Shown here: positions 1 through 64,000 of the stretch, one piece after another
How positions within the stretch are numbered: position 1 is the stretch's first letter
How the letters are laid out: each line of letters begins with the position of its first letter
DNA from: Kiritimatiellia bacterium
Lineage (GTDB): Bacteria; Verrucomicrobiota; Kiritimatiellia; RFP12; DVOR01
NCBI GenBank assembly: GCA_036651955.1
Contig: JAVVWU010000005.1
Location: 1,153 to 65,152 of the forward strand
DNA: 64,000 nt
Direction of reading: 5' to 3'
The notes under the pieces: generated by a model
Database searches by the model: none
What the model saw: the letters and a program-made list of their open reading frames with translations, nothing else
What the model was told of the DNA's origin: nothing
Made by a program: the position numbers and the translations under genes

Positions 1-1
1 T

Positions 2-151
2 GCCGGATTGGTCGGTGCGGCGGGCTGTTATGTCGCGCATCATGTGTTGCTTCTGCGCATCAATGCGCTGTCGTTGGAGATGGATACGAGTGTGTCTTTG
101 ATGTTGGATTATTTGGCGCGTTGTCCCGAGGGGGAGGCGGTCAATGGGTAA
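2..151 (+). CDS. MotA/TolQ/ExbB-family proton channel, C-terminal fragment (5' end outside window)
   Basis: The frame is open from the window edge to TAA at 149-151. The tail AGLVGAAGCYVAHHVLLLRINALSLEMD resembles the last TM helix and C-terminus of ExbB/TolQ. It overlaps the next start by 8 nt. Confidence 0.35.
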   Translation, partial: AGLVGAAGCYVAHHVLLLRINALSLEMDTSVSLMLDYLARCPEGEAVNG

Positions 152-632
152 GAACGAACCGAAGAGTTATTTTAGTTGGCAGCGACATTCTTTTACTGGA
201 AGCCGTTGGCCGCATAATCGTGTGGTTCGTTCATTTCTTTTGATGGTGCCATGGATTGATCTTGTCGTTGCAGGGATGTTGGTTTTTTTGATTGGACAGC
301 AAACGATTGTTCAGCCGGGGCGTGTCGTGGAATTGCCACAGGCGCCGATGTCAGATGGATTATTGGCGCGTTGCCCCACGGCAGTTATTCGTCGCTTGGT
401 GGCTCCTGGACGTGCAGAATGTACGGTTTTACTGTTGGACGAGGGGCGATATTCTTCGGATAATCCGTTAGAGCTTGAGGCATTGGCGCAGACGCATCCG
501 GGACCGGAGTTGAATTTGGTCGTGGATAAGGCGGTTCCGTATGGCGAGGCTTTGGCGTGGGTGGAAAGACTGCGCGCGTGTGGTACGGAACGGGTGAATT
601 TAGTTGAGACGGTCGTGGAGACGGGGAACTGA
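144..632 (+). CDS. ExbD/TolR-like biopolymer transport protein
   Basis: 162 aa with one N-terminal TM helix (LLMVPWIDLVVAGMLVFLIG) followed by an ExbD-like periplasmic domain (LNLVVDKAVPYGEALAWVERLRACG). Its stop overlaps the next ATG (TGATG). Confidence 0.5.
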   Translation: MGKNEPKSYFSWQRHSFTGSRWPHNRVVRSFLLMVPWIDLVVAGMLVFLIGQQTIVQPGRVVELPQAPMSDGLLARCPTAVIRRLVAPGRAECTVLLLDEGRYSSDNPLELEALAQTHPGPELNLVVDKAVPYGEALAWVERLRACGTERVNLVETVVETGN

Positions 633-1381
633 TGATGGCACGTCGTCTGAATATTGAGCGTCGCCGGAAACGGATTCGCCATTATACGGAACGTCGTCGC
701 CAAAGATCTCCTGTGCGGCGTGCGTTTACATATTGGTGGGCGACCGTGCTGTTGTTGACGATGACGCTGGGATGTTTGGCGATGTTGATTGTGGCAACGA
801 ATCCTTTTGGTCGCGGTGCAATGTTAGGTCGCGGGCGTTACGCATTGCCTTTTTCTGGGCTTCGGCTTGTACGTGCGCCGGCGGCGGAAGTAGCAGCGAT
901 TGTTCGTGCAGGGAATGCGAAGCGTTTAGCGGGGGCTTTGAGTGATGAGGATATTGGCATTTCGCTCAAGACGCTTCCTGTGGAACTGGCGCAATTAGAC
1001 TTTCAGCCGTTGCCGCCTTTGGCTTTAGGCGATATGGAAGCGGTATGCGTTTCGGAGGTGCATCTGGTGCCACCTTTTGTGCCGCAGCCAGAGGTGCGGA
1101 AGGATCGGGCGATTCGGGCGCGTTTTTCGCCGTTGTTGTTGGCGGCGAACTATCGATTGTTCGCGGAATTTCCTGCGCCAAAGGGGACACGGGGAGAGGC
1201 GATTTTTGAGATTGTTTTGGACGATAATGGGATTCCCGAATCGGTGCTACGGTTGCGACCGAAGGGGAATGAAGATGATTGGTTACGCGCCTTGCGTATG
1301 GTTCTTGCGAGCGGGAGAGGTCAAGGATCCGCAGCAGGAAGAATTACGATTGATTGGAATACGGAAAGTTCAGCACCATGA
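632..1381 (+). CDS. TonB-like membrane-anchored protein (hypothetical)
   Basis: 249 aa with an Arg-rich cytoplasmic N-terminus and a single TM helix. The C-terminal segment (GEAIFEIVLDDNGIPESVLRLRP...WLRALRMVL) weakly resembles the TonB C-terminal domain. It follows the exbB/exbD-like genes. Confidence 0.3.
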   Translation: MMARRLNIERRRKRIRHYTERRRQRSPVRRAFTYWWATVLLLTMTLGCLAMLIVATNPFGRGAMLGRGRYALPFSGLRLVRAPAAEVAAIVRAGNAKRLAGALSDEDIGISLKTLPVELAQLDFQPLPPLALGDMEAVCVSEVHLVPPFVPQPEVRKDRAIRARFSPLLLAANYRLFAEFPAPKGTRGEAIFEIVLDDNGIPESVLRLRPKGNEDDWLRALRMVLASGRGQGSAAGRITIDWNTESSAP

Positions 1382-3631
1382 AAAAAGCTTCTCTTTTTCT
1401 CTGCCTCGCTTTGATGCCGTGGCTTCTCGTCGCACAGGTGTCATTTCGTAACGTGTCGGAACCGAAATTTGACTCGAAAGGTCGTGCGGTTGAGACGTTG
1501 GATTATGATCGTAAAATTGTGGCAACGAATGGGTTGCCGACGGCGGCAGAATATCGTGCGGAGTTGGCAGAACGCGAGCGGATGAAAAAAGTTGCGAAGG
1601 CTTGTGGCCCGTGGTTTGAGTCGATTCAGCTACTGGAGGTTGAACAGAAGAAAGGTGAGGACGCAAAAGGAGATGGCAGTGTCGGTCTGTCCGATAATGT
1701 CAAGCAGACCGGCGGCGGCATTCTTGCCTATGTGGAGGCGATGCGTGTTTTCAATAGTAATACGTCCGAGGGCGGATCAGTCTCGAAGGATGCGAAGCAA
1801 CTGAAAGCGACGTTGGATGAGCTGTTATATCGTCGAGGAGGAGAAGTTATTTGTGGTCCCTCGCGTGGGGTGAGTATCAAATATCCTTTGGAATTGCTCT
1901 TGGTGCGTTATCAAAGCTGGAAGGCGCAGAGTTTGCCGATGGACGAGCTTTATCCGGCGAAGTCTGCTGATTTGTGGCCGGGGAAAGTTCCTGCCGAGGC
2001 GGAACGTGTCACGAAGAAGATTACACTCTACCCGGGTGAAGGCGGCTATCTGAGCACTGGATTATATGTGCCACCGGGTGAAATTGTAACGATTAAATGT
2101 GGTTCTTTATCGGGGAATTTGACGGCGCAAATCGGATGTCACACCGATGCGCTTGAGCCTCAAATTATGGCGCTTGATGACGATGGACAGCCGGATAAAG
2201 AAATCCCAATCAACTTAATGAAGGTTAAGATGGGGTGGCAGCAGATTACGGACAATCGCCCCTTGTGGCGTTGGCCGAATATGGTGCGTCGCTTTTCGAT
2301 TACGAAGAAACGCCAAGAGATCGGTCACGTGCTCGGTGGCATTCTTTGGTTGACGTGGAGCGGTGGACAACGTCCGATGGAGCTTGAAATTAGCGGATGC
2401 GTGCAGATGCCATGGTTCCGCCTTGGACTTGATACGAATGAAGATTGGGAAAAGACCATTTCAAAATATCAAGCGCCGTGGGGCGAACTTCAATGCAAGA
2501 ATATTATTTTTACTGTTGAAGCGAAGCATATGTTGAAGGTTAAAAATATGGTTGCGCTTGCCCAATGGTGGGGGAAGGCTGCGGCAATTATGCATCGCGT
2601 TTCGGGTCGCAGTTTACCGACAGATACAGAAGCAAATAATTATCGTGCGGCCAAAGCGTGAGTGGGGCATTGTCAATCGTAAATTGGTGCAGCTGAATCT
2701 CGATGCGCCGCCTGATAATGAGGAACTTGTTCGCGCCGCGACGGAAGTCAAAAAAGAAGGTCAAGCGGCGGCGGTTGCCGCCAATCGCTATGGCACAACG
2801 ATTGAACAGGAAAATGTTCCGACCGATCCCAGAGCACCGAAAGCGATGCTCGTTGCCTCGCGTGAGAAAGAACCGAAGTGGACTGCCATCCGAGTCGTTG
2901 ATGATACGCAAATTTCGATTGGTGCAGGACACTCGGGATATCCGATTATGTGTATTTTATGGGGTGGCAGTATGATGCACCTTCCTACGCTTCAACGTGT
3001 CGGATCGTGGGGTGCACTTCATGAGATTGGGCATAATATGGGGCAAGGCGAGAATGGAATCTTCGCGCTTCCCGGCAATATCGAAGTCGTTAACAATTTC
3101 TTTGGCACGTGTGTCATGAACTTGTTGAATAAGACGCGCTTCACCCGTATTATGGACGACCAGTGGAACGATATCGCAAGTAAAGCGGCAAAGAATACAC
3201 CCGACTTATGGAAGGTGGCAGGCGGAAATCGATTAGTATTCTATATGACGTTGGCTCATTATTTCGGCGTGGAGAGTGTCGTGAAAATTGCAATGGATCG
3301 AGGTGACAAATATCCGACCGCTGCGATTGCAGATCGTATTTGTTGTGCGTGGTCGAAGGCGGTACAACGTGACCTTACGCCATACTTTGAAATCTGGGGA
3401 CTTCCGATTTCAAAGGCGACATATACTTATACGCAAGATTGGAAGCCGTGGCCGACAGAAGCAGAAAAGGCCGGACTTTTCAATGGCGGTAATACGATGG
3501 ATTACCGTGGAATACCTTTTGATGAAGGTGGCGAAAGTATGCGGTTTAGTGCTTGTCCCGAAGAACCGATTAAGACGCGGCGTCAATTGCGCGCGCAGGA
3601 GCACTTTAAGAAGACGGTGAAAGAGGACTAG
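1378..3631 (+). pseudogene. M60-like (enhancin-type) zinc metallopeptidase, split by a +1 frame change near 2600-2665
   Basis: Fragment 1 (1378-2661, frame 1) has a signal peptide (MKKASLFLCLALMPWLLVAQ) and an M60 N-domain-like sequence (ITLYPGEGGYLSTGLYVPPGEIVTIKCG). Fragment 2 (frame 2, open from 2552 to 3631) carries RVVDDTQISIGAGHSGYPIM and the HEIGH zinc motif at 3020-3034. Together the two fragments make one normal-length M60 protein. Confidence 0.6.
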
Positions 3632-3666
3632 CGCAAGTTGCGCACTCACTCATTAGGATGAATAAA

Positions 3667-3693
3667 GCCCTCGCATTCTCTGCGAGGGCTTTG
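3667..3693. terminator. Bidirectional rho-independent terminator between convergent genes
   Basis: GCCCTCGCA-ttctc-TGCGAGGGC is a 9-bp stem flanked by AATAAA upstream and TTTG downstream. It lies between the M60 stop and the gspJ-like stop. Confidence 0.5.
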
Positions 3694-3825
3694 TCGTGGG
3701 AGAGGGGAAGTCAGTCGGATCCGTCATAGGGCGTATCTACACCTCTGTTTGTTACCTGCCGGCGAGCGTAAGGAGCGGAGTCGTCATTGGGAGCGGCTCT
3801 GGCGCTTCAAGCGTGGGCAGCGGCG

Positions 3826-4737
3826 CTACGGTTTCGGAGGCGGTGCATTGTTTGTATGTGAGGGCGGTCGGATATTGCCACTGCCTCCGGTACTGTTTCC
3901 CGGATTTTTCCCCGGATTTTGACCGGGGCGGAAGATACCATCAGAGCTATCATCAAATTGTGTGCCATGCCCTTTACCGCCAACGGTTGTCGAGGTTCCG
4001 CGACGCGCTTCATCATTCGCAGACGAACCGAGACTTGGGTTTTGAGAAAGTGCGCCCATGGGGAGCTCTACGATTCGTTTACTCTCAATTGGCTCTTCGT
4101 CTTTCAGCGGTGGCGCCATCCAGAACGTCAGTTCAACGGCAATCGGCAGTGTATTCGTCTTTGCCCAATCATCAATCCAATTAAGTTCTCCATCGGAGGT
4201 TCGAGGTTGATCGGGATCGAGCATTCGGCAGTTAAAGGCAATGACCTTGGGCGAGAGACAGAGTTCGGCGGTATCCTCTTCGGGATTAAACGCTTCAAGT
4301 TGGAGATCCTGTCGCCATGATCGTACGGTAAATCCACCGGGGCTCTTTTCGCCATTGGGTTCGGAAAGATAGGCACGTATTCGATGCGGTACGTTTGAAA
4401 ACTCTGCGTTTTCTCCAATGAGTGCTGGACCGATCTTCGTCCATTCAATGATATCGCGTGCTGATTTTCCTTCTCCGTCATCGGTGAAAACGAAGCCATA
4501 TTTTTCGCCAGATCCCGGCGTATAGGCCGAGCGGAGTGCCGCAGAAAGTTGTTCGAGGAGATAGTCGCTGTGTCCGGTGGCATCAATGACTTCGCGTCCC
4601 GTGGTCCATGCGCGGTTGACACTGTAGAAGGAAGTGAAGAGCATGACGGTGATAAGTCCGAGCAAAGAAAGTGCAATGAGAATTTCAACAAGCGAAAAGC
4701 CCGCCTGCGTAGTACGGTTTGCAGCGGTATGATTCAT
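3826..4737 (-). CDS. Prepilin-type N-terminal cleavage/methylation protein, GspJ-like minor pseudopilin
   Basis: The N-terminus (QAGFSLVEILIALSLLGLITVMLF) is a class III signal. The 303-aa protein ends in a low-complexity G/P/N-rich tail. Its start overlaps the upstream gspI-like stop. Confidence 0.6.
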   Translation of the reverse strand: MNHTAANRTTQAGFSLVEILIALSLLGLITVMLFTSFYSVNRAWTTGREVIDATGHSDYLLEQLSAALRSAYTPGSGEKYGFVFTDDGEGKSARDIIEWTKIGPALIGENAEFSNVPHRIRAYLSEPNGEKSPGGFTVRSWRQDLQLEAFNPEEDTAELCLSPKVIAFNCRMLDPDQPRTSDGELNWIDDWAKTNTLPIAVELTFWMAPPLKDEEPIESKRIVELPMGALSQNPSLGSSANDEARRGTSTTVGGKGHGTQFDDSSDGIFRPGQNPGKNPGNSTGGSGNIRPPSHTNNAPPPKP

Positions 4738-5126
4738 TAGGAAGCCTTTCGAATGTAACGGATGATTTCTTCCCGTTGTCGTTCGTTATCCCATGAGACT
4801 ACCGTTCGTACCACGTAGAGCCCATCATCTTCAACGCCCTCTTCGGGGTCTTCTTTTTCATCGACTGTTCGCGAGAAGGTAAATCCTTCCACAAGTGACG
4901 TGTCAGAGTCTACTGGGATTTCCTTTTCAATGTCTTTGATATCGCGTAAGGGATGACGCATTTCGCCGAGAGAAAAGACATAGGCGACTTCTTGCCGATT
5001 ACGTGAAACTTCGACCATGCGGACGTTGACAATAATTGATTTATAAATGGCTGTGAGCCCCGCACCCAAAATGATGACCGCGAGAATGACCTCAAGAAGT
5101 GTGAAGCCTCGACGGTGAGCGTACAT
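4737..5126 (-). CDS. Prepilin-type protein, GspI-like minor pseudopilin
   Basis: The N-terminus is MYAHRRGFTLLEVILAVIILGAGLTAIY. At 129 aa its size is typical of GspI. Confidence 0.6.
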   Translation of the reverse strand: MYAHRRGFTLLEVILAVIILGAGLTAIYKSIIVNVRMVEVSRNRQEVAYVFSLGEMRHPLRDIKDIEKEIPVDSDTSLVEGFTFSRTVDEKEDPEEGVEDDGLYVVRTVVSWDNERQREEIIRYIRKAS

Positions 5127-5129
5127 GGG

Positions 5130-6590
5130 TTAAGCCTTGTCTGTTTGGAGAAGAACTTCCGCAATCGTTTGCTGGAAATTCGACGTTAGAACGGTTGAGA
5201 ACTGTTCTGAAATTTTGACAAGCGGACCTTGTGGACGCGATCTGCGAATAACATTTTCGCCCTGTGTATTATCAAGACAGGCATTGATGATATCGGAGAT
5301 TTTGAGTTGAGTTGAACAGCGACTGAGGACATAACCTGAAGGCGTGTCATCTGCAGTTCCTTCAGAGACGGGAATGAGAATGTGATTGCGTTCGAGCAGA
5401 GCTGCAATGCGGACAATGTCACGGGCGGGGAGCGCAAACTCTTTGGCAAACGTTTCGAAATTGAGCGGACGATTGTTCTCTTGGATGGACTGTGCCGAAC
5501 GAAGCACGAGTGCAAGGGCAATCACAATGCTATCGCGCTCCGAAGGGTGGGAGAACGCATACTCGCGTACCAATTCGGTGTGATGTTGGTGAACGTAGCA
5601 AATCTCAGCACCAAAGAGAATAATTTGCCAACTTGAGTAAATCCAAAAGAGCAAGATGGGGAGCGCAATCAGGGAGCCGTAAAGGGCACTGTTGTTGGCG
5701 ATGCCGACTTGAAGAATAACGCAAAGTTTGAAAAAAACAGTGATAATGAGCGTGGTGGCAATGGCACCTAAGAAGCAACTGGAAAGGCGAATTTTTGTAT
5801 TGGGCAGGAATCCAAAAAGGAACGCAAAAAGGACAACGCCAATGATGAACGGGACAAGGAGGTTGAAAACGCCAAGGCTTGTAATGAAGGTCGCAAGTTT
5901 TCCGGCATGAGGATTGAGTTTTGTGACGGCATCCAGAACGGGAAGCGAAGTGGAGGCTAACAAAAGGAGTGGGACAATAATAATGACACTGAGATAGTCT
6001 GTAAATTTACGCCATAAAGGGCGCGGTTTTGCGACTTCCCAAATCATATTAAAACTGTTCTCAATCTTTCCAAGTACACCAATAACCATAAAGATGAGCG
6101 CAACTGCACCTACGGTTCCAATTTTGGCAAAGTTAATAGAATCAATTTGCTTGAAAACTTTTTGGCAAAGGGCGCGTAACTCTACGGCGAATGCAGCTTG
6201 AGTTGAGTTTTTGGTATGACTTTGATCCGTTGCGCTAGGAACGGTATCGGTCGTTACACGCGGAACAAGATGAGACTCATTTTGAGCAGCGTTCTGTTCC
6301 ATTGCGGCAGCAAAGACATCAATCTTCGCCATGATTTTACGTTCGGCAAGATCTCTTGCGCCGAACGTCTTAAGCGATGTTAACCCGAGTGCTAACACGG
6401 GGACAATCGCAAGCATCGTAATGTAAGTTAGTGCCGAAGCGTGCAGGAGCGCACCATCGCGCAGGTAAATGCGCACCGTGAGGATTGTGAACCGTAAGGG
6501 ATTGAGCAAAAAGCGTTTCCAAATCGCGCAATCTGCAAGTTCAACTCTCCAAAGAGATTCTATAAAGAATGCTTTGATTGCTTTAATCAT
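5130..6590 (-). CDS. YihY/BrkB-family membrane protein with a C-terminal soluble extension
   Basis: It has the YihY signature region (LLHASALTYITMLAIVPVLALGL) and multiple TM helices. About 150 extra C-terminal residues follow the membrane domain. Confidence 0.7.
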   Translation of the reverse strand: MIKAIKAFFIESLWRVELADCAIWKRFLLNPLRFTILTVRIYLRDGALLHASALTYITMLAIVPVLALGLTSLKTFGARDLAERKIMAKIDVFAAAMEQNAAQNESHLVPRVTTDTVPSATDQSHTKNSTQAAFAVELRALCQKVFKQIDSINFAKIGTVGAVALIFMVIGVLGKIENSFNMIWEVAKPRPLWRKFTDYLSVIIIVPLLLLASTSLPVLDAVTKLNPHAGKLATFITSLGVFNLLVPFIIGVVLFAFLFGFLPNTKIRLSSCFLGAIATTLIITVFFKLCVILQVGIANNSALYGSLIALPILLFWIYSSWQIILFGAEICYVHQHHTELVREYAFSHPSERDSIVIALALVLRSAQSIQENNRPLNFETFAKEFALPARDIVRIAALLERNHILIPVSEGTADDTPSGYVLSRCSTQLKISDIINACLDNTQGENVIRRSRPQGPLVKISEQFSTVLTSNFQQTIAEVLLQTDKA

Positions 6591-6599
6591 GGGATATTC

Positions 6600-8378
6600 C
6601 TAAGAATCGAGGACATCGGGGGCATATTTGCGAATGACTTCACGACATCTTTCGGCGACTTCAATCGCAGAAGTGACGTCATTCCGACGAAGGGTGTCAA
6701 CGAGACGTTGCATATCGAAATAGGCAATGCGGCAAATGAGTTCTTTGATACGAGGAATAAGGTTCGCGGACATACTCAATCGACGGATCCCCATCCCGAC
6801 CAACAAGATCGCTGCAAGCGGATCTGAAGCCATTTCGCCACAGACACAGACAGGGCGATTATAAGTTTTTGCAGCCAGAACAACTCCGTGTATCATCGAG
6901 AGAATGACCGGATGAAGTGGTTGATAAAGGTGTGCAACCGATTCATTGCCACGATCGACGGCGAAAGTATACTGTACGAGATCATTTGTACCGATAGAAA
7001 AGAATGCGACCTCTTTGGCAAATCGATGTGCTTGAAGCGCGGCAGAGGGAATCTCAATCATGACTCCCGTAGGAACGTCTCGGCGGAAAGGGATACCTTC
7101 TTTTTCAAGTTCTTGTTTACATTCTTCGACAAAAGAATTGCACGCACGTAATTCATCAAGTGTTGCAATCATCGGATACATCATTTCGCACTCACCCACA
7201 ATGGCGGCACGTAGAATTGCACGAATTTGTGCACGGAATGTTTTCAGATTGTTGAGCAGATAACGGACGGAACGATTCCCAAGGAAGGGGTTCGCTTCAC
7301 TGATGGCTTCACGTCCAATCATTTTATCGCCACCGATATCAAGGACGCGCAACGTTGCAGGCTTTCCTTTGCATGCGCGAATGACATCTGAATAGGCGCG
7401 ATACTGTTCTTCTTCAGAAGGTTCGCGTCCAAGACCGATCCATAAATATTCCGTGCGATAAAGTCCGATACCTTCGGCACCATGTTCACTGATAGCATCA
7501 AACCCAACGCTGTGATCGGTATTGGCAAGGAGGGTGACGCGGACGCCGTCGGGGGTTATCGCTGGTTGATCGGCAAGGCGATGACGATGTTCTTGTGCGG
7601 CACGTTGCGAGGCGGTATCCGCCATGAGTGCAGTTTTGATACTTTCATCGGGGTGGTGCCAAAGGAGTCCATGAAACCCGTCTAAGGCGACTTCGTCACC
7701 CACTTGAATCGACTCTAAGCTTTGCCCAATGCCGACGACGGCAGGAACACCAAGCGCACGTGAGAGAATTGTCACGTGCGCGGTGAGAGAGCCTTGCTCT
7801 GTTGCCATACCGCGAATAAAACGACGCGGAAGCGAAACTGCATCTGAAGGGGAAATTGCATCGGCAATAATGATGGACGGTCGATCAATCGCAGGAAGTG
7901 TTCGCTGAGCATCACCTCCCAGAAGATTGTCAATTAAACGGTCGCGCACATCAACGATATCTGCGACACGTTCGCGCAGGTAGGCATCGCCCATACGTTT
8001 CATGATTTCAATCATTGAGTCAAACGTACCTTGAATCGCCCACTCGGCATTGTCATGTTGATTACGGATACTTTTTACAACGGCAGAAATGAAAAAAGTA
8101 TCGTCCAACATCATGAGATGCGAATCGAAAATTCCGGCTTCTGTAGAGGACGCATGCTGTTCTGTTTTTTTTGCAAGGTCGTCAATTTGTGAACGAGAGG
8201 TGTCAAGTGCGGAATAGAACCGTGCAATTTCCGCATTCAATCTTTTGTCGGGAATTTCATAATGTGGAACGGCGCGTTCTTTTTTTGAAACGAACCGAAC
8301 AACGGGCGCAAATACCAATCCACCAGAGGCCGCAAGACCTCGGTATAATTTTGCATGGCTGGTTGCCGAATCACTCAT
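6600..8378 (-). CDS. ptsI: Phosphoenolpyruvate-protein phosphotransferase (PTS enzyme I)
   Basis: 592 aa. It has the phosphohistidine region (GSLTAHVTILSRALGVPAVVG) and PEP-utilising C-domain motifs (GLYRTEYLW, FFSIGTNDLVQY). Confidence 0.9.
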   Translation of the reverse strand: MSDSATSHAKLYRGLAASGGLVFAPVVRFVSKKERAVPHYEIPDKRLNAEIARFYSALDTSRSQIDDLAKKTEQHASSTEAGIFDSHLMMLDDTFFISAVVKSIRNQHDNAEWAIQGTFDSMIEIMKRMGDAYLRERVADIVDVRDRLIDNLLGGDAQRTLPAIDRPSIIIADAISPSDAVSLPRRFIRGMATEQGSLTAHVTILSRALGVPAVVGIGQSLESIQVGDEVALDGFHGLLWHHPDESIKTALMADTASQRAAQEHRHRLADQPAITPDGVRVTLLANTDHSVGFDAISEHGAEGIGLYRTEYLWIGLGREPSEEEQYRAYSDVIRACKGKPATLRVLDIGGDKMIGREAISEANPFLGNRSVRYLLNNLKTFRAQIRAILRAAIVGECEMMYPMIATLDELRACNSFVEECKQELEKEGIPFRRDVPTGVMIEIPSAALQAHRFAKEVAFFSIGTNDLVQYTFAVDRGNESVAHLYQPLHPVILSMIHGVVLAAKTYNRPVCVCGEMASDPLAAILLVGMGIRRLSMSANLIPRIKELICRIAYFDMQRLVDTLRRNDVTSAIEVAERCREVIRKYAPDVLDS

Positions 8379-8404
8379 GTGTATGCGGTTTGAGTGTTGC
8401 GCTG

Positions 8405-8686
8405 TTATTCATCGGGAAGATCGAATTTACGTTCAACTAAAGCTTCTAATTCATCCACGACTTTTTGGGCTTCTTCACCCGAAGCATGAATCAAGAGAGA
8501 GGTCCCGTTGACCGCTTCAAGCGTCATGAGTGCCATGATACTTTTCCCGGGAACACTGACGCCATCTTTCTCTACCGTGACTTCCGCACGATAACGTGCA
8601 GCAGTTTTGGCGAAAAGTCCAGCAGGGCGTACGTGCATTCCGTACTTATTCTTTAACACGACTGTTTTGGTGACAATTTCATTCAT
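8405..8686 (-). CDS. ptsH: Phosphocarrier protein HPr
   Basis: The ATG at 8686 gives 93 aa. The protein carries GMHVRPAG (His-15 site) and GKSIMALMTLEA (Ser-46 site). The longer ORF in the track looks like an upstream extension. Confidence 0.85.
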   Translation of the reverse strand: MNEIVTKTVVLKNKYGMHVRPAGLFAKTAARYRAEVTVEKDGVSVPGKSIMALMTLEAVNGTSLLIHASGEEAQKVVDELEALVERKFDLPDE

Positions 8687-9671
8687 GATTTTGCTCCAGA
8701 GTTTGATAATGTGCAACGATTTGTTCGTCAAGAATGGCGGCAGCATCAATTCCAGACCGGCGCATTTTGTAAGCTGCGGCGGCAGTCTCGACAACATTCA
8801 CGAAGTCACGTCCTGCGGCAACTGGAACCGTTAACCGCTGAACTTTTAATCCGAGAATGTCACAGGTCTTAACATCTGAACCGGTACGGTCGACATCATC
8901 ATCGTTGTTACAACGACGGAGGGAGACGATGAGATCAAGGCGGCTTTCCAGTTTTACAGCAGCAATACCGTAAAGCGTTGGAAGGTGTAGAAAACCGAGC
9001 CCACGAATCTCCATAAAACCACGCATATGATCTGGCGCGGTACCACGCAAATCGCCATGTGCATCAATGGTGAGTAGGGCGATATCATCGGAAATCAGCG
9101 CATTTCCATGACGCACTAAGCCAAGCGCAGTTTCGCTTTTTCCAATTCCGGGATCACCTTCAAGAAGGACTCCCACGCCACCGACATCTACCAGTGTCCC
9201 GTGCATAAGTGCACGTGGTGCAGTGAGGTCATGTAACAGTAGCGATCCACGAGTAATGAGCCCCAGCGTTTTTTGTTTCGTTGTAAACAAAGGGACAGAA
9301 AAGCGATTTGAGAGTTCAAGTGCATCTGCACCAATCGGTTCTTTCGGCTTTCCGCAGAGAATGACACACGGCACGTCGTGCTGGAGCATCTCTTCCCAAC
9401 GGAACTTCCGTTTTTCAGGTTCCAAGGAGTGAAGATACGTTGCTTCCGCACGCCCAAAGACCTGAATTCTCCGATTCGCAAAGAAATCGTAAAAGCCAGT
9501 CAGCGCCAACCCAGGTCGGTGCATGACGGCTTCTTCAATCGGACGGGAGAGCCCTCTTTCTCCAGACAACAATTCTAACTCCAACGCTTCCCGTGAAGCA
9601 TTGTAGAAAGCCTGCACCGTGAGTTTAGGCGTGGTGCGAGGATTGACTGTTGGCTGTTGAGGAGGGCTCAT
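8679..9671 (-). CDS. hprK: HPr kinase/phosphorylase
   Basis: It has the Walker A motif (GDPGIGKSETALGLVRHG) followed by ISDDIA and MEIRGLG. I chose the start at ATG 9671 (MSPPQQ) because the longer ORF runs into hpf. Confidence 0.85.
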   Translation of the reverse strand: MSPPQQPTVNPRTTPKLTVQAFYNASREALELELLSGERGLSRPIEEAVMHRPGLALTGFYDFFANRRIQVFGRAEATYLHSLEPEKRKFRWEEMLQHDVPCVILCGKPKEPIGADALELSNRFSVPLFTTKQKTLGLITRGSLLLHDLTAPRALMHGTLVDVGGVGVLLEGDPGIGKSETALGLVRHGNALISDDIALLTIDAHGDLRGTAPDHMRGFMEIRGLGFLHLPTLYGIAAVKLESRLDLIVSLRRCNNDDDVDRTGSDVKTCDILGLKVQRLTVPVAAGRDFVNVVETAAAAYKMRRSGIDAAAILDEQIVAHYQTLEQNHE

Positions 9672-9696
9672 TCGTTCGCTGTGTTTCTCTTGAGGC

Positions 9697-10026
9697 TTAT
9701 TTAGACGCTTCTGCGGCTTGAGCGGCTTTGCGAGCCGGCTCAACATAAGCTTTCGCGCGTTTTTTGCGGATTTGCGTTTCGACCTTGGCGGCGGCCATAT
9801 CGACTGCGGCACGCATCGAGGTGTCTGTATCTGCAGAACCGACGAAGGTCTCATCTTTACGCTGGGCAATGACTTCAGCAGAGCAAAGCTTGTTTTGGAA
9901 ATCCATCACGACGCGAACAGATTCAACCATCGGGAACGATTCCCCGATTTTTTCTGCGCGCTGTTTCGCGTATTCACGGAAACCTTCGGAAATGTCTTTG
10001 TGACGTGCATTCACTTCTATTGTCAT
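9697..10026 (-). CDS. hpf: Ribosome hibernation promoting factor / RaiA family (short form)
   Basis: 109 aa with the pattern MTIEVNARHKDISEGFREYAKQRAEKI...VRVVMD, typical of sigma-54 modulation protein/HPF. It lies downstream of lptB. Confidence 0.85.
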   Translation of the reverse strand: MTIEVNARHKDISEGFREYAKQRAEKIGESFPMVESVRVVMDFQNKLCSAEVIAQRKDETFVGSADTDTSMRAAVDMAAAKVETQIRKKRAKAYVEPARKAAQAAEASK

Positions 10027-10073
10027 GTGTTACCTACCTTTCGTTGGTTGGTGTGTCATCCTCGGCAATCTTC

Positions 10074-10817
10074 CTACATACGGAAGTTATCACCGAGGTA
10101 AGAATGTCTTGCCTGCGGGTTGTTAATGAGCTCTTCGCTCGTCCCCTCGCAGAGGATACGTCCTTCAAAAACGATATAAGCGCGATCAACACTATTGAGT
10201 GTTTCACGGACATTGTGATCCGTGATAATCACACCTAAACCTTGTTCTTTGAGTCCTCGGACGATTTTCTGGATATCGTTGACGGCAAGAGGGTCAACGC
10301 CTGCAAAAGGTTCGTCGAGCATCAGAATCGCTGGACGACGCACAAGTGCGCGAGCGATTTCAAGTTTACGACGTTCGCCACCTGAGAGTGTATAGGCTGG
10401 TTGCTTGGCAACTTTGGTAAGTCCCAAAGAGGAGAGCAATTCCTCTAATCGTTCCGCTTTTTCAATACGGGTGGGATGTAAAGTTTCAAGAATCGCAAGA
10501 ATGTTATCTTCAACGCTTAATTTACGGAAAATACTCGCCTCTTGTGCAAGATAGCCTAATCCGATACGTGCGCGTTGGTAAACGGGTAAATGCGTGATGT
10601 CCTGTCCACGAAAGGTAACAGATCCACCATCGGGACGAACAAGACCGACCACCATGTAGAAGGTGGTTGTTTTTCCTGCGCCATTGGGACCTAGCAATCC
10701 AATGACTTCTCCACAAGACGCGGAGATTGAAATATCGTTAACAACAGTTCTTTGACCGTAGATCTTTTTAAGACCTTTCGCCACGATATCTGGTTGTTGT
10801 GTTTCTTCGGTTGTCAT
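10074..10817 (-). CDS. lptB: LPS export ABC transporter ATP-binding protein
   Basis: It has a Walker A motif (GPNGAGKTTTFYM), the signature LSGGERRKLEIARAL and the LptB-type C-terminus (ARHSYLGDNFRM). Confidence 0.9.
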   Translation of the reverse strand: MTTEETQQPDIVAKGLKKIYGQRTVVNDISISASCGEVIGLLGPNGAGKTTTFYMVVGLVRPDGGSVTFRGQDITHLPVYQRARIGLGYLAQEASIFRKLSVEDNILAILETLHPTRIEKAERLEELLSSLGLTKVAKQPAYTLSGGERRKLEIARALVRRPAILMLDEPFAGVDPLAVNDIQKIVRGLKEQGLGVIITDHNVRETLNSVDRAYIVFEGRILCEGTSEELINNPQARHSYLGDNFRM

Positions 10818-11392
10818 TACATCATATCCTTCAGACCGTCTGTTGCTCCAGCAGGAAGCGTCAATATGGGGCGTGGATAAACTTCCATGCGTTGATCATC
10901 GGTCCAAATCGTAATCTTATCACCACGGACATGGCTCTTTTTTCCATCTTCGGCAATATTGGTGAGCTTCGCTTTACCGACCATAACAAGCTTCGCATCT
11001 TTTTTTGTATAGACGGCTTTTTGGCATGTGGCACGGCGGTTTTCATTGGAGACGGCGACATTACCAATGACCACGAGCTGACTTAAGTTATTAGTTCCAT
11101 CAAGAAAAACGAACAGTTTATCGGAGGTCAAATGGAATCGTGCATCATCGACAATGACATTGTCGGTCATAATAGCAACTGTTTCTTTGTAGTTGTATTC
11201 CATCTTATCGGCGGTGATTTTGGTGTCACGAAGTGCTACCGTTTTTGTGGCAGGCGCAGGGAGCGCAGGTGCGAGAAGTGCTTTTTTCGCTGCACTCATT
11301 CCATCGTCATCAGCGGTGGGCGTAACGGCATTTGCACTTATTCCCGACTGTACGAGCGTAAGGCAAAGCAGAGAGAATAAACATATTTTCAT
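10817..11392 (-). CDS. lptA: LptA/OstA-like periplasmic LPS transport protein
   Basis: The ATG at 11392 gives the signal peptide MKICLFSLLCLTLVQSGISANA. OstA-like repeats are present (ITADKMEYNYKETVAIMTDNVIVDD...LTSDKLFVFLDG). Its stop overlaps the lptB start. Confidence 0.55.
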   Translation of the reverse strand: MKICLFSLLCLTLVQSGISANAVTPTADDDGMSAAKKALLAPALPAPATKTVALRDTKITADKMEYNYKETVAIMTDNVIVDDARFHLTSDKLFVFLDGTNNLSQLVVIGNVAVSNENRRATCQKAVYTKKDAKLVMVGKAKLTNIAEDGKKSHVRGDKITIWTDDQRMEVYPRPILTLPAGATDGLKDMM

Positions 11393-11405
11393 CTTTAAGT
11401 CCTTT

Positions 11406-11963
11406 TCAAAACATTCCACGCGCCGAGAAATCGGCGTCATTTGTTCTATGAGTAATCACTTGAGCATGCTTTAGAATTTTTACGTACTCCATTTTGAGGT
11501 CACACCATGCGCCCTCCCCCGTGAGGATATCTTCGCCGTAGGTGCCATGCACTTTCCCTTTGGCAACGGCGAGCATCGCGGTACGATCTAAAACGATCTC
11601 TTCAGCATCCAAGGTCGACTCGATTGTCCCATCCATCTTGAAATTCTCAATGTGCACGATATGTCCACGAACCGATAGCATATCGGGAGAGACCCATGCT
11701 TCTTTAGCTGTCACGAGCGTTTGAGCCTGTCCATTGGGATAACTGCGAACAGGTAATTGCAAATTGAGCGCAGGCGGTCCAAGTGTTGAAACGGGTTTCA
11801 AGAGTTCTGCTTCAAGCGCGACATAACGTGAGGCTTCACCGGGAGCGGCGTAACGTGCAAGAGCCTCTGGCGTTAAGCGTTCTTCTGCGAGCGGCGTTAT
11901 CTCCACGGCATGAACGATGCCGAAGCTGATGCAGACGAAGATAAAAGAGAGGCATTTCATCAT
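11406..11963 (-). CDS. LptC-like protein (by position and architecture)
   Basis: 185 aa with an N-terminal hydrophobic anchor. It sits between kdsA and the lptA-like gene, as lptC does in canonical clusters. Sequence similarity is weak by eye. Confidence 0.4.
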   Translation of the reverse strand: MMKCLSFIFVCISFGIVHAVEITPLAEERLTPEALARYAAPGEASRYVALEAELLKPVSTLGPPALNLQLPVRSYPNGQAQTLVTAKEAWVSPDMLSVRGHIVHIENFKMDGTIESTLDAEEIVLDRTAMLAVAKGKVHGTYGEDILTGEGAWCDLKMEYVKILKHAQVITHRTNDADFSARGMF

Positions 11964-12787
11964 GATTTTATCAGCGCATCAATTTTCATCAGCTTAACCA
12001 GTAATTCTTCTAATGCGCTGAATGCAATGGCATTCGCCGCATCCGAAAGTGCTTCTGGCGGGTTGAAGTGCGTTTCAATAAAGATACCATCAACACCTGT
12101 TGCAACTGCGGCGCGTGCGAGTGCCGGAGCCCAACGTCCATCGCCACCACTTCCTGCACCGAGACCGCCGGGGCGTTGCACGCTGTGGGTCGCATCAAAG
12201 ACAACCGGATATCCGAGTTCACGCATCACTAAAAGGGAGCGCATATCAGCGACAAGATTGTGATAACCGAAACTGGCGCCACGTTCAACTAATACAATCT
12301 TATTGTTGCCTTCGGCTTCAACTTTACGAACCACGTTGATCATATCTTCGGGGGCAAGGAATTGTCCCTTCTTGATATTAACCACTTTGCCTGTCTTTGC
12401 GGCTGCAATGACAAGATCTGTTTGGCGACAAAGGAACGCAGGGATTTGCAAGACATCACAGACTTCGGCAACAGGTGCACATTGCCAAGGCTCATGAACA
12501 TCGGTCACAATCGGTACATTGAAACGGCGTTTGACTTCTGCGAGCGTTTCAAGTCCCTTTTCAAGACCGGGACCACGATAGGCGGAAAGGGATGTCCGAT
12601 TGGCTTTGTCGAACGAAGCTTTGAAAATATAGGGGATTCCAAGACGGGTCGTTAACTGAACAAGCGCTTCGGCGAGTTCTAAACACGCAGCATGAGATTC
12701 AATTACGCAAGGACCTGCCATCAGCGTCAATCCGCCTGCGCCAAATGAAACTTTGTCATTCACCTTTACAAGGGTGCAATCTGCCAT
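11960..12787 (-). CDS. kdsA: 3-deoxy-8-phosphooctulonate (KDO8P) synthase
   Basis: 275 aa with LMAGPCVIES, KASFDKANRTS, TDVHE and HSVQRPGG motifs, characteristic of KdsA. Confidence 0.9.
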   Translation of the reverse strand: MADCTLVKVNDKVSFGAGGLTLMAGPCVIESHAACLELAEALVQLTTRLGIPYIFKASFDKANRTSLSAYRGPGLEKGLETLAEVKRRFNVPIVTDVHEPWQCAPVAEVCDVLQIPAFLCRQTDLVIAAAKTGKVVNIKKGQFLAPEDMINVVRKVEAEGNNKIVLVERGASFGYHNLVADMRSLLVMRELGYPVVFDATHSVQRPGGLGAGSGGDGRWAPALARAAVATGVDGIFIETHFNPPEALSDAANAIAFSALEELLVKLMKIDALIKS

Positions 12788-12986
12788 AACGTTAAAACTC
12801 CTTCCGTTGATGCACGCAGTTTATCAAATCCAGTAGAAAATAGAAATAGAAGAGGCATCTTTCATTGCTTTTGGAGTGTAAAAGAAATACCGCTAATTTT
12901 GAAAGATTGCCCCTCTCCGATGCATTCTAGTATTTCATCAGGTCGGCACGTGCCGCGCGGTATTTTAGAAATATAGGCGGAAGCGA

Positions 12987-13436
12987 CTATGCGCTAAAGC
13001 GACGGAAAGCCTCGTAGGCAGCGATGGCAACGGCGTTGGCGAGATTGATTGAGCGCCCGTAGGGGCCGGGCATAGGAAGAATGGCGAGCTGATCGACATA
13101 ACGCGTGTAATATTCTTTCGGCAATCCCGAAGATTCGCAACCAAAGACCAGTGCACCATCAGGGAAAAGGGGCGCTTCATAGAGCGTTCGCGTACCTTTC
13201 GTGCTGAGGAAGCAAAGGTGTGAAGGTTTTCGTAACGCAAGATAGTCTTCAAATGAATCGTGAAGCGTCAAATCTAAATGTTTCCAATAGTCCATACCGG
13301 CACGACGAACATGGTTCTCATCCAGTGAAAAACCAATAGGGCGAACGAGATGAAGCGGCCAGCCCAATCCTACACAGAGCCGTCCAATTGCACCTGTGTT
13401 GTGCGGAATTTCAGGGTGCAGTAATACGATATCCAT
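12987..13436 (-). CDS. trmL: tRNA (cytidine/uridine-2'-O)-methyltransferase, SpoU/TrmL family
   Basis: The ATG at 13436 gives MDIVLLHPEIPHNTGAIGRLC, which matches the TrmL N-terminus. NLANAVAIAAYEAFR lies near the C-terminus. Confidence 0.8.
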   Translation of the reverse strand: MDIVLLHPEIPHNTGAIGRLCVGLGWPLHLVRPIGFSLDENHVRRAGMDYWKHLDLTLHDSFEDYLALRKPSHLCFLSTKGTRTLYEAPLFPDGALVFGCESSGLPKEYYTRYVDQLAILPMPGPYGRSINLANAVAIAAYEAFRRFSA

Positions 13437-13437
13437 A

Positions 13438-15363
13438 TTAAAGATCTTCGTCCTTTTTGAAGCCAAAACTTTTGTCCAGAATCTTTTCGGGGAGCGTTAG
13501 TACGTGCCACTGTGGATTTGAAAAAGGTCCGGTCACATGGATTTGCATCATGAGCGTAGAGAATGGAACGGAAGCCCAACGTGTCAGTTCACCCATTAGC
13601 GTATTACGTTTGAAGATACCGGCAATGACTTTAGCGTTGATATTGTTTTCAGGAATATTATAGGTAACGGGTCCTTCAATCGAGAATAAATCACCTGAGA
13701 GTGAAAAGTCTGGAAGGTTGAAAACGCCATTGGTGATGGTGCCTTGCAAATGTGCCGTAGAGGAATCGGTAATTGCGGAAATGCCCGGAACGTGTTCTGC
13801 CATAATGTCCGTGAATCCGGCGAAGAGAGGTAAGCGCCCAATGAGTCCACCGGCAAGTTTGAGATCACAGTCTCCATTGATAGACGACAAAAAGGTGTCA
13901 TCGGTTCTGCATCTAAAATCAAGTGAGCCGTTGATGGTTGAGTTGGTAAGCGTGTCAATGTTAAACGGTGTGAGAAGATTAGAAAGCGCGGCATCTTGAA
14001 ATTGATTGATGGCGTGAATGTCGACATATTCTGCGGAATGTGGCACGGTAATATCCACGCTTCCTGAAATGACACCACGAGTGGGGAGCGTAGCACGTAG
14101 AGACGTTAATGAGAAAACGCTGTTGGTCATGGCAAGTTCGACTTCTGCTGCGGCTAATGGAATTTTATCGAACATACACGTTTCGATGGAAACGTGTCCT
14201 TTGAGGATGACGTGTTCCGGTGCTTGTTCTGTGAGGAGAGGAATACTTCCTTCAATCGAAACTGCCGGCGGAAGGTTGCTACTGATGGCTGGAATTGTTT
14301 CGGTGAAAGGTAAATCAATTAGGCGCAAACATTCTTCCGGGGAAAGTCCATGACCTTTGGCATTGAATGAAAAACGATCTGCTGGACAGTCAAAACGAAG
14401 TGATCCCGTTGCCGCAACATGCCCATTCCGTCGAACGACAATCGGAGAAATCGTTGTAACGGCATCAAAGATCCCTTTGCAAAGAATCGTGCCTTTGGCT
14501 TCATCAAAAGGAACGCCGCAATAAGTGCCTCCACCATTTGCGATGATGTCGACGCGAAAATCAAAGAGATTTCGCCACTTATCAAATCCGACCACGAATG
14601 CACAATCTCCCCGAGCCGGCGCGTTGAGAATGAAATTATTACTATAGTCTTCAATGATAGGGAAATTAAGTGCCCGATAAACGCCATTGACACGTGTTTG
14701 ATAAATATTACCGAAAATACGCGCCGTGAGTTTGGCATCGTGAAGATCAACAGCAATGGTTGCATCAACAGATTCTTTATCGTTATCAAGAATGCCATGA
14801 AGTTCTTCAAAATGGAGGATGCCGTCAGCGGAGGTTTGAAGAACGCCTGTGAGCTGTTTAACGGAAATATCAAGAACCATTGGACGGTCAAGGCGAAGTG
14901 CAACGTTGTTGAATAAAGGAATTTCTATTTTGGAAAGATCCGGGAAGGGCGCGTGAGGTGTATCGACTTGGTCGATCGGTGCATTTTCTGGCCATTCAAT
15001 CTGTGCTACGTAAAGGTCGCTGATGGAGAGATTCCGCACACGTTCTGCCGCGGTGAGATTCCTTGCGAAAAGGTGTATCTCAAGATTTGCGTGCGAAAAG
15101 GCTACAAGAATCTTATTGTCAGAACTTCTACGAAGATGAAAATCGGTAATAACGAGACCCGTGTGTGGGCGAAATGCAAGATGTCCTACTGTGACTTTTC
15201 CGACAGATTCAGGAAGCACGCGATTGATTCGAGCTTCAACCCAACGCCCCGGAATGCCATAAGCCAATACGCCCATTGCAATAAGAGAAAGCATAACGAG
15301 AATACCAAAGAGCCAAAGGACCCCATGAAGAAAGGTAAAGGAGAGATGAAGAAGGATGCGCAT
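13438..15363 (-). CDS. Large membrane-anchored protein, AsmA/TamB-like (hypothetical)
   Basis: 641 aa with an N-terminal TM anchor followed by a long beta-rich sequence. The beginning (VGKVTVGHLAFRPHTGLVITDFHL) resembles AsmA-family N-termini. The functional call is weak. Confidence 0.4.
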   Translation of the reverse strand: MRILLHLSFTFLHGVLWLFGILVMLSLIAMGVLAYGIPGRWVEARINRVLPESVGKVTVGHLAFRPHTGLVITDFHLRRSSDNKILVAFSHANLEIHLFARNLTAAERVRNLSISDLYVAQIEWPENAPIDQVDTPHAPFPDLSKIEIPLFNNVALRLDRPMVLDISVKQLTGVLQTSADGILHFEELHGILDNDKESVDATIAVDLHDAKLTARIFGNIYQTRVNGVYRALNFPIIEDYSNNFILNAPARGDCAFVVGFDKWRNLFDFRVDIIANGGGTYCGVPFDEAKGTILCKGIFDAVTTISPIVVRRNGHVAATGSLRFDCPADRFSFNAKGHGLSPEECLRLIDLPFTETIPAISSNLPPAVSIEGSIPLLTEQAPEHVILKGHVSIETCMFDKIPLAAAEVELAMTNSVFSLTSLRATLPTRGVISGSVDITVPHSAEYVDIHAINQFQDAALSNLLTPFNIDTLTNSTINGSLDFRCRTDDTFLSSINGDCDLKLAGGLIGRLPLFAGFTDIMAEHVPGISAITDSSTAHLQGTITNGVFNLPDFSLSGDLFSIEGPVTYNIPENNINAKVIAGIFKRNTLMGELTRWASVPFSTLMMQIHVTGPFSNPQWHVLTLPEKILDKSFGFKKDEDL

Positions 15364-15968
15364 TATTTTCGAGTGGGAGGAACAGGAGGAAGGGGACCTT
15401 CTCCAGTGAGTAATGTCGCTGTCACGTCTTTGTGACCTTTAACGGTAATAGGCGGAACGGTCAAAGTATAGTGCTTGGGCTCAGAATCTGAGACCGTAAG
15501 GCGTGCGTTAGAGGCTTCGGCAATGAGATACCAGTCGTTGGCATTGGACACGATGGCAAGCCGATCGCCCCAAGGCTTAATGGTACAGGGGGGGAGAACT
15601 TTATTGTTAATGAGTGTAAACGTAATGTCTGTTTGTGGCGCTACTCCCATCGTACGAACGGTATAAGATTGACGTTGAATAGGGCACGGATCGGTTTCCG
15701 TCAAAGGCGGTGTCACGATTGAAATCGCGGTGGTTGCCCATCCGTTTGGGTGTGCCACGCCGTCTTGCGAGGCGGTGGTTGTTCCTTCGCATTCACTGAT
15801 ACGGATCGGATTTGCAATCCATTGTGTGCGCGGCTTAATTTGCCAAGTCCTGTTTGACGCCGAGTCGGTTACAGTTGTAGAGAAGCAGGCGTCAAGAACG
15901 AGTGGAGGAAACTCTGCGAAGAGTCCCATTGCACAAGAGAAAAAGAGAAAGGCGAGGAACTGTTTCAT
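15363..15968 (-). CDS. Hypothetical secreted protein
   Basis: The ATG at 15968 gives the signal peptide MKQFLAFLFFSCAMGLFAEF. I recognised no motif. Its stop overlaps the downstream start (TAATG). Confidence 0.5.
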   Translation of the reverse strand: MKQFLAFLFFSCAMGLFAEFPPLVLDACFSTTVTDSASNRTWQIKPRTQWIANPIRISECEGTTTASQDGVAHPNGWATTAISIVTPPLTETDPCPIQRQSYTVRTMGVAPQTDITFTLINNKVLPPCTIKPWGDRLAIVSNANDWYLIAEASNARLTVSDSEPKHYTLTVPPITVKGHKDVTATLLTGEGPLPPVPPTRK

Positions 15969-15969
15969 C

Positions 15970-16851
15970 TTACGATTCCTGATAAAAAATACGTGAGTGT
16001 GGGGGGATGGAGTGCGTGAGCCAAACGTTCCCTCCAATAATAGAATCATGACCAATTACGGTCTCTCCGCCTAAAATCGTGGCACCGGCATAAATGACTA
16101 CGTGATCCTCAACATTTGGATGACGTTTAATTCCCTTTACGAGATGTCCTTGCTCGTCTTTTTGGAATGAACGCGCACCGAGTGTAACCCCTTGATAAAG
16201 TTTGACGCCTTCACCAATGACACACGTTTCACCAATGACGACACCGGTGCCGTGATCAATGAAAAATCCTTTGCCAATGGTTGCTCCGGGGTGAATGTCA
16301 ATGCCTGTACGGGAATGCGCATACTCACTCATTACGCGAGGAAGGAGATGCACGTCTTGTTGGTAGAGTACATGGGCAATGCGATGCGTTGCGACAGCAA
16401 GAAGTCCGGGGTAGGACATCACAATTTCCATATTGGAATGCGCCGCAGGATCGCCTTCATAGGCGGCAAGAACGTCTTCTTGTAAAAGAGTGCGAAGCTC
16501 CGGGAGTTGTTCAAATAAAAATCGAACGACTGTTTGAGCATGACCCATTCCGTCAAAACCTTCTGGACGCGTATGTTCTAGCACGCGATAGGCTTCAATA
16601 CGAGCAATTTGGTCGGTCAGGACATCGGCAATGCCATGTAATCGTGTTTTGACGGAGACGAGATCTTCGTGGTCAATCGGTTCGTACGTGAGACAGCCGG
16701 GGAAGAGTGCCGAAAGGAGTGCCTTCAGAACGGCGACCATCGCGGCACGTCCCGGAAGATTAACGCCACGCAATGTATTTGCGGCAAGACAGTTCTTGCA
16801 GACAAGTTTACCGGCGAGCGTTTCTAAAAGTTGATCGAAATCGTTAGACAT
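15970..16851 (-). CDS. cysE: Serine O-acetyltransferase
   Basis: It has left-handed beta-helix hexapeptide repeats ([53 protein letters not shown]). The start could be 16851 (ATG) or 16899. Confidence 0.8.
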
Positions 16852-18643
16852 CTTTCTTGTCTCCGGGCGAGAGGCTGAGAATGACGCGATCTGCGCCAAG
16901 GTTACGCAATCCTAAGAGAATCAAAAGATTGCCAATGAGACTTGCCGAATGAGTATGCAATAACGTTGCCTGTAATCCGAAGCGACGACAGAATCCATAA
17001 AAGTCTTTCAGCGTACAATTATGAATGTTGGGCGTATCGTACCATTCGTAGGGGAAGGCGCGCGCCTTCGGCATCCGTCCATGAAAAAGCAACGACAACC
17101 GCATTCCGAGATAACCGAAGTTGGGGAACGCAATCAATGCTGAACGCGCCACACGGAGCAGCTGAGTCATAACGTGTTCGGGGCGCGTAAGGACTTGAAT
17201 AGTATGCGAGATAATGGCGATATCAAAGGCGTTATCGGGGATGAATTTCAAATCATTGTCGATATCTGCCATGACGACGTTGAGTCCGGCATGAAGCGCT
17301 TCAATCACCTTGGGAAGATTCCGTTCCAATCCGATACAGTGCGCTTTCTGTCGAAGGGCAACTTGTTTAAGCAACGTTCCGTCACCACACCCGATATCAA
17401 GAACGCGTGCATTGATCGGAATATGACGAATGAAAGCGTCAAAAGCTTCGGTCTCTTCGTGATTGAGCGAAGACGGATCATCGGCACGTGTTGCCGTCAA
17501 GAAGGCTCGCATAACCAGTTTAAGCTCATCAATATGCGTGAGGAATGCATCGTGTCCCGCTGGCGCGTACAGATGACAATAGGAGATGTCTTTACGTTCG
17601 GTAATACACGCCTGCACAAATCGCCGTGCTTGTGCACGTGTGAAGAGCCAGTCGCCGCTGAGGCTGACTAATAGTAGTTTTGCTTGGACATGACGGAGTG
17701 CGGCTTCAAGGCTTCCATAAATTTCCTCGGGATCATAATCATCAAGTGCGCGCGTAATATGGAGGTAACTATTGGCATCAAACCGTTTGACGAATTTTTG
17801 CCCTTGGTATTCCAAGTAAGACTCGATTTCAAAGTAAGTGCGAAAATCGCGCGAAGCTTGTGCGTGAAAATCTTTTGTCTCATTGACCCACTCTTCACGT
17901 TTACCACGCCCAAATTTATCGTCCATGGACGCTTGGGAAAGATAGGTGATATGCGCTAAGCGACGGGCATTTGCGAGACCGGCTGCCGGCTTTGTCCCGG
18001 TGTAGTAGTCGCCATGCCGCCAGTTGGGATCTTGAATAATGGCATGACGCGCGACAATGTCAAAGGCTAAGGCTTGTGTATTGAGCGCGGCGGCAGAGGC
18101 TACGAGCAAACATTTCTCCATGTCTTCGGGGTGACGAATTGCCCATTCAAGGGCTTGCATCCCGCCAAAGCTACCGCCGACAACGGCCGCAATGCGGCGA
18201 AATCCGAGTTGCCGCACGACGGATCGATGAACGGCAACAATATCACCGACAGTCATTTCCGGAAAGGTTGATCCATACGGTTTCCCCGTTCGTGGATCAA
18301 TGGAAGACGGACCTGTTGTTCCTGAACAGCCGCCGAGAATATTGGCGCAGAGAACGCAAAAACGATCGGTATCAATTCCGGCGAGAGGACCAATCATTCC
18401 TTCCCACCACCCGCTCGGCTTATCCGTTTTTGGGTTTTCTCCGGGACGATACCCAATTACGTGCGCATCACCTGTTAAGGCATGACAAATAAAAAGAACA
18501 TTACTGCCATCGGCTTTGGGCACGCCTACCATTTCATAGCGGACGTTAATTTCGGGCAGAATGCCGCCTTTTTCCAACCGCCAACCGCCGGTTGGTGTTG
18601 TTATCTTAAGGTCATGCGGTTCTACAATGCCGATAGTACTCAA
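16844..18643 (-). CDS. metX: Homoserine O-acetyltransferase fused to a MetW methyltransferase-like domain
   Basis: The N-terminal ~380 aa are MetX ([28 protein letters not shown]). The C-terminal ~200 aa are MetW ([42 protein letters not shown]). The start is TTG, preceded by AGAGAGGA. Confidence 0.85.
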
Positions 18644-18752
18644 ATGGAAATCCTCTCTTAGTGACGCAATAGCATACCAAAACCCTTTGCCTCTTCCTAA
18701 TGGGGCATGCGGAATGATTTGAAGTCGTTAAATGTGCAGCCCTTAGCTGTTG

Positions 18753-19487
18753 TCAGCTGTTGTGAAGTCCACGGGCAAGGACTAAAACGTAAACCGTTTT
18801 AGCTCCGGCAGCTTTCAGCAAATGCGCACACGCATGACACGTTGCGCCAGTCGTCATAACATCGTCAATGAGGAGTAATGTTTGACCGCGAATGTGGCGT
18901 GGATGTTCGGTGCGATAGGCGGCAAGCGCATTGACGAGGCGTTCTTTACGTCGTAGATGTGTTTGGGAAAGAATCCCCGTATCAACACGCCGAAGCAGTT
19001 TTTCACGGCAGGGAAGGGTAAGCACTTTTCCCAATGCGGCGGCTAAAAGACTGGCTTGGTTATACCCGCGATGTCGTCGTTTGCGCGGGAGCATCGGAAT
19101 GGGAACAAGTGCATCAATGTGAATGTTTTTGCCTTCGATTTGCTCAATATACGCCGCTTGCATCCACAAAATTAAATCGTCGAGTAACCAGATTCCGCGA
19201 TGATACTTGAAACAGTGAATCAGATCGCGAATGGCGCCTGCATAGCGCGTGGCAACAATGGCACGTTCAAATGCCGGCCGATGCTGTAAACATTCGTCAC
19301 AAATGAAGTCGGGACCTTCTGAAAGTGTGGACTCCGCTCCGCAAATTGAACAGCTCGGATTGCGAACGACAGGAATGCGTTCAAAACATTCTTGGCAAAT
19401 ATGCCCATGCTTTCCTGCTGGACGTTGGCAGAAAAAACAGTCACGTGGATAGAGAAGATCAAGCAACCATGAAAACGTGAACTTCAT
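18753..19487 (-). CDS. comF: ComF-family phosphoribosyltransferase-like protein
   Basis: It has an N-terminal Cys4 cluster (CFFC...CQEC, CSIC...CDEC) and the PRTase motif LLLIDDVMTTGAT. Confidence 0.75.
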   Translation of the reverse strand: MKFTFSWLLDLLYPRDCFFCQRPAGKHGHICQECFERIPVVRNPSCSICGAESTLSEGPDFICDECLQHRPAFERAIVATRYAGAIRDLIHCFKYHRGIWLLDDLILWMQAAYIEQIEGKNIHIDALVPIPMLPRKRRHRGYNQASLLAAALGKVLTLPCREKLLRRVDTGILSQTHLRRKERLVNALAAYRTEHPRHIRGQTLLLIDDVMTTGATCHACAHLLKAAGAKTVYVLVLARGLHNS

Positions 19488-20041
19488 GGCTGAAGTCCGA
19501 AGAGACCAAAAAGAAGCATTCCTAAGCCGGCACCGAGTAAAATGATTAGAATCGGATTAAGACGGCGCAGTCGCATCAAACTGAAAAGCCCTGCGGCGAA
19601 AAGAAGGGAAGTGACACGAAGCCCTTCTTGTGGAACCCAAAGTACACGTGCAAGCAACGTAATTGCGGCGGCTCCAATCAGTCCGACAATGACAGGGGCT
19701 GCACCTTGGAGCGCAGACTGTACGATCCACGAACGCAGAAGGGAGTGAAAAAGACCGGCGATGAGCAAGATGATAATGAGAGAAGGAAGTACGACACCGC
19801 CGGTGGAGCAGAGACTTCCAAGAATACCGGCGGTGTGCATACCGGCGAACGTTGAAATGTTAATCGCGAACGGTCCGGGAGTACTTTCGGCAATGCCGAC
19901 AAATTCAATGAATTGATCGCGTGTCATCCATGCGTAATGTTCAATGACTTCACGTTGAATGAGTGGAATCATGGCATATCCGCCACCGAGCGTAAAAAGC
20001 CCAATCTTGAAGAACGTCCAAAAGAGCGTCCAGTAAATCAT
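19484..20041 (-). CDS. Chromate transporter (CHR) family protein, short single-domain form
   Basis: The ATG at 20041 gives MIYWTLFWTFFKIGLFTLGGGYAMIPLIQREV...ESTPGPFAIN. Its start overlaps the stop of the partner gene (ATGA). Confidence 0.75.
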   Translation of the reverse strand: MIYWTLFWTFFKIGLFTLGGGYAMIPLIQREVIEHYAWMTRDQFIEFVGIAESTPGPFAINISTFAGMHTAGILGSLCSTGGVVLPSLIIILLIAGLFHSLLRSWIVQSALQGAAPVIVGLIGAAAITLLARVLWVPQEGLRVTSLLFAAGLFSLMRLRRLNPILIILLGAGLGMLLFGLFGLQP

Positions 20042-20622
20042 GGCGTGGAGTCCTTCTGGATTGGCATCTGACGGCGCAATCGCACGCCATACCAGAGAAT
20101 ACCGAAAAGAAGCCCGGCAAGAATGATAAGAATCGCACTGACGGAGGTGAAAACGGTGAGCGCGAAGGCTCCAATGCAAAGGCTCCCGTTGACCCACGTT
20201 CGCGAAATTCGACTGCCCATTTTGAAAAAGGCCTGTGCAATAAGAACAATCGCCGCGATACGAATCCCCGCAAGTGCCGCAGCAATCCACCGGAAATCGT
20301 GTAAAAGGTTATAGCACGAAGCGAGTAGAACAATACACAGCCACGCAGGGAAGACTAATGCGAGTGTTGCCGTAAGACTGCCGGGGACGCCTGCCACCCG
20401 ATAGCCAACGAACGTTGCCATATTCACCGCAATGGGTCCCGGCGTACTTTCCGCAATCGTAATAATGTTGAGGAGTTCATCGACTGAAATCCACTGCCGC
20501 CGCGTGACAACCTCATGTTCCATGAGTGCAATCATGGCATATCCGCCACCGAACGTAACGGCTCCGAGTTTGCCGAAAGTAAGCAGAAGTTGAAGATGTA
20601 ATTGCAGCCGCGTAGAAGACAT
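20038..20622 (-). CDS. Chromate transporter (CHR) family protein, short single-domain form
   Basis: It carries LLLTFGKLGAVTFGGGYAMIALMEHEVV...ESTPGPIAVN. The start is either ATG at 20622 or GTG at 20718. Confidence 0.7.
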   Translation of the reverse strand: MSSTRLQLHLQLLLTFGKLGAVTFGGGYAMIALMEHEVVTRRQWISVDELLNIITIAESTPGPIAVNMATFVGYRVAGVPGSLTATLALVFPAWLCIVLLASCYNLLHDFRWIAAALAGIRIAAIVLIAQAFFKMGSRISRTWVNGSLCIGAFALTVFTSVSAILIILAGLLFGILWYGVRLRRQMPIQKDSTP

Positions 20623-20735
20623 CACGTGCGCTTTCTCACAAGAAGAAAGCGTCGGGACATCGGTCTCCACTTGACTGTCCGTAGACCGTGCTTGACCCGA
20701 CGGAGTGGAGCTTTTCACAGAGGCCCTTTGGGACG

Positions 20736-22022
20736 TTAAAGTCCAGCGTCCAAATGCGCTTTGACAGCTGCGAGATCGGTATCCGCAGGCGCAGCACCGG
20801 AACGTACCGCGGCTTCGGCTACAGCATACGAAATTACGCGATAAAGACGGTGATCAAAGGCCTTCGGAATAATATATTGCGTCCCGAACGTGAGTTCCTC
20901 ATTCGGATAAAGTGCTTGCACCTCAGCCGGAACAGGTTCACGCGCAAGCATCGCCAATGCCGTTGACGCGGCGACTTTCATCTCCGTATTGATTGTACGC
21001 GCACGTACATCTAATGCACCACGGAAGAGAAAGGGGAACCCAAGAACATTGTTGATTTGATTGGGATAGTCCGAACGTCCGGTTGCCATGACATACGGTT
21101 TTCCTGCGAGTGCCTCTGCAACCAGTGCCGGCTCAATTTCAGGATCGGGATTTGCCATCGCGAAAATTGCGGGGAAATCCGCCATTGCTTTAACATCTTC
21201 ACCCGAAAGCGCACCTGCTACAGAAACACCAATAAAGACGTGCGCTCCCAGAAGTGCATCTTTGAGTGTACGCCGCTCGGTCGTGATTGCGTGGCGCTGT
21301 TTGTGTTCGCTCAAATCGGTGCGTCCCGTATGAATAATACCTTTCGAATCGCACATGGTTAGATGCTTGACACCAGCGGCTTTGCACATATCAGCAATAC
21401 GAATGCCAGCAGCACCTGCGCCATTGATGACCACATGAATCTCGTCTAACGCACGTTTTGCAATCGATGCGTAATTGATGACACCGGCTACCGTAATAAC
21501 AGCCGTTCCCCATTGATCGTCATGGAACACCGGAATATCAAGCTCGGCATCCAATATACGTTCAATCTCAAAACACGCCGGTGCGGCGATATCTTCAAGA
21601 TTGATACCACCATACATCGGCGCAAGCGCACGCACCGCATCAATCACGCGTTGCGGATCCGTTTTACCTGTATCCTTACCCTCCATCCGGCAATGAGCCA
21701 CCGGAACAGGCCACGCATCCACCCCTGCAAATGTTTTGAAAAGAGCGGCTTTACCTTCCATTACTGGAATAGAAGCAAGCGCCCCCAAATCACCTAAACC
21801 CAAAATTGCCGTTCCGTCAGAGACCACGGCGACCAAATTCGGTTTAGACGTTAAATCATAAGCGGTTTCTGGCTTTGCGGCGATTTCTTTTACAGCAAGT
21901 GCCACGCCCGGAGTATATGCGAGACAAAGATCTTTTTGAGTGGCAAGCGGTTTAGAAAGTGCCGTGTGTACCTTGCCACCTTTGTGAAATTCAAACACTT
22001 CTTGCTTCGTAATTTTGATCAT
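20736..22022 (-). CDS. NAD(P)-dependent malic enzyme (short form, no PTA domain)
   Basis: 428 aa with [30 protein letters not shown] and VINGAGAAG motifs, typical of bacterial malic enzymes. Confidence 0.85.
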
Positions 22023-22297
22023 AGGAACTCCTTGCTAACGCTAAAAATAGAGACGATAGACTATCATATTACTTCGTTATTCGCATCTGGCGCCATGAAG
22101 CCTATCTTTCACTTTACTTCATCGCATCTTAAAGGCGAGCGGCGCGGTCAACGCTTGGCGATAGCTTCGAACGCTGATTACATATTTCTCTTACCGGCAA
22201 AGGCGCTCTCTTTTGTTGTTATCTCATAACGAGTGGAGCTTAATACCCTTTGTTTTGTACGAATGCTATGTTATCGTGTATGTATAGGGAATAAGTG

Positions 22298-22768
22298 ATG
22301 AAAATAAGAAGTCTCTGTTGCGTATCGCGGTTGATGACACTCGTTGTAACAGGATTTATTACATGGGTGTCTCTGACCGAGCCGTCTCATTTCAGCGGAA
22401 TGAAAGGTTGGCAGTGGCTCTTACATCTACAGCAAATGACAGGCGTTGGAATTGATAAAGTCATTCATTTCGCACTGTACTTTTCACTCGCATTTTTCAT
22501 TTGGCTAGCACTTCCACAAGGCGTAAAGAGGAACTTAAACCGTTCACTGATTGTATTTTCACTTGCGAGTCTCTGGGGCGCCGGAATGGAAATATTGCAG
22601 TTGCTCGGGACGCAACAGGGTTGGTGGCATCGAAATTTCGATTGGAACGATATCATCGCAAACGTATTGGGTGCAGCCGTTTCGACGATACTGTTAATGA
22701 TTATAAAGAAACTGCGCTATTCTCACGAAGCGTCATGTCAAGCATACGAACGCCTTCGCGACGAATGA
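22298..22768 (+). CDS. VanZ-like family membrane protein
   Basis: About 156 aa with four hydrophobic segments and the VanZ-like motifs DKVIHFALYFSLAFF and WNDIIANVLGA. Confidence 0.55.
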   Translation: MKIRSLCCVSRLMTLVVTGFITWVSLTEPSHFSGMKGWQWLLHLQQMTGVGIDKVIHFALYFSLAFFIWLALPQGVKRNLNRSLIVFSLASLWGAGMEILQLLGTQQGWWHRNFDWNDIIANVLGAAVSTILLMIIKKLRYSHEASCQAYERLRDE

Positions 22769-22772
22769 AAGA

Positions 22773-23774
22773 CTAATTGAAATAAGGCTCTGGCGGTGTC
22801 GCAACAGGCGTCGCAGTATAGGTGGGAGCGGCGGCGATTGGAAGGTCGCGCTGATGTTCTGTCGTAGCCGAGTGACGGAACACATAACGAAAACCAAAAA
22901 CGAGTACGGTCAGAAACGCTAAGGTTAAAAAGAGGAGAAATCCTTTAAGAATAACTCTTCGCGTAATGAGTGCTTCACCTTGTCGTCCACGGAAGCAACG
23001 AACTTTGGGCTTGTTCCCCTGATTGAATAATTTGCAAATGGCACTCACCGTTTTTTCGCCAGCAACAAGAAGTGTCTGCAATTGCGGATTGGGCGGATCG
23101 GGTACTGGATGTTGCGGTCCAAAGATGGAGGATGTCGAAGGTGAACGACTTAAAATGTTGGCACGTGCTGAACGTATTTCTTTGTGTGGTTTGGGCGTGG
23201 TAGCAGGTGAAAAGAAATCGTCAGGATCGCTCGTTGTGAGAGGCTGTTCTGTGGCGGCGTTCGCCGCTGTCAGCGGCGAATCTTCGGGCAGAGTAGGGCT
23301 TTCTTGCAAGACAGATGAAGCCTTAGGCGTAGTTGGTGCGATGTCTTCGGGCTTGGGAACAGAAGTAAAAGAGGCTTCGGCGGACGCTACTAATTTATGT
23401 GTCGTGGAGGATGGCGCTTCGGTGACGGACGTTTCTTTTGGTGGAAGGATACGATGTGCACCGGTATGAATAGGCTCAACGGGTGTCGCCGGAAGATCTC
23501 GGACAGAGGGACGTGTGACGGATTGCGGTAACATTTCCTCTCCCGTGCCAACAGCACGTTTGTACTCTTCTATTAAAGGTTGCGGGTCAATTCCTAATAG
23601 CTGACAATAATGTTTAATGAATCCTCGTCCATAAATGGGAGCCGGAATCTTTTTGTAGTTTTCACACTCAAGTGCATCAATGGAACGTACCATCATATTC
23701 GTACGTTCTGCGACATATTCTTTCGTCCAACCATGTTCAAGTCGTTTTTGTTTTAGAATTTCGCCAAGTGCCAT
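22773..23774 (-). CDS. RodZ-like helix-turn-helix membrane protein
   Basis: It has an N-terminal Xre-type HTH (LGEILKQKRLEHGWTKEYVAERTNM...IYGRGFIKHYCQLLGID), a long Pro/Ser/Thr-rich linker and a single TM helix near the C-terminus. Confidence 0.55.
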   Translation of the reverse strand: MALGEILKQKRLEHGWTKEYVAERTNMMVRSIDALECENYKKIPAPIYGRGFIKHYCQLLGIDPQPLIEEYKRAVGTGEEMLPQSVTRPSVRDLPATPVEPIHTGAHRILPPKETSVTEAPSSTTHKLVASAEASFTSVPKPEDIAPTTPKASSVLQESPTLPEDSPLTAANAATEQPLTTSDPDDFFSPATTPKPHKEIRSARANILSRSPSTSSIFGPQHPVPDPPNPQLQTLLVAGEKTVSAICKLFNQGNKPKVRCFRGRQGEALITRRVILKGFLLFLTLAFLTVLVFGFRYVFRHSATTEHQRDLPIAAAPTYTATPVATPPEPYFN

Positions 23775-23782
23775 CGGGTGCC

Positions 23783-26488
23783 TCAGGGGTTATCGTGAAT
23801 TTCAGAAGCATCTTCAAGAGACGCAGGATCAAAATCAATGTTAAAGTCATTCGACGCAGACGTATCATCGGTTGATGTCTCCGCTGTTTCGTCTTCCGCG
23901 CTTTCAACGATATCAGAGATTTCATTGCCGGTCGAAGCGGATGTCGCAAGGGCATTAAGGTCGACAAGAATTTCGCGGGCGCCATTGCCAATTTGCGGGC
24001 CAATAATACCGCGATCCTCCAACATATCAGCAATACGTCCAGCTTTGTTGTATCCGATGCTTAAACGCCGTTGCATCGCCGAGACGGAGAATCTTCCTGT
24101 TTGACGAATCAGCTCCAGCGCACGCTGATAATAGGCGTCATCTGATTTGTCATCCTCACTTCCCGCGAGCGTCGAGAACTCTTGCGGAACGGATTCGGGC
24201 ATAATATCGCGAAGCGCGGCATCTAAATCATTCCCCGCATTTTCTTCTTTTATGCGTTCCATCTTGGACGTGAGAATATCATCAAAGGCGGGTCCTGTTT
24301 GATTCTTGATAAACTCACAAATACGGATAATCTCTCCATCGCTAACCCATGCGGCTTGAGAGCGAACGGTTGCCTTGCCTCCGCGTGCGAGAAGCATATC
24401 GCCTTTGCCAATCAAGTTCTCGGCGCCTGTCTCATCAAGAATGGTGCGAGAATCATTTGCCTGCGTTACACGCAGCGCGATACGTCCCGGAATGTTCGCT
24501 TTAATCGTACCGGTAATGATATCGGTGGTGGGGCGTTGCGTTGCAATGATGAGGTGAATCCCCGCCGCACGAGCTTTCTGTGTCAGGAGTGTAATCGGCG
24601 GTTCAATATCCGCCTTAACCGTAAGCATAAGATCTGCCAATTCATCAATCACAATGACGATATAGGGCAGTGTGGCTGTCGGGTTCTCACGACCTTCAAG
24701 TGGTTGCGCCACGCGACGATTATAATCGGCAATAATACGAACGCCGTATTTCTGTAGTAGTTTGTAACGGTGATTCATCTCGACAACAGCCCAACGCAAG
24801 GAGAAGAGAACCTTTTTCGGCTCAACAATGACAGGATTAAGAAGATGTGGAAGATCATCGTAAAAGGTAAATTCTACGCGCTTCGGATCGACCATTAAGA
24901 GCCGTAGTTGCTCGGGACGGCGACACATGAGCAGCCCTACGAGCATATCGTTAACGGCAACTGATTTACCGGATCCTGTACCACCGGCGACGAGAAGGTG
25001 AGGCATTTCGGCAAGGTCAACAATCAAGTCGCCGCCGGTTGCTAATTTTCCTAAGGCAATCGGGAGTGCCATTTTCTTCTCTGCACGCCGCCACGTTTCA
25101 CCTTCAAGAATTTCTCTCAACGTTACCGCTTGGCGTACGGCATTGGGGACTTCGATACCGACGACATCGCGTCCCGGAATGGGCGCTTGAATACGAATAC
25201 TTTCCGCTCGTAACGCCATCAATAAATTGTTTTCGTAGGCTCCAAACTTTTCAACTTTTACACCGGGCTCGGGCTTGATTTCATATTGCGTAAGAACAGG
25301 GCCGCGAATTTGATTAACGACGTGCGCCGCAATACTGAATTGTTGAAAGACACTTTCAATCGCAGCAATGGCACTTTGCGAATCGTCTTTATCGGCAGAG
25401 CGAGGCGGAATCGGGTCAAATAAATTCGTCGTCGGTAAGCCATAGTTGACAAATTCTTGCGCGCAAGGTTCATCATTATCATTGGCGGCAGGAACAGGCG
25501 CGGTAATGGCTTTTTCGATTGAAACAGGTTTCAATAGGGGCGCTTCTTCGGAGGCGAGAACGAGTGGCGGCGGCTCGGGCAAGGGGGCTGAAATAGGCGA
25601 AGCTACGGTTTTACGTTGCGGAGATAAAAAGGAATCGGTTCCGTTATCTACGGGCGGACGAAACCACGTTTGCGAAGAGGTGGCGTGAGCACTATTTTTC
25701 TGTGCAAGAAGATCGCGAACATCTTCCTTTTCTTTGGGTGCCGTCGGGCGGTGAAAAAGGCGCGCAAAAAATCCACGCACCGGTTCAGTTGATTCCTCTT
25801 GAGCCATTGTTTCAGCTTTACGGCGAAGGGTATCGCGAATATCTTCATCATCCGAGGCTTGTGGCTGTGGACGACAAGGTGCAGTTATGCGCACAATGAA
25901 TAAAACGCAGTTTCTGCCACCGACAATTAACACAAAAAGCAAAAGAGACAGCGGCCATAATAAGATTTGAAGTCCTACGGTTCCGATGAGTGGATGTAGC
26001 AAATCAGTAACAAGCCATTGCCCGAGTGCGCCGCCGCTATTGGGACGAAGATTTAACGCCTCTAAAAGCGGTGCATTCGCTCCGCAACATTGGAAGAGGC
26101 AGGCGATGACAATGTAAAGTAAAAGAATCCAAACGGCACGTAATCGAAAGCGAATCACATGACCATGAAGGAGAAAGCCGGCTAAAATTGCGAGAAGTGG
26201 AAGTGCAAAGTAACGATAGGCTAATCCGGCAATGTTATATCCGGTAAACGTAAGCCAAGCGCCAATAAGTCCGATACGATTGCTGATAGGGTCATTGGGC
26301 GGATTACAGAGCCAACGAATGTCACGCCAATCATAAGTCATCAAGGCAAGAAGTAAGAGGATAAAAGAGAAAATGGCAATAGGCGCAAAAATGCAACGCC
26401 GACGATTGATGGTTCGCGAATCGACCACAATTTGTTCGTCGACTAACCGTGGTTGTTGGAGTTTTTCGGTTTTCAATCGCGCGGACAT
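23783..26488 (-). CDS. ftsK: DNA translocase FtsK
   Basis: 901 aa with N-terminal TM helices, a linker, a motor domain (Walker A GGTGSGKSV, VIVIDELADLM, IIATQRP) and a gamma winged-helix (SVSAMQRRLSIGYNKAGRIADMLE). Confidence 0.9.
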   Translation of the reverse strand: MSARLKTEKLQQPRLVDEQIVVDSRTINRRRCIFAPIAIFSFILLLLALMTYDWRDIRWLCNPPNDPISNRIGLIGAWLTFTGYNIAGLAYRYFALPLLAILAGFLLHGHVIRFRLRAVWILLLYIVIACLFQCCGANAPLLEALNLRPNSGGALGQWLVTDLLHPLIGTVGLQILLWPLSLLLFVLIVGGRNCVLFIVRITAPCRPQPQASDDEDIRDTLRRKAETMAQEESTEPVRGFFARLFHRPTAPKEKEDVRDLLAQKNSAHATSSQTWFRPPVDNGTDSFLSPQRKTVASPISAPLPEPPPLVLASEEAPLLKPVSIEKAITAPVPAANDNDEPCAQEFVNYGLPTTNLFDPIPPRSADKDDSQSAIAAIESVFQQFSIAAHVVNQIRGPVLTQYEIKPEPGVKVEKFGAYENNLLMALRAESIRIQAPIPGRDVVGIEVPNAVRQAVTLREILEGETWRRAEKKMALPIALGKLATGGDLIVDLAEMPHLLVAGGTGSGKSVAVNDMLVGLLMCRRPEQLRLLMVDPKRVEFTFYDDLPHLLNPVIVEPKKVLFSLRWAVVEMNHRYKLLQKYGVRIIADYNRRVAQPLEGRENPTATLPYIVIVIDELADLMLTVKADIEPPITLLTQKARAAGIHLIIATQRPTTDIITGTIKANIPGRIALRVTQANDSRTILDETGAENLIGKGDMLLARGGKATVRSQAAWVSDGEIIRICEFIKNQTGPAFDDILTSKMERIKEENAGNDLDAALRDIMPESVPQEFSTLAGSEDDKSDDAYYQRALELIRQTGRFSVSAMQRRLSIGYNKAGRIADMLEDRGIIGPQIGNGAREILVDLNALATSASTGNEISDIVESAEDETAETSTDDTSASNDFNIDFDPASLEDASEIHDNP

Positions 26489-26489
26489 A

Positions 26490-26903
26490 CTATTCGCTTT
26501 CTGTCACGAGTGAAAACTTATTAAGACGGGCACGACGGAGGATTTTAATCACGTCCATAATGCGCCCGTAGCTTTGCGCTTCATCGCCACGAATGTGCGC
26601 CGCAGCATCGGGATTCTGAACTACTATTTTCGCCACATGTTCATAGAGCGCATCTTCGTTAATTTCTTGATTGCCGAGGAACAAGTGACCGTCTGCTCGA
26701 ATGGTAATAGAGATCGGTTCAGTCGCCGGAAGCGGATCGCCCGTGGCGGTCGGCAGTTTTACCGTGACACCACTTTGCAGTGCTGGGAACGTAATAATAA
26801 ACGCGATGAGAAGCAAAAAGGTCATATCCAAAATCGGCGTCATGTTAATGTCGCCGTTGAGTTTTGTTTTTTTGCGCTTACGCGTGAGACGTTGCCGAAG
26901 CAT
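26490..26903 (-). CDS. ExbD/TolR-family biopolymer transport protein
   Basis: 137 aa with INMTPILDMTFLLLIAFIITFP followed by the periplasmic domain (ITIRADGHLFLGNQEI...HIRGDEAQSYGRIMDVIKIL). Confidence 0.75.
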   Translation of the reverse strand: MLRQRLTRKRKKTKLNGDINMTPILDMTFLLLIAFIITFPALQSGVTVKLPTATGDPLPATEPISITIRADGHLFLGNQEINEDALYEHVAKIVVQNPDAAAHIRGDEAQSYGRIMDVIKILRRARLNKFSLVTESE

Positions 26904-26906
26904 CGG

Positions 26907-27641
26907 TTATTGCCCTTCCGCATGACGATAGTTCAGCGTCAATTTGCCCATCAGTTCTTCGCCAAAGCCTTCTAATTGAACTGTATAGCCTTCAATTCGA
27001 GCTTGTAGAAAGTTATATGCAATGGTTGAAGGAATTGCGACAACAAGTCCCACCACAGTTGTCAGCAATGCAGAAGAAATGCCGGGCGCAAGCTCTGCAA
27101 TATTTGCCGATCCACTTGCTGCCATTGCTTGGAATGCAAGCATTACGCCCCATACGGTGCCGAAAAGACCTAGCAGCGGTGCCGAGGACGTAATCACGGC
27201 GAGAGCGGTCATTCCCTTACCGAGTTGTACTGTCTCTTCGTCAATCACGTGTGCGCAAGTTGTTTCAACGAGTTCCATCCGTGCCGCACCTAACGTTAAA
27301 GGTGTCGTTGGGTTCTCACGTAAAAGTAACCGTTGCTGTTCTGGAATGAGATTGGCAAGACGTTCGCACGTTTTGGAATAAACATTTTCCATGGGCGAAT
27401 CGCTAAAGGCATAACGATTGTAGTAGAGCGCAAGCGGGTCATCCGTACGCACAAAATCGTTGACGAAATGATTCGAACGCGCGCGGAGGTCACTCAGATG
27501 CCACCAACGTCCTGCCATTACCGCCCACGAAATAATCGACATTCCAACTTGAATGAGTACAATCAATTGACCGCAAAAGTCGGAATCTACAAAGGCTTTA
27601 ATCGGACCACTCGACATGGCGGCAAGAAACGTAATATCCAT
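26907..27641 (-). CDS. MotA/TolQ/ExbB-family proton channel
   Basis: 244 aa with three TM helices and the conserved region APLLGLFGTVWGVMLAFQAM...ELAPGISSALLTTVVGLVVAIPS. Confidence 0.75.
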   Translation of the reverse strand: MDITFLAAMSSGPIKAFVDSDFCGQLIVLIQVGMSIISWAVMAGRWWHLSDLRARSNHFVNDFVRTDDPLALYYNRYAFSDSPMENVYSKTCERLANLIPEQQRLLLRENPTTPLTLGAARMELVETTCAHVIDEETVQLGKGMTALAVITSSAPLLGLFGTVWGVMLAFQAMAASGSANIAELAPGISSALLTTVVGLVVAIPSTIAYNFLQARIEGYTVQLEGFGEELMGKLTLNYRHAEGQ

Positions 27642-27645
27642 AAAA

Positions 27646-29358
27646 TTAGATCCTTTCAGGCGTTGGAATACCCAAGAGCGTCAGACCGGAACGTAAAACT
27701 TGTGAAACAAGCGCACAGAGACAAATACGACTATCGCGGATGGCCGGTTCTGCTTTAAGCACAGGCGAGCTCTGATAGAAACTGCTGTACAGTTGGCTTA
27801 GTTGATAGAGGTAGTCCGCCAACACATTTGGTTTGCATAAATCACCGGCACGTTGTACGGCAGTGGAATATTGCAAGAGCCATAGTGCCAACTGCTTTTC
27901 TGCGCCGTTGCTTAAAATCAATGTATTCTCAAGCGGATGACCACCGACAGTTTCGCGATACTTATCAAGAAGCGAATTGATACGCGCATTCGCATATTGA
28001 AGATAAGGGCCACTATTGCCTTCTAATGCAAGCGCACGTTCCCACGTGAAAACAATCATCGTAATCGGGTCATGTGACAAATCGGCATATTTAATCGCGC
28101 CGATACCAATTGCCTCCGCGAGCTTCGCGCGATCGGCTTCAGACCAATCAGGATGACTTTCATCAACAATTTTACGCGCCCGCACTGCCGCTTCATCCAA
28201 GAGCGTCTCAAGCTTAATGACATTTCCTTGGCGCGTTGAAAACGTTGCATCCGGCAAACGCATCAACCCAAACCAAACGTGTTGCAACGCTGTCTTTTCG
28301 CAAAGCCCGAGCTTCTCACAAATATGGAAAAACTGACGGAAGTGCAACTGTTGACGTTCATCCGTCACATAAATAATGCGCTCCGGATTAAACTCCTCAA
28401 CGCGGCTCCGCACGGTTGCAATATCCGTTGTCGTATAGTTGAATCCGCCATCGCTCTTGCGGACAATCGCGACTTCCAGACCGTCTTCTTTCAAATCGAC
28501 AATCCACGCCCCCTCGCTTTGTGTCGCGAGTCCTTTTTCCTTCAATAGATCAACGGTCGTCGCGAGCATCGGCTGGTAATAACTCTCACCACGATACAAA
28601 TCAAACGTGACACCCAAACGTTGATAAATGCGGCTAAACTCCTTCATCGAAATCTCGATAAACAATTTCCATACAGCAAGGTTGTCCGCATCTCCCGCTT
28701 GTAATTTCACCAATTCTTCACGACATTGATCAAGCCACGCCGGATCCGACTTTGTCGCATTGTAACTTTTGACATAAACCATCTCAAGTAATTCAACCGT
28801 CAGTGCCGCACGCTCCGCTTCCGTCAGGAAATGCCGATACCCCATAATCAGAATACCGAATTGCGTTCCCCAATCGCCGAGATGATTATCTGCAATGACT
28901 TCATATCCCAACGCACGTCGAATGCGATCAATCGCATTTCCAATCACCGTACTGCGAATATGCCCGATGTGCATCGGCTTTGCAACGTTCGGAGACGAAT
29001 AGTCAATGACGACCTTCTTCCCTGCACCAATTTGTGGAATCGAAAGGTGGCAGTCTGCCCCCATTGCGCGAATCCCTGCGGCAACCGCCGATTTTGAAAG
29101 TGTCAGATTGATGAACCCTGGACCGGCGACTTCCGCTTTCTCGAGAATGGAGGGAAGAGGGCAAGCAGCAATTACAGCCGTCGCGAGTTCACGTGGATTT
29201 TTTCCTGCTTTTTTGGCAATTCCCATCGCGTCATTACATTGCCAATCGCCAAAGCGATCATCTTTTGACGGGACGATTTTATCTCCGCCGCCACATCCGG
29301 GCAGTGTTATCTCAAATGAATCTTTTAGCCACGTACGTACAAGCCCTTCGCAATCCAT
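27646..29358 (-). CDS. argS: Arginine-tRNA ligase
   Basis: It has a class I HIGH motif (MHIGHIRSTVIGNA) and a DALR anticodon-binding region at the C-terminus. I chose ATG 29358 (MDCEG) because GAAGGAG lies 5 nt upstream. The longer ORF would run through the rpsO terminator. Confidence 0.88.
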   Translation of the reverse strand: MDCEGLVRTWLKDSFEITLPGCGGGDKIVPSKDDRFGDWQCNDAMGIAKKAGKNPRELATAVIAACPLPSILEKAEVAGPGFINLTLSKSAVAAGIRAMGADCHLSIPQIGAGKKVVIDYSSPNVAKPMHIGHIRSTVIGNAIDRIRRALGYEVIADNHLGDWGTQFGILIMGYRHFLTEAERAALTVELLEMVYVKSYNATKSDPAWLDQCREELVKLQAGDADNLAVWKLFIEISMKEFSRIYQRLGVTFDLYRGESYYQPMLATTVDLLKEKGLATQSEGAWIVDLKEDGLEVAIVRKSDGGFNYTTTDIATVRSRVEEFNPERIIYVTDERQQLHFRQFFHICEKLGLCEKTALQHVWFGLMRLPDATFSTRQGNVIKLETLLDEAAVRARKIVDESHPDWSEADRAKLAEAIGIGAIKYADLSHDPITMIVFTWERALALEGNSGPYLQYANARINSLLDKYRETVGGHPLENTLILSNGAEKQLALWLLQYSTAVQRAGDLCKPNVLADYLYQLSQLYSSFYQSSPVLKAEPAIRDSRICLCALVSQVLRSGLTLLGIPTPERI

Positions 29359-29452
29359 AAAACTCCTTCGTGATAAATATTGACTAACTATATCAAAAAC
29401 CGTCCTCAATCGCATCTGTTTACTACGCTCTGTCTTACATACAAGAAGGAGT

Positions 29453-29481
29453 AAAACAAAAAGCCACCCGTAAGGTGGCTT
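29453..29481 (-). terminator. Rho-independent terminator downstream of rpsO
   Basis: On the minus strand the sequence reads AAGCCACC-ttacg-GGTGGCTT followed by TTTTTGTTTT. It lies 23 nt after the rpsO stop. Confidence 0.7.
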
Positions 29482-29503
29482 TTGAATGAATGTCTTTATC
29501 GAA

Positions 29504-29761
29504 TTAACGACGGAGACCAAGATCAGCAACAATCTTCTTGTACGATTCTTCGTTGGTGCGCTTGAGGTAATCCAGCAGCGTACGACGATTGTTAACCATA
29601 CGAATCAAACCATAACGAGAAGAGTTATCCTTCTTGTTAATCTTGAGGTGCTCGGTCAACTGCTCAATCTTCTTGGTCAGTGTCGCGACTTGGACTTCGC
29701 TAGATCCGGTATCACGTTCGTGACGTTGGAATTGCTCGCGAATTTTGCTCTTATCAACCAT
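29504..29761 (-). CDS. rpsO: 30S ribosomal protein S15
   Basis: 85 aa with FQRHERDTGSSEVQVA and RRTLLDYLKRTNEESYKKIVADLGLRR, a canonical S15 sequence. Confidence 0.95.
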   Translation of the reverse strand: MVDKSKIREQFQRHERDTGSSEVQVATLTKKIEQLTEHLKINKKDNSSRYGLIRMVNNRRTLLDYLKRTNEESYKKIVADLGLRR

Positions 29762-29980
29762 GTCTATGCTCTCTCATCTGTGTTTTGACTTCCACAGCCG
29801 TTCTATCACCTGACAGAACTAGCCCGCAACGGGGAACGTATCCTAAGACACGTCGCAGGAAAGTCCACACATCGTACCAAACCTTTATAGAGAGATACAA
29901 CTCTTTTCTCGTAAGCGCGTTTCCAATGATTGCGATGGGGCGAAAACTTTCTTAATTTGTCCTCTATCGGCAACATCTCC

Positions 29981-30347
29981 ATTCTGCATAAGTCCACATA
30001 AGAGGTCTGAATCGAAACGACACTTATGCAGAATGGCACAGTTGATGGCATGGTGGGGAGGCGGTGCGCCTCAGTGAGGTAAGCCCTCTACCTCACTGAG
30101 GTACGAGGTTAGGGTCAGTGAGGTACGAGCTCTACCTCAGTGAGGTGCGCAATCGAACCTTTTGGAATATCTCTTGAAATCTTCAGTAGGTATCAATAAA
30201 GCACAGAGAATCAATAGCTAAAAAGTTCGCTTGCGCGGACAGTCTGCTGTAATTTAGGAAAGCTCCCTCTCGCTCTTCCAAAGCGGAATATTTCAGGAGG
30301 CTAATTCTGCATAAGTGTTGTTAAGAAACAGAGACTCTATTTGAATT
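29981..30347 (+). repeat. Composite intergenic repeat element, copy A (paralogous to 61014-61378)
   Basis: Long near-identical blocks are shared with copy B. They are the ATTCTGCATAAGT / ACTTATGCAGAAT inverted pair, the CCTCAGTGAGGTA palindrome array, TTTTGGAATATCTCTTGAAATCTTC-GTAGGTATCAATAA, and a distal ATTCTGCATAAGTGTTGTTAAGAAACA block. Confidence 0.8.
30069..30146. repeat. Array of four TACCTCA-N-TGAGGTA palindromes with centres exactly 22 bp apart (copy A)
   Basis: Palindrome centres are at 30074, 30096, 30118 and 30140. The array can also be read as two tandem hairpins (30069-30101 with a 13-bp stem, and 30116-30142 with a 10-bp stem and one mismatch), each with a 7-nt loop. Confidence 0.8.
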
Positions 30348-30500
30348 ATCGACCGCTGCACGGAGAGGTAAGGAGTACTCAAAGACGGATGAAGTTTTGC
30401 GCTTAATCTTTCCTCTATATGAGGTATACAGATTCAATATCAGATTTGTGATCGCTCTTTCGATTGGAAAGGATGTGTGAAGAATATCCGTATTTATTGC

Positions 30501-30529
30501 TTGACCGGCAAGAGGTTCTATGGTATTTT
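30501..30529 (+). promoter_or_regulatory. Candidate sigma-70-type promoter for the small basic ORF
   Basis: TTGACC, a 17-nt spacer, then TATTTT. It lies about 45 nt upstream of ATG 30574. Confidence 0.3.
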
Positions 30530-30573
30530 ATTCGGACTTTTGTACATCGTATCAGAGATTCGGAGGATTTCAA

Positions 30574-30777
30574 ATGGGAACAGGTCGTACCCTTAATAAG
30601 AAGCCGGCAACACGTCCGGTCAAGTCTGTTGGTGAACGTCGTCGTCGTGATGCTGTTCAGCGCAAGCGTTTGATTGCATTTGGCATGGATGAAGTTGTTG
30701 TTGCAAAACTCAACGCCGTGCAGATTCGTGATTTTTTGCGTACGCCAGCGAAGACTAAAGCCGCTTTCGCGCAGTAA
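30574..30777 (+). CDS. Small highly basic hypothetical protein (67 aa)
   Basis: The ATG at 30574 is preceded by GGAGGA. The protein begins MGTGRTLNKKPATRPVKSVGERRRRDAVQRKRL. A strong terminator follows the gene. Confidence 0.5.
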   Translation: MGTGRTLNKKPATRPVKSVGERRRRDAVQRKRLIAFGMDEVVVAKLNAVQIRDFLRTPAKTKAAFAQ

Positions 30778-30800
30778 TTTGCGGGTAGCGTTAAGCAACA

Positions 30801-30836
30801 GCACATCCGCACTGCGGGTGTGCTTTGTTTTGTCTT
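30801..30836 (+). terminator. Rho-independent terminator after the small basic ORF
   Basis: GCACATCCGC-act-GCGGGTGTGC forms a 10-bp stem with one G-U pair, followed by TTTGTTTTGTCTT. Confidence 0.65.
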
Positions 30837-30850
30837 AAAAGGAGGTTGCA

Positions 30851-32191
30851 ATGTCACGTGATTTTCTTGACCGATTGGCTGCACGGCGGAAGTTTGGTAT
30901 TTGTCCGGGGCTTGAAACGATGCGTGCACTGTGTGCGGCATTGGGGAATCCGGAACGTGAGTTTGCAGTTATTCATATTGCCGGGACGAATGGCAAGGGA
31001 AGTGTGGCGGCGATTTGCGAGTCGGCTTTACGTACGATGGGGTTGCCCGTGGCGCGTTACACCTCGCCGCATTTGGTACGTGTGAATGAGCGCTTTGTCA
31101 TTCATGGGGAGCCGGTGGATGATGAGACGTTGACGTCGGCATTGGATCGTGTGGAGGCGGTCTGTGTGCAGACGGGCTTGGAACCGACCTTTTTTGAAGT
31201 TTTGACCGCATGTGCATGGGTTCTTTTTCGTGATGCTGGGATTCGCTTGGTGGTTGCTGAAGTGGGAATGGGCGGACGTTGGGACGCGACGAACGTTATT
31301 GAGTCTCCTCTTGTTTCGGTGATTACGCACGTGGCGCTCGATCATTGTGCCATTTTAGGTGATACGATTGAGGCAATCGCAGGAGAGAAGGCGGGAATTA
31401 TAAAAGAGCGGCGTCCGGTCGTAATTGGTGCCATGGATCCACGCGCACGCGCGGTCCTTCTGAAGGTGGCGGCAGAACGTCATGCGCCGCTTCATGATGC
31501 GGCAGAGGAAATTCGTGTGACGGTGGCGCGTCGAACCATTCATGGGCAGACACTTCAATGTTCTTCGGCAACGTGTGATTATCCGGCGGCATTGACGCGG
31601 TTGGCAGGATCGTATCAGGTGGAGAATGCGGCAACGGCACTATGTGCGTTGGAGCGGCTGAATGAACAAGGACTTGAAATTGCGCCGAAAGCGTTTTCCG
31701 AGGGTATGCGTACGGTGGTTTGGCAGGGGCGGTGCCAATTGATTGCTTCGGATCCTACGACCTTTTTGGATGGCGGACATAATCCAGATGCGTTAAGAGC
31801 TTTACGTGAAGCGTTGAAGTCGATGAACCTTCGCCGCAATGTGGCATTGGTGTGTGGCTTTTGTGAGGATAAGGCGGTGAAGGACGCATTGCGCGAGATT
31901 GCGCCAATCGTTTCTGCGGCGTGGACGGTACCGATTGCGAATGGGCGCAGTTTGCCTTCATCGGCGGTGGCGGAAGCAGCGCGTGGCGCAGGCATTCCTA
32001 CCGTTACGGCAATGGCGTCGGTTTCAGAGGCGATAGAGGCTGCGACGGAATGGGCGCAGGAGAATCGCGGAACGGTGCTGATTTGCGGTTCACTTTTCTT
32101 AGTCGGAGAGGTGTTAATTCTCCGTGGAGATGCCGAGGGCGATACGCTTGATCCGAGTGAGCAGGTGCGGGCGACACGCAAGCATGAGTGA
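30851..32191 (+). CDS. folC: Bifunctional folylpolyglutamate synthase / dihydrofolate synthase
   Basis: 446 aa with the P-loop HIAGTNGKGS and Mur-ligase-family motifs (VAEVGMGGRWDATN, FLDGGHNPDA). The RBS is AAAGGAGG. Confidence 0.9.
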   Translation: MSRDFLDRLAARRKFGICPGLETMRALCAALGNPEREFAVIHIAGTNGKGSVAAICESALRTMGLPVARYTSPHLVRVNERFVIHGEPVDDETLTSALDRVEAVCVQTGLEPTFFEVLTACAWVLFRDAGIRLVVAEVGMGGRWDATNVIESPLVSVITHVALDHCAILGDTIEAIAGEKAGIIKERRPVVIGAMDPRARAVLLKVAAERHAPLHDAAEEIRVTVARRTIHGQTLQCSSATCDYPAALTRLAGSYQVENAATALCALERLNEQGLEIAPKAFSEGMRTVVWQGRCQLIASDPTTFLDGGHNPDALRALREALKSMNLRRNVALVCGFCEDKAVKDALREIAPIVSAAWTVPIANGRSLPSSAVAEAARGAGIPTVTAMASVSEAIEAATEWAQENRGTVLICGSLFLVGEVLILRGDAEGDTLDPSEQVRATRKHE

Positions 32192-32954
32192 GACTTCTTC
32201 GCGCCAGACGACCGTTGTTACGGGAGAGGAACCGCCAGTTAATTTCGATGTTCGCTGGATTTATGAAGATGCGCGCATGTTGGTTGTGGACAAGCCTGCC
32301 GATTTACCGGTGCATCCGGCTGGAAAATATTGTCAGCATACGCTATTGGCATGGTTGCATCGTGTTCGCCCCGAGATTCCTATTTTTCATTTATTGACGC
32401 GTCTTGATCGTGAGACGGCAGGATTGATTCTGATTGCACGCGATCCTTTGACGGCAAAAGTCCTTCAACGTTCTCCGAAATTGAAACGTTATCGCGTGAT
32501 TGTCGAAGGCGAGTTCCCCGCGGAAACATTTTGTTGCGTCGGGACGTTACGACGAGATCCAACTTCGATTATCCGTAAAAAATTAAAGCTTGAGGAGATG
32601 CGGAGTGCGCCTTATGCGCTGGCGGTTCCAGAAGGTTCAATGGCGGTAGGGACGTGGTTTCAACGGATTGGAAAAGGGCCTTGGGCGGGAACCTCGTGGG
32701 TCGAAGCGCGACTCCTTACGGGGCGGACGCACCAAATTCGCGCAACATTGTTAGCCTTGGGCTTCCCCGTGGTGGGAGATAAGATTTATGGACGAGATGA
32801 GACGTGCTTTTTACGTTTCATAGAAGATCGATTAACGGCGGCCGATCGCACGTTATTACGACTGCCGAATCAAGCGCTGATGGCATGGCAACTGGAGATT
32901 GAAGGGCATTGTTTTGAATCGGTGCGTTCACTCGGGGGCAACGGTTTTGTTTAA
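32184..32954 (+). CDS. RluA-family pseudouridine synthase
   Basis: It has VVDKPADLPVHP, the catalytic Asp motif (LTRLDRETAGLILIA) and GRTHQIRATL. The ATG at 32184 overlaps the folC stop. Confidence 0.8.
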   Translation: MSETSSRQTTVVTGEEPPVNFDVRWIYEDARMLVVDKPADLPVHPAGKYCQHTLLAWLHRVRPEIPIFHLLTRLDRETAGLILIARDPLTAKVLQRSPKLKRYRVIVEGEFPAETFCCVGTLRRDPTSIIRKKLKLEEMRSAPYALAVPEGSMAVGTWFQRIGKGPWAGTSWVEARLLTGRTHQIRATLLALGFPVVGDKIYGRDETCFLRFIEDRLTAADRTLLRLPNQALMAWQLEIEGHCFESVRSLGGNGFV

Positions 32955-32999
32955 GCTTTTGTTGTCATTCTCATCTGTCAAAATGCTAAACTAGAACGT

Positions 33000-33839
33000 A
33001 TGAAAACTTTTCTAATAGTTCCTGCTGTTCTTTTTGCACTTACTCTTTCTGCCAAGGAGCAGTGCGTTTGGCGTGATGAATTTAACGGTACATCGTTGAA
33101 CTCACACTTTTGGACAGCTGAAACGAATTTCGTCCGCAATATTGATGCGGTGCAAATTTATACCGATCGCATCGAAAATCTTCATTTGAGTGAAGGTGCA
33201 TTGCAATTAACCTCTCGCCATGAAACATTTGAGAGTACAAATTGTAAGCCCGAGAGTCCGCGGTGGTGGGAAAGCCGAAAGACGGCGCATTACACTTCCG
33301 GGTCGGTAAACTCTAAGGGGAAGGTCGAATTTTGTTACGGACGATTGGAATTTCGTGCGCGTATTGAGCATGGGCGTGGCGTATGGCCGGCATTGTGGTT
33401 AGTCGGGACGCGTCCCGGGTGGCCTGCGTGTGGTGAGATTGATGTGATGGAATATGTTTCACAGAACCCGAAAACGATTCACGTGACGTGTCATTGGACA
33501 ATGGATGAAATTTACAATCATCCGACGGCGCAGCGACATTGCAACACAATTGATGGGCAGTGGCACGTGTATGGATTGAATTGGACGCCAGAAAAGATTG
33601 AAGTGACGTTTGACGGGAAGTTGATTTATATCTTAAATCTTGACGATACGAAGGGGCTTTCAGGGAAGTCGCCTTTTCGCGATCATACGTTCTACATTAT
33701 TTTGAATCAGGCGGTTGCTGGATGGTCGGAATCTCCCGTGGCGGAAGATTATCCGCGCACATTCGCGATTGACTACGTGCGCCTTTATCAAGATCCACGA
33801 ATGAAGCAACGTATTTTGGATGTTGGCAAGCAGCAATAA
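33000..33839 (+). CDS. Glycoside hydrolase family 16 (beta-glucanase/laminarinase-like), secreted
   Basis: It has a signal peptide (MKTFLIVPAVLFALTLSA) and the GH16 catalytic motif in GEIDVMEY. WPALWLVG and GLNWTPEKIEVTFDG are also present. Confidence 0.8.
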   Translation: MKTFLIVPAVLFALTLSAKEQCVWRDEFNGTSLNSHFWTAETNFVRNIDAVQIYTDRIENLHLSEGALQLTSRHETFESTNCKPESPRWWESRKTAHYTSGSVNSKGKVEFCYGRLEFRARIEHGRGVWPALWLVGTRPGWPACGEIDVMEYVSQNPKTIHVTCHWTMDEIYNHPTAQRHCNTIDGQWHVYGLNWTPEKIEVTFDGKLIYILNLDDTKGLSGKSPFRDHTFYIILNQAVAGWSESPVAEDYPRTFAIDYVRLYQDPRMKQRILDVGKQQ

Positions 33840-34039
33840 TCGGCGTGTAGGTTGCTCTCTGATTGAGAGCCGTTATGATAAAATTTGAAGTGCTGGCAAT
33901 CGGAGTTGCGTGGCATGCTGAACAATTGATGGAAGAGTGAAAATCAACGAAGAATTTGCGTTCAGAGCGAGAGATTGATTACTTGTGTAAAAGAGCTGAT
34001 GTTGGGAAGGGAGCGTGCGAAGTGGATAATTATGGCGAA

Positions 34040-35038
34040 ATGCTGATTTATCAGACGGAAGATGGTTTGACCAAAATAGATGTTAATCTGCAGGACGAAA
34101 CTGTATGGCTTAGTCAAGAACAAATGGCAGACTTGTTTCAGAGAAATAAATCTACGATTTCAAGACACATTAAAATTTTTTTTGAATTTGGTGAACTGGA
34201 TGTAAAAGTGGTTGTTGCGTAATTTGCAACAACCACTCCACATGGTGCGATGGATGGAAAAACGCAAAGCAGCATGACAAGATTTTACAATCTCGATGTT
34301 ATTATCTCCGTTGGTTATCGTGTGAAATCACAACGTGGTGTGCAGTTTCGCATATGGGCAACAAGCATCCTGAAAGAGTACATCAAAAAAGGCTTTGCAA
34401 TGGATGATGACCGCCTGAAAGAACTGGGCGGTGGCGGATATTTTAGAGAACTGTTGGAACGTATTCGCGATATTAGAGCATCGGAAAAGGTCTTTTATCG
34501 ACAGGTGCTTGAAATTTATGCAACAAGCGTGGACTACAATCCAAAAGCAGAGCTCTCCATCCAATTTTTCAAGCGCGTACAGAATGAAATCCACTATGCC
34601 GTTTCTGGCGAAACTGCCGCGGAGGTGATTTATCACCGTGCCGATGCAGAAAAAGACTTTATGGGACTTATGACCTTTTCGGGAGAACAGCCAACGCTTC
34701 GGGAAGCAAAAATTGCTAAGAATTATCTGAACGAGAAAGAATTGCGTTCAATGGGTCAGCTTGTTTCTGGATATCTTGATTTCGCTGAAAGGCAGGCGGA
34801 AAGAGAAGTGCCGATGACAATGGAAGGTTGGGCAAAGCACCTTGATGGAATTTTGACAGCAACGGGTGAAAAACTTCTTACTGGAAGTGGCACGGTCAGC
34901 CACTTGCAGGCTGTAGAAAAGGCTCAGATTGAATTTAAGAAATATAAAGCAAAAACACTGAGCAATGTGGAAAAAGACTATTTGGAGAGCATCAAACTAC
35001 TGGAACAAAAAGGGAAGAGTGGAAAGACGTTATTCTGA
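34040..35038 (+). pseudogene. RhuM-family protein gene interrupted by an in-frame TAA (34220-34222)
   Basis: MLIYQTEDGLTKIDVNLQDETVWLSQEQMADLFQ...VVA-stop-FATTTPHGAMDGKTQSSMTRFYNLDVIISVGYRVKSQRGVQFRIWAT reads as a continuous RhuM-like sequence in one frame (both ORFs are in frame 2). A TTG start at 33956 is also possible. Confidence 0.6.
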
Positions 35039-35061
35039 AAATGTGAATCTGTGGAGGAAGT

Positions 35062-35574
35062 ATGATATTGGAAACAGAAAGACTGTATCTACGAGAAATG
35101 AAGCAATCTGATTTTGAAACTTTGTGCAACATATTACAGGATGAAGATACGATGTATGCGTATGAAGGAGCATTCAGTGATAAAGAAGTTCAAGAATGGC
35201 TGGATAGGCAGATTGGTCGTTATCATCAATGGAACTTCGGTTTATGGGCAGTAATTTTGAAAGAAACGGATGAGATGGTTGGTCAAGGTGGGCTTACAAT
35301 ACAACCGTGGAAAGAAAATGAAGTACTTGAAATAGGATATCTTTTCGAACGTCAATATTGGCATAATGGCTACGCTACTGAAGCTGCAATCGCTTGTAAA
35401 AAGTATGCTTTTGAAATATTGGGTGCAGATGAAGTTTGCTCAATTATTAGAGATTCAAATATAGCATCTCAGAATGTGGCTATTAGAAATGGCATGGTAG
35501 TGGAAAGTACGTGGACAAAGCATTATAGAGGTGTGATAATGCCACATTATCGTTATGTTGTATATCACGAATAA
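35062..35574 (+). CDS. GNAT-family N-acetyltransferase (RimJ/RimL-like)
   Basis: 170 aa with TERLYLREMKQSDFE, LEIGYLFERQYWHNGYATEAA and NIASQNVAIRNGM, typical of Acetyltransf_3-type GNATs. Confidence 0.8.
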   Translation: MILETERLYLREMKQSDFETLCNILQDEDTMYAYEGAFSDKEVQEWLDRQIGRYHQWNFGLWAVILKETDEMVGQGGLTIQPWKENEVLEIGYLFERQYWHNGYATEAAIACKKYAFEILGADEVCSIIRDSNIASQNVAIRNGMVVESTWTKHYRGVIMPHYRYVVYHE

Positions 35575-35833
35575 AGTTCTATATAAACCGAACCTATTCA
35601 GTAACTACCATTGCTTGTTTCCGTAAATATAATCTCTGCGTTCAAAGCTCGTTGATCTATTCACAAGTGAAAGCGAAGAGGCAAAGTACCCTTCATCTAC
35701 TTTACTGAAATACAAGATTTTTTGATTTGTTCACTCAAAGATAGAGATCCGTGGGCTTATTACTCGTAATAATGAGGCTAAGATTCCCAATGGCTATTAA
35801 CAGTAACCGCTCACGCTATGTTAAAATAGCCCT

Positions 35834-36961
35834 ATGAACTTTTATGGACGCTTAAATGAGGGCTTGGAGGCGTTACGTGCGCAAGAGTGTTTGCGAACAT
35901 TGCCGAAGGTGCCTTCGGGCTTAGTAAATCTTTCTTCCAATGATTATTTGGGGCTGCTCGAAGAGGTGGAGCTGCGGGAGTCTTTTTATGCACAGTTGCA
36001 AGGAGACGATCGCTTCTTGAGTGCGGCGTCGTCTCGGTTACTCACCGGAAATACGGCGGCTGTATGTGCTTTAGAGCGTGATTTGGCGCATCTTTATGAT
36101 GCGGAAACGTCTCTTGTTTTGGGATCTGGTTATCATGCCAATACGGGGATTATACCGGCACTGGCAGGCTCCAAGACGCTGATTTTGGCTGACAAGTTAA
36201 TTCACGCCAGTATGATTGACGGTATTCGGCTTTCAGGGTGTCGTTATTTTCGTTATCGCCATAATGATCTGACGCATGCACGCCAATTGTTGGAACGGTA
36301 TAGTGCGGAGTTTGACGAGGTCATTGTGATGACCGAAAGCGTTTTTTCAATGGATGGCGACCGAACCGATTTGGCGGAATTGGTCGCGCTTAAGACAAGC
36401 TTTCCCAACGTTGTTCTCTATCTTGATGAAGCGCATGGGGTCGGCGTTTTTGGTGAAACGGGGTTGGGGTGTGCGCACGCATTGAAGCTGCATCATCAGA
36501 TTGATCTTCTTGTCGGAACGTTGGGGAAAGCGCTTTCTTCTACCGGCGCCTATGTCATTTGCAACGCGACGGTGCGCGAGACTTTGGTAAATCGTATGCG
36601 TCCCTTCATTTTCACAACGGCGTTACCGCCGATCAATCTTGCGTGGACACGCTTCGTCTTGTCCGCTCTTCCTGCGATGGGGGAACGTCGTACGCGGTTG
36701 CTTGCGATGGGGCAACGCTTGGTGGCGGCATTTCGGACGAAAGGGATTGAATGTGTCTCGGACTCGCAGATTGTGCCGTATTTGATCGGTTCCAATGAGC
36801 AGACAATTGCCTGTGCGGAAAAGTTTCGCCATGCCGGTTTTTATGTGCTTCCCATTCGCCCGCCAACGGTGCCAGAAGGAAGTTCGCGATTGCGGTTTTC
36901 ACTTACGGCAGCGATTTCCAATAGGGACTTTGAACGTCTTTTGGAGATCGTCGCATCATGA
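35834..36961 (+). CDS. bioF: 8-amino-7-oxononanoate synthase-like PLP enzyme (alpha-oxoamine synthase family)
   Basis: 375 aa with SNDYLGL, SGYHANTG, ESVFSMDGD and the PLP-lysine region GTLGKAL. Confidence 0.7.
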   Translation: MNFYGRLNEGLEALRAQECLRTLPKVPSGLVNLSSNDYLGLLEEVELRESFYAQLQGDDRFLSAASSRLLTGNTAAVCALERDLAHLYDAETSLVLGSGYHANTGIIPALAGSKTLILADKLIHASMIDGIRLSGCRYFRYRHNDLTHARQLLERYSAEFDEVIVMTESVFSMDGDRTDLAELVALKTSFPNVVLYLDEAHGVGVFGETGLGCAHALKLHHQIDLLVGTLGKALSSTGAYVICNATVRETLVNRMRPFIFTTALPPINLAWTRFVLSALPAMGERRTRLLAMGQRLVAAFRTKGIECVSDSQIVPYLIGSNEQTIACAEKFRHAGFYVLPIRPPTVPEGSSRLRFSLTAAISNRDFERLLEIVAS

Positions 36962-39126
36962 GTGAAACGCTGAGTGGAACCGTTGAAAGTGTTGTCTTTA
37001 GGAATGAAGAAAGCGGTTATACGGTGCTTTCGGTGCGTCCGGTCGCGGAAACGCAAGCGGACTTTCGCCGTTTGACTGTCGTGGGGAAATGTGCGACGGT
37101 TTGGACGGGGGAAGAAATCACAGCGGAGGGCGTGTGGGCGGACGATCCTAAGTTTGGTCGGCAATTTCGTGCGGAGACACTCACGTGCATTGCTCCTACT
37201 TCTGCCGAAGGCATTAAACGGTTTCTTGCCAGTGGATTGATTCGTGGGATTGGTCCTAAACTGGCGGAAGCCATCGTGCATCATTTTGGTGCAGAGACGG
37301 TCGAAATCCTTGACTCGCGCCCTGATCGTTTGCGTGAGGTTCCAAAAATTGGCAAGGCGAAATGTGCTGAAATTCGTTCCTCGTGGACAGAACAACGGCA
37401 ATCGCACGATGCGATGATTTATCTACAAACACAAGGGATTGGTACAGGACAGGCGGCGCGCATTTGGCGACGTTACGGCGCGGATGCCATTGCGATTGTT
37501 CAACGTAACCCGTATCGTCTCGCGGAAGATGTGCGTGGTATCGGATTCCGTACTGCCGATGAAATCGCTTTGCGGATGGGTATCGCTAAAGATTCCGAAT
37601 TACGCGCGCAAGCGGGATTGCTTTATTGTCTTAAGAGCGCGGCAGAGGATGAGGGGCATTCGTATTTGAAGCAATCGGAACTGCTCTTGATGACGAATGA
37701 TGCGCTTGATATTCCGGTGGAACGTCTCTCGGAGGCTTTGACACAGGACGCGGAACGAGGCGGCGTCGTATTGGAGGAAGATCGCGTTTACTTGAGCGAA
37801 AACTACGCCAATGAAATGGCGATTGCTATGCGTATTGCGACGCTCCTGCATTGCACGACATCGTTTCGTCCGATTGTGGCAGATAAAGCGGTCGAATGGG
37901 CTGAAAAAAGGATGAACCTTTCGTTGGCTTCTGCTCAATGGCAAGCGCTCACGCAAGCCGTCTCTTGTAAGGTGTCGGTGATTACCGGTGGTCCCGGTGT
38001 CGGTAAGACAACGATTATTCGCGCGTTGGGAGAGATTTTCACGCTTCGTAAATTACGTTTGTTCCTCGCGGCTCCCACGGGACGTGCGGCGAAGCGTATG
38101 AATGAGTCCACCGGATTTGCCGCAACCACACTTCATCGGCTGCTGAAATATCAACCGCAATCGTGTTGCTTTTTTTATGGGACAGACAATCGCATTCCCG
38201 GTGATATCTTCATTGTGGATGAGGCCTCCATGTTAGATGGGACGTTAATGCGCAAGTTTCTCGAAGCATTGCCCGATGAAGCCGTTTTGATTATCGTGGG
38301 GGATACCGATCAGCTTCCAAGTGTCGGGGCGGGAAATGTGTTGGCGGATTTGATTGCGTCCGATGTTGTCCCCTTCGTGCGACTGTCGACCATCTTCCGG
38401 CAGGACGTAAGTGGGTATATTGTGCGTAATGCGTACCATGTTAATGCCGGTGAGCCTTTTGAATTGCCGCCTTCAGGTGCAGAGAGTGACTTCTATTTTA
38501 TGGAAGCACAGGATCCGGAGAAGATGAAGGAAATGATGTTGCGAATGCTTCTCCAACGGATTCCGAATAAATTCCATTTAGACCCGTTGCATGACGTGCA
38601 AATTTTAACGCCAATGCGACGGGGCGAGTTGGGGACGGAGCAACTTAATATTCTTATTCAAAGCCAAATGAATCCGCAAGGAGCGAGCTTGCAACGCGGA
38701 AACACAGCGTTTCGGCGGCAGGATCGCGTGATGCAAATCTCGAATGATTACGACAAAGAAGTGTTTAATGGCGATATCGGTATCATTAAAGAGGTTGATG
38801 CGATTGAACGAACGTTGCTCGTGGATTTTGATGGAAGGTTTGTTGAGTATAAACAAGATGAATTGGATGAGCTTGTCCTCGCCTATGCGACGAGTATCCA
38901 CAAATCACAGGGAAGTGAATATGCCGCGGTGATTATTTTGTTGCACACACAACATTTCAAGCTGCTTCAAAAGAACTTACTCTATACGGCAATGACGCGT
39001 GGCAAACGGCTGGTGGTGATTATTGGTACTGCTAAAGCGGTATGGATTGCCCTTCATGCGACGAGTTCCGTCTCACGTCAAACGACATTGGCACAAAAAA
39101 TTCGCCACGCAGTTCGTGGCGAATAA
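36958..39126 (+). CDS. recD2: RecD2-type SF1 ATP-dependent DNA helicase
   Basis: 722 aa with an N-terminal OB/HhH region, Walker A (GGPGVGKTT), FIVDEASMLD, GDTDQLPSVGAGNV and ATSIHKSQGSEY. The ATG overlaps the bioF stop (ATGA). Confidence 0.85.
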   Translation: MSETLSGTVESVVFRNEESGYTVLSVRPVAETQADFRRLTVVGKCATVWTGEEITAEGVWADDPKFGRQFRAETLTCIAPTSAEGIKRFLASGLIRGIGPKLAEAIVHHFGAETVEILDSRPDRLREVPKIGKAKCAEIRSSWTEQRQSHDAMIYLQTQGIGTGQAARIWRRYGADAIAIVQRNPYRLAEDVRGIGFRTADEIALRMGIAKDSELRAQAGLLYCLKSAAEDEGHSYLKQSELLLMTNDALDIPVERLSEALTQDAERGGVVLEEDRVYLSENYANEMAIAMRIATLLHCTTSFRPIVADKAVEWAEKRMNLSLASAQWQALTQAVSCKVSVITGGPGVGKTTIIRALGEIFTLRKLRLFLAAPTGRAAKRMNESTGFAATTLHRLLKYQPQSCCFFYGTDNRIPGDIFIVDEASMLDGTLMRKFLEALPDEAVLIIVGDTDQLPSVGAGNVLADLIASDVVPFVRLSTIFRQDVSGYIVRNAYHVNAGEPFELPPSGAESDFYFMEAQDPEKMKEMMLRMLLQRIPNKFHLDPLHDVQILTPMRRGELGTEQLNILIQSQMNPQGASLQRGNTAFRRQDRVMQISNDYDKEVFNGDIGIIKEVDAIERTLLVDFDGRFVEYKQDELDELVLAYATSIHKSQGSEYAAVIILLHTQHFKLLQKNLLYTAMTRGKRLVVIIGTAKAVWIALHATSSVSRQTTLAQKIRHAVRGE

Positions 39127-39147
39127 GACGGCGTGGCGATCGCAAGA

Positions 39148-39528
39148 CTAGCAGTCTTGCTTCCACAAACCGTGAAGGTTGCAATAGGCATAAGCGGCAA
39201 CGACGGTATCACCCTCACAGAGCGAGAAGCAGGTGGACGGTTTTTCTCCCGGCTTGAGCGATTGACGTTGATTGCCTCGTTGTGTTTGAAGCGCGATCCA
39301 CTCAATCTGATGTTCTTCAGTCATAGGATGAGGAACACTGCCGACGGTTACCGTTACTTTTGTTCCGTTAATGGTAATTACCGGAACGTGCTTTTCATGT
39401 GCGGCATCGGTCGTATTGGGAATAAGTTCGCCCATGGGCTTATTGCAGCAGACGGGCATAACGCCACTGTCGTGGACAAATGCGATGATGTTGCCACAAA
39501 TGGAACATTTTGCGAATTTGAGTTTCAT
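39148..39528 (-). CDS. dfx: Desulfoferrodoxin (2Fe superoxide reductase)
   Basis: The ATG at 39528 is preceded by AAAGGAGAA. The N-terminal desulforedoxin centre is CSICGN...CC. The C-terminal SOR domain has EKHVP, HPMTEEHQIEW and CNLHGLW. Confidence 0.85.
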   Translation of the reverse strand: MKLKFAKCSICGNIIAFVHDSGVMPVCCNKPMGELIPNTTDAAHEKHVPVITINGTKVTVTVGSVPHPMTEEHQIEWIALQTQRGNQRQSLKPGEKPSTCFSLCEGDTVVAAYAYCNLHGLWKQDC

Positions 39529-39654
39529 GGTTTCTCCTTTGTAAGTCGTTCTGACGAACACGAGTTTAGCATAACCGACGTATCGACTCCGTCATTTCTT
39601 TCAAGTGGTGCTGTCAAGAGGAGAGGAATCTTTCTTGTTTATTACGTAATCGGC

Positions 39655-39683
39655 TTGCGTGGAGAGGTGCTATTCGGTACTAT
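39655..39683 (+). promoter_or_regulatory. Candidate promoter for the gspF-pseudopilin operon
   Basis: TTGCGT, a 17-nt spacer, then TACTAT. It lies about 58 nt upstream of ATG 39741. This is based on hexamer resemblance only. Confidence 0.25.
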
Positions 39684-39740
39684 GTAGAGGTAATGTTTGA
39701 ATGGGACATTTAGAGTCCCCCTTTGAGTAAGGATACGACG

Positions 39741-41036
39741 ATGGCCAAGTTCAGATACAAGGCAGTAGATTCTCAGGGTAAAGAAGTCTTGAGCACGGTT
39801 GAGGCAGATTCTCAAGGTGCTGCGATTGAAAAAATTCGCGCGATGCAATTGACCCCCAAGGCAATTGGCATGGTAAAGGAAGAATCCGCGGATGAAAGCG
39901 TGCCGGCGAAATCTTCGTTTGCTACGAAAGCAAAGAAGCCGAGTGGCGGCTTGGTGTTTTCAACGCCCAAGTTCTTGCGTGGTCGCGTAAAGACAAAAGA
40001 TTTAATGGTTTTGACACGCCAACTTGCAACGTTGGTGGATGCCGGTTTGCCGCTGACGCGTGGATTGCGTGTGCTTCAACGGCAAACGGCGAATGAGTCG
40101 CTCAAAGAAGCATTGACTGGAATGCTTGAAACGGTAGAGACCGGTAATACATTTTCGGAATCGTTGGGAAACTACCCGAAGATTTTCAATCACCTTTACG
40201 TCAATATGGTCAAGGCGGGTGAAGCGGGTGGCGTATTGGAAACCGTTCTCAATCGTCTGGCTGAATTTATGGAGAAGGCGGAAAAGATTAAGAATAAGGT
40301 CAAAGGTGCAATGACCTATCCGGTGGTCGTTCTTTGCGCGGCATTGGGCATTGTAGTCTTTCTGATGCTGGCGGTGATTCCTAAGTTCCAGCAGATCTTC
40401 AATGATTTGATGGGCGGTCAAGGAATGCCGGCATTGACACAGTTTGTAATCAATCTTTCCGGATGGATGCAGAACTACTGGATGGTGATTTTCCCTGCAA
40501 TCTTTGGTTCGATTATTCTGATTAAAATGTTCTTCAAAACGCCCAAGGGGTCGTATATTCAAGATGTCATTGCGCTTCGCGCTCCAGTCTTTGGCTCATT
40601 GACGCAAAAGACGATTGTTGCGCGTTTGACGCGTACACTTGGAACGTTGCTTGCTTCTGGCGTTCCGGTGCTTCAAGCACTTTCGATTGTCAAGGATACC
40701 ACGGGCAATCAAGTGATTAGTAATGCGATTCAGTCTGTTCACGAAAGTGTGAAGGAAGGTGAAGGCATGACGGCACCGCTGGGCGCCTGTGGCGTCTTTC
40801 CTCCGATGGTGGTTTCCATGGTGGAAGTCGGTGAAGAAACGGGCGCACTGTCTGAAATGCTTCTCCGTGTCGCAAACACGTATGACGATGAAGTGGACAA
40901 TGCGGTGGCTTCAATGACTTCTATCATTGAACCGATTATGATTATTTTCCTCGCGGTGATTGTAGGCGGTATCGTAATCGCAATGTTTATGCCACTCATC
41001 ACCATTATTGGAACGATTGGTCAACAGGCTCAATAA
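39741..41036 (+). CDS. gspF: Type II secretion / type IV pilus platform protein (GspF/PilC family)
   Basis: It starts MAKFRYKAVDSQGKEV. Two GspF repeats are present (LTRQLATLVDAGLPLTRGL and LTRTLGTLLASGVPVLQAL) with three TM segments. Confidence 0.85.
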   Translation: MAKFRYKAVDSQGKEVLSTVEADSQGAAIEKIRAMQLTPKAIGMVKEESADESVPAKSSFATKAKKPSGGLVFSTPKFLRGRVKTKDLMVLTRQLATLVDAGLPLTRGLRVLQRQTANESLKEALTGMLETVETGNTFSESLGNYPKIFNHLYVNMVKAGEAGGVLETVLNRLAEFMEKAEKIKNKVKGAMTYPVVVLCAALGIVVFLMLAVIPKFQQIFNDLMGGQGMPALTQFVINLSGWMQNYWMVIFPAIFGSIILIKMFFKTPKGSYIQDVIALRAPVFGSLTQKTIVARLTRTLGTLLASGVPVLQALSIVKDTTGNQVISNAIQSVHESVKEGEGMTAPLGACGVFPPMVVSMVEVGEETGALSEMLLRVANTYDDEVDNAVASMTSIIEPIMIIFLAVIVGGIVIAMFMPLITIIGTIGQQAQ

Positions 41037-41046
41037 GGGCATTTGT

Positions 41047-41760
41047 ATGAAACGCGGATTTACACTGATTGAATTGCTTGTGGTCATTGTCATTATCGGC
41101 ATTCTTGTTTCCGGTGTCTTTATGATGATGCGAGCCGGTGGTGATAAAGCAGGGATTGCGCAAACCGTTACGAAGGTTCACGCGATTGCAACGCTTTTGG
41201 AAGAGTACAAAGCACAGTACGGGAACTATCCGATTGTGACAGATCGTGATGGAAACGGATGTGCGAAGCTTGAATTTTCATTCCTGTGTGATCCGGGAAG
41301 CGATGCGACTGGTTCGTCGCCTGTTGTTTTTGGGCTCTTCTCGCATTTTATCCCACGTGCGACAACAATTGATCAGGAAGCCGAAGATTCCATGAGGGGA
41401 TATTATGAACGGCAGTTTTCGAATCCGGAAAAGGGTTCCATTTGGGAATCCGAGTATACGGCTGGTTCCAGTATGGAAAAGATTGCCAGAGGAGAAGCGG
41501 CAGATCCACGTCTTGCTTTGGTGAATCGCGCCTTTCGGCGACTTAAGAAAGACGGAGTTGTTTCTGCTGGGAGTTCCGTCAATATTGAAACGGGGCGCGA
41601 AACGTACCATGCGACAGCGTCAGATTCTTGGGGACGTGCGTTGATGTATCGAATGGATGGATCGAATGGCGAGATTGTTTCCTATGGTCCTGATGGAAAA
41701 TATGGGACTTCGGATGATATTACGAGTGCCGGTATGGGAAATGATGAAGATGAGGACTGA
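41047..41760 (+). CDS. Prepilin-type protein, GspG-like with a large internal insertion and acidic tail
   Basis: The class III signal is MKRG|FTLIELLVVIVIIGIL. The C-terminal part (DSWGRALMYR...SYGPDGKYGTSDDI) is GspG-like. The protein ends GNDEDED. Confidence 0.7.
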   Translation: MKRGFTLIELLVVIVIIGILVSGVFMMMRAGGDKAGIAQTVTKVHAIATLLEEYKAQYGNYPIVTDRDGNGCAKLEFSFLCDPGSDATGSSPVVFGLFSHFIPRATTIDQEAEDSMRGYYERQFSNPEKGSIWESEYTAGSSMEKIARGEAADPRLALVNRAFRRLKKDGVVSAGSSVNIETGRETYHATASDSWGRALMYRMDGSNGEIVSYGPDGKYGTSDDITSAGMGNDEDED

Positions 41761-41773
41761 AAGGAACGCAACG

Positions 41774-42379
41774 ATGTTGAAGAATAAGAGTTCTCTGTCT
41801 CATGTCCGTGGCTTTACGTTGATTGAAGTCCTCGTGGTGATTGTGATTATTGCCATTCTGGGCGCCTCCTCTTTTGGTGGATATGCGCATTTTATGGAGA
41901 AGGCACGTCAGAAAAACGCCATGGATGTGTGCGAACAAATTAAGACGGCATGGACGAGTTATCATCGAGAGATTGGTTTTTGGCCGGACAAGGTGAGTAA
42001 AAACGGCGTTCATCAAATGGACACTAAAATGTGTGAAATTATTGGGAAAGCTAATTTACTCGATGTCCTCTACATTGATGATAGTCAACAGACTACAGGG
42101 CTGAATCGGAATAAGGACAAAGAATCCGAACTTAAGTATGGTCTATTGGATCCGATTGGACTGAAACGGTTCAAGCGAGGACAGACGGGGAAAAAAGTGA
42201 CAGATCATCTCTATCAATTTGTTCTCGATGTCAATGAGGATGGCATTGTGAATGGGGACGATGGATTGCCTGCAAAAGTTTCCAAGGGGCGTACCCTTCG
42301 TGGTGATATCGTTGTTTGGTGCTGGCCTGAAGACGATGAGGCTAAGGCTGACGGCGAGACGTATGCTCAAAGTTGGTAA
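41774..42379 (+). CDS. Prepilin-type N-terminal cleavage/methylation protein (pseudopilin)
   Basis: The leader is MLKNKSSLSHVRG|FTLIEVLVVIVIIAILG. The protein is 201 aa. Confidence 0.65.
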   Translation: MLKNKSSLSHVRGFTLIEVLVVIVIIAILGASSFGGYAHFMEKARQKNAMDVCEQIKTAWTSYHREIGFWPDKVSKNGVHQMDTKMCEIIGKANLLDVLYIDDSQQTTGLNRNKDKESELKYGLLDPIGLKRFKRGQTGKKVTDHLYQFVLDVNEDGIVNGDDGLPAKVSKGRTLRGDIVVWCWPEDDEAKADGETYAQSW

Positions 42380-42391
42380 AGGAGTGCTCTT

Positions 42392-43015
42392 ATGTTTTCG
42401 TTGCGTTCTAAATCTTCGCATAGTGGCTTTACACTCATTGAACTGTTGGTCGTGATCGCGATTTTGGCGACATTGATTGGTTTAGGTGCCGTAGGAATTT
42501 CAAAGACGATGAAAGGTGCGGATGAAACGCGCCGCAATGCGTTTGCAAAAACGGTCGAATCGGCGCTGATGGCGTACAAGAATGAAACGGGGAGTTATCC
42601 ACTGGCGGCTGATAATGATGCGGATAAAAATGGGCAGATTCATTACGGTTCGGTGAGTAATAATAATGCCGATAAGCCCAATGCAAAAGTTTTGTTAACT
42701 TTATTTGGGCGTAACGAGAGTGGGCGTCGTGAGGCAACGAAGCGCGCTTATATTACGGACAGCTCCGATCTTTATGTTTACAAAGGGAAGCGGATCCGAA
42801 AGCTTGATGAGGCGTTCCAATCGGGCGGAGTTTCCGCTGATGATATGATTGGGTTTAAGATTATGATGGGAAAAACGACGAGTACGAAGTATAAGAAAAT
42901 GAGTGGATCGCACGCATTTTCACCGATTAAAATCTCATTTGATCTTGAATTAGATTCCTATTCGGTTTCCGTTCCAAGTGATGGGCAGTTTAATCAAGTG
43001 ATTCAACTGAATTGA
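42392..43015 (+). CDS. Prepilin-type N-terminal cleavage/methylation protein (pseudopilin)
   Basis: The leader is MFSLRSKSSHSG|FTLIELLVVIAILATLIG. The protein is 207 aa. Confidence 0.65.
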   Translation: MFSLRSKSSHSGFTLIELLVVIAILATLIGLGAVGISKTMKGADETRRNAFAKTVESALMAYKNETGSYPLAADNDADKNGQIHYGSVSNNNADKPNAKVLLTLFGRNESGRREATKRAYITDSSDLYVYKGKRIRKLDEAFQSGGVSADDMIGFKIMMGKTTSTKYKKMSGSHAFSPIKISFDLELDSYSVSVPSDGQFNQVIQLN

Positions 43016-43023
43016 GGTCTGAT

Positions 43024-43824
43024 ATGAAGAAGCGCGGCTTTACATTGATTGAACTCCTGATTGTGATTGGCATCGCAGCGATGTTAATCACAATGGCGTC
43101 AACGGGGTTCTTCGGTGCGTTGCGTCAGGAAAGTGTCACGAAGTCACGGAATCAATTGCGTGATGTCATCCTTTTGGCTCGGCAACAGGCGTGTATTCTG
43201 GGGCAGCCACACGTGGTCGTCTGTTGGAATAGTGATACGTCGGTGGTTGTTGGTAATGATACGCAAAAAGCGAAGCAGGGGAAATTTGCACTCTTTCAAT
43301 ATGTCGGGCAGGTCTGGCGAAAAGGTAATGAGCTGTATGTTCCTTTTGGGCTTCAACGAGATGTATTGTCGACGCTTAAAAAGGGATCGCGCGTGATAAG
43401 TCTTGCAGATGTAGACGCAGACAAATTTGCAAAGTTGACAGATATTATGGCGGATGCGTCTAAGACGGCAGATCAAATTGCAGAGGACAAGAGTTATTCT
43501 GCCACGATTAAATTCGACTATTTGGTCGGAGGCGCGGAGGGCACTTCCAATTGGGAACCGCAAATGTACAAGGTCGCAGATGTGGATGGATCGTTGAGAG
43601 CCGTTACGAAGCGTGGAATCCCGTTGGCTGTTCGTGCTTCTCAAACGTACACGCTTCCTAAACTTTATGCTTTTGGTAGTGATCGTCAAGTCTTTGTCTT
43701 TGCTCCTGATGGACGTGTCACGACCGCAGGGTCGGTCACGGCGCAGCACAGTGTCGCGAAAGGTTCTAAAAACGCCACATTTACGCTCACGGTGGATGAC
43801 AAGGGCTCAGTCACATTGAAATAG
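43024..43824 (+). CDS. Prepilin-type protein, GspH-like by size and position
   Basis: The leader is MKKRG|FTLIELLIVIGIAAMLI. The protein is about 266 aa. A TTG start at 43012 is also possible. Confidence 0.6.
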   Translation: MKKRGFTLIELLIVIGIAAMLITMASTGFFGALRQESVTKSRNQLRDVILLARQQACILGQPHVVVCWNSDTSVVVGNDTQKAKQGKFALFQYVGQVWRKGNELYVPFGLQRDVLSTLKKGSRVISLADVDADKFAKLTDIMADASKTADQIAEDKSYSATIKFDYLVGGAEGTSNWEPQMYKVADVDGSLRAVTKRGIPLAVRASQTYTLPKLYAFGSDRQVFVFAPDGRVTTAGSVTAQHSVAKGSKNATFTLTVDDKGSVTLK

Positions 43825-43833
43825 GAAGCGGTG

Positions 43834-44337
43834 ATGAAACGTTCTTTTCTTTTGAAACTTCGCGATGGCTTCTCTTTGATCGAAGTGAATATGGCGATCT
43901 TTGTCTTGGCTGGCGGTGCGCTTGCGCTGTTGGGACTGTTTCCCCTCGGGTTACGGGAAAGTCTCGCTTCTCGTGGAGAAATGCGTGTCGCTGCCTTTGC
44001 CGAACAGTTTATGGGCGCGGCGCGTATTGCTGTCAACGATCCTTCCGTCGTCGATATCCCGTCACTTCGTAAAGTCATGCAAGACAGTTTCAATTTCAAA
44101 TTGAGTGAGAACGTTGGAAAAAATGACGATCAAAATGCCGAGCAGGATACGAATTCAGACGTGTACTATCGCGGATGGATTTTGAAGACAACCGCATACG
44201 ATTTAGGTAACGCGAGAGAAATGGTTGAGGTCGGAGTACAGGTGACGACAGAAAACTGGAAGCAAAATAAACGCGCGCTTATTTCTGCCCCTGTCTATGC
44301 GGTCAATGTCATTATTGATACGAAGAACGCTCATTGA
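43834..44337 (+). CDS. Prepilin-type protein, GspI-like by position
   Basis: The leader is MKRSFLLKLRDG|FSLIEVNMAIFVLAGGALALLG. The protein is about 167 aa. Confidence 0.55.
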   Translation: MKRSFLLKLRDGFSLIEVNMAIFVLAGGALALLGLFPLGLRESLASRGEMRVAAFAEQFMGAARIAVNDPSVVDIPSLRKVMQDSFNFKLSENVGKNDDQNAEQDTNSDVYYRGWILKTTAYDLGNAREMVEVGVQVTTENWKQNKRALISAPVYAVNVIIDTKNAH

Positions 44338-44356
44338 GTGGGGATGAGGAAGTGAT

Positions 44357-45046
44357 ATGAAACGTTTTAGAAAACATTCCACACATCAAGGGTTCTCATT
44401 GATTGAGATTCTTGTGGCAATGACCATCTTGACGGTGATTGTTTTGATTGTTGCGCGTATTTTTCAACAAACAGGGCTTGCATGGTCTTTGGGATTGCGT
44501 CGCGCAGATGCGCAATCGGTGACGCGTGCCGTATTGGGATCAATTACACGTGATCTCTCAATGATGGTTGACCCGTGTAATTTTGTTTCACCAGATGCCA
44601 CGTTGCAGGAAAAGGCATTAAGTGATTCCATTGGACTATCGGCAGGGAATCCGATTAGTAGCGGGCTTGATTTTTGGATTCTTCGTCCAACGAATGATCC
44701 CGTTGCAACGTTGGAAAAAGCAGAAAAAAGAGAGCTTGTCCATATTGTTTATGCAGGGAGTTCTGGCGTTGTCAATCGTACGGAAACGGTGCTTGATGGC
44801 GCCTCCATTTCGACGGAGTATAAAATCGGGAAAGGAAGCGTTAAGTTTGAAAGCTTAAAGGTAAACTTCCCACAAAAGACATTCTCTTCATTCTATGAAG
44901 ATGAACCGGGTGTCAAAATTACGGTTAAGCCCGAAACGCCGCCCGATATCAATGACTATGAAATTTCTGTGGCTTCATCAGGTCCCGATGGTGAATGGGG
45001 AACGGATGATGATATTCGCCCGTGGGTGAAGGGGGAGGACAAGTAA
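44357..45046 (+). CDS. Prepilin-type protein, GspJ-like by position
   Basis: The leader is MKRFRKHSTHQG|FSLIEILVAMTILTVIVLIV. The protein is 229 aa. Confidence 0.6.
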   Translation: MKRFRKHSTHQGFSLIEILVAMTILTVIVLIVARIFQQTGLAWSLGLRRADAQSVTRAVLGSITRDLSMMVDPCNFVSPDATLQEKALSDSIGLSAGNPISSGLDFWILRPTNDPVATLEKAEKRELVHIVYAGSSGVVNRTETVLDGASISTEYKIGKGSVKFESLKVNFPQKTFSSFYEDEPGVKITVKPETPPDINDYEISVASSGPDGEWGTDDDIRPWVKGEDK

Positions 45047-45562
45047 ATGAAACGTTCAACTCTCTCAATTGCCAATAAAGGTTTTACACTCATTGAATTA
45101 CTCGTTGTAATTGTGATTATCGGAATCCTCATTTCTGCTTTTGCAATCTCAACCGCCGCTGCTCGTGAAAATGCAAAGATTGCTAAGGCGACGGCTGAAA
45201 GTCGTGAATTAGGAAATGCGATTCGTCTCTTTTGTATGACACAATACGATACTGCCATTGATGCCAAGCATGATCCTATGCGCGATTTGGGATTGAGTGA
45301 TGGCTTGAATGATGCCGGCTCTTCAATCGTCAATATGTTGACAAAGCCGAACTCGAATAATGGTAACACCGTTTACTATAATGCTTCTGACAAGATGATT
45401 CGCAAGAATAATCTCTGTGACCCCTGGGGGAATCCCTACAAGATAAGAGTCAAGAAAGTGCTTCCGCAAGATTCGAAGACATCGAACGATTACACCATTA
45501 TTGTCCCCTTTGAAGGGCGTCATCGTGCTCTTGAACCTATGAATGTGCCAGTCGGGAATTAA
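45047..45562 (+). CDS. gspG: GspG-like major pseudopilin
   Basis: The leader is MKRSTLSIANKG|FTLIELLVVIVIIGILI, followed by ARENAKIAKATAESRELGNAIRLF and the GspG hallmark DPWGNPYKIRV. Confidence 0.75.
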   Translation: MKRSTLSIANKGFTLIELLVVIVIIGILISAFAISTAAARENAKIAKATAESRELGNAIRLFCMTQYDTAIDAKHDPMRDLGLSDGLNDAGSSIVNMLTKPNSNNGNTVYYNASDKMIRKNNLCDPWGNPYKIRVKKVLPQDSKTSNDYTIIVPFEGRHRALEPMNVPVGN

Positions 45563-45565
45563 GTT

Positions 45566-48500
45566 ATGAATGCAAACCATTTTTCTAAACGCGGTTCTGC
45601 TCTTTTGATTGTCTTGGGACTTCTGAGTTTCTTGATGATTAGTGCGGTGGCGTTCTCAATCTCTATGCGGACAGAACACGCAGCGGCAGCTTCGTATCGG
45701 CGGAATTTAATGGCACGGGAATTATTGGCGACGGCATTGACAGATGCACGTGCGACGGTTGAATCGGCGATGTTGGATCAAAGCGTAGGATTTGACTTTG
45801 ACAATCCTGCCACGCATACCATTGAAAGACTTGCTCCATTTAAGGACCCTAATGGCGATACTTACGGGCGATTGATTTCGTCGCGGAACTTTAATTCGAC
45901 GACAGGTGGAGCCACGGGGGATCAAGCAGGGAAAAATTTCCCTGCCTATTTGCTGGACGATCAGATGATGCGTCACGTTCCACCTTATATTGCCTCTACC
46001 GTTTACAAAACGCTTGAGGTGATGGACGGAACACGGACAGAGGCTGGCAATTATTATATTGATTGGAAGCCCGATTGGAAGCCGGTCATTGCGAAGATTC
46101 CAGAGGCGGAAATTGAAGTTGGAGGCTCGACCAGCAAAGTTTCAGAATCGGTTATTGGTCGTATGGCATGGGCGGTGATAAATCTTTCGGACTCAATCGA
46201 TATCAATGGTATTGGCTCTTTCTCAAAGTCGCGTGGACTTGGACTTACCGGAAATGAATTTGCATTTGGTTCTAAGGATACGGCTGTTCAAGCGGATGAA
46301 CTCTATCGGCTTGTTAAGTCTTCTGATAGTGTCAATGGAGAAGTCTCTGGTAAGCTTCCTGTCTTTTATTCCAATGCCGATATTTCGTCCTATACGGCGC
46401 AAGCAAAAAGTTCAATACTGGATGTTCGTCCGGATGGGAAATTAGAACCGTTTTCATGGGAGCATGCACTCACGACGGATGGAGATGATTATTACTCACC
46501 TTTTTCCGTGTATAGTTTTTGGCCTTCGACAAATCGTACCGATGAGATCGGGACTTCGTCCTCTGGAGCGTCCTCTAAACTCGCCTGTAATCTGGTGACT
46601 CCCGCGACATTAGCGCCGGGATTATCGCTTGCGAGTAACATCACTACAGAGATCAATAAAATCGTTTCAGAAGGCTCCTCTCTCCCTGAAAATTTCACGC
46701 GCCTTTTAATGGATTATATCGATAAAGATTCTGTTCCTACCGCCTATGATTATGAGGGGCAGCCCATTCAAGATGCTTATGCCAATGCGGCTCCCACGGT
46801 TGAAAATGTGCCGATGATATCTGAAGTCGCTTATTTGCCTGATTATTGGAAGAGTGGCGATACGCCCTTTGTGGATGATCTTCAAAAAAACATTGAGCAG
46901 GCATTTGAGAAAGCGCCACCTGTTGATCTTCCTGCTGATAAGTTCAAACTCCTCAAGACGTATCCGAACGATCTTTCGATTAAGATTCCTGAAGCCAAAT
47001 TAAAGGTTGCGTTACGCAGTTATATGCCCGGCTACAGCGAGAATAAGGAAGGCTATAGTTTCGAGATCAGCGGGCTTGTTGGCGTTTCGGTCTATGCGTG
47101 TTCGGCAGAGGATAAGAAGAAACAGCTTCTTGATAAATCAGCGGTATCAACCGCGATAAAGAAAGTTGACTTGGGAGCGGCATCTGGGAATAGTCTCTTT
47201 ACGCCTTCAGCAGAAAGCGATTTTACGGGTGGAAAGCCTTCGGTGGAGGTTCAATTCAAAAAAGAGTCGATTCCTGTGCTGATGCCTGCACTTGGTTCTG
47301 CTCCGAGTGGTGATGCCACAAAAATGAAGGTTTCGATGACATTCCTTGTGGATGTTTTCTTTAATGCAAAAACAATGAAGTCGGGATCAACAATTCCTGC
47401 GGATCTTGTACCGGCTGCTTCGGTGGACAAGGCAAACTATCCTGTCTCTTTAGAAGACCGCCTCTCTTCCAAACTGTTGCCACTTGATAAACAGTATTTT
47501 CGTATCACACGTGCGGTGACGGCAGAATTTTCGTTGACGTGGAAGATAAAAGAAACTCCGGGGACCGATGGTAAGCCCACGACGTATACGGGAACGCTTG
47601 TATTTGATTCCGCCAATGATGGTGATTTGAAAGTTGAACTTGCAAAGGATGAAACTCTTGAGCTTGGAGGACAACAGTTATTGCCATCGAATACAAACGG
47701 TGTCCCGTCCTATATGATGCAATCGACTACGGATGGTGCATGGCAGACGATTGATCCGCGCTATAATTGGTTGTCACCAATGGTGGGAACAGCGGACACC
47801 GTGGGAAGTTATGGATTATCAGACCAAGGATATACCGCCTTTTCTTCCCCGCATTGGGTTTTCATCAATGGGGAAAGTTTGCCTTCTGCTGATAATTTAT
47901 CGGAAACTGCCGAAGCTTATGAAAATGCACATTCGGGATTGATGCCATTCTCATTGGGACTTAAAGTTGCAGATGTCCGTTATGGGTATAACAACACCGA
48001 AAAGTTGTTGCTTCCCTCCGAAGTTGGTTTTCTCCCTGTGCCACTTGCCGATAATGTATGGAATCCGAATGTTAATGCGTATCGAACGTATTCCTTTGCA
48101 AATTATTTCAATACTGTTGCGAAGTTTTCCTTCTTCCGAACAATTCCGCTTGTTGATTTTTCCGATTCGGCATTTTCCGGAGGAAGCTCCTTGGATTATG
48201 AAAAGTGTTCGCGTCTCTGTCGTCTTTTTCAGGGCTTCAGCGGGAAAGGATATCCAGAAGAACATCGTTCAATTATGAGTGCGTTTGCAGGGCAAGATGA
48301 CTATCTTCTTTGTCAACGGTTGCGTCAGTTCGCGATGATGGGTATTCAGTCTTCCATTAAAAACGCAGCTTATGTTTCTTATCAGCGATTGGCAGTGGCA
48401 AAGGATAAATTCCGTATTACAAACGAAATGCTTGATGCGATTCCTAACATTACAGATGTGAAGGAGGACGATTTAACGACTGCTAAGTATGATTTGTTTA

Positions 48501-48907
48501 TCTGCAATTATCTCTTCCCATTGCCCGAAAATAATGATCTTGCGAGTGCGCGGAAATGGGACGGCCGTACGCGTCCAAAGACGGTGAACTTTTTGACCGA
48601 ATTGCCTGATAGCGGTGCCACTGAGACCCTTGCGACAAAGATGACGAACTATAACGATAAGGAAGGTGCGTCTTCGGGTAAACTTGGGCAAAATGACATT
48701 ACGACACTGTTGGCAACGGCAGCGGAATGCTTTGGAGATCGTCAACAGCTTTTCCTCTATCTTCTGCGTGCAGATGCTATCGCTTACAATTCTGGACGTG
48801 ATCTTGCACAGCACAAGCCACTGTCTACCGCACGTGCTGTTGCATTGATTTGGCGCGATGCATATGGCAAACTTCCCGATCGTATCATTTACTATCAAGT
48901 GCTCTAA
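45566..48907 (+). CDS. Giant (1113 aa) GspK-like minor pseudopilin / putative filament tip protein
   Basis: The N-terminus (KRGSALLIVLGLLSFLMISAVAFSISMRTEHAAAASYRRN) looks like GspK: a pilin-like helix without Glu+5. The segment SDSIDINGIG resembles the GspK xxLNLN motif. About 850 further residues have no motif I recognise. Confidence 0.55.
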   Translation: MNANHFSKRGSALLIVLGLLSFLMISAVAFSISMRTEHAAAASYRRNLMARELLATALTDARATVESAMLDQSVGFDFDNPATHTIERLAPFKDPNGDTYGRLISSRNFNSTTGGATGDQAGKNFPAYLLDDQMMRHVPPYIASTVYKTLEVMDGTRTEAGNYYIDWKPDWKPVIAKIPEAEIEVGGSTSKVSESVIGRMAWAVINLSDSIDINGIGSFSKSRGLGLTGNEFAFGSKDTAVQADELYRLVKSSDSVNGEVSGKLPVFYSNADISSYTAQAKSSILDVRPDGKLEPFSWEHALTTDGDDYYSPFSVYSFWPSTNRTDEIGTSSSGASSKLACNLVTPATLAPGLSLASNITTEINKIVSEGSSLPENFTRLLMDYIDKDSVPTAYDYEGQPIQDAYANAAPTVENVPMISEVAYLPDYWKSGDTPFVDDLQKNIEQAFEKAPPVDLPADKFKLLKTYPNDLSIKIPEAKLKVALRSYMPGYSENKEGYSFEISGLVGVSVYACSAEDKKKQLLDKSAVSTAIKKVDLGAASGNSLFTPSAESDFTGGKPSVEVQFKKESIPVLMPALGSAPSGDATKMKVSMTFLVDVFFNAKTMKSGSTIPADLVPAASVDKANYPVSLEDRLSSKLLPLDKQYFRITRAVTAEFSLTWKIKETPGTDGKPTTYTGTLVFDSANDGDLKVELAKDETLELGGQQLLPSNTNGVPSYMMQSTTDGAWQTIDPRYNWLSPMVGTADTVGSYGLSDQGYTAFSSPHWVFINGESLPSADNLSETAEAYENAHSGLMPFSLGLKVADVRYGYNNTEKLLLPSEVGFLPVPLADNVWNPNVNAYRTYSFANYFNTVAKFSFFRTIPLVDFSDSAFSGGSSLDYEKCSRLCRLFQGFSGKGYPEEHRSIMSAFAGQDDYLLCQRLRQFAMMGIQSSIKNAAYVSYQRLAVAKDKFRITNEMLDAIPNITDVKEDDLTTAKYDLFICNYLFPLPENNDLASARKWDGRTRPKTVNFLTELPDSGATETLATKMTNYNDKEGASSGKLGQNDITTLLATAAECFGDRQQLFLYLLRADAIAYNSGRDLAQHKPLSTARAVALIWRDAYGKLPDRIIYYQVL

Positions 48908-48959
48908 TACACGCGGAAGTTTGCCGCTGTCAGATGAAAAGGTTGAGAGTTTATAATTT

Positions 48960-49367
48960 ATGGAAAATGTAACAGAACCGTTGAACGATGAAGCGGAAGA
49001 GCTTGATTTACGCTTTGTCAGTGAAACGCAGATTGCGTGCGCCGGATTTGATTTGGTGGATCTGCTGAATTGCGATGAGGGCGTCGGACCTGAACTGTAT
49101 CATCGATTGCATTTGACCGCTCAAAAAGAGCTGTCGCTTGATTTTGATTATACGGTCTTTGATGAAATCGAGGATGAGAAATTCTATATGTTGACGTTCC
49201 CAACGGGGACGGATTTTGCAGATTTCAGCATCGTACAAGTGCTTTCGGTTGATGAAATTTCAGAAAAGTGCTTTAATGACTTAATGATAGATGACTCTGA
49301 GATGTCCTGTGACGGCAATTGTGATGCTTGTCCTCAGGATTGTATCGGTAAGCATCCAGTAGAATGA
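48960..49367 (+). CDS. Small strongly acidic hypothetical protein with a C-terminal Cys cluster
   Basis: 135 aa, very rich in Asp and Glu. It ends MSCDGNCDACPQDCIGKHPVE. It lies directly after the pseudopilin operon. Confidence 0.45.
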   Translation: MENVTEPLNDEAEELDLRFVSETQIACAGFDLVDLLNCDEGVGPELYHRLHLTAQKELSLDFDYTVFDEIEDEKFYMLTFPTGTDFADFSIVQVLSVDEISEKCFNDLMIDDSEMSCDGNCDACPQDCIGKHPVE

Positions 49368-49392
49368 CATTGACACATTAAAAAGGAACCTT

Positions 49393-50145
49393 ATGCGTAC
49401 CAAAATTGTTGCAGGTAACTGGAAGATGAACAAAACGCCCGCAGAAACTGCGGCTTTGATTGCGGATATTCGGAAAGAAACGAATGATGGTAACAATGGC
49501 GTTGAAGTCGTTGTATGTGTCCCGTTCGTTGACATTCCAGCTGCTGCGGAAGCGCTTAAAGGCTCTTCGATTGCTCTTGGTGCACAGAATATGCACTGGA
49601 AAGAGTCCGGCGCATATACCGGTGAAATCTCCGCCGCGATGTTGAAAGATCTCGGCGTCAGCTATGTCATTTTAGGTCACAGTGAACGTCGTCAGTACTT
49701 CGCTGAAACGGATGAGACGGTAAATCTTAAGCTCAAGGCTGCGCTTGCTGCAAATTTAATCCCGATCGTTTGTGTGGGTGAGACACTTCAAGAGCGTGAA
49801 GACGGCAAGATGCAAGAGGTGATCGTTCGTCAGGTCACTGCAGCGTTGGCAGGATGCCAAAATGAGTTTGTCAAGATTGTCATTGCCTATGAACCTGTTT
49901 GGGCGATTGGTACGGGGAAGACGGCGACGAGTACGCAAGCACAGGAAGTCCATGCACTGATTCGTGCAACGCTTGCGAAGATGAACGCTCTCACTGCGGA
50001 TAAGGTGCGCATTCAGTATGGCGGATCAATGAAGCCTAATAATGCCGCAGAACTTATGTCCAAACCGGATATTGATGGCGGTTTGATTGGCGGCGCGGCA
50101 TTGATGGCAGATTCGTTTGCCGAGATTGTTGCCGCAGGAAAGTAA
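49393..50145 (+). CDS. tpiA: Triosephosphate isomerase
   Basis: 250 aa with VAGNWKMNK, ILGHSERR, AYEPVWAIGTGKTA and YGGSMKP. Confidence 0.95.
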   Translation: MRTKIVAGNWKMNKTPAETAALIADIRKETNDGNNGVEVVVCVPFVDIPAAAEALKGSSIALGAQNMHWKESGAYTGEISAAMLKDLGVSYVILGHSERRQYFAETDETVNLKLKAALAANLIPIVCVGETLQEREDGKMQEVIVRQVTAALAGCQNEFVKIVIAYEPVWAIGTGKTATSTQAQEVHALIRATLAKMNALTADKVRIQYGGSMKPNNAAELMSKPDIDGGLIGGAALMADSFAEIVAAGK

Positions 50146-50170
50146 CAAGTACATTACGTACGAATGAAAG

Positions 50171-50206
50171 GAGCCCTGTGCTGATGGCACGGGGCTCTCT
50201 TTTGAT
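50171..50206 (+). terminator. Rho-independent terminator after tpiA
   Basis: GAGCCCTGTGC-tgatg-GCACGGGGCTC forms an 11-bp stem with one G-U pair, followed by TCTTTTGATT. Confidence 0.65.
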
Positions 50207-50247
50207 TCGTACGCGCGACTTTATTCGTCGCTTAGGATTAAAGAAAT

Positions 50248-50272
50248 ACGCCTGCTTCGACGAAGCAGGCGT
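50248..50272 (-). terminator. Hairpin terminator downstream of ridA
   Basis: A perfect palindrome ACGCCTGCTTCG-a-CGAAGCAGGCGT lies 20 nt after the ridA stop. On the minus strand it is followed by ATTTCTTT. Confidence 0.5.
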
Positions 50273-50292
50273 ATGAGTTGTAAGGCGGCAGC

Positions 50293-50664
50293 TTAGTCAA
50301 CGCATGCGGTGACTTCAATTTCACAAAGGACGCCTTTGGGGATATCCTTTACAGCGACACATGAACGTGCTGGCTTGGAAATAAAGAATTTCGCATACAC
50401 TTCGTTGAACTTGGCGAAGTCGTTGATGTCTGCGAGGAAACAGGTGGTCTTGATAACTTTGGTGAAGTCAATGCCGGCGGCGGTCAGAATGGCGCCACAA
50501 TTTTTACAAGATTGTTCCGCTTGAGCCACAATACCTTCGGGAATCTTTCCGGTGGACGGATCGACAGGGATTTGTCCAGAGGCAAAGAGAAATCCATGCG
50601 CAATCATTCCTTGTGAGTAAGGTCCGATAGCGGCAGGAGCGTGAGCGGTTGCAACAGCATTCAT
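50293..50664 (-). CDS. ridA: RidA/YjgF-family reactive intermediate deaminase
   Basis: 123 aa with APAAIGPYSQG, ASGQIPVDP, TTCFLADINDFAKFNEVY and PARSCVAVKDIPKGVLCEIE. Confidence 0.85.
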   Translation of the reverse strand: MNAVATAHAPAAIGPYSQGMIAHGFLFASGQIPVDPSTGKIPEGIVAQAEQSCKNCGAILTAAGIDFTKVIKTTCFLADINDFAKFNEVYAKFFISKPARSCVAVKDIPKGVLCEIEVTACVD

Positions 50665-50687
50665 TGGGAGAGGTCCTTTCTTAGAAA

Positions 50688-51005
50688 TTATGAATGAAAA
50701 CGTTCAACAAGTGATGCAGCGATTTCAACGCAACTCGGACAGGGTGTCTGCTTCCCTGATTTAATCTCACGACAGGTGAGTGCGCCAGCGGTTTTAATAA
50801 ATTCCGCTTTAATTGCTTCGGCGTGGTCGGGGCAGATGTTGATTGCGGCGTGCAATGCACCACAAAGACCGCCCGGTGCGCGTCCGCCGCCACAAGACGC
50901 CATCTCTGCGATAGTGTCAGTGTCGCCGCCACAGCCTGCGGTAACGGCTTGTGCGCAATTGTGCCGTTTGGGGATTGCTGTAAAGAGTGTGTGCGCTTGC
51001 GTCAT
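50688..51005 (-). CDS. C_GCAxxG_C_C-family-like small Cys-rich protein
   Basis: 105 aa with NCAQAV, CGGGRAPGGLCGALHAA and CPSC. The pattern resembles the C-GCAxxG-C-C redox protein family, though this protein is shorter than typical members. Confidence 0.45.
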   Translation of the reverse strand: MTQAHTLFTAIPKRHNCAQAVTAGCGGDTDTIAEMASCGGGRAPGGLCGALHAAINICPDHAEAIKAEFIKTAGALTCREIKSGKQTPCPSCVEIAASLVERFHS

Positions 51006-51006
51006 T

Positions 51007-51741
51007 TTAACTTCTCTTCCTTAATAAAGCTTCAACCACAGGAACGTCGGCGGGCGTATCAACGCCAACACCTTCATCGGTCGTTTTGATAACACCGATA
51101 CGTGCTCCAAGCCAAAGTGCACGAAGCTGTTCCAGTGATTCTGTTTTCTCAAGCGCGCACGGCGGCGTATGAATCAGACGATTGAGGAAATCGCCACGAT
51201 AGGCATAAATTCCAAGGTGACGCCAATACAGCCCCGAGCTTAAATCGGAAGCGCCGTCACGATGACAGGGGATAGGAAGACGCGAAAAATAAAGCGCACT
51301 GTCGTCTTCACGTAAAACAACTTTGACAACGGTGCGCGCATCAAGATCTTGCAAGGAACGAATAGGGCACGCCGCAGTTGCCATTTCTTCGCCCGTGGCA
51401 AGCATTCGCTCTGCAAGTGCATCAATGAGATCTGGATCCATCAGCGGTTCATCGCCTTGAATATTGATCACAATATCTTGCGGCGTTGCTCTCGCGGCAA
51501 CGGCAACACGATCGGTTCCAGAGGGGAGATTACTATCCGTCATAACGACTTCACAGGCATTCCCAATGGCTTGCTGAATACGCACGTCATCTGTCGCAAC
51601 TAAAACTCGATCCAGTCGTTTTGCGCGTTTTACCGCTTCCACGACGCAGAGGACTAAAGGCTTACCTAAAATCGGCGTTAATGATTTCCCGGGGAAACGT
51701 GTGCTTCCCCAACGTGAAGGAATGACACCAATGATGGACAT
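51007..51741 (-). CDS. kdsB: 3-deoxy-manno-octulosonate cytidylyltransferase (CMP-KDO synthetase)
   Basis: 244 aa with VIPSRWGSTRFPGK, INIQGDEPL, YWRHLGIYAY and LEQLRAL. Confidence 0.9.
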   Translation of the reverse strand: MSIIGVIPSRWGSTRFPGKSLTPILGKPLVLCVVEAVKRAKRLDRVLVATDDVRIQQAIGNACEVVMTDSNLPSGTDRVAVAARATPQDIVINIQGDEPLMDPDLIDALAERMLATGEEMATAACPIRSLQDLDARTVVKVVLREDDSALYFSRLPIPCHRDGASDLSSGLYWRHLGIYAYRGDFLNRLIHTPPCALEKTESLEQLRALWLGARIGVIKTTDEGVGVDTPADVPVVEALLRKRS

Positions 51742-51750
51742 ATCTGCTCC

Positions 51751-52746
51751 TTATTTTGTTTCCTGCTTCATGGCACGATCCATGAGAAGCATCACGGCAT
51801 CTTCTGCAGAAAGCGTTTCGTAACACATTTGGTAAACGACTTCGGCAATGGGCATTTCAACGTCGTGTTCGAGTGCGAGTTCGTGAATCAGCTTGGCATT
51901 GTCGACGCCTTCGGCAACCATGGACATGGAGCCTAAGATGGACTGAATGTTTTCACCTTGTCCCAAGCGTACACCGACCGCATGATTGCGACTGTGCAAG
52001 GACGTACACGTAACAATCAAATCACCAATTCCGGAAAGTCCGCTTAACGTTTGCGCATCGGCACCCATTTTCAGCCCGAGGCGCATAAGTTCTGCAAGGC
52101 CGCGTGTAATCAAAGCCGCGCGTGTATTGTCGCCAAATCCGAATCCGTCACTTGCCCCCACCGCAATGGCAAGAACGTTTTTAACAACACCGCCGATTTC
52201 AACGCCAATGACATCTTCCGTGGTATAAACGCGGAAACGAGGCCCGTTAAACAGTTGCTGTACTTGACGTGCGAGCGCGTGATCTTCGCAAGCGCAGGTA
52301 ACCGCGGTCGGGATTCGTCGTGCGACTTCTTCTGCATGGGAGGGACCGGAAAGAACTACGACACGATTGGTCTTAAGCGTGGCTTTGGCAACATCACTCA
52401 TCAATTGATGTGTCACGGGGCAAACGCCTTTGGTCAAACTGACGATGAGTGTATGCTTAACGTCAATTAAGGGCGCAATGATTTCACATACGTGCTGATA
52501 AAATTTTGACGGGGAAACGAGAACAATCATATCGGCATCGGGGACGCAGGAGCTGGCATCAGAAGTCCAGTGAATAGTCGATGAAAGCTCCACGTTAGGA
52601 AGATAGCGCGAATTCAAATGCGTCTTTTTAATTTCTTCAATGTAATCGGCAAAAGGACCCCAAACCGTGACATTATGGCCATAAGAGTCTAAAAGCTTTG
52701 CAATGGCTGTTCCCCAACCGCCGTCTCCGATAATGGCAATATTCAT
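51751..52746 (-). CDS. gpsA: NAD(P)H-dependent glycerol-3-phosphate dehydrogenase
   Basis: 331 aa with a Rossmann N-terminus (IAIIGDGGWGTA), LSGPSHAEEV, KNVLAIAVG and GDLIVTCTS. Confidence 0.9.
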   Translation of the reverse strand: MNIAIIGDGGWGTAIAKLLDSYGHNVTVWGPFADYIEEIKKTHLNSRYLPNVELSSTIHWTSDASSCVPDADMIVLVSPSKFYQHVCEIIAPLIDVKHTLIVSLTKGVCPVTHQLMSDVAKATLKTNRVVVLSGPSHAEEVARRIPTAVTCACEDHALARQVQQLFNGPRFRVYTTEDVIGVEIGGVVKNVLAIAVGASDGFGFGDNTRAALITRGLAELMRLGLKMGADAQTLSGLSGIGDLIVTCTSLHSRNHAVGVRLGQGENIQSILGSMSMVAEGVDNAKLIHELALEHDVEMPIAEVVYQMCYETLSAEDAVMLLMDRAMKQETK

Positions 52747-53417
52747 TACTCGTTTTCCTTTTTTTGTTTGATTGCAAATGCTTCACGTTGTGCTTGAGTG
52801 AAACAGAATCGATTTTCAGTTCCCTTGCAAAGTCGGACAATGTTTTTCGCGTGTTTGACGATAGTTAGAAGCGAGAGAATAGTGATGAGGATACGAAACC
52901 AAAGTGGAGACGCACTATAGAGAATCCACGTCAATGCGCCTGCGGTTGCTGCACCGACAATACTCGCTAATGAAACATAACGACTGATAAAAAAGAACAG
53001 CGTCCACACGATAAAACCAATGAGTGCCGAGAGGGGGGCGACACCGAGAAGAAGCCCTAATGCGGTAGAGACACCTTTTCCTCCCTTAAATCCAATGTAG
53101 ATCGGAAAGATATGCCCGACCATTGCAATGGCACCGCCTAAAATGCGCCACAACAAAAGGTGTTCGCCAAAATCTGCTTTCCAAAGTGCCATTGCCACGA
53201 ACGGCATCAGTGTCCCGATGATTCCTTTGAGAACGTCAAAGACAAATGTAAGAATGCCCCATTTTTTACCGACACACCGAAAGACATTGGTTGCTCCAAT
53301 ATTGCCACTTCCGAGGTGAAGCAAATCAACACCGCGCAGACGCGCAATGACGAGTCCGAAGGGAATGGCACCGAGCAGATAGGCAAGAATAAGCGAAATA
53401 ATTCCGTTAATAATCAT
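52746..53417 (-). CDS. plsY: Glycerol-3-phosphate acyltransferase PlsY
   Basis: 223 aa. It carries YLLGAIPFG, GSGNIGATN and FKGGKGV motifs and has multiple TM helices. Confidence 0.9.
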   Translation of the reverse strand: MIINGIISLILAYLLGAIPFGLVIARLRGVDLLHLGSGNIGATNVFRCVGKKWGILTFVFDVLKGIIGTLMPFVAMALWKADFGEHLLLWRILGGAIAMVGHIFPIYIGFKGGKGVSTALGLLLGVAPLSALIGFIVWTLFFFISRYVSLASIVGAATAGALTWILYSASPLWFRILITILSLLTIVKHAKNIVRLCKGTENRFCFTQAQREAFAIKQKKENE

Positions 53418-53436
53418 AGCGACATCCAGTAGTCAA

Positions 53437-53877
53437 TTAGACTCTATTTTTAAGAAAAGAAAAGAGACCTTCAACGGCGAGAGCATAGCCTTGAAGTCCA
53501 AATCCCATAAGTTGTGCGATACAAACGGGGGCGGTGTAGCTGATGTGACGAAATTCTTCTCGTTTGTGCGTGTTGGAAATATGCAGCTCAACCGTCGGAA
53601 TCTCGCTTGCTGCGATTGCATCGCGCAGGGCTACCGAGGTGTGTGTATAGGCTGCGGGGTTAATGACAATTCCGTCATAATGTCCACGCGCAGAACCTAT
53701 TTTTGAGACTAGTTCGCCTTCCACATCACTTTGAAAACAATCAAGCGTTGCCCCGAGACGTTTTGCCGTTTCCTTTGCGAGCTGTTCGGCATCGGCAAGG
53801 GTAAAATGTCCATAGACTTCTGGTTCGCGAGTGCCGAGAAGGCGAAGGTTGGGGCCGTTCAATAGAAGTAAGTTCAT
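53437..53877 (-). CDS. aroQ: Type II 3-dehydroquinate dehydratase
   Basis: 146 aa with LLLNGPNLRLLGTREPEVYG, INPAAYTHTSVALRDA and ELHISN. Confidence 0.9.
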   Translation of the reverse strand: MNLLLLNGPNLRLLGTREPEVYGHFTLADAEQLAKETAKRLGATLDCFQSDVEGELVSKIGSARGHYDGIVINPAAYTHTSVALRDAIAASEIPTVELHISNTHKREEFRHISYTAPVCIAQLMGFGLQGYALAVEGLFSFLKNRV

Positions 53878-53889
53878 ACGTATTCTTTC

Positions 53890-54816
53890 TCAAAGATAAA
53901 AACGATCCATCCAATAGGGCAAAATCTGTGCAACGGAAAGGTTGCGTTCCAGTTGTAATTCAAAGGATGAAAGCGATACAGGGTTTTCAAGGAGGCAAGC
54001 CAACGAATAACGGTTGGCACGTGCAGTTAAAACCTCGCGGTACGCGGTAAAAGTTAAAGGCGTTTCCGGTGCTCCATGCGTTCCCTTTAAGCGGATGAGA
54101 TCGCCCATCCACTGTTCAAGTGTCAAGAGCAAATCTTTGCGCCATGCCTTCGCTTTCGCTGCGACGAGGGCTTGTAATGTATCGGCGTCTTCTTCAACAA
54201 AAGGATTGGCGCGGCTTTCTTCGCGTACGACTTTTTCGGCACGCTCGGTCATCTCATCGATGAGTGTGCAGAGATGTTCGGCACGAACAGCATCGGCGGT
54301 GACGGACTTTTCGGAAATTTCAGAAAGTTCAGTTAAGACTTGTGTCCGCCACGGTTCATCTAACTGATTCTTACCGCCTGCCAGAATCATTTGACAGCGG
54401 GAAACAATCGTTGGCAAAAGCTCCGAAATAGAATCTACAAGCAATAAAAACAATGTTTGAGGCGGCGGTTCTTCCAACGTTTTTAGAAACGCATTCGCCG
54501 TTTCTTCGTTCATCCGTTCGGCAGAAACAATCACAATGACTTTCCATCCGCCTGCGAGTGCTGACTGCTGGGCAATAGGAAGGATTCGATCGCGCATCAT
54601 TTTGACGTCAATAATACGGCTTTTTTTCTCCGGCTCAAACCACGGCATATCTGGATTGGAATGGTCAGCAATCGTGGGACCTTCGCCTAAGAGTTGCCTT
54701 CCGATCCATTCCGCAAGGCTACGCCCTTCTTTGCGAACGGGTCCGACTAGAATATATCCTTGTGCGGGACGGCCACAGGCAAAAGCTTTCAGTAGATTAT
54801 CCTGAATGACATTCAT
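53890..54816 (-). CDS. holB: DNA polymerase III delta-prime subunit-like (clamp-loader AAA+)
   Basis: The ATG at 54816 is the chosen start. The hallmark NAFLKTLEEPP is followed by TIVSRCQ. The Walker A motif is degenerate, as is usual for delta-prime. Confidence 0.7.
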   Translation of the reverse strand: MNVIQDNLLKAFACGRPAQGYILVGPVRKEGRSLAEWIGRQLLGEGPTIADHSNPDMPWFEPEKKSRIIDVKMMRDRILPIAQQSALAGGWKVIVIVSAERMNEETANAFLKTLEEPPPQTLFLLLVDSISELLPTIVSRCQMILAGGKNQLDEPWRTQVLTELSEISEKSVTADAVRAEHLCTLIDEMTERAEKVVREESRANPFVEEDADTLQALVAAKAKAWRKDLLLTLEQWMGDLIRLKGTHGAPETPLTFTAYREVLTARANRYSLACLLENPVSLSSFELQLERNLSVAQILPYWMDRFYL

Positions 54817-54818
54817 GG

Positions 54819-55574
54819 CTAGCGTTCCGTCGCACAAAGGCGTGAGGCATCAAACATAATTCCGGCGGCATAAATGAGCACGCAGGAAGCAGAGAGGTAA
54901 CCAATCATTGTTCGCCCATCAATGATTCCTCCGGCGCAATCGTAAATCTGTTCTTGTAAAGGAAACCAAGGCCATTGCGCACGAAGTTCAGGAAACCAAA
55001 GCGTAAGGAGTAAATACACGGCAGGAGGCGCCAATAAACAAACGAGTAAGACTAAAAAGATTGTAGCGGCAGAGCTTCGCGTGAAAAGGGAGACAAACGT
55101 CCCAATACTGCTCCAAAGTAACGATTGTAAGGATAGCGCAAAAAGGGCAAAAAGAAAGCCTTGCCACGCGCCGGGGATTTGAGCCGTTTCAGGTAAGATC
55201 CAATGGATGATGATCCAACAGCTCAAGCCTGTTCCACCCACATAAATTATACAGAGAAGCCATGCGGCAAAAACTTTTCCGAGAACCCAATACCGTGCCC
55301 GTACAGGCGTTGCGAACATTAGCCGCATCATTCCAATTTCGCGATCATGTGTGAATCCACGTGAGGCGGCAACGGCAGCTAGAAAAGGAAGCCCAAATGC
55401 AACGGAAAGTCCCCACAATGCCGGCAACGTCTCAAAACATCCTTCGGCACGCCGAAGCAGCCACACGAGCAATGCCCCCGAAGCTCCCATCGCAAAAAAG
55501 AGCGGTAACAACCCGTGTACCGAGCGTATGAGTTGTTCCCATTCTCGCCAAATAAGCGTTAAGAGTAGATTCAC
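54819..55574 (-). CDS. ABC-2-type transporter permease (hypothetical substrate)
   Basis: 251 aa with about six hydrophobic helices. Its start overlaps the stop of the upstream ABC ATPase gene. Confidence 0.5.
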   Translation of the reverse strand: MNLLLTLIWREWEQLIRSVHGLLPLFFAMGASGALLVWLLRRAEGCFETLPALWGLSVAFGLPFLAAVAASRGFTHDREIGMMRLMFATPVRARYWVLGKVFAAWLLCIIYVGGTGLSCWIIIHWILPETAQIPGAWQGFLFALFALSLQSLLWSSIGTFVSLFTRSSAATIFLVLLVCLLAPPAVYLLLTLWFPELRAQWPWFPLQEQIYDCAGGIIDGRTMIGYLSASCVLIYAAGIMFDASRLCATER

Positions 55575-56290
55575 GGCAAAACTTTCGGTGAGGGCGACAG
55601 CCGTTCAAGCACTTCATCAAAGGTTAATCGATCTGCGACTAAACGCGCATGATCCACCCACGCAAAGCGCGTGCAACAGGCGGCAAGCATTTCCGGATCA
55701 TGCCCACTGATGAAAACGTGTGAACGTTGAGAAACGTCTTGAATCACACGGATAAAGGACGCACGCATCGCCGCATCAATTCCAGAAAAAGGGTCATCAA
55801 GGACAAGAATTTGCGGCAAGGTCAGTAACGCTTCTGCTAATGCGACACGACGAATCAGACCATGCGAAAAGGTCCCCAATCGTTCTTTACGCAAATCTTG
55901 TAATCCACATCGTTCCATCGCTTCATTCACACGACGGCGAATGCGTAAAAAACGCTCTCCACGTAAACGCGCTCTGAATCGAAGATAGCGCCCGACGCTC
56001 ATTTCAAGAAAAACGGGCGAACGTTCGGTCAGATAGCCGACATGACGCCGATACCCGACGCCTGTTGCCGAGTCAAAACGTTTCGTACGCCCATGCAAAT
56101 CGGTTACCGTCAGTCCGATGTGTCCGACTTGGGGGACTAACGCACCTGCAATCAGCCCCAATAAGGTACTTTTACCTGCACCATTACCACCGACAACGCC
56201 AATGACTTCCCCTGCCGACGCTTTCAACGAAGCTTCGGACAATCCTTTTTCAGGTGCATAAAGGAAGGTGACATTGGACAGTTCAAGCAT
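55571..56290 (-). CDS. ABC transporter ATP-binding protein
   Basis: It has a Walker A motif (GGNGAGKSTLLG), a signature-like segment (FSHGLIRRVALAEAL) and a Walker B motif (ILVLDDPFSGID). Confidence 0.8.
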   Translation of the reverse strand: MLELSNVTFLYAPEKGLSEASLKASAGEVIGVVGGNGAGKSTLLGLIAGALVPQVGHIGLTVTDLHGRTKRFDSATGVGYRRHVGYLTERSPVFLEMSVGRYLRFRARLRGERFLRIRRRVNEAMERCGLQDLRKERLGTFSHGLIRRVALAEALLTLPQILVLDDPFSGIDAAMRASFIRVIQDVSQRSHVFISGHDPEMLAACCTRFAWVDHARLVADRLTFDEVLERLSPSPKVLP

Positions 56291-56295
56291 GGCAG

Positions 56296-57504
56296 TTAAT
56301 TACGCAAAAGGTGATATCCAGCACTTTCAAGTGCGGCATGAATCGTACCAATCTGTTCAAAATCGCGCGTTTCAAGTTGAAGGCTCAAGACGCAGGAGGC
56401 AAGCGCTGTCTCCATTGCCGAAGGACCGTATGAAACGCCAATGACATTACCGCCACTTTGGGAGACAATCGCAGAAACGGCAGCTAACTGTCCCGGCTTG
56501 TCCGGTAATGCCAGCTTAATTTCAGTGCGGCGTCCGCTCGCTTGCAATCCACGGTAAATCACGCGGCTCAGAATATTGACATCAATGTTGCCACCCGAGA
56601 GAAGGCAACAAACAGTCTTACCGTGAAGCGTGGGGATCTTATCGAAAATCATAGCAGCAACAGAAACCGCACCGGCACCTTCACATACGAGTTTGCGCTG
56701 TTCAATCAAGAAAAGAATGGCGGCGGCAATCTCATCTTCGGAGACGGTTACAATGCCATCGACATATTCATTGACGAAATTATACGTGAGGTCACCCGGA
56801 TGTTTGACCGCAATACCATCGGCAAAGGTATTCGCCGATGAAAGGGTGAGCTTATCCTGCGCTTCAATCGAACGTTTCATCGACGGAGCTTCACTGGCTT
56901 CGACACCATAGACCTTGCATTCCGGCTTGAGATGCTTTATCGCATACGCAACGCCGGAAATCAATCCGCCACCGCCGACGGGAATCAGTACGGCATCAAC
57001 ATTCGGAAGCTGTTCGAGAATCTCTAACCCAATGGTTCCTTGTCCTGCAATAACATCGGAATCATCAAAAGGATGCACGAACGTCATTTTCCGTTTTTTA
57101 CACAGCGCTTCGGCATAGGCACCGGCATCATCATAAGTCCCGGGGACAAGATGCACTTCGGCTCCATAGCTTTTCGTGGCTTCCACTTTTGAAATCGGCG
57201 CAATGTCGGGCATACAGATGATGGCTTTCGCCTTCGTCTTTTGCGCGCTCAACGCAACACCCTGCGCATGATTCCCTGCACTGCAAGCAATAATCCCATG
57301 GGCGAGTTCTTCTTTGGTGAGCTTAGAGATTTTGTAGTAGGCTCCGCGCACCTTAAAAGATCCGGTGACCTGAAGATTCTCCGTCTTGAGATACACCTTA
57401 GAGTGGGTGGAAAGTTTTGGAGCGTAAATCATATCCGTCTTGCGAGCGACCTCTTCGAGGACTTTTGCCGCTTTACGAATATTATCCATAGACAATTCTG
57501 ACAT
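56296..57504 (-). CDS. ilvA: Threonine ammonia-lyase (threonine dehydratase), short form with one ACT-like domain
   Basis: It has the PLP lysine motif (GSFKVRGA), SAGNHAQGVA and the glycine loop (PVGGGGLISG). The start is ATG 57504, or alternatively 57528. A TTG start at 57576 is unlikely because of the upstream terminator. Confidence 0.85.
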   Translation of the reverse strand: MSELSMDNIRKAAKVLEEVARKTDMIYAPKLSTHSKVYLKTENLQVTGSFKVRGAYYKISKLTKEELAHGIIACSAGNHAQGVALSAQKTKAKAIICMPDIAPISKVEATKSYGAEVHLVPGTYDDAGAYAEALCKKRKMTFVHPFDDSDVIAGQGTIGLEILEQLPNVDAVLIPVGGGGLISGVAYAIKHLKPECKVYGVEASEAPSMKRSIEAQDKLTLSSANTFADGIAVKHPGDLTYNFVNEYVDGIVTVSEDEIAAAILFLIEQRKLVCEGAGAVSVAAMIFDKIPTLHGKTVCCLLSGGNIDVNILSRVIYRGLQASGRRTEIKLALPDKPGQLAAVSAIVSQSGGNVIGVSYGPSAMETALASCVLSLQLETRDFEQIGTIHAALESAGYHLLRN

Positions 57505-57581
57505 GACGTCTCTCTTTCTTTTCTGCATGCTATTATAGCCCACTGTCACCGTCAAGGGAAACTCAATTGCCGGCAAGATTC

Positions 57582-57611
57582 AAAAAAGAAGCGCCCGCAG
57601 CTTTTGCGGGC
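57582..57611 (-). terminator. Rho-independent terminator downstream of nrnA
   Basis: On the minus strand the sequence reads GCCCGCA-aaagc-TGCGGGC followed by GCTTCTTTTTTG. Confidence 0.55.
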
Positions 57612-57621
57612 ACAAGAACCT

Positions 57622-58662
57622 TTATTCGGCAACGGTAGCGGAAGGCTTTTGAGCCTCAAAAAGGCTGGCTAAATAGTCTTTAACTAAAGGAAGTGCACGG
57701 GAGAGTCGCACGGGGATATCGCATCCTGCGGCACGAAGATGTCCGCCTCCGCCAAAATGATGCGCGATGGAGACAGCTGAAAAATAAGCGTTCTCTTCTC
57801 GTGTACGAATACTTAACCGCGTGACATTCGGTTTGTCACTTGTCTCATAAAAGAACAGTGACACTTTTGCCGTGGGAACGGAACGCGGGATATCAATCAC
57901 GTCTTCCACTTCACTCTTAGGAACGCCCGCAGTCTTGAAATTACCGGCAGTTAAACTGATGAGTGAAACTTTTCCTCTAAACCATGTTTGGAGCGAATCA
58001 TACGCACGGCGACGGAGATAGAGCGCTCCCTCACTGGCATAAAGATAAATCCGGTCATTGATGGAAGAGGAATCAACTCCGCAAGCGAGCAATTCTGCGC
58101 CTGCTTTCATCGTAGAGGTATGCGTGCAAGAGTACGAAAAACGCCCCGTGTCTGTAATCAATGCGACCCAAAGGGCTTCCGCTGTCTCTTTATCAAACGT
58201 CCATTTCCAGCGTTTGGCAAAGCGATAAACTAATTCACCCGTACTACTGGCATCGGGCACAACCCAACGGGCAATGCCAAAAGGTACACTTGTAACATGG
58301 TGATCCAGATTGACAATCGGCAGTTTCGCAACCGCTTCCCGAAGGGATCCTTCGGGAATACGATTCAATCCGGAGCAATCCAAGACAAATGCGCAATCGT
58401 AATCTTTTGCACGAACCTTCGTTGGTACGATGCAATCGGCGTAGTCTAAAAGAAATTTGGGCGGTCCCATTCCAATGGAGGACAATGCGACCGTGGGCTT
58501 CCAACCATTGGCTTTCAAAAGACGCGCCATGGCGATACAACTTCCCGTTGCGTCGCCATCCGGGCGCGTATGTCCAGTGATAAGGATACGCTGATAGTGC
58601 TTCAGCGTATCGAAAAGTGCTTTCGCACTTCCACGTGGACGATGTGTGAAAGCCTCAGTCAT
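57622..58662 (-). CDS. nrnA: DHH/DHHA1-family phosphoesterase (NrnA-like oligoribonuclease / pAp phosphatase)
   Basis: It has ILITGHTRPDGDATGS, NLDHH and the DHHA1 motif (GGGGHLRAAG). The ATG at 58662 shares one nucleotide with the upstream stop (TAATG). Confidence 0.75.
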   Translation of the reverse strand: MTEAFTHRPRGSAKALFDTLKHYQRILITGHTRPDGDATGSCIAMARLLKANGWKPTVALSSIGMGPPKFLLDYADCIVPTKVRAKDYDCAFVLDCSGLNRIPEGSLREAVAKLPIVNLDHHVTSVPFGIARWVVPDASSTGELVYRFAKRWKWTFDKETAEALWVALITDTGRFSYSCTHTSTMKAGAELLACGVDSSSINDRIYLYASEGALYLRRRAYDSLQTWFRGKVSLISLTAGNFKTAGVPKSEVEDVIDIPRSVPTAKVSLFFYETSDKPNVTRLSIRTREENAYFSAVSIAHHFGGGGHLRAAGCDIPVRLSRALPLVKDYLASLFEAQKPSATVAE

Positions 58663-60818
58663 TAGACGTTGGTGGGCTGAAATTCGGTCGGGATTTGTGA
58701 AAGCCAAGCGAAAATGCTGTCATCAAGAGGTGCAATCGCTTTCACGGTCGCTTCAAGTACGCCTTTTTCTCCGGGGATTTCAACTTTTTCACCGGCACGT
58801 TTTCCGATCAATGCAATCGCTAAACGTGAACGGCAAGAAATAATATTGAGCGCTTCATCACGATCAAGTTCTCCCAAAATCGTGTAGAGAGTTGAACCTT
58901 GTGCAGTCTCAACGGTAACGCGCGTTCCCGGCTCCGCGACTTCGCCAGAAACACCGGAAAAATCGCTAACCTTGAGCGGCTTAAGAACGCGGTTCATCTC
59001 ATCTTGCTTGGAGAGAAGGACACGCTGATGATCTTTGGCAAACTGATATTCCGCATTTTCACGCAAGTCACCGTAGCTACGTGCCGTCGAAATGTCGCGA
59101 ACATTTGCCGGCATTTCAACGTTAATGAGATGATCATACGCCAGCTTATAAGTCGTCAACGAACGCAAGGACGTCAAATGCAGATGCTCTTCCTGTGCCT
59201 TGGCGGCACGGCGGAGCTGATTCAGTGAAGGATCAAAACGCGCCATACGCACGAGAATGTTACGTTGAGAACTCGTCTCCCACGAAACAGAGGCTTGAAT
59301 GCGCTCGAAAATAACTTGACGATCGAAACTCGTCAATTGCTTGCAAAGTTCCTCAAGCCAACGTGCACTGTCAAAGAAAGCCTGCAAAGCGTTCCGCATC
59401 TTGAGATTCTCGCCTGTGAGACGCTGCTCTGTAATGTGAATGGCTTGCATCACAAGCTCTAACAGTGCCGGCGTCTGCCATGCTTCTGCCGCTTCACGAT
59501 TACGCAACGCCCACACGACTAACGTCGGAACAGGTGCCGAACGACGCGCCAATAATGCGCGAACGGCATTCCCCACTTCAACGTCACCTTTGAGGGCGTC
59601 TAACGTAGCACCCAGCGCAACACTGTTCAGAACGGGGATACGCTCCAAAATGGACGGCTTGAGTTCAGGCTTCACCGCCAAGAGAAAACCAACCAATGCT
59701 GCAACATCACGCGCAGAAAGCCCGTGCATTGCCAAAAGAATATTGTCCTGCTCGTCCTTCTCGACCAGCGTCTCCGCTTGAAGAACTTGTTCTTCGGGAG
59801 TCGAAAGCTCCAATTTACGCAACAATACTGCCACTTGCGCATAGCGCGCATAGTCTACTTTATCGGCGCCCTTGAGCGCGAAATTCAGACGTGTGGCAAA
59901 CGTTTCCTTGTAACTGTCAGGAATAATACCTTTGTTCGCGAGCAGGAAATTTTGCACAGAATCATAAACCGACTTGATATCACGTTCTTTTGCAAATGCC
60001 TTCAGCCACTTGTCACCAAACGTCTCGGCCTCATCTAAGAGCACCAACGGTTCACTGCGCTTTGTCGGAATATCAACAGGGTGAACTTTATCAGCCTTTA
60101 GACCACGGCGCGCAGCTTCCCAAAAAGCTTTCCATTCCGCGACAGGGACTAATCCAATCTCTGCGAGACGATCTGCCAAACGCTGAACGGGAAGCGGTCC
60201 GTAACTCTTAAGTGTAAGGCGAACGAGTTCCGCCGGATGCTTCTTTGTAAGCTCAATAATCGCGTCCTTATTACGAAGGTAACGCGTCATCAAATGGGAA
60301 TCATCAGCGACACTTAAGCTCTGCCCTGCGACAGCGAGCGACATGGTGTGACCTTTTTTACCTTCAAAGTCAATAATCACCTTGCCATAAAATGTATCAA
60401 TCGACTGGATTTGTCCGAAGCCCCAAGATTGGCTGCTTACATAAACACCGGGCTTGAGCGCGAGCAACACCGTTAAGCGGTGAACAATCGCCGGCGCAAT
60501 CGCCGTATTTAATCCGATGGAATCAACGAGCAACTTTTCTTCTGACGTTGTCGCACTCCGGCGAACGATTTCACGCATCTGCGCTAAATCAATTCCCTTG
60601 AGCTCTTCGCTGTGTTGCCCATAAAAATCAACGCAGGCAATGACGCCAAGCAAATTTTTAGCCTTTACAGCAGTTTCAGTTAAAGTTACAAATGCGCGTA
60701 TTGCGCCCTTTGCATCTTCGCTTAATTGCGAACCAATCAAATCAAGCACAGCAGAAACATCGGTTGTTTCAGCTTCAAATAAATTCTGAATCTCTATTCC
60801 GAACGCAACTTTGTCCAT
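58662..60818 (-). CDS. greA: Long GreA-like transcription elongation factor (about 718 aa, large N-terminal extension)
   Basis: The C-terminal ~160 aa are GreA-like (YGDLRENAEYQFAKDHQ, then the FKBP-like domain VAEPGTRVTVE...YTILG...ISCRSRLAIALIGKRAGEKVEI). The preceding ~550 aa carry no motif I recognise. The ATG at 60818 is preceded by GGAAGGAA. Confidence 0.7.
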   Translation of the reverse strand: MDKVAFGIEIQNLFEAETTDVSAVLDLIGSQLSEDAKGAIRAFVTLTETAVKAKNLLGVIACVDFYGQHSEELKGIDLAQMREIVRRSATTSEEKLLVDSIGLNTAIAPAIVHRLTVLLALKPGVYVSSQSWGFGQIQSIDTFYGKVIIDFEGKKGHTMSLAVAGQSLSVADDSHLMTRYLRNKDAIIELTKKHPAELVRLTLKSYGPLPVQRLADRLAEIGLVPVAEWKAFWEAARRGLKADKVHPVDIPTKRSEPLVLLDEAETFGDKWLKAFAKERDIKSVYDSVQNFLLANKGIIPDSYKETFATRLNFALKGADKVDYARYAQVAVLLRKLELSTPEEQVLQAETLVEKDEQDNILLAMHGLSARDVAALVGFLLAVKPELKPSILERIPVLNSVALGATLDALKGDVEVGNAVRALLARRSAPVPTLVVWALRNREAAEAWQTPALLELVMQAIHITEQRLTGENLKMRNALQAFFDSARWLEELCKQLTSFDRQVIFERIQASVSWETSSQRNILVRMARFDPSLNQLRRAAKAQEEHLHLTSLRSLTTYKLAYDHLINVEMPANVRDISTARSYGDLRENAEYQFAKDHQRVLLSKQDEMNRVLKPLKVSDFSGVSGEVAEPGTRVTVETAQGSTLYTILGELDRDEALNIISCRSRLAIALIGKRAGEKVEIPGEKGVLEATVKAIAPLDDSIFAWLSQIPTEFQPTNV

Positions 60819-61013
60819 GACTAAAATTCCTTCCAAGTGTGTTTGCGGCGTAATTCGCGAGAGAATAGCAAATGCTTATTCGAATAGCAAATCTTTCGAT
60901 CACAAAACGTGCTTCGTTAATAGCTTTTGTGCTGAAACTCCTGTGGAGTTCTGATAAATATTCCGAACTTCCATACGCGCGCGTCATTCAATCTCTTCTC
61001 TGTCGCTCCTCCT

Positions 61014-61378
61014 AATCTGCATAAGTCCACATAATGGTCTGAAAGAAAACGACACTTATGCAGAATGGCACAGTTCCGGCACAGGAGGGAGGGTGCGGCG
61101 CCTCAGTGAGGTACAGCCACTACCTCACTGAGGTACGAGGTCAGGGTCAGTGAGGTACGAGCTCTACCTCACTGAGGTGCGCGATGAAACGTTTTGGAAT
61201 ATCTCTTGAAATCTTCTGTAGGTATCAATAACGTACGAGAAATGAACGGCTAATGGATGCACCTCGAGGCAGTCGGGCGCATCCGAAACGATGAACAGAT
61301 TTTTTCTGCCATAAGGCGCGTATTAGGACGCTGTGATTCTGCATAAGTGTTGTTAAGAAACAAGGCTCTATTTTGATT
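61014..61378 (+). repeat. Composite intergenic repeat element, copy B (paralogous to 29981-30347)
   Basis: It has the same block order and orientation as copy A. The inverted pair is at 61014-61026 and 61054-61066, the palindrome array at 61101-61178, the conserved block ends at about 61231, and the distal block is at 61336-61378. Confidence 0.8.
61101..61178. repeat. Array of four TACCTCA-N-TGAGGTA palindromes with centres exactly 22 bp apart (copy B)
   Basis: Palindrome centres are at 61106, 61128, 61150 and 61172. Both hairpin readings are perfect in this copy. Loop 1 (cagccac) differs from copy A, while loop 2 (cgagctc) is identical. Confidence 0.8.
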
Positions 61379-61493
61379 CCGTGACAGGACAGGTTGCATT
61401 CACAAGCGCTTCCTTACTATAAGGAGGAGCGTTTAACTTTTCTTCTTATTATCGACTTCAACAGGATGAAAGCGGATAGAATTTTCTTGCGTC

Positions 61494-61522
61494 TTGCTTT
61501 TTGATGTGAGGCGCGCAATAAT
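61494..61522 (+). promoter_or_regulatory. Candidate promoter for purC
   Basis: TTGCTT, a 17-nt spacer, then AATAAT. It lies about 35 nt upstream of ATG 61558. This is based on hexamer resemblance only. Confidence 0.25.
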
Positions 61523-61557
61523 GTACGGCATCTTTTTCTAACTTAAGGAGTACTGCA

Positions 61558-62472
61558 ATGAAGTTTGATAAACGTGGCGCACTGATGGAGATTGAGATCC
61601 CCGGTCTTGTAAAGAAGCAGGGGAAGGTGCGTGATATTTATGATTTGGGCGATAAGATGTTGATCGTCGTGACCGATCGTTTGAGTGCTTTTGATGTCAT
61701 TATGGACGATGGTGTACCCAATAAAGGTAAAGTTCTCAACAGCATTTCGACCTTTTGGTTCCGTAAATTTGCCAAGCTTTGCCCCAACCATTTGATTTCT
61801 GCCGACATTAAAGACTATCCTGCGCCTTTTAATGGAATGCCGGAGTTGCAAAATCGTTCGATGCTCGTTCGTAAACTTAAAGTTATTCCTTATGAATGTA
61901 TCGTGCGCGGTTATCTTACCGGAAGCGGTTGGGCGGAGTATCAGAAGCAGGGGACGGTGAATGGGCAGAAACTTCGCGCAGGATATCAGAACGCTTCGAA
62001 GTTGGACGAAGTACTGTTTACGCCGACAACAAAGGCTGAAATCGGTGACCACGATATGGCGATTAGTGTTGCTGATATGTCGAAAGACATCGGCACTCCA
62101 CTTGCCAATGAGCTGAAAGAACTTTCAATCCGTATCTATTCCGAGGCTGCAAAGTTTGCAGAGACACGCGGTATTATTCTCGCCGATACAAAGTTTGAAT
62201 TTGGCGTTAACGAAAAAGGCGAAGTTGTTCTTGCCGATGAGGTGCTAACGCCTGACTCGTCGCGTTTTTGGGCGAAGAAAACGTATGCTGTTGGTTCTAA
62301 TCCGCCGAGTATGGACAAGCAATTTGTGCGCGACTGGTTGGATTCCATTCAGTTCAATCATCAACCGCCAGCGCCCGCATTGCCCAATGAAGTGATTGAA
62401 AAGACGCAGGCAATTTATGCCGAGTGCTATGCCCGCCTCACCGAGGGTGAGACTTGCGCACCTGCGTTGTGA
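61558..62472 (+). CDS. purC: Phosphoribosylaminoimidazole-succinocarboxamide (SAICAR) synthase
   Basis: 304 aa with GKVRDIYD, IVVTDRLSAFD, RGYLTGSGW, LADTKFEFG and PDSSRFW. The RBS is TAAGGAG. Confidence 0.95.
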   Translation: MKFDKRGALMEIEIPGLVKKQGKVRDIYDLGDKMLIVVTDRLSAFDVIMDDGVPNKGKVLNSISTFWFRKFAKLCPNHLISADIKDYPAPFNGMPELQNRSMLVRKLKVIPYECIVRGYLTGSGWAEYQKQGTVNGQKLRAGYQNASKLDEVLFTPTTKAEIGDHDMAISVADMSKDIGTPLANELKELSIRIYSEAAKFAETRGIILADTKFEFGVNEKGEVVLADEVLTPDSSRFWAKKTYAVGSNPPSMDKQFVRDWLDSIQFNHQPPAPALPNEVIEKTQAIYAECYARLTEGETCAPAL

Positions 62473-64000
62473 AAACGGTTCTCCCTCAACTTTATCCACC
62501 CCCCTGTCGTTATGAAACGTCCAGGGGGCTTTTTGTTCTGCCAACGCACGCACGCGTGATATTGGCAGGACCTTCATCTGAATTTGCGCCGCATCTGCGG
62601 TTATTAGAGGACGTTTTACCTTTAGAGGTGTCGCGCCAAATTCAGACGACGCCGGACGGTCAGAACTATCGATTGCAGCTTTTACCATTAGAGACGCTTT
62701 CAACTGCAAGTCTCAAGCTTCCTTTTGCTGATGAAGTCGATGCGTACGGAATGGAGATACGAGAAGATTCCATTGAGGCGTATGCGACCACATGCGAAGG
62801 CTTATATCGTGCCTGTGCGACGCTTCGCCAACTGCTGAAATCCGAGATCCCATGTGGAGAGATTACAGATGCGCCAACGTTGAGTGTACGTGGACTTATG
62901 TTGGACGTGAGCCGTGGGCGCACCTATAGTTTGCCGACACTCTTTTGGATTATTGACCGGATGGCAGAAATAAAGATGAATCGGCTTGAGCTTTATTTTG
63001 AAGCTATCTTTGCGTATTCAAAGCATTCATCCGTTTGGGAAAACAGTTCGCCTTACACCGCCGCGGATGTACAAATTCTTGCACGCTACTGTCACGATCG
63101 TTTTATTACATTGGTTCCGAATCAAAATACGTTGGGACACTTTGAACGGTGGTTCCGCCATAAGGACTATCTTCAATATGCAGAAATGCCACAAGGTGGA
63201 GCGATAACACCGTGGGGAAGCGTTCAAGAAGAGCCAACGGGACTTTGTACGACATCAGAGCCAACGGTTGAATTTGTCGCAGGATTATTAAACGAACTCC
63301 TTCCGAACTTTCCCGAGGCAACCGAAGCCAATCTTGGTGGTGATGAAGTTTTTGATCTTGGGCTTGGGCGATCACAAGGAAAAGGTGAACGAGGAGCGCT
63401 CTATCTTTCGTATCTTGTGCGCATTGCCTCTGTTGCAAGAAAGCAAGGTAAAACGCCAACTTTCTGGGCAGATATGCTCCTTCGTCATCCTGAAATAATC
63501 GCGCGCGCCAAAGAAATGTTACCTGATGCGCGATGGATTGTATGGGGCTATGAAGCAACCGATCCTTTGATAGAAAATGCACAACGGCTCATTCACGCCG
63601 GATTAGAAATCCTCGTTGCCCCCGGAACTTCTTCGTGGCGTAGTTTTTGTGGACGTACGACGAATACGCTTGAGAATATTCGATGCGCAGTCACGGCGGC
63701 ATGCCTTTCTCCTCGACAGAAACGCGGTTTACTTCTTACCGATTGGGGCGATGCAGGCCATTGGCAACCGTTGGTGATAATGCTTCCTGCACTTGTTTGG
63801 GCGGCATCATTGGCATGGAATGCAAACGATGACCTCAATCTTGCTTTTGCGCTTGATGATTTAACTCAAGTCCCAAACTTAGGCGCTTTTCTTTTGAAGT
63901 TGGGCGATACGTATCGTTTTACAGGAGTTGAAACGGGGAACGCGACACAACTCTTCAAACAGTTTTTGTTACCGCTTGATGCGCCGTCGCCATTCACACG
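62469..64000 (+). CDS. Glycoside hydrolase family 20 (beta-N-acetylhexosaminidase-like), 3' end outside window
   Basis: The frame stays open from the stop at 62448 to the window end. The N-domain reads LYPPPCRYETSRGLFVLPTHARVIL. The catalytic domain has VRGLMLDVSRG, NQNTLGHFERW and the D-E pair in NLGGDEVF. No ATG is available, so the start is GTG 62469 or TTG 62454, either of which overlaps the purC 3' end. Confidence 0.75.
   Translation, partial: MKTVLPQLYPPPCRYETSRGLFVLPTHARVILAGPSSEFAPHLRLLEDVLPLEVSRQIQTTPDGQNYRLQLLPLETLSTASLKLPFADEVDAYGMEIREDSIEAYATTCEGLYRACATLRQLLKSEIPCGEITDAPTLSVRGLMLDVSRGRTYSLPTLFWIIDRMAEIKMNRLELYFEAIFAYSKHSSVWENSSPYTAADVQILARYCHDRFITLVPNQNTLGHFERWFRHKDYLQYAEMPQGGAITPWGSVQEEPTGLCTTSEPTVEFVAGLLNELLPNFPEATEANLGGDEVFDLGLGRSQGKGERGALYLSYLVRIASVARKQGKTPTFWADMLLRHPEIIARAKEMLPDARWIVWGYEATDPLIENAQRLIHAGLEILVAPGTSSWRSFCGRTTNTLENIRCAVTAACLSPRQKRGLLLTDWGDAGHWQPLVIMLPALVWAASLAWNANDDLNLAFALDDLTQVPNLGAFLLKLGDTYRFTGVETGNATQLFKQFLLPLDAPSPFT

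Follow-up and report, generated by a model that had tools for sequence, protein, structure and literature searches.

Does the intergenic sequence that occurs twice in the 64,000-nucleotide stretch analyzed here (the window) represent a regulatory module, a structured RNA, or a mobile element? The initial annotation had raised these three options for a composite of six ordered blocks present in two copies of the same orientation. Reading and alignment confirmed both copies, termed A and B below, with all six blocks at the positions it had given. The element proved to be a non-coding repeat of approximately 390 bp, located between divergent housekeeping genes of one uncultured gut Kiritimatiellia species. 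The source names of PurC, PurA, and GltA homologues assign the window to an uncultured member of Kiritimatiellia. In a BLASTN comparison of the two intergenic regions, 29983–30342 of copy A matched 61016–61373 of copy B in an alignment of 368 columns with 78.5% identity (E = 4e-75). Weak similarity continued for approximately 25 nt leftward of the first 13-mer. Extension of the similarity into the flanking genes, which had been proposed as a sign of simple segmental duplication, was not observed: the match was confined to intergenic DNA, and BLASTN found no second similarity within 3–4 kb on either side of the copies. Segmental duplication was therefore excluded.

The genes adjoining the copies were those named in the initial annotation, namely rpsO and a small ORF followed by folC at copy A, and the long greA and purC at copy B (Table 1). 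The immediate right neighbor of copy A is the 67-aa ORF (30574–30777), not folC, and a terminator-like hairpin (30800–30824) lies between the two. Annotation with Pfam and NCBIfam covered approximately 30 of the approximately 55 window genes, including those nearest both copies, and a tRNA/tmRNA scan found none. A replication origin or terminus was rejected because the GC skew did not switch at copy A or B.

Table 1. Coordinates of the two copies of the element, their parts, and the neighboring genes and promoters in the window.
Feature	Position	Strand	Remarks
rpsO	29504–29761	-	Flank of copy A
Copy A, weakly conserved left flank	29954–29980	+	BLAST match of L002 starts at 29954; alignments
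13-mer ATTCTGCATAAGT, copy A	29981, 30022, 30304	+, -, +	Motif search
Copy A, site 1	29981–29993	+	13-mer ATTCTGCATAAGT
Copy A, stretch between inverted 13-mers	29994–30021	+	28 nt, partly conserved: CCA.ATA....GTC.GAA...AAACGAC
Copy A, site 2	30022–30041	-	Inverted 13-mer ACTTATGCAGAAT followed by invariant GGCACAG
Copy A, G-rich linker	30042–30068	+	Sequence variable, length fixed
Copy A, palindromic units	30069, 30091, 30113, 30135 (30069–30147)		CCTCA(G/C)TGAGG(TA), 22-bp period
Copy A, block iv	30160–30199	+	TTTTGGAATATCTCTTGAAATCT invariant, then TCAGTAGGTATCAATAA variable among alleles
Copy A, spacer	30200–30303	+	104 nt, fixed length, variable sequence
Copy A, site 3	30304–30345	+	Direct 13-mer and tail GTTGTTAAGAAACAGAGACTCTATTTGAA
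sigma-70-like promoter of 67-aa ORF	30501–30529	+	TTGACC-17-TATTTT; outside the element
folC	30851–32191	+	Flank of copy A
Long GreA (718-aa GreA fusion)	58662–60818	-	Flank of copy B
13-mer, copy B	61014, 61054, 61336	+, -, +	Motif search
Copy B, site 1	61014–61026	+	AATCTGCATAAGT, one mismatch to the 13-mer
Copy B, site 2	61054–61073	-	Inverted 13-mer and GGCACAG
Copy B, palindromic units	61101, 61123, 61145, 61167 (61101–61179)		Array 61098–61182
Copy B, block iv	61192–61231	+	Reading and alignment
Copy B, spacer	61232–61335	+	104 nt
Copy B, site 3	61336–61376	+	13-mer and tail
Inferred purC promoter	61494–61522	+	TTGCTT-17-AATAAT; outside the element; alignment with relatives
purC	61558–62472	+	Flank of copy B

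The left module is built around the 13-mer ATTCTGCATAAGT; each copy of the element has three of these, the first and third direct and the second inverted. The inverted pair described initially was recovered with gaps of 28 nt in copy A and 27 nt in copy B, although the mismatch in the first 13-mer of copy B had gone unmentioned. Sites 1 and 2 are 40–41 bp apart from start to start, and five of the 28 positions between them differ between the copies. Site 2 together with the adjoining GGCACAG forms a 20-nt stretch that was invariant across all left-half variants. The linker places 34 bp between the site-2 13-mer and the palindrome array, so that site 2 and the first palindromic unit are 47 bp apart from start to start. 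The weakly conserved left flank of copy A, delimited with a BLAST query (L002) that is itself a copy-B allele, contains CTCTATCG at 29962–29969. A sigma-54 promoter (TGGCAC-N5-TTGC) at the invariant TGGCACAG was considered and rejected, since the GC dinucleotide occupied three offsets among the copy variants and the consensus spacing occurred in only two of the four variants.

The middle of each copy is occupied by four units of the palindrome CCTCA(G/C)TGAGG, spaced exactly 22 bp apart. Allowing up to two mismatches, we counted 12 matches to the palindrome against 0.49 expected, and no shuffled sequence reached 12. The number of units was three in one same-species contig (L044), four in most copies, and five in another (L038), where the array lies at a contig end and the fifth unit could be an assembly effect. 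The number of units thus varies in whole 22-bp steps, so that the helical phase is kept. The whole array is an imperfect palindrome of approximately 85 nt (30066–30150 in copy A), for which the folding energy of the single strand was -27.4 kcal/mol (z = -6.6, copy A, computed for DNA). It forms one 36-bp hairpin (z about -6), and units 1:2 and 3:4, or 1:4 and 2:3, are able to pair as hairpins. The last unit is followed at 25 bp by the 23-nt invariant part of block iv.

In the right module, the distance from block iv to site 3 was exactly 144 nt in three independent right halves, located at the small ORF-folC unit, purC, and purA, and the distance from site 3 to the tail motif CTCTATTT was 30–31 bp. 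The stretch of about 100 nt between block iv and site 3 that had been described as unrelated was indeed 104 nt long in both copies, but only partly unrelated: identity in its first half was still 36–50%, whereas in the last 50 nt it was 20–34%, i.e., at the random level. MAFFT could align the spacer only with offsetting gaps. The differences between strains clustered in this spacer, with seven in approximately 54 nt of copy A versus approximately 0.5% elsewhere. Mutagenesis of the spacer by a diversity-generating (DGR-like) mechanism was rejected because the between-strain substitutions were not adenine-specific. The right end, consisting of site 3 and its tail, repeats 30001–30034 imperfectly and in inverted orientation.

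Comparison of the two copies demonstrated that substitutions were distributed very unevenly. Only two of the 106 motif positions differed, versus 79 of the 259 other positions (Fisher p = 2e-11); the 23-nt block was itself defined by cross-copy identity, and the motif figure without it is 2/83. Loops, linker, and spacer thus differ by approximately 30% between the copies, and the repeated motifs are almost invariant. At the same time, start-to-start distances were constant in every variant, barring 1-bp differences found in L001, between sites 1 and 2, and between site 3 and the tail. A length that is exactly kept while the sequence is free to change is a trait of looping that depends on helical phase, as between araO2 and araI. 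The combination of invariant motifs, free intervening sequence, and locked distances indicates a nucleoprotein architecture on DNA. Gene conversion alone is insufficient to account for this pattern, since it would homogenize loops and linkers too.

We therefore consider, tentatively, that the element acts at the DNA level, as a scaffold on which proteins bind or form loops between divergent promoters, and that it has spread as a low-copy, lineage-specific mosaic repeat. Of the options raised initially, a regulatory module in cis is in this sense possible, in a regulatory or an architectural role, and the element is a genuine multi-copy non-coding one. The same pattern has to be weighed against other explanations, since the recombinase or transposase sites of a selfish element would show equally invariant motifs, and a recombination synapse would likewise be expected to keep its geometry constant.

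An RNA-level explanation would have the 13-mers form alternative helices (1:2 versus 2:3) and the palindromes stable hairpins in a structured non-coding or leader RNA. Folding was very favorable on both strands (z = -5.1 to -6.3), the minimum-free-energy folds of both copies paired site 2 and the sequence leftward of it with site 3 and its tail, and the identical sites 1 and 3 compete for site 2 as in an attenuator layout. These folds close the whole element with that helix because its right end repeats, imperfectly and inverted, site 2 and the adjoining 3' part of the loop. However, the dyad-symmetric units and the equal folding of the array on either strand point to a property of palindromic DNA and not to a strand-specific RNA. 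The right half had no consensus structure (-6.5 kcal/mol), and one copy, at gltA, lacks the right half entirely. Because the stems are otherwise invariant, covariation is uninformative, and their only substitution (T to A at position 2 of site 1) lacks a compensating change. Scans for sigma-70 promoters and terminators detected nothing in the conserved blocks of either copy; the sole internal call was a weak 5-pair hairpin in the spacer of copy A with no counterpart in copy B. The Rfam search proposed in the initial annotation gave no meaningful match in either mode. At gathering thresholds, no family matched anywhere in the window, including the purine, ZTP, THF, and PRPP riboswitches and the ribosomal protein leaders, and at E ≤ 10 in the two intergenic regions only generic long-hairpin miRNA models matched the array, with 14–34 bits against thresholds of 59–200. 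The suggestion of a non-coding RNA family was thus not supported, and we regard it as very improbable.

The earlier statement that no ORF is conserved between the copies was borne out. A six-frame scan of copies A, B, and purA yielded a single frame whose length was the same among them; it spans 19 codons, starts with TTG, and lacks a Shine-Dalgarno sequence, and its peptide was not conserved. A type I toxin-antitoxin repeat of the Sib/Ldr kind was rejected, as no conserved small ORF with a ribosome-binding site was present.

The loci of the window were recovered again by exact-protein look-up from several MAGs (GCA_0366...) and from Logan assemblies of runs SRR258203xx, and these sequences differed from the window by 0.2–0.8%. 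Independent assemblies from other samples spanned both copies together with their flanks (L017 and L026 for copy A, L002 and L037 for copy B; 97.6–98.3% identity). These contigs bear on the least interesting explanation, namely that chance similarity, segmental duplication, or misassembly created the repeat. The window and the related sequences are apparently metagenome assemblies, and some contigs are probably chimeric at the repeat; nevertheless, the spanning contigs, the E value, and the confinement of the similarity to intergenic DNA have effectively refuted an artefact already, and we assign it a negligible probability.

At least two more copies were found in same-species contigs, which brings the known sites to at least four. 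In L018, the rpsO-side left half is joined to a more diverged right half upstream of purA, and all three purA contigs break at this right half or no more than approximately 70 nt downstream of it. In L044, a copy consisting of the left half only, with the 13-mer pair, the linker, and three units, lies between gltA and a gene for an HU-like protein; block iv and the third 13-mer are absent from it. In another contig, L001, the left half from gltA continues into the right half from purC, which may be either a chimera or a real exchange. Most other contigs end within the element, and every short-read assembly breaks there; such ends are an effect of a multi-copy repeat on short-read assemblies. 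All cross-joins between contigs involved the same seven flanks, from which the total appears to be about four loci.

No trace of the element was found in related species at purC, purA, or gltA, where the proteins are 83–88% (PurC), 87% (PurA), and 86% (GltA) identical. The corresponding intergenic regions measure only 147 nt at purA, 229 nt at gltA, and 66 nt at one purC locus, and the gene upstream of purC, purA, or gltA differs in every related species compared. The absence of the element at these loci suggests a recent addition and not an old feature of a regulon. Searches with nhmmer profiles of the left and right modules against the window and all 51 loci detected no additional copies, not even degenerate ones, and the loci from related species gave no match. 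The pattern scans of larger collections demanded exact motifs, which diverged relatives would escape. Among GTDB genomes, the 13-mer hairpin matched only three unrelated chance palindromes (Mucilaginibacter, Bacteroidales, and Thiomicrorhabdus); among JGI metagenomes, the palindrome hairpin matched only five unrelated hairpins; and IMG/VR gave no matches for either motif. In addition, blastn detected no match to plasmids or phages, and a literature search on Kiritimatiellae repeats and on the palindrome sequence retrieved nothing relevant. The impression that the element belongs to no recognized family thus agrees with the Rfam, plasmid, and phage searches.

The distribution of copies is also an argument for a mosaic repeat that is selfish and non-autonomous, of the BIME/REPIN, BOX, or MITE type. 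Such a repeat would be mobilized in trans by a transposase or recombinase from another part of the genome, carry the binding sites of this enzyme as its motifs, and bring the host no gain. The restriction to one species-level lineage with absence from the orthologous regions of relatives, the several near-identical copies in unrelated contexts, the breaks of all short-read assemblies within the element, and its modularity, as in the left half alone at gltA and the HU-like gene, would all be expected of such a repeat. The same is true of the variable number of internal units and the mosaic patterns among copies and strains. Against this explanation, only about four copies are in evidence, with chimeric or rearranged joins among the same seven flanks; the spacer is locked at 104 nt, which would be needless for a passive internal region; and no transposase or RAYT gene was present among the approximately 30 scanned window genes. 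All copies lie in divergent regions, unlike parasitic repeats, since the parasitic interspersed repeats of pneumococci are over-represented between convergent genes (PMC3049150).

The structural signs of transposition were examined at the ends of the element. A MITE was rejected because the inverted repeat formed by 30001–30034 and 30304–30341 reaches the right end only; approximately 50 nt of conserved sequence including site 1 lie to the left of it, outside the repeat. No direct repeat common to the flanks of copies A, B, purA, and gltA was found that would indicate a target-site duplication, and the CTCTAT motif seen close to either end belongs to the conserved unit itself. The latter result agrees with the initial annotation, which had seen neither a transposase nor a target-site duplication, and extends it to the flanks of four copies; no transposase was present among the approximately 30 scanned window genes either. 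Its mobile-element option was thus not supported as a classical MITE, given the absence of terminal inverted repeats at both ends of the unit and of a target-site duplication, but may apply as a selfish mosaic repeat. Taken as a whole, we consider the selfish explanation somewhat unlikely.

The likeness to known dispersed repeats is one of form, and the element has no sequence in common with BIME or BOX. Like REP/BIME sequences, it is extragenic and species-specific, consists of hairpin-forming palindromes with a regular spacing and alternating orientation (here, four units with a 22-bp period), and varies in the number of units; REP/BIME sequences have been described as protein-binding sites (PMC2817692). 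However, its units measure 11–15 bp in contrast to roughly 35 bp for REPs, apparently about four copies are present and not more than 100, and they occupy divergent promoter regions instead of the 3' ends of genes. Moreover, the array is embedded between an unrelated 13-mer triplet and the 23-bp block, and the approximately 30 scanned window genes included no RAYT gene. BOX elements are likewise composite modular repeats with an A-Bn-C layout, a tandem middle module of variable number (three, four, or five 22-bp units in the present element), and ends with partial dyad symmetry; they are restricted to one species and its nearest relative and have been reported to influence neighboring genes (PMC3049150). 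They differ in being unrelated in sequence, in occurring in approximately 100 or more copies, in favoring convergent genes without functional bias among the neighbors, and in having no length-locked variable spacer. Thus, copy number, position, the 13-mer triplet, and the length-locked spacer set the element apart from the BIME, BOX, MITE, and Rfam families.

The arrangement of the 13-mers raised a further possibility, that of a substrate for site-specific recombination in which the 13-mers are arms of recombinase core sites and the palindrome array binds accessory factors. Sites 2 and 3 are inverted and could mediate inversion of 269 bp, as in an inverton, and sites 1 and 3 are direct and could mediate excision or cassette exchange. 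Exact inverted repeats of 13 bp, or 19–34 bp with mismatches, flank this 269-bp segment, and approximately 269 bp is a typical size of invertible promoter segments. Site 3 can be read as ATTCTGCATAA-GTGTTG-TTAAGAAACAG, an 11-6-11 core with a dif/Xer-like layout, and its outer arm TTATGCAGAAT presumably matches 8 of the 11 positions of the XerD arm of E. coli dif, which we take as a lead. Several similar copies per genome would fit a single global recombinase. In addition, the purA alleles of two strains are approximately 99% identical right of site 3 and diverge abruptly to approximately 50–60% over the 25–35 nt leftward of it, and contigs join flanks differently, gltA with purC in L001 and rpsO with purA in L018.

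Other observations speak against this explanation. In the putative core sites, the second arm is poorly conserved, varying from site to site and from copy to copy, and the dyad symmetry is weak (6 of 11 positions). At the level of assembled contigs, the orientation was the same in every contig that enters the segment (approximately 13, from at least eight samples), and the promoter scans detected none within the segment. Unlike in invertons, conserved sequence and a third site are also present beyond the inverted pair, and no recombinase gene was present among the approximately 30 scanned window genes. Assembly chimeras could account for the swapped flanks, given that identity across the repeat exceeds 95%, and it would be biologically odd for rpsO, greA, purC, or purA to be under phase-variable control. 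Recombination as the role of the element is therefore quite unlikely in our judgment.

All four known copies are located between divergently transcribed genes, which bears out the initial placement of both copies in divergent promoter regions. The window has three divergent regions, and the element is present in two of them. Right halves flank purC, purA, and the small ORF-folC unit, and left halves flank rpsO, greA, and gltA. The functional pairing that had been proposed, with gene expression on one side and folate and purine metabolism on the other, fared differently on its two sides. The third right half, upstream of purA, strengthens the purine link; however, folC is set off by the small ORF and the terminator, and the left half at gltA adjoins no gene-expression gene. 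The purine association, drawn from three right halves of which two flank purine genes, is suggestive.

The flanking genes possess promoters of their own (Table 1). That of purC was derived from an alignment, the consensus scanner having made no call there; the TTGC.. hexamer and (G/T)ATAAT with equal spacing are present upstream of purC in relatives that have no element. At purA, the promoter is followed by a PurR-box-like palindrome, GCACACGTTTGCGT, and both lie outside the element and are conserved across species. This was the only PurR-box-like site, and a scan of the window found no more PurR-box matches than expected by chance. With these promoters outside the element, the flanking genes do not require it as a source of promoters, and the distances from the element to the flanking promoters and start codons were not constant. 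Manual comparison with sigma-54, sigma-32, IHF, CRP/FNR, DnaA-box, ARG-box, and GacA-box sequences found resemblances either absent or inconsistent in spacing between the copies. No obvious cognate regulator, recombinase, or transposase was present among the approximately 30 scanned window genes.

How the favored DNA scaffold might operate can be outlined from the arrangement of its parts; we infer protein binding, looping, and any effect on expression from this arrangement. The conserved parts would be protein-binding sites on double-stranded DNA held at fixed distances. The left module would offer two inverted 13-mers, the linker, and then three to five dyad-symmetric sites of 11–15 bp, one per 22 bp, or approximately two helical turns. 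The right module would add the 23-bp invariant block and the third 13-mer, exactly 144 bp from the start of that block. A multimeric protein that binds the 13-mer could form a DNA loop by joining the proximal pair to the distal site 3, which lies 282 bp away from site 2, and a dimeric protein might bind the phased palindromes cooperatively on one helix face. Alternatively, the array may extrude as a cruciform under the negative supercoiling produced by divergent transcription. The complex would lie between two divergent housekeeping promoters, upstream of both, and might modulate or insulate them. The module may have been copied among such regions within one species by duplication, recombination, or mobilization, and its copies may continue to exchange segments.

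The closest functional parallel to such a scaffold is the araC-araBAD region, a divergent region of approximately 300–400 bp in which a half-site motif is used three times, as a proximal pair and a site approximately 200–280 bp away. An asymmetric motif in three copies and conservation of spacing rather than sequence in a divergent region are common to both. The present element differs in lying upstream of both native promoters and not overlapping one, in being dispersed as near-identical copies at unrelated genes, and in having an additional phased palindrome array.

A stronger version, which we consider unlikely, is that the element is a portable control cassette, i.e., a length-locked DNA-looping or recombination scaffold that a protein would recognize and that was recently copied in front of purC, purA, and the small ORF-folC unit and opposite rpsO, greA, and gltA. 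If this were true, a dispersed repeat would have rewired several housekeeping promoters, notably those of purine genes, into a lineage-specific circuit, and the spacer, which evolves fast at a fixed length, would have arisen as a mechanistic by-product of the complex. Purine or folate genes flank two, arguably all three, of the right halves.

Dispersed intergenic repeats are usually taken as selfish DNA, and the element departs from that picture in its low copy number, in the position of its copies upstream of divergent housekeeping promoters, and in the conservation of motifs and spacings with free intervening sequence. Should a protein bind it, the element would show in compact, natural form how a repeat can spread regulatory sites in bacteria, and it would offer a first way to approach gene control in uncultured gut Kiritimatiellia. 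On the practical side, the element explains the breaks, and probably the mis-joins, of MAGs at these loci in this species.

The analysis of the purine loci that carry the element or its halves revealed a further palindrome, GCACACGTTTGCGTCG, located directly downstream of the inferred promoter of purA (a locus with an element half, found on other contigs of the same species). The palindrome was present in both species, as represented by contigs L043 and L045. Since it differs by one mismatch from the core of the E. coli PurR operator, CGCAAACGTTTGCG, its sequence points to putative control of purA by a LacI-type PurR. When the window was scanned, no PurR-type box was found near purC or folC.

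In a related species, the intergenic region between secA and purC (L012:3554-3700) contained a separate palindrome array upstream of purC. The period of this array was 22 bp, as in the element of the window; however, the sequence was unrelated. The common architecture without a common sequence suggests that such palindrome arrays form a wider class in the clade.

Palindromes upstream of purA and purC in contigs of the same or related species
Feature	Position	Context
GTGATACGCCGTATCAC-type units	L012: 3638, 3660, 3682	secA|purC intergenic region
ACGTGCGAGC-type units, 44 bp apart	L012	secA|purC intergenic region
PurR-box-like palindrome GCACACGTTTGCGTCG	L043:~232-247	upstream of purA
PurR-box-like palindrome GCACACGTTTGCGTCG	L045:~2948-2963	upstream of purA

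Two contigs joined halves of the element from different loci: the gltA-left half to the purC-right half in L001 (GCA_036655095.1), and the rpsO-left half to the purA-right half in L018 (GCA_036648375.1). These joins are due either to chimeric assembly across the repeat or to genuine rearrangement mediated by it. The gene upstream of purC, purA, and gltA was different in each related species examined.

Within the spacer of copy B, which lies between the long GreA gene and purC, a 30-nt stretch, CATCCGAAACGATGAACAGATTTTTTCTGC (61280-61309), shared 80% identity with a terminator-like sequence (9928-9957), a likeness that may be due to chance or may mark a decayed terminator. The neighboring GreA (58662-60818) is a fusion protein of 718 aa, in which a long N-terminal region (Pfam HTH_GRAD, precomputed matches) is followed by the GreA/GreB domains. 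The NCBIfam models NF004969 and NF011309 describe long GreA proteins with a layout of this kind.

In the interval from copy A to folC, the segment at 30574-30824 holds a conserved 67-aa ORF and, after it, a strong terminator-like hairpin. The ORF, which has a promoter-like site of its own, encodes a very basic product (MGTGRTLNKKPATRPVKSVGERRRRDAVQRKRL...) that had no match in Pfam or NCBIfam and could be a small nucleic-acid-binding protein.

Two other loci of the window were also distinguished. The 1.67-kb low-GC segment at 33969-35634 (about 41%), encoding a RhuM-family protein and a GNAT acetyltransferase, was absent from strains L026 and L028 and had a variant form in L027 and L029; it is a small strain-variable island. 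The cluster at 39723-45562 is a pseudopilin operon belonging to a type II secretion system or a type IV pilus system; it comprises a homologue of T2SS protein F and five consecutive genes that have the prepilin-type motif GFTLIELLVVI in common at their 5' ends (repeat family D2).

Follow-up and report, generated by a model that had tools for sequence, protein, structure and literature searches.

Phased palindromes in a multi-copy intergenic element of a Kiritimatiellia bacterium: candidate docking sites for a dimeric DNA-binding protein

Dispersed repeats of the REP/BIME, BOX and Correia types, and phased arrays of protein-binding sites, are the described systems that come closest to the element reported here. 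BIMEs are bound by IHF and gyrase, and REPs typically lie at the 3' ends of genes. Iterons are direct repeats of 17-22 bp that sit beside a rep gene, an AT-rich origin and DnaA boxes. In its arrangement of sites our element is comparable to Fur-family 7-1-7 boxes, to lambda OR1-3 between divergent promoters and to the 22-bp iterons of R6K and pPS10. To our knowledge, no DNA target is known for the HU-HIG clade (PF14848) of the HU/IHF superfamily. Members of this clade are described as expanding and diverging rapidly and as possibly dealing with mobile DNA, the description drew mainly on Bacteroidetes and not on the PVC group, and its authors proposed a role against mobile elements and judged the proteins unlikely to be sequence-specific transcription factors (PMC5499826).

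The element is present in two copies, A and B, in a 64,000-nucleotide stretch of a Kiritimatiellia genome (contig JAVVWU010000005.1; hereafter the window), and its core is an array of palindromic sites. Our preferred explanation, to which we give a probability of about 0.45, is that these are phased sites at which a dimeric protein would bind double-stranded DNA, set in a cassette whose geometry is fixed and whose copies have come to lie in several divergent promoter regions; the candidate ligand is an HU-HIG protein.

The palindrome array and the element around it

The array of copy A (30067-30147) consists of four 15-bp dyad sites of the form 7-N-7, named S1 to S4, separated by 7-bp linkers, so that the period is 22 bp. 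The array of copy B (61099-61179) has the same layout, with S1 at 61099-61113, S2 at 61121-61135, S3 at 61143-61157 and S4 at 61165-61179. Both were characterized by direct reading, pattern scans, TRF and a count of variable positions. The initial annotation had placed the palindrome centres in a strict 22-bp period, those of copy A at 30074, 30096, 30118 and 30140 and those of copy B at 61106, 61128, 61150 and 61172; on reading both loci the centres are exact, and the period is borne out at both copies by reading and by TRF, which reports period 22 with 3.5 copies at each locus. The same annotation described four TACCTCA-N-TGAGGTA palindromes. Four sites are indeed in place, but their symmetry was overstated, because in copy A only S2 (30089-30103, TACCTCA-C-TGAGGTA) is a perfect palindrome. 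S1 (30067-30081, CGCCTCA-G-TGAGGTA) has two mismatches to the consensus, S4 (30133-30147, TACCTCA-G-TGAGGTG) has one, in an outer position, and S3 (30111-30125, AGGGTCA-G-TGAGGTA) is essentially a half-site, with four mismatches in a degenerate left half and an intact right half. Two differences between the copies also read as annotated: the first linker is AGCCCTC in copy A and CAGCCAC in copy B, and S4 is centred on G at 30140 in copy A but on C at 61172 in copy B. Scanning the window with the consensus and allowing up to two mismatches gave 6 sites (0.05 expected), and the core CTCASTGAGG gave 12 strand-matches (0.15 expected), all of them within copies A and B.

Around the array extends a modular intergenic element of about 360 bp, of which it forms the core; with stops in all six frames, this element has no coding potential. 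Copy A extends from 29983 to 30345 and copy B from 61016 to 61377, both on the + strand (nhmmer E = 1e-139 and 8e-150, respectively). At its left end is TCTGCATAAGT-N27/28-ACTTATGCAGA, in which the 11-mer TCTGCATAAGT (site 1; 29983-29993 in copy A, + strand) forms an inverted repeat with its reverse complement ACTTATGCAGA (site 2), 39 bp away from start to start. Site 2 and the conserved ATGGCACAG that follows it (together 30022-30041) are found in all four known copies, including the truncated copy in locus L034. Next, some 25 nt of variable sequence, in most copies rich in G, lead to S1. To the right of S4 lie the 23-mer TTTTGGAATATCTCTTGAAATCT (30160-30182, + strand), which is identical in every copy that reaches that far; a variable segment (30214-30303), of which the first ~20 nt are partly conserved and the other ~70 nt show near-random identity between copies; and a right block, ATTCTGCATAAGTGTTGTTAAGAAACA-N-CTCTATTT, whose ATTCTGCATAAGTGTTGTTAAGAAACA carries the third 11-mer (site 3). 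The right block occupies 30304-30342 in copy A (+ strand; repeat family D6) and 61336-61373 in copy B (+ strand), where it was recognized from exact 11-mer matches, repeat families and spacing. The 11-mer has six exact matches in the window, three per copy and none elsewhere, compared with 0.86 expected. The 23-mer also holds a weak sigma-54-like motif, TGGAAT-N5-TTGAAA (30163-30179).

Distances between these blocks are kept with precision. Site 3, whose ATTCTGCATAAGTGTTGTTAAGAAACA is 100% identical in copies A and B, is an inverted repeat of site 2, and the two start 284 bp (~27 helical turns) apart, or 285 bp in the left-half variant found in L001. The distance from site 2 to S1 is fixed at 48 bp, the 23-mer begins a fixed 28 bp past the start of the last CTCASTGAGG core, and GGAATATC (23-mer) is 142 bp from site 3 in all three right-half variants, across filler that is essentially unrelated. 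Block-wise conservation combined with exact spacing argues for selection on the architecture rather than neutral decay. Within the variable segment of copy B, 30 nt (61280-61309) are 80% identical to positions 9928-9957 of the window, where a hairpin and T-run resembling a terminator lie between hprK and lptB.

At least four copies of the element are known in this species: the two in the window, a right half upstream of purA (loci L019, L020 and L029) and the truncated copy of L034. Copy A lies between rpsO (29504-29761, - strand) and a small ORF (30574-30777, + strand), which is followed by a folC-like gene (30851-32191, + strand); copy B has a long GreA-like gene (58662-60836, - strand) on one side and purC (61558-62472, + strand) on the other. 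No full purA copy was recovered, every purA contig ending within the element. L034 is a different copy, situated between gltA and a PF14848 gene that is followed by topA, and its order is gltA (- strand), site 1, site 2, GGCACAG, a G-rich stretch, S1, S2, S3 and then unique DNA. All known copies are in divergent intergenic regions, upstream of genes, and in a constant orientation relative to their neighbours.

Searches with proteins of the window retrieved contigs of several assemblies of this species. In at least seven assemblies, contigs terminate inside the element, and its copies resemble mosaics of one another. For example, the left half of one copy is joined to the right half of another in L001 (2457-2840; gltA side to purC side), and left and right halves of different copies are joined in L019 (1900-2300) and L020 (1-235; rpsO side to purA side). 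These joined half-copies are either products of recombination between copies or assembly chimeras. The element breaks metagenome assemblies of this species and probably mis-joins them, which matters for users of metagenome-assembled genomes. Between two assemblies of this species (L029:1-45 and the reverse strand of L019), the purA copy is not the same in the variable segment that adjoins site 3 on its upstream side; L029 also has TTCCTGCATAAGT there in place of TTTCTGCATAAGT.

We considered and rejected the idea that copies A and B bound a 31-kb mobile island, because the interior consists of housekeeping genes and further copies exist elsewhere. The remainder of the window is also made up of housekeeping genes, and among its ORFs there is no transposase, recombinase, rpoN or sigma-54 activator gene. 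Several other features of the window deserve mention. The small ORF that is the first gene downstream of copy A encodes a basic protein (67 aa from the second ATG) without a family match; it is called as a gene in L018, and a clean intrinsic terminator follows it at 30800-30824. The GreA-like protein, 724 aa in length and much extended at its N terminus, belongs to the Chlamydia/PVC fusion type (NF004969). At 41051-45118, after a gene for T2SS protein F (39723-41036), five paralogous prepilin-type N-terminal segments (coding for GFTLIELLVVI) occur in a row of small genes that looks like a pseudopilin cluster. An M60-like peptidase is spread over two overlapping ORFs (1354-2661 and 2552-3631), possibly through a frameshift or sequencing error, and genes for a RhuM-family protein and a GNAT acetyltransferase lie amid housekeeping genes at 34250-35574.

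Distribution of the motif and phased arrays in related Kiritimatiellia

The initial annotation suggested that a genome search with the motif might define a regulon. The motif proved to be clustered in the element: in the ~80 kb of this species that could be read, window and other loci together, the palindrome and its core are confined to element copies. Because the motif is always within copies of one multi-copy element, it does not mark a classical dispersed regulon. The operator and regulon picture as first drawn is therefore not supported, since the motif never stands alone in an unrelated promoter and is absent from the nearest species. Homologues of PurC and PurA carry the names Kiritimatiellia or Kiritimatiellae; PurC of the closest other species is no more than 88% identical, and at the loci of species with 83-88% PurC identity the motif is missing and other palindromes are present at the same period. 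Neither blastn nor nhmmer matched the element in related-species loci, the profile hitting only the two window copies. Scans of public genomes with element patterns gave no match, and a metagenome scan gave two chance matches (L009 and L010), so the element is known only from assemblies of one species. The literature held no match for the motif and nothing relevant on Kiritimatiellia and palindromes. A riboswitch or regulon for purines or folate, brought to mind by the downstream genes purC, purA and folC, was rejected: there was no match to the ZTP or THF riboswitch, the identity between copies is too high, and rpsO, the greA-like gene, gltA and the HU-like gene are unrelated to purines.

A comparison with relatives had been proposed as a means of telling DNA sites from RNA. 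It yielded no orthologous element, but it did uncover other palindromes at a 22-bp period, some with symmetric double changes. TRF found 12 arrays of period 22 in ~277 kb of Kiritimatiellia loci, compared with 1, 4, 2 and 2 arrays of periods 20, 21, 23 and 24. When phased palindromes were scanned for under strict criteria, four arrays of period 22 came up, against none in 50 kb of E. coli or in shuffled sequences. Each related species has a palindrome of its own, and the dispersed arrays of L011, L030, L031 and L040/L041 have 3-4 palindromic units each. In L011, GAGATACG-C-CGTATCTC is repeated as four units in each of three dispersed copies within 21 kb (1427-1510, 9638-9720 and 19478-19560). 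The palindrome of L031 and L032 is GAAACCCGTACGGGTTTC, and L031 has arrays at 7929-8008 and 17651-17741; L030, with TACCCCCCAAGGGTA, has an array at 3520-3590, and L040/L041 has one of period 23 at 1474-1575. L014 has six units of AGTTTGT-T-ACAAACT plus CAAATCC (16223-16348), and a further family of 22-bp arrays is found in L015-L017.

In the arrays of period 22, palindrome and linker always add up to 22 bp: 15+7 in the window, 17+5 in L011, 18+4 in L031 and 15+7 in L014. In the last unit of L014 the sequence is AGTTTCT-A-AGAAACT instead of AGTTTGT-T-ACAAACT, a symmetric double change that keeps the phase, and L011 has another, also in phase, from GAGATACG..CGTATCTC to GTGATACG..CGTATCAC (GTGA...TCAC). 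The constant sum and the symmetric double changes argue that the units are independent dyads on double-stranded DNA, with helical phase as the constraint. Different evidence comes from L030 and L032, whose outer units are complementary to each other and not self-palindromic. A similar relationship exists in the window, where the departures of S1 and S4 from the consensus complement each other and their pairing runs 3-5 bp past the palindromes. Both observations are better accounted for by a hairpin or cruciform than by dimer sites that are independent of one another.

Related loci showed other peculiarities. A ~100-nt tract of alternating CG/CA often precedes the arrays; such tracts tend to form Z-DNA. 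Beside the array in L012 (16220-16640) and L013 (16220-16600), a segment of ~230 bp is inverted between the two strains, with one breakpoint inside a palindromic unit and a second, different array of 22-23 bp on the far side. Between L015 (8700-8790) and L016/L017 (8540-8610), TAGGCT is replaced by TAAGTT in all four units while PurC is identical, which is concerted evolution of the repeat units. Long tandem runs of 8/16-nt units (CAAACTTCTAAACCTC) occur at L030:3618-3778 and at L031:7320-7420 and 18150-18190, immediately upstream of promoter-like TATACT boxes.

Protein-binding sites, RNA structure or selfish repeat

Variation among the copies bears on what the palindromes do. We counted it in eight array sequences, a small set that comes from metagenome-assembled genomes and whose copies look mosaic. 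None of the 40 half-site core positions is variable, compared with 2 of 4 centres, 2 of 16 outer positions and 5 of 21 linker positions (P = 0.006 for the split between centres and cores). The centre substitutions are C>G in S4 of copy A and C>A in S2 of L034; each creates a mismatch in either hairpin model and leaves the dyad intact. As in a set of operators, the dyad half-sites are more constrained than the centres and spacers, and this is the pattern that would be expected of sites contacted by a dimer through its half-sites. Two observations go against an array of dimer sites: S3 is only a half-site, and isolated sites are absent, unlike in a normal regulon.

The initial annotation offered an operator array and a structured RNA as alternatives. 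In the RNA reading, which we consider improbable, the element would encode a small RNA present in several copies or serve as a common 5' leader, S1 to S4 would form two hairpins or one long one, and site 2 would act as a switch by pairing with either of two partners, site 1 and site 3. The two-hairpin fold that was proposed does exist, with 13 bp in S1:S2 and, in S3:S4, 11 bp in copy B and 10 bp plus a mismatch in copy A; the fold of minimum free energy is a single long hairpin, in which S1 pairs with S4 and S2 with S3. The folds are very stable relative to shuffled sequences (z = -4.5 for the array region and, on the + strand, -5.8 and -6.4 for the full element), the S1:S4 extension includes G.U pairs that are valid on the + strand only, the three-way complementarity of sites 1, 2 and 3 resembles a set of alternative helices, and a conserved gene with divergent flanks is often seen among multi-copy small-RNA genes. 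However, the - strand folds equally well or better (z = -7.8 and -6.7), and roughly equal folding of the two strands is what nested inverted repeats in DNA would give, unlike the strand asymmetry of an RNA gene. There are no compensatory changes among the eight array sequences, the only stem substitutions being the mismatching centre bases, and the arms of a stem need not themselves be palindromes. Rfam gave no match at the gathering threshold in the window, and permissive scans (E <= 10) of both intergenic regions returned only chance matches to microRNA hairpins. No sigma-70-like promoter or intrinsic terminator was found around the array, and exact conservation of length in variable filler is unusual for RNA. 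Taken together, the invariant cores, the dyad-preserving centre changes, the 22-bp period that relatives keep with palindromes of other sequence and length, their symmetric double changes, the lack of strand preference and the lack of an Rfam match lean towards DNA and protein rather than RNA, the regulon part of the operator proposal aside. Very improbable, in our view, is a sigma-54 enhancer, in which the palindromes would be activator sites at -49 to -115 of TGGAAT-N5-TTGAAA, or an invertible promoter switch, in which sites 2 and 3, as inverted repeats of 15-19 bp, would flank an invertible segment of 270 bp. Direct reading shows GG and TTG in the invariant 23-mer, spaced as in a sigma-54 promoter, with phased dyad sites upstream of it, and the inverted repeats are perfect over 15 bp and 284 bp apart. 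Against this, the -12 position reads GA and not GC, neither rpoN nor an activator gene is present in the window, all nine contigs that cross or enter the segment have the same orientation, and no recombinase gene is nearby in the window. A second possible sigma-54 promoter, at the TGGCAC...GGCA motif, was rejected because its GG-to-GC spacing differs between copies (11, 10 and 9 nt in three of them).

A selfish or structural dispersed repeat, similar to REP/BIME, REPIN, BOX or Correia elements, is a less likely explanation of the palindromes. They would then be hairpins of single-stranded DNA or a cruciform, used for mobilization or for absorbing supercoils without a dedicated regulatory role, and the element would have spread by transposition in trans or by recombination or gene conversion. 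This account overlaps with our preferred one as to origin and differs in what the palindromes do. It suits the multiple near-identical, mosaic-like copies that end the contigs of at least seven assemblies, and the denser species-specific families of relatives, such as the three copies in 21 kb of L011. Unit number varies even between near-identical strains (2-3 units of the AGTTTGT-T-ACAAACT array in L012, about 1.5 in L013 and six in L014), and homology between L031 and L032 breaks inside an array. The mutually complementary outer units of L030 and L032 and the extra S1:S4 pairing speak for it too, and the CG/CA tracts beside the arrays of relatives would fit a module of non-standard DNA structure between divergent promoters. 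What it accounts for poorly is the lack of terminal inverted repeats and target-site duplications at the homology boundaries, the absence of a transposase or RAYT gene in the window (no PF01797-like gene is found among its ORFs) and of GTAG adjoining the palindromes of copies A and B, and the placement of all known copies, which lie ahead of genes in divergent regions and are oriented alike. Nor does it sit well with the strongly block-wise conservation and its exact spacing, and a pure hairpin model leaves unexplained why the period stays at 22 bp across stems and loops of differing length. Should the element prove to be no more than a selfish repeat, it would be a repeat family that is new, though ordinary.

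A candidate binder and comparison with known systems

In our preferred explanation, S1 to S4 would be recognition sites for a dimeric DNA-binding protein with dyad symmetry, and a period of about two helical turns would line up all the bound dimers along the same helix face. The array would form part of a nucleoprotein scaffold, the ~360-bp cassette, together with the three copies of the TCTGCATAAGT motif at their conserved distances. As candidate binder we propose a member of the HU-HIG clade, a fast-evolving branch of the HU/IHF superfamily, and its binding may organize or regulate the flanking promoters or the local DNA topology. That a protein binds here, which protein it is, and how binding affects promoters or topology, we infer.

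The HU-HIG proteins were suggested by their gene positions. In L034, a gene for a 237-aa HU-DNA_bdg/HU-HIG protein (PF14848/PF18291) starts 158 nt past the centre of S3, so that S1 to S3 lie 158-202 nt upstream of its ATG, and topA follows. In L012-L014 the array, which is unrelated to ours, is also directly upstream of a PF14848 gene, with its nearest unit 96 nt from the ATG. The two proteins are only 31% identical, and two diverged PF14848 genes, each located after its own 22-bp array, provide a lead to the cognate protein. Fast divergence of HU-HIG proteins would match sites that are species-specific. On the strength of this adjacency in two lineages, which we noticed after the fact, HU-HIG is the leading candidate for the binder. 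Synteny of gltA and the HU-like gene is not conserved in relatives, and a tblastn search of plasmids with the HU-like protein gave no match. We regard as doubtful, and offer as speculation, a wider proposal in which HU-HIG proteins would be architectural, bind DNA in a sequence-specific way and co-evolve with palindromes that differ among species and are phased at 22 bp (3-6 units) in many Kiritimatiellia promoter regions. These would constitute a previously undescribed, fast-evolving system for nucleoid organization, DNA-topology sensing or gene regulation, in which one array would autoregulate an HU-HIG-topA operon. If the element is a protein-docking scaffold, it would provide the first candidate DNA target for the large HU-HIG clade, and it would explain why arrays of 22-bp-phased palindromes that differ among species are found by housekeeping promoters in a poorly studied PVC lineage.

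By tests of membership, the element does not qualify as a REP/BIME, a MITE, an iteron, an inverton or a member of any Rfam family. It resembles REP/BIME, BOX and Correia repeats in being non-coding, multi-copy, modular, intergenic and based on palindromes, and in combining a species-specific sequence with an architecture common to relatives and a unit number that varies among strains. As for copy number, at least four copies are known, and assemblies break in the element. Unlike REP/BIME, its unit is 22 bp (a 15-bp dyad and a 7-bp linker) in strict phase; GTAG, terminal inverted repeats and target duplications are lacking and no RAYT gene was seen in the window; and it occupies divergent promoter regions in constant orientation, with spacing that is fixed across unrelated filler. 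It departs from MITEs in having no matching termini or target-site duplications at the homology boundaries, its inverted repeats being internal. Unlike operators, its sites never occur singly in unrelated promoters within the ~80 kb readable, and their sequence is not conserved in the nearest species. The 22-bp period matches that of iterons, but here the units are palindromic, the neighbours are rpsO, the greA-like gene, purC, purA and gltA, and neither a rep gene nor an AT-rich origin of the iteron type is present at the arrays. With phased operator and iteron arrays it shares 7-N-7 dyads spaced about two helical turns from centre to centre, with three or four sites between divergent genes, and with phased operator arrays also half-sites that are fixed while the centre base and linkers are free.

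Follow-up and report, generated by a model that had tools for sequence, protein, structure and literature searches.

The gene at 45566..48907 (+ strand) of the analysed window, a 64,000-nucleotide stretch of Kiritimatiellia DNA, probably encodes a K-class (GspK/XcpX/PilX-class) minor pseudopilin of a T2SS-like type IV filament in a gut member of this lineage. Subunits of the GspK class cap type II secretion and type IV pilus filaments, and so determine the place and time of filament initiation and occupy the working tip. In the family described here (giant-K), this subunit would have been enlarged three- to fourfold, with the extra mass held within the pilin fold, at the site of the GspK alpha-domain. 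Kiritimatiellia specialise in breaking down sulfated glycans and mucin in guts and sediments, and rely on protein export.

The giant gene is a genuine reading frame

The open reading frame starts with ATG, ends with TAA (the stop codon lies within the coordinates) and encodes 1113 aa. The GspK homologues that we collected measure 286–393 aa, so that the product is ~3.4 times larger, in line with the roughly threefold excess noted in the initial annotation. The same annotation had raised the possibility that two or more genes were joined by a sequencing error. The sole points in favour of such a sequencing or assembly artefact are the odd length and an extra part without family matches. Against it, about 80 homologue clusters of 1070–1190 aa are collinear with the protein over 99–100% of its length, and the giant-protein architecture recurs in ~1,100 clusters at 50% identity (1093), mostly of 900–1200 aa. 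Contigs from independent metagenome assemblies of four other samples span positions 45000–49400 with 21 substitutions, no indels and no joint; strain variation inside the reading frame amounts to 10 synonymous versus 4 non-synonymous changes and leaves the frame intact. Conservation is best at both ends of the protein, and a single-chain AF2 model reaches a pTM of 0.76. A fusion artefact is thus refuted, with a residual chance that we consider negligible, and the giant gene is real.

The N-terminus is that of a K-class pilin

The N-terminus reads MNANHFSKRG|SALLIVLGLLSFLMISAVAF, with Gly at –1, Ser at +1 and Ile at +5. Residues 1–72 (45566..45781, + strand) comprise a basic leader (1–10), a presumed prepilin-peptidase site (G10|S11), a hydrophobic alpha1N and an amphipathic alpha1C, and are modelled by AF2 as one uninterrupted helix from 18 to 72. 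Residues 1–40 show the highest conservation in the protein (0.82), and G10 to L17 do not vary among 48 homologues; the residue at +5 of the leader KRG|SALLIVL is accordingly always Ile15 and never Glu. Two features of the K class are therefore present: a prepilin-type N-terminus with basic leader, Gly at –1 and hydrophobic alpha1N, and the absence of the Glu at +5 that all seven upstream pilins possess. Glu5 is invariably absent from PilK/GspK homologues (PMC13533445). Ile in place of Glu at this position marks a K-class apical pilin. The GspK-like pattern without Glu at +5 that had been read from this N-terminus was thus borne out.

The KR n-region, the hydrophobic stretch of 16 residues and the AxA motif could also be taken for a Sec signal peptide cut at A27-V28-A29|F30. 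The mature product would then be no pilin, but a soluble accessory or cargo protein of ~1080 residues, located in the periplasm or secreted, and merely co-transcribed with the pilin genes; the unmet thresholds of all GspK families and the failure of Foldseek to retrieve a pilin fold, both described below, would agree with this. Yet invariance of residues 10–17 and peak conservation over 1–40 are unlike Sec signal peptides, and the AF2 helix runs unbroken through the supposed cleavage site. Furthermore, the homology to GspK extends past the helix to residue ~190 and is specific for GspK over other single-pass T2SS proteins. We consider a soluble non-pilin protein with a cleaved Sec signal improbable.

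Homology to GspK extends beyond the first helix

Profile–profile alignment revealed homology to GspK residues 1–190. Using a GspK profile of 38 sequences, hhalign matched the giant-protein helix to GspK 1–70 with a probability of 86–93% (E 4e-7 to 5e-6). When three poorly conserved inserts were cut from the giant-protein profile, the match to GspK 1–159 or 1–190 rose to 97.6–98.1% (E 1e-13 to 3e-12), the best alignment to the N-terminal domain covering 134 columns (98.1%, E 1.1e-13). A helix-free slice (residues 195–220 plus 360–425) still aligned with GspK 89–190 (probability 90%, E 1e-6). The slices giving the best scores were picked after local matches had been seen, but a null test with 120 random slice pairs (best score 19.4 versus 43.4 observed; best null E 0.02) argues against an artefact. 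Of the E. coli K-12 proteins GspC, G, H, I, J, K, L and M, GspK alone matched well (88%, E 3e-6), the runner-up being GspJ (E 1e-3).

Two motif regions underlie the alignment. The first, a beta-strand with an N-x5-D-x-N motif (residues 198–217, GRMAWAVINLSDSIDINGIG; 46157..46216, + strand), lies at the end of an AF2 hairpin spanning 172–206 and is equivalent to G.v.w.i.D...FNLN of GspK. Here N206, D212 and N214, invariant in the 48 homologues, match conserved GspK D99, N105 and N107 of the FNLN motif. The SIDINGIG sequence pointed out earlier as GspK-like near residue 215 occupies residues 210–217 and indeed aligns to this motif. The second region is a helix with LLMDYIDKDSVP and PTVENVPMISE (residues 365–421; 46658..46828, + strand), the equivalent of GspK DWIDxD and PPY..aN....SEL.

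Curated family models (Pfam T2SSK_1st PF21687 and T2SSK PF03934; NCBIfam NF037980) gave sub-threshold results or none. Pfam returned no match for the giant protein, for 44 diverse family members or for excised cores. NCBIfam T2SS_GspK showed sub-threshold matches in 32 of the 44 members, the best among these relatives (NF037980, E 3.6e-5) still falling under the cut-off; the only other NCBIfam family touched was Verru_Chthon_A, in 8 members. Profile searches of PDB sequences retrieved no GspK chain, and GspK/XcpX was absent from the top 50 Foldseek hits of either the full model or the 800–1113 fragment. In hhalign comparisons of residues 800–1113 with GspK 175–327 (alpha-domain and last strands), E was at least 0.02, so the C-terminal half of GspK was not detected. 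The GspK/T2SSK profile check proposed in the initial annotation therefore had a split outcome: curated cut-offs were missed (Pfam none; NF037980 at 13.2 bits against a cut-off of 130), while profile–profile comparison recovered GspK 1–190. The reading of the protein as a giant GspK is thus supported.

The giant gene closes the pilin gene series of a conserved operon

The operon, encoded on the + strand throughout, consists of gspF, seven prepilin genes whose products all read G|F(T/S)LIE and thus carry Glu5, and the giant gene as the last pilin gene. It opens with a gspF/pilC-type inner-membrane platform gene (39723..41036, +; Pfam T2SSF E 3.8e-66), which scores 396.7 bits with NCBIfam GspF and 396.9 bits with PilC, both just under the cut-offs. 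A long GspG-like pseudopilin follows (41008..41760, +; 250 aa as listed; Pfam N_methyl 7e-9, T2SSG 1.1e-7; TIGR01710 gspG E 4.8e-16, under the cut-off), whose true start is probably the Met ahead of KRGFTLIELL. Next come two G-like prepilin-type proteins with Glu5, at 41657..42379 (+; N_methyl 3.6e-8, reading RGFTLIEVL) and 42392..43015 (+; N_methyl 1.1e-7, reading SGFTLIELL).

Three minor pseudopilin genes are assigned from matches below cut-off: a GspH-like gene at 43012..43824 (+; Pfam GspH 6e-4, TIGR01708 gspH 3.7e-9, Verru_Chthon cassette protein D 4.4e-7), a tentative GspI/PilV-like gene at 43831..44337 (+; TIGR02523 PilV 5e-4, Verru_Chthon cassette protein B 8e-4; reading DGFSLIEV) and a tentative GspJ/PilW-like gene at 44357..45046 (+; Verru_Chthon cassette protein C 5.6e-8, gspJ 0.036; reading QGFSLIEIL). 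A fourth G-like pseudopilin of 171 aa (45047..45562, +; N_methyl 1.7e-8; TIGR01710 gspG 1.9e-11, below cut-off) adjoins the giant gene on its 5′ side. The position of the giant gene after gspH, gspI and gspJ is the gene order of a K-class subunit, with the H, I and J calls resting on sub-threshold matches.

Directly downstream lies an open reading frame for an acidic 135-aa protein ending in CDGNCDACPQDC (48960..49367, +), which may be part of the operon. Its product matched no Pfam or NCBIfam family; it is conserved at the same position, with 38% identity (E 8e-25) to the product of the gene following a 30%-identical homologue of the giant gene. The order gspF, seven Glu5 pilins, giant gene is kept at the locus of that homologue and at the locus of a distant family member, and 3–7 prepilin genes lie directly upstream in 38 of 38 further species loci examined. 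The operon is thus conserved. No secretin, ATPase or prepilin peptidase gene was found in the 64-kb window.

The additional residues are probably inserts within the pilin domain

In the AF2 model (pLDDT 78.5, pTM 0.76), the long alpha1 helix is followed by a hairpin and a large mixed insert, and three strands end the chain. These strands (1061–1074, 1087–1097 and 1106–1112) belong to residues 1056–1113 (48731..48904, +), with conservation of 0.79–0.82; the last, RIIYYQVL, is kept across the superfamily, and the family C-termini in 37 loci read R(V/I)(I/L)(Y/F)(Y/F)xQ(L/F). Conservation peaks at the N-terminus and over the last ~70 residues. Since the two ends are equally conserved, the ~800 extra residues are probably inserted into the pilin domain where GspK has its alpha-domain, and do not form a C-terminal tail; the earlier picture of a GspK part followed by a tail of ~850 residues was mistaken. 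As judged from secondary structure and conservation, the hairpin (172–206) and the terminal strands (1061–1112) may pack as one sheet against alpha1; Foldseek returned no pilin match for such a pilin-type sheet.

The extra part is predicted to be mixed. Residues 417–730 (46814..47755, +) form the least conserved segment (column conservation 0.32–0.50), with long AF2 strands at a pLDDT of mostly 65–92 and only weak beta-sandwich matches in Foldseek (TM about 0.2). Residues 731–1055 (47756..48730, +) combine invariant residues in conserved loops (DPRYNW, GYN..LLLPSEVGFLP, PEEHR) with AF2 helices between 780 and 1055; Foldseek found no PDB relative for this region, the best match of the 800–1113 model being a COMMD protein at E 0.026. 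A beta-rich composition high in Ser, Thr, Asp and Asn had been noted from the sequence: the beta-rich character holds for 417–730 and fails for the helical 780–1055, and the enrichment in Ser, Thr and Asp is only moderate.

The extension was initially proposed to act as an adhesin, a glycan-binding module or an enzyme displayed at the tip. If the pilus were exposed at the cell surface, the ~800 residues would make the protein a PilX–PilY1 fusion in function, binding or processing polysaccharide or mucin. The position of the insert would put it at the far end of the filament, its beta-rich part (417–730) is the most variable, as expected of an exposed surface, and CpaL sets a precedent for an adhesin domain on a K-analogue (PMC13533445). 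The host lineage feeds on glycans, and GH16, GH20 and M60-like genes are present in the window. These genes are, however, few and not adjacent: GH16, GH20 and an M60-like peptidase are the only glycan-related genes in 64 kb of mostly housekeeping neighbourhood, which weakens the claim that the surroundings are rich in glycan degradation. Pfam, NCBIfam, PDB profiles and Foldseek revealed neither a CBM, lectin or enzyme domain nor an adhesin domain of a known type, and no catalytic motif was recognised. Specifically, residues 300–1113 contain no carbohydrate-binding or catalytic domain by Pfam (E ≤ 1) or PDB profile search, and Foldseek against PDB and BFVD gave weak generic beta-sandwich matches only (TM ≤ 0.22). 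Landmarks of the insert (P488, D613, P616, F645, D730–N734, G818–E819) are kept across the superfamily at ~20% identity without domain shuffling, unlike in modular adhesins, and the major subunits resemble T2SS GspG, which is normally periplasmic. An adhesin or enzyme module thus found no support in these searches; we regard it as unlikely and its proposal as speculation.

A family of probable giant K subunits in Kiritimatiellia

The giant-K family is almost confined to gut and environmental Kiritimatiellia, with further carriers among MAGs that bear the label Lentisphaeraceae or Verrucomicrobia. A Pfam scan of 44 diverse members gave no domain in any of them, the few source annotations that we saw read "hypothetical", and our literature search found no paper on the family; for these reasons Kiritimatiellia T2SS/pilus systems apparently lack a K subunit in public databases. 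As these bacteria degrade glycans and depend on export, the head domain offers a concrete structural and functional target.

A proposed role at the filament tip

We infer leader cleavage, a complex of I, J and K subunits, apical location and a role for the head. The giant protein would be processed by cleavage of its prepilin-type leader after Gly10 and anchored in the inner membrane by the hydrophobic alpha1N helix. Lacking Glu5, it could only serve as the first, apical subunit, forming a tip complex with the GspI-like (43831–44337) and GspJ-like (44357–45046) products; this complex would prime the G-like pilins to polymerise on the GspF platform. Its pilin domain would be split, with a core of helix plus beta-hairpin (1–217) and the last three beta-strands (1056–1113). 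Three inserts (74–197, 218–364 and 422–1055), ~800 residues in all, would replace the ~180-residue alpha-domain of GspK and build a large conserved head atop the filament. As in GspK and CpaL, the extreme C-terminal strand is predicted to complete the sheet in cis; the head would therefore have to fold before the tip complex forms. The giant-K family is also a natural case on which to test the recent model in which beta-strand addition licenses tip complexes.

Our guess is that the head is a fixed structural and contact module, facing secretin, cargo or surface, rather than an enzyme. More tentatively, and with the odds against it, the family may represent an undescribed superfamily of ~1000-residue K-class tip pilins whose ~90-kDa head, without solved relatives, gives the filament a function absent from ordinary GspK. 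If so, the head could be a cargo-selecting or secretin-engaging plug for exporting very large sulfatase and glycosidase repertoires, or a surface-exposed binding head by which a T2SS-like machine acts as an adhesive pilus.

Comparison with known systems

For GspK/XcpX we take the relevant structures to be 3CI0 chain K and 5VTM chain X. As in those systems, the giant gene is the last pilin gene behind H-, I- and J-like genes, and its product has a prepilin-type leader with Gly at –1, no Glu5, and the collinear N-terminal motifs alpha1, G.v.w.i.D..FNLN, DWIDxD and N....SEL; the model further suggests that a large insert interrupts the pilin sheet midway and that the C-terminal strands are supplied in cis. 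In contrast to GspK/XcpX, the protein is 3.4 times longer, has three inserts of about 800 residues instead of one alpha-domain of ~180, shows no detectable similarity to the C-terminal half of GspK outside the 1–190 match, reaches no curated threshold and does not retrieve GspK in Foldseek.

Verru_Chthon cassette protein A (TIGR02600, 1296 profile positions), which occurs with proteins B, C and D in the PVC group, is likewise giant, with a K-like N-terminus and pilin-like genes before it. The genes starting at 43012, 43831, 44357 and 45566 match Verru_Chthon D, B, C and A weakly, in that order. Unlike true TIGR02600 members, the giant protein scores 11.5 bits against a cut-off of 332.3, over residues 10–58 only, and the best of the 44 relatives (E 2.7e-4) does not reach the cut-off either. 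Cassette protein A is a parallel family, distinct from giant-K.

Large inserts before a cis C-terminal strand have been described in K-class subunits, namely CpaL (~600 aa) and the PilK homologues of Thermus and V. cholerae (PMC13533445). With CpaL/TadG of Tad (type IVc) pili and the insert-bearing K-homologues of Thermus and V. cholerae competence pili (PMC13533445; ComZ paper PMC6561018), the giant protein would share the K-position, a pilin-like domain, a large tip module and a C-terminal beta-strand that closes the sheet in cis and licenses assembly; no sequence relation to any of them was found. The CpaL-type insert separates the sheet from the last donor strand, whereas in GspK and, by prediction, in the 1113-aa giant protein the insert falls within the sheet and three strands follow.

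PilY1/PilC of type IVa pili and MshQ resemble the giant protein in size (about 1000–1500 aa) and in their presumed place at the filament tip. PilY1/PilC have a C-terminal beta-propeller domain; no PilY1/PilC domain was found in the giant protein by Pfam or NCBIfam, nor a propeller in the Foldseek top 50. PilY1/PilC are separate proteins without a pilin N-terminus that provide only a C-terminal strand in trans to PilK/PilX, whereas here the module would reside within the K subunit itself. In both designs a big folded module would be mounted before polymerisation begins, and in this logic the analogy with tip-mounted PilY1/PilC seems reasonable.

The giant gene is a single intact reading frame

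The giant gene occupies an ORF of 1113 codons at 45566-48907 (+), and the initial annotation had considered that two or more genes might have been fused here by sequencing error. When 5.8 billion proteins were searched by word index, ~80 clusters of 1070-1190 aa turned up that share 30-46% identity with the giant protein over 99-100% of its length; the label of one reads only 'hypothetical protein, Kiritimatiellae bacterium'. Positions 45000-49400 are covered at 99.5% identity by contigs assembled from four other samples, with 21 shared substitutions, zero indels and zero joints. Within the giant ORF these contigs show 10 synonymous versus 4 non-synonymous changes, and the frame stays open. 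The existence of collinear full-length homologues, their conservation and the intact frame in other samples thus rule out a fusion artefact.

The family profile was run by HMMER over all of 1.84 billion representatives and retrieved 1093 clusters at E <= 1e-3 (669 at E <= 1e-10). Almost all measure 850-1220 aa and are matched in several stretches (at the N-terminus, around residue 200 and at the C-terminus). Landmarks throughout the insert (D383/Y384, P410-M417, P488, D613/P616, F645, D730-N734 and G818/E819), as well as the C-terminal QQLF...AVAL.WRD, are kept in members at ~20% identity, which shows the architecture as a whole to be old and fixed rather than produced by recent domain shuffling. 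In an alignment of 48 homologues G10-L17 are invariant; conservation is highest at residues 1-40 (0.82), 201-240 (0.74) and 1041-1113 (0.79-0.82) and lowest in the beta-rich middle part (0.32-0.50).

In the set of contigs with one genome per species, a relative is encoded by 234 genomes. With few exceptions these are titled as MAGs of Kiritimatiellae/Kiritimatiellia, 'Lentisphaeraceae' (in NCBI taxonomy Candidatus Spyradenecus) or 'Verrucomicrobia' that come from guts, rumen and sludge. Four contigs with this Kiritimatiellia-type operon (L011, L071, L074, L084) are filed under MAGs of Agathobacter rectalis, Limosilactobacillus gorillae, Barnesiella intestinihominis and Christensenella sp., and are most likely mis-binned.

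The giant gene closes a conserved series of pilin genes

The operon starts with a gspF/pilC-type platform gene (39723-41036; Pfam T2SSF, E 3.8e-66). Immediately 5' of the giant gene lie seven ORFs (41008 to 45562), all with G↓F(T/S)LIE and therefore Glu at +5; all are recognised by Pfam N_methyl and two also by T2SSG, at weak to clear strength. The giant protein, which begins MNANHFSKRG↓SALLIVLGLLSFLMISAVAF, is alone in the operon in having Ser at +1 and Ile at +5. As listed, pilin ORFs one and two (41008-41760 and 41657-42379, both +) share an overlap of ~100 nt, and their prepilin motifs fall at residues 17 and 51, which makes internal true starts probable. The mature product of the first, at ~235 aa, would be unusually long for a GspG-like subunit.

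At L001, the locus of the full-length homologue furthest from the giant protein (30% identity), the gene order is unchanged: gspF and seven pilin genes lead to the giant gene, and a small gene and tpiA come after it. In L002, the locus of a wider-family member that shares only the N-terminus with the giant protein by BLAST, the family gene is also preceded by gspF and seven pilin-like genes. All 38 species-level genomes with enough flank around the giant gene have 3-7 regex-detectable prepilin genes immediately upstream on the same strand. The giant gene encodes 900-1284 aa in the 37 loci where the full ORF is readable; all 37 products carry the GSALLIVLG core (variants GSALLVVLG, GAALIIVLG), mostly after Arg or Lys, and 36 end in a conserved alternating aromatic strand (e.g. 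RVIYYQVLP, RVLFFRQLD). Genes for a secretin, an ATPase or a prepilin peptidase were not found within the 64-kb window.

Directly 3' of the giant gene, at 48960-49367 (+), is an acidic ORF of 135 aa ending in CDGNCDACPQDC. Its product belongs to no Pfam or NCBIfam family and is 38% identical (E 8e-25) to that of the gene in the same position in L001 (L001:13219-13833). That equivalent follows the homologue with 30% identity to the giant protein, and the small gene appears to be a conserved partner of the operon.

Several other features of the window were recorded. An orphan prepilin-type gene at 3826-4737 (-), far from the pilin operon, encodes 303 aa with AGFSLVEIL, including Glu5, and a C-terminal tail rich in Gly, Asn and Pro. 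An M60-like (enhancin-type, mucin-targeting) peptidase is apparently split between overlapping ORFs 1354-2661 and 2552-3631 (+), the former holding M60-like_N plus Peptidase_M60 positions 1-75 and the latter positions 80-275; it may be a pseudogene or result from a frameshift or an assembly error. For a 641-aa ORF at 13438-15363 (-), Pfam gave no family at E <= 0.001.

Homology of the N-terminal domain with GspK

Pfam gave zero matches for the giant protein, and NCBIfam only two N-terminal ones far below cut-off, T2SS_GspK (E 0.046, residues 9-72) and Verru_Chthon cassette protein A (E 0.049). Among 44 diverse superfamily members, 32 matched T2SS_GspK (best E 3.6e-5), 8 matched Verru_Chthon_A and none matched a further NCBIfam family; Pfam gave zero matches for these relatives and for excised cores. 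Single-sequence and profile searches of PDB sequences, with the full and the excised-core profile, returned nothing relevant.

We compared family profiles by hhalign with a GspK reference alignment of 38 sequences seeded with E. coli K-12 GspK. With intact profiles only the first ~70 residues align (86-89% probability). Sub-alignments added two collinear local matches: GRMAWAVINLSDSIDIN aligns on GspK G.v.w.i.D...FNLN, and LLMDYIDKDSVP...PTVENVPMISE on GspK DWIDxD...PPY..aN....SEL. When the poorly conserved stretches 76-194 and 221-359 were removed, the profile matched GspK 1-190 with 97.6-97.9% probability (E 3e-12 to 5e-13), and independently re-aligned excised cores reached 98.1% (E 1.1e-13). 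The segment without the hydrophobic helix still gave 90% (E 1e-6, score 43.4), against a best score of 19.4 (E 0.02) for 120 random pairs of equal-length collinear slices from elsewhere in the protein.

The match is specific to GspK: with individual E. coli K-12 proteins as targets, the core scored 88% (E 3e-6) with GspK, E 1e-3 with GspJ and E >= 0.065 with GspG, H, I, C, L and M. A GspC-, GspL- or GspM-like platform protein was rejected, as the core matches GspK far better. The SIDINGIG motif lies at residues 210-217, and invariant N206, D212, N214, D383 and D386 align on conserved GspK D99, N105, N107, D150 and D153. From the profile matches, the null test, the specificity and these aligned residues we conclude that the N-terminal domain is a homologue of that of GspK. 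The C-terminal third (800-1113) gave a negative hhalign result against the C-terminal half of GspK.

The extra residues are predicted to interrupt the pilin domain

An AlphaFold2 model built with the 48-sequence alignment (pLDDT 78.5, pTM 0.76) has a helix (residues 18-72), short elements and loops (73-171), a long hairpin (172-206) with the motif behind it, a low-confidence stretch (218-297), helices bearing DYIDKD (354-385), a beta-rich region with strands of 17-20 residues (417-730), conserved loops and helices (731-1055) and three strands (1061-1074, 1087-1097, 1106-1112). The initial annotation had described a tail of ~850 residues after the GspK-like part; the predicted layout contradicts this and puts the extra residues in three inserts (74-197, 218-364 and 422-1055) within a split pilin domain. 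We infer that one sheet is made up of the hairpin together with the terminal strands. The largest insert takes the topological position of the ~180-residue GspK alpha-domain, likewise an insertion in mid-sheet (PMC13533445). A search of the insert for internal repeats was negative.

Searched by Foldseek, the full model weakly matched beta-sandwiches of leukocidin/haemolysin and arrestin type in the PDB (E ~1e-3, TM ~0.2, rmsd 18-30 Å), with GspK absent from the best 50, and matched nothing in BFVD. We treat these hits as generic beta-sandwich noise, not as a toxin relationship. A second model, of residues 800-1113 (pLDDT 76), aimed at the GspK alpha-domain and closing strands, gave weak COMMD and cystatin matches, and neither GspK nor another convincing relative.

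Proposed role and comparison with known systems

PilK/GspK homologues always lack Glu5 and occupy the apex; their sheet is completed by a C-terminal beta-strand, in cis in GspK and CpaL and in trans from PilC/PilY1, and the completed sheet licenses recognition by the I-J dimer (PMC13533445). The giant protein shows all the sequence-level marks of this role: its leader is K-type, its gene fills the K slot behind H-, I- and J-like genes, its N-terminal domain is of GspK type and its extreme C-terminal strand is strongly conserved. We therefore read it as a putative apical, priming subunit of the filament, whose ~800-residue head would have to fold before the closing strands can form. The earlier idea that the extension could be an adhesin, glycan-binding or enzymatic module gained no support: Pfam, NCBIfam, PDB and Foldseek searches yielded no enzyme, lectin or carbohydrate-binding relative. 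The fixed architecture suggests that the head may be a structural or contact module, with the greatest exposure expected for its variable beta-rich part. The filament itself may either remain in the periplasm as a T2SS piston or extend to the surface.

Literature searches on the Verru_Chthon cassette and on Kiritimatiella secretion turned up no account of the giant protein and no paper on its family. A PilY1 homologue was rejected because no PilY1 domain was found in the protein. The closest known family is GspK/XcpX, to which it is assigned by profile-profile homology of the N-terminal domain, below curated thresholds; in its C-terminal half the likeness to GspK is unrecognisable. In architecture the closest catalogued look-alike is Verru_Chthon cassette protein A (TIGR02600), which in PVC bacteria is likewise a giant protein in the K position but belongs to a different family. 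Functional analogues of the protein described here are CpaL and, in competence pili, the K homologues that bear inserts.
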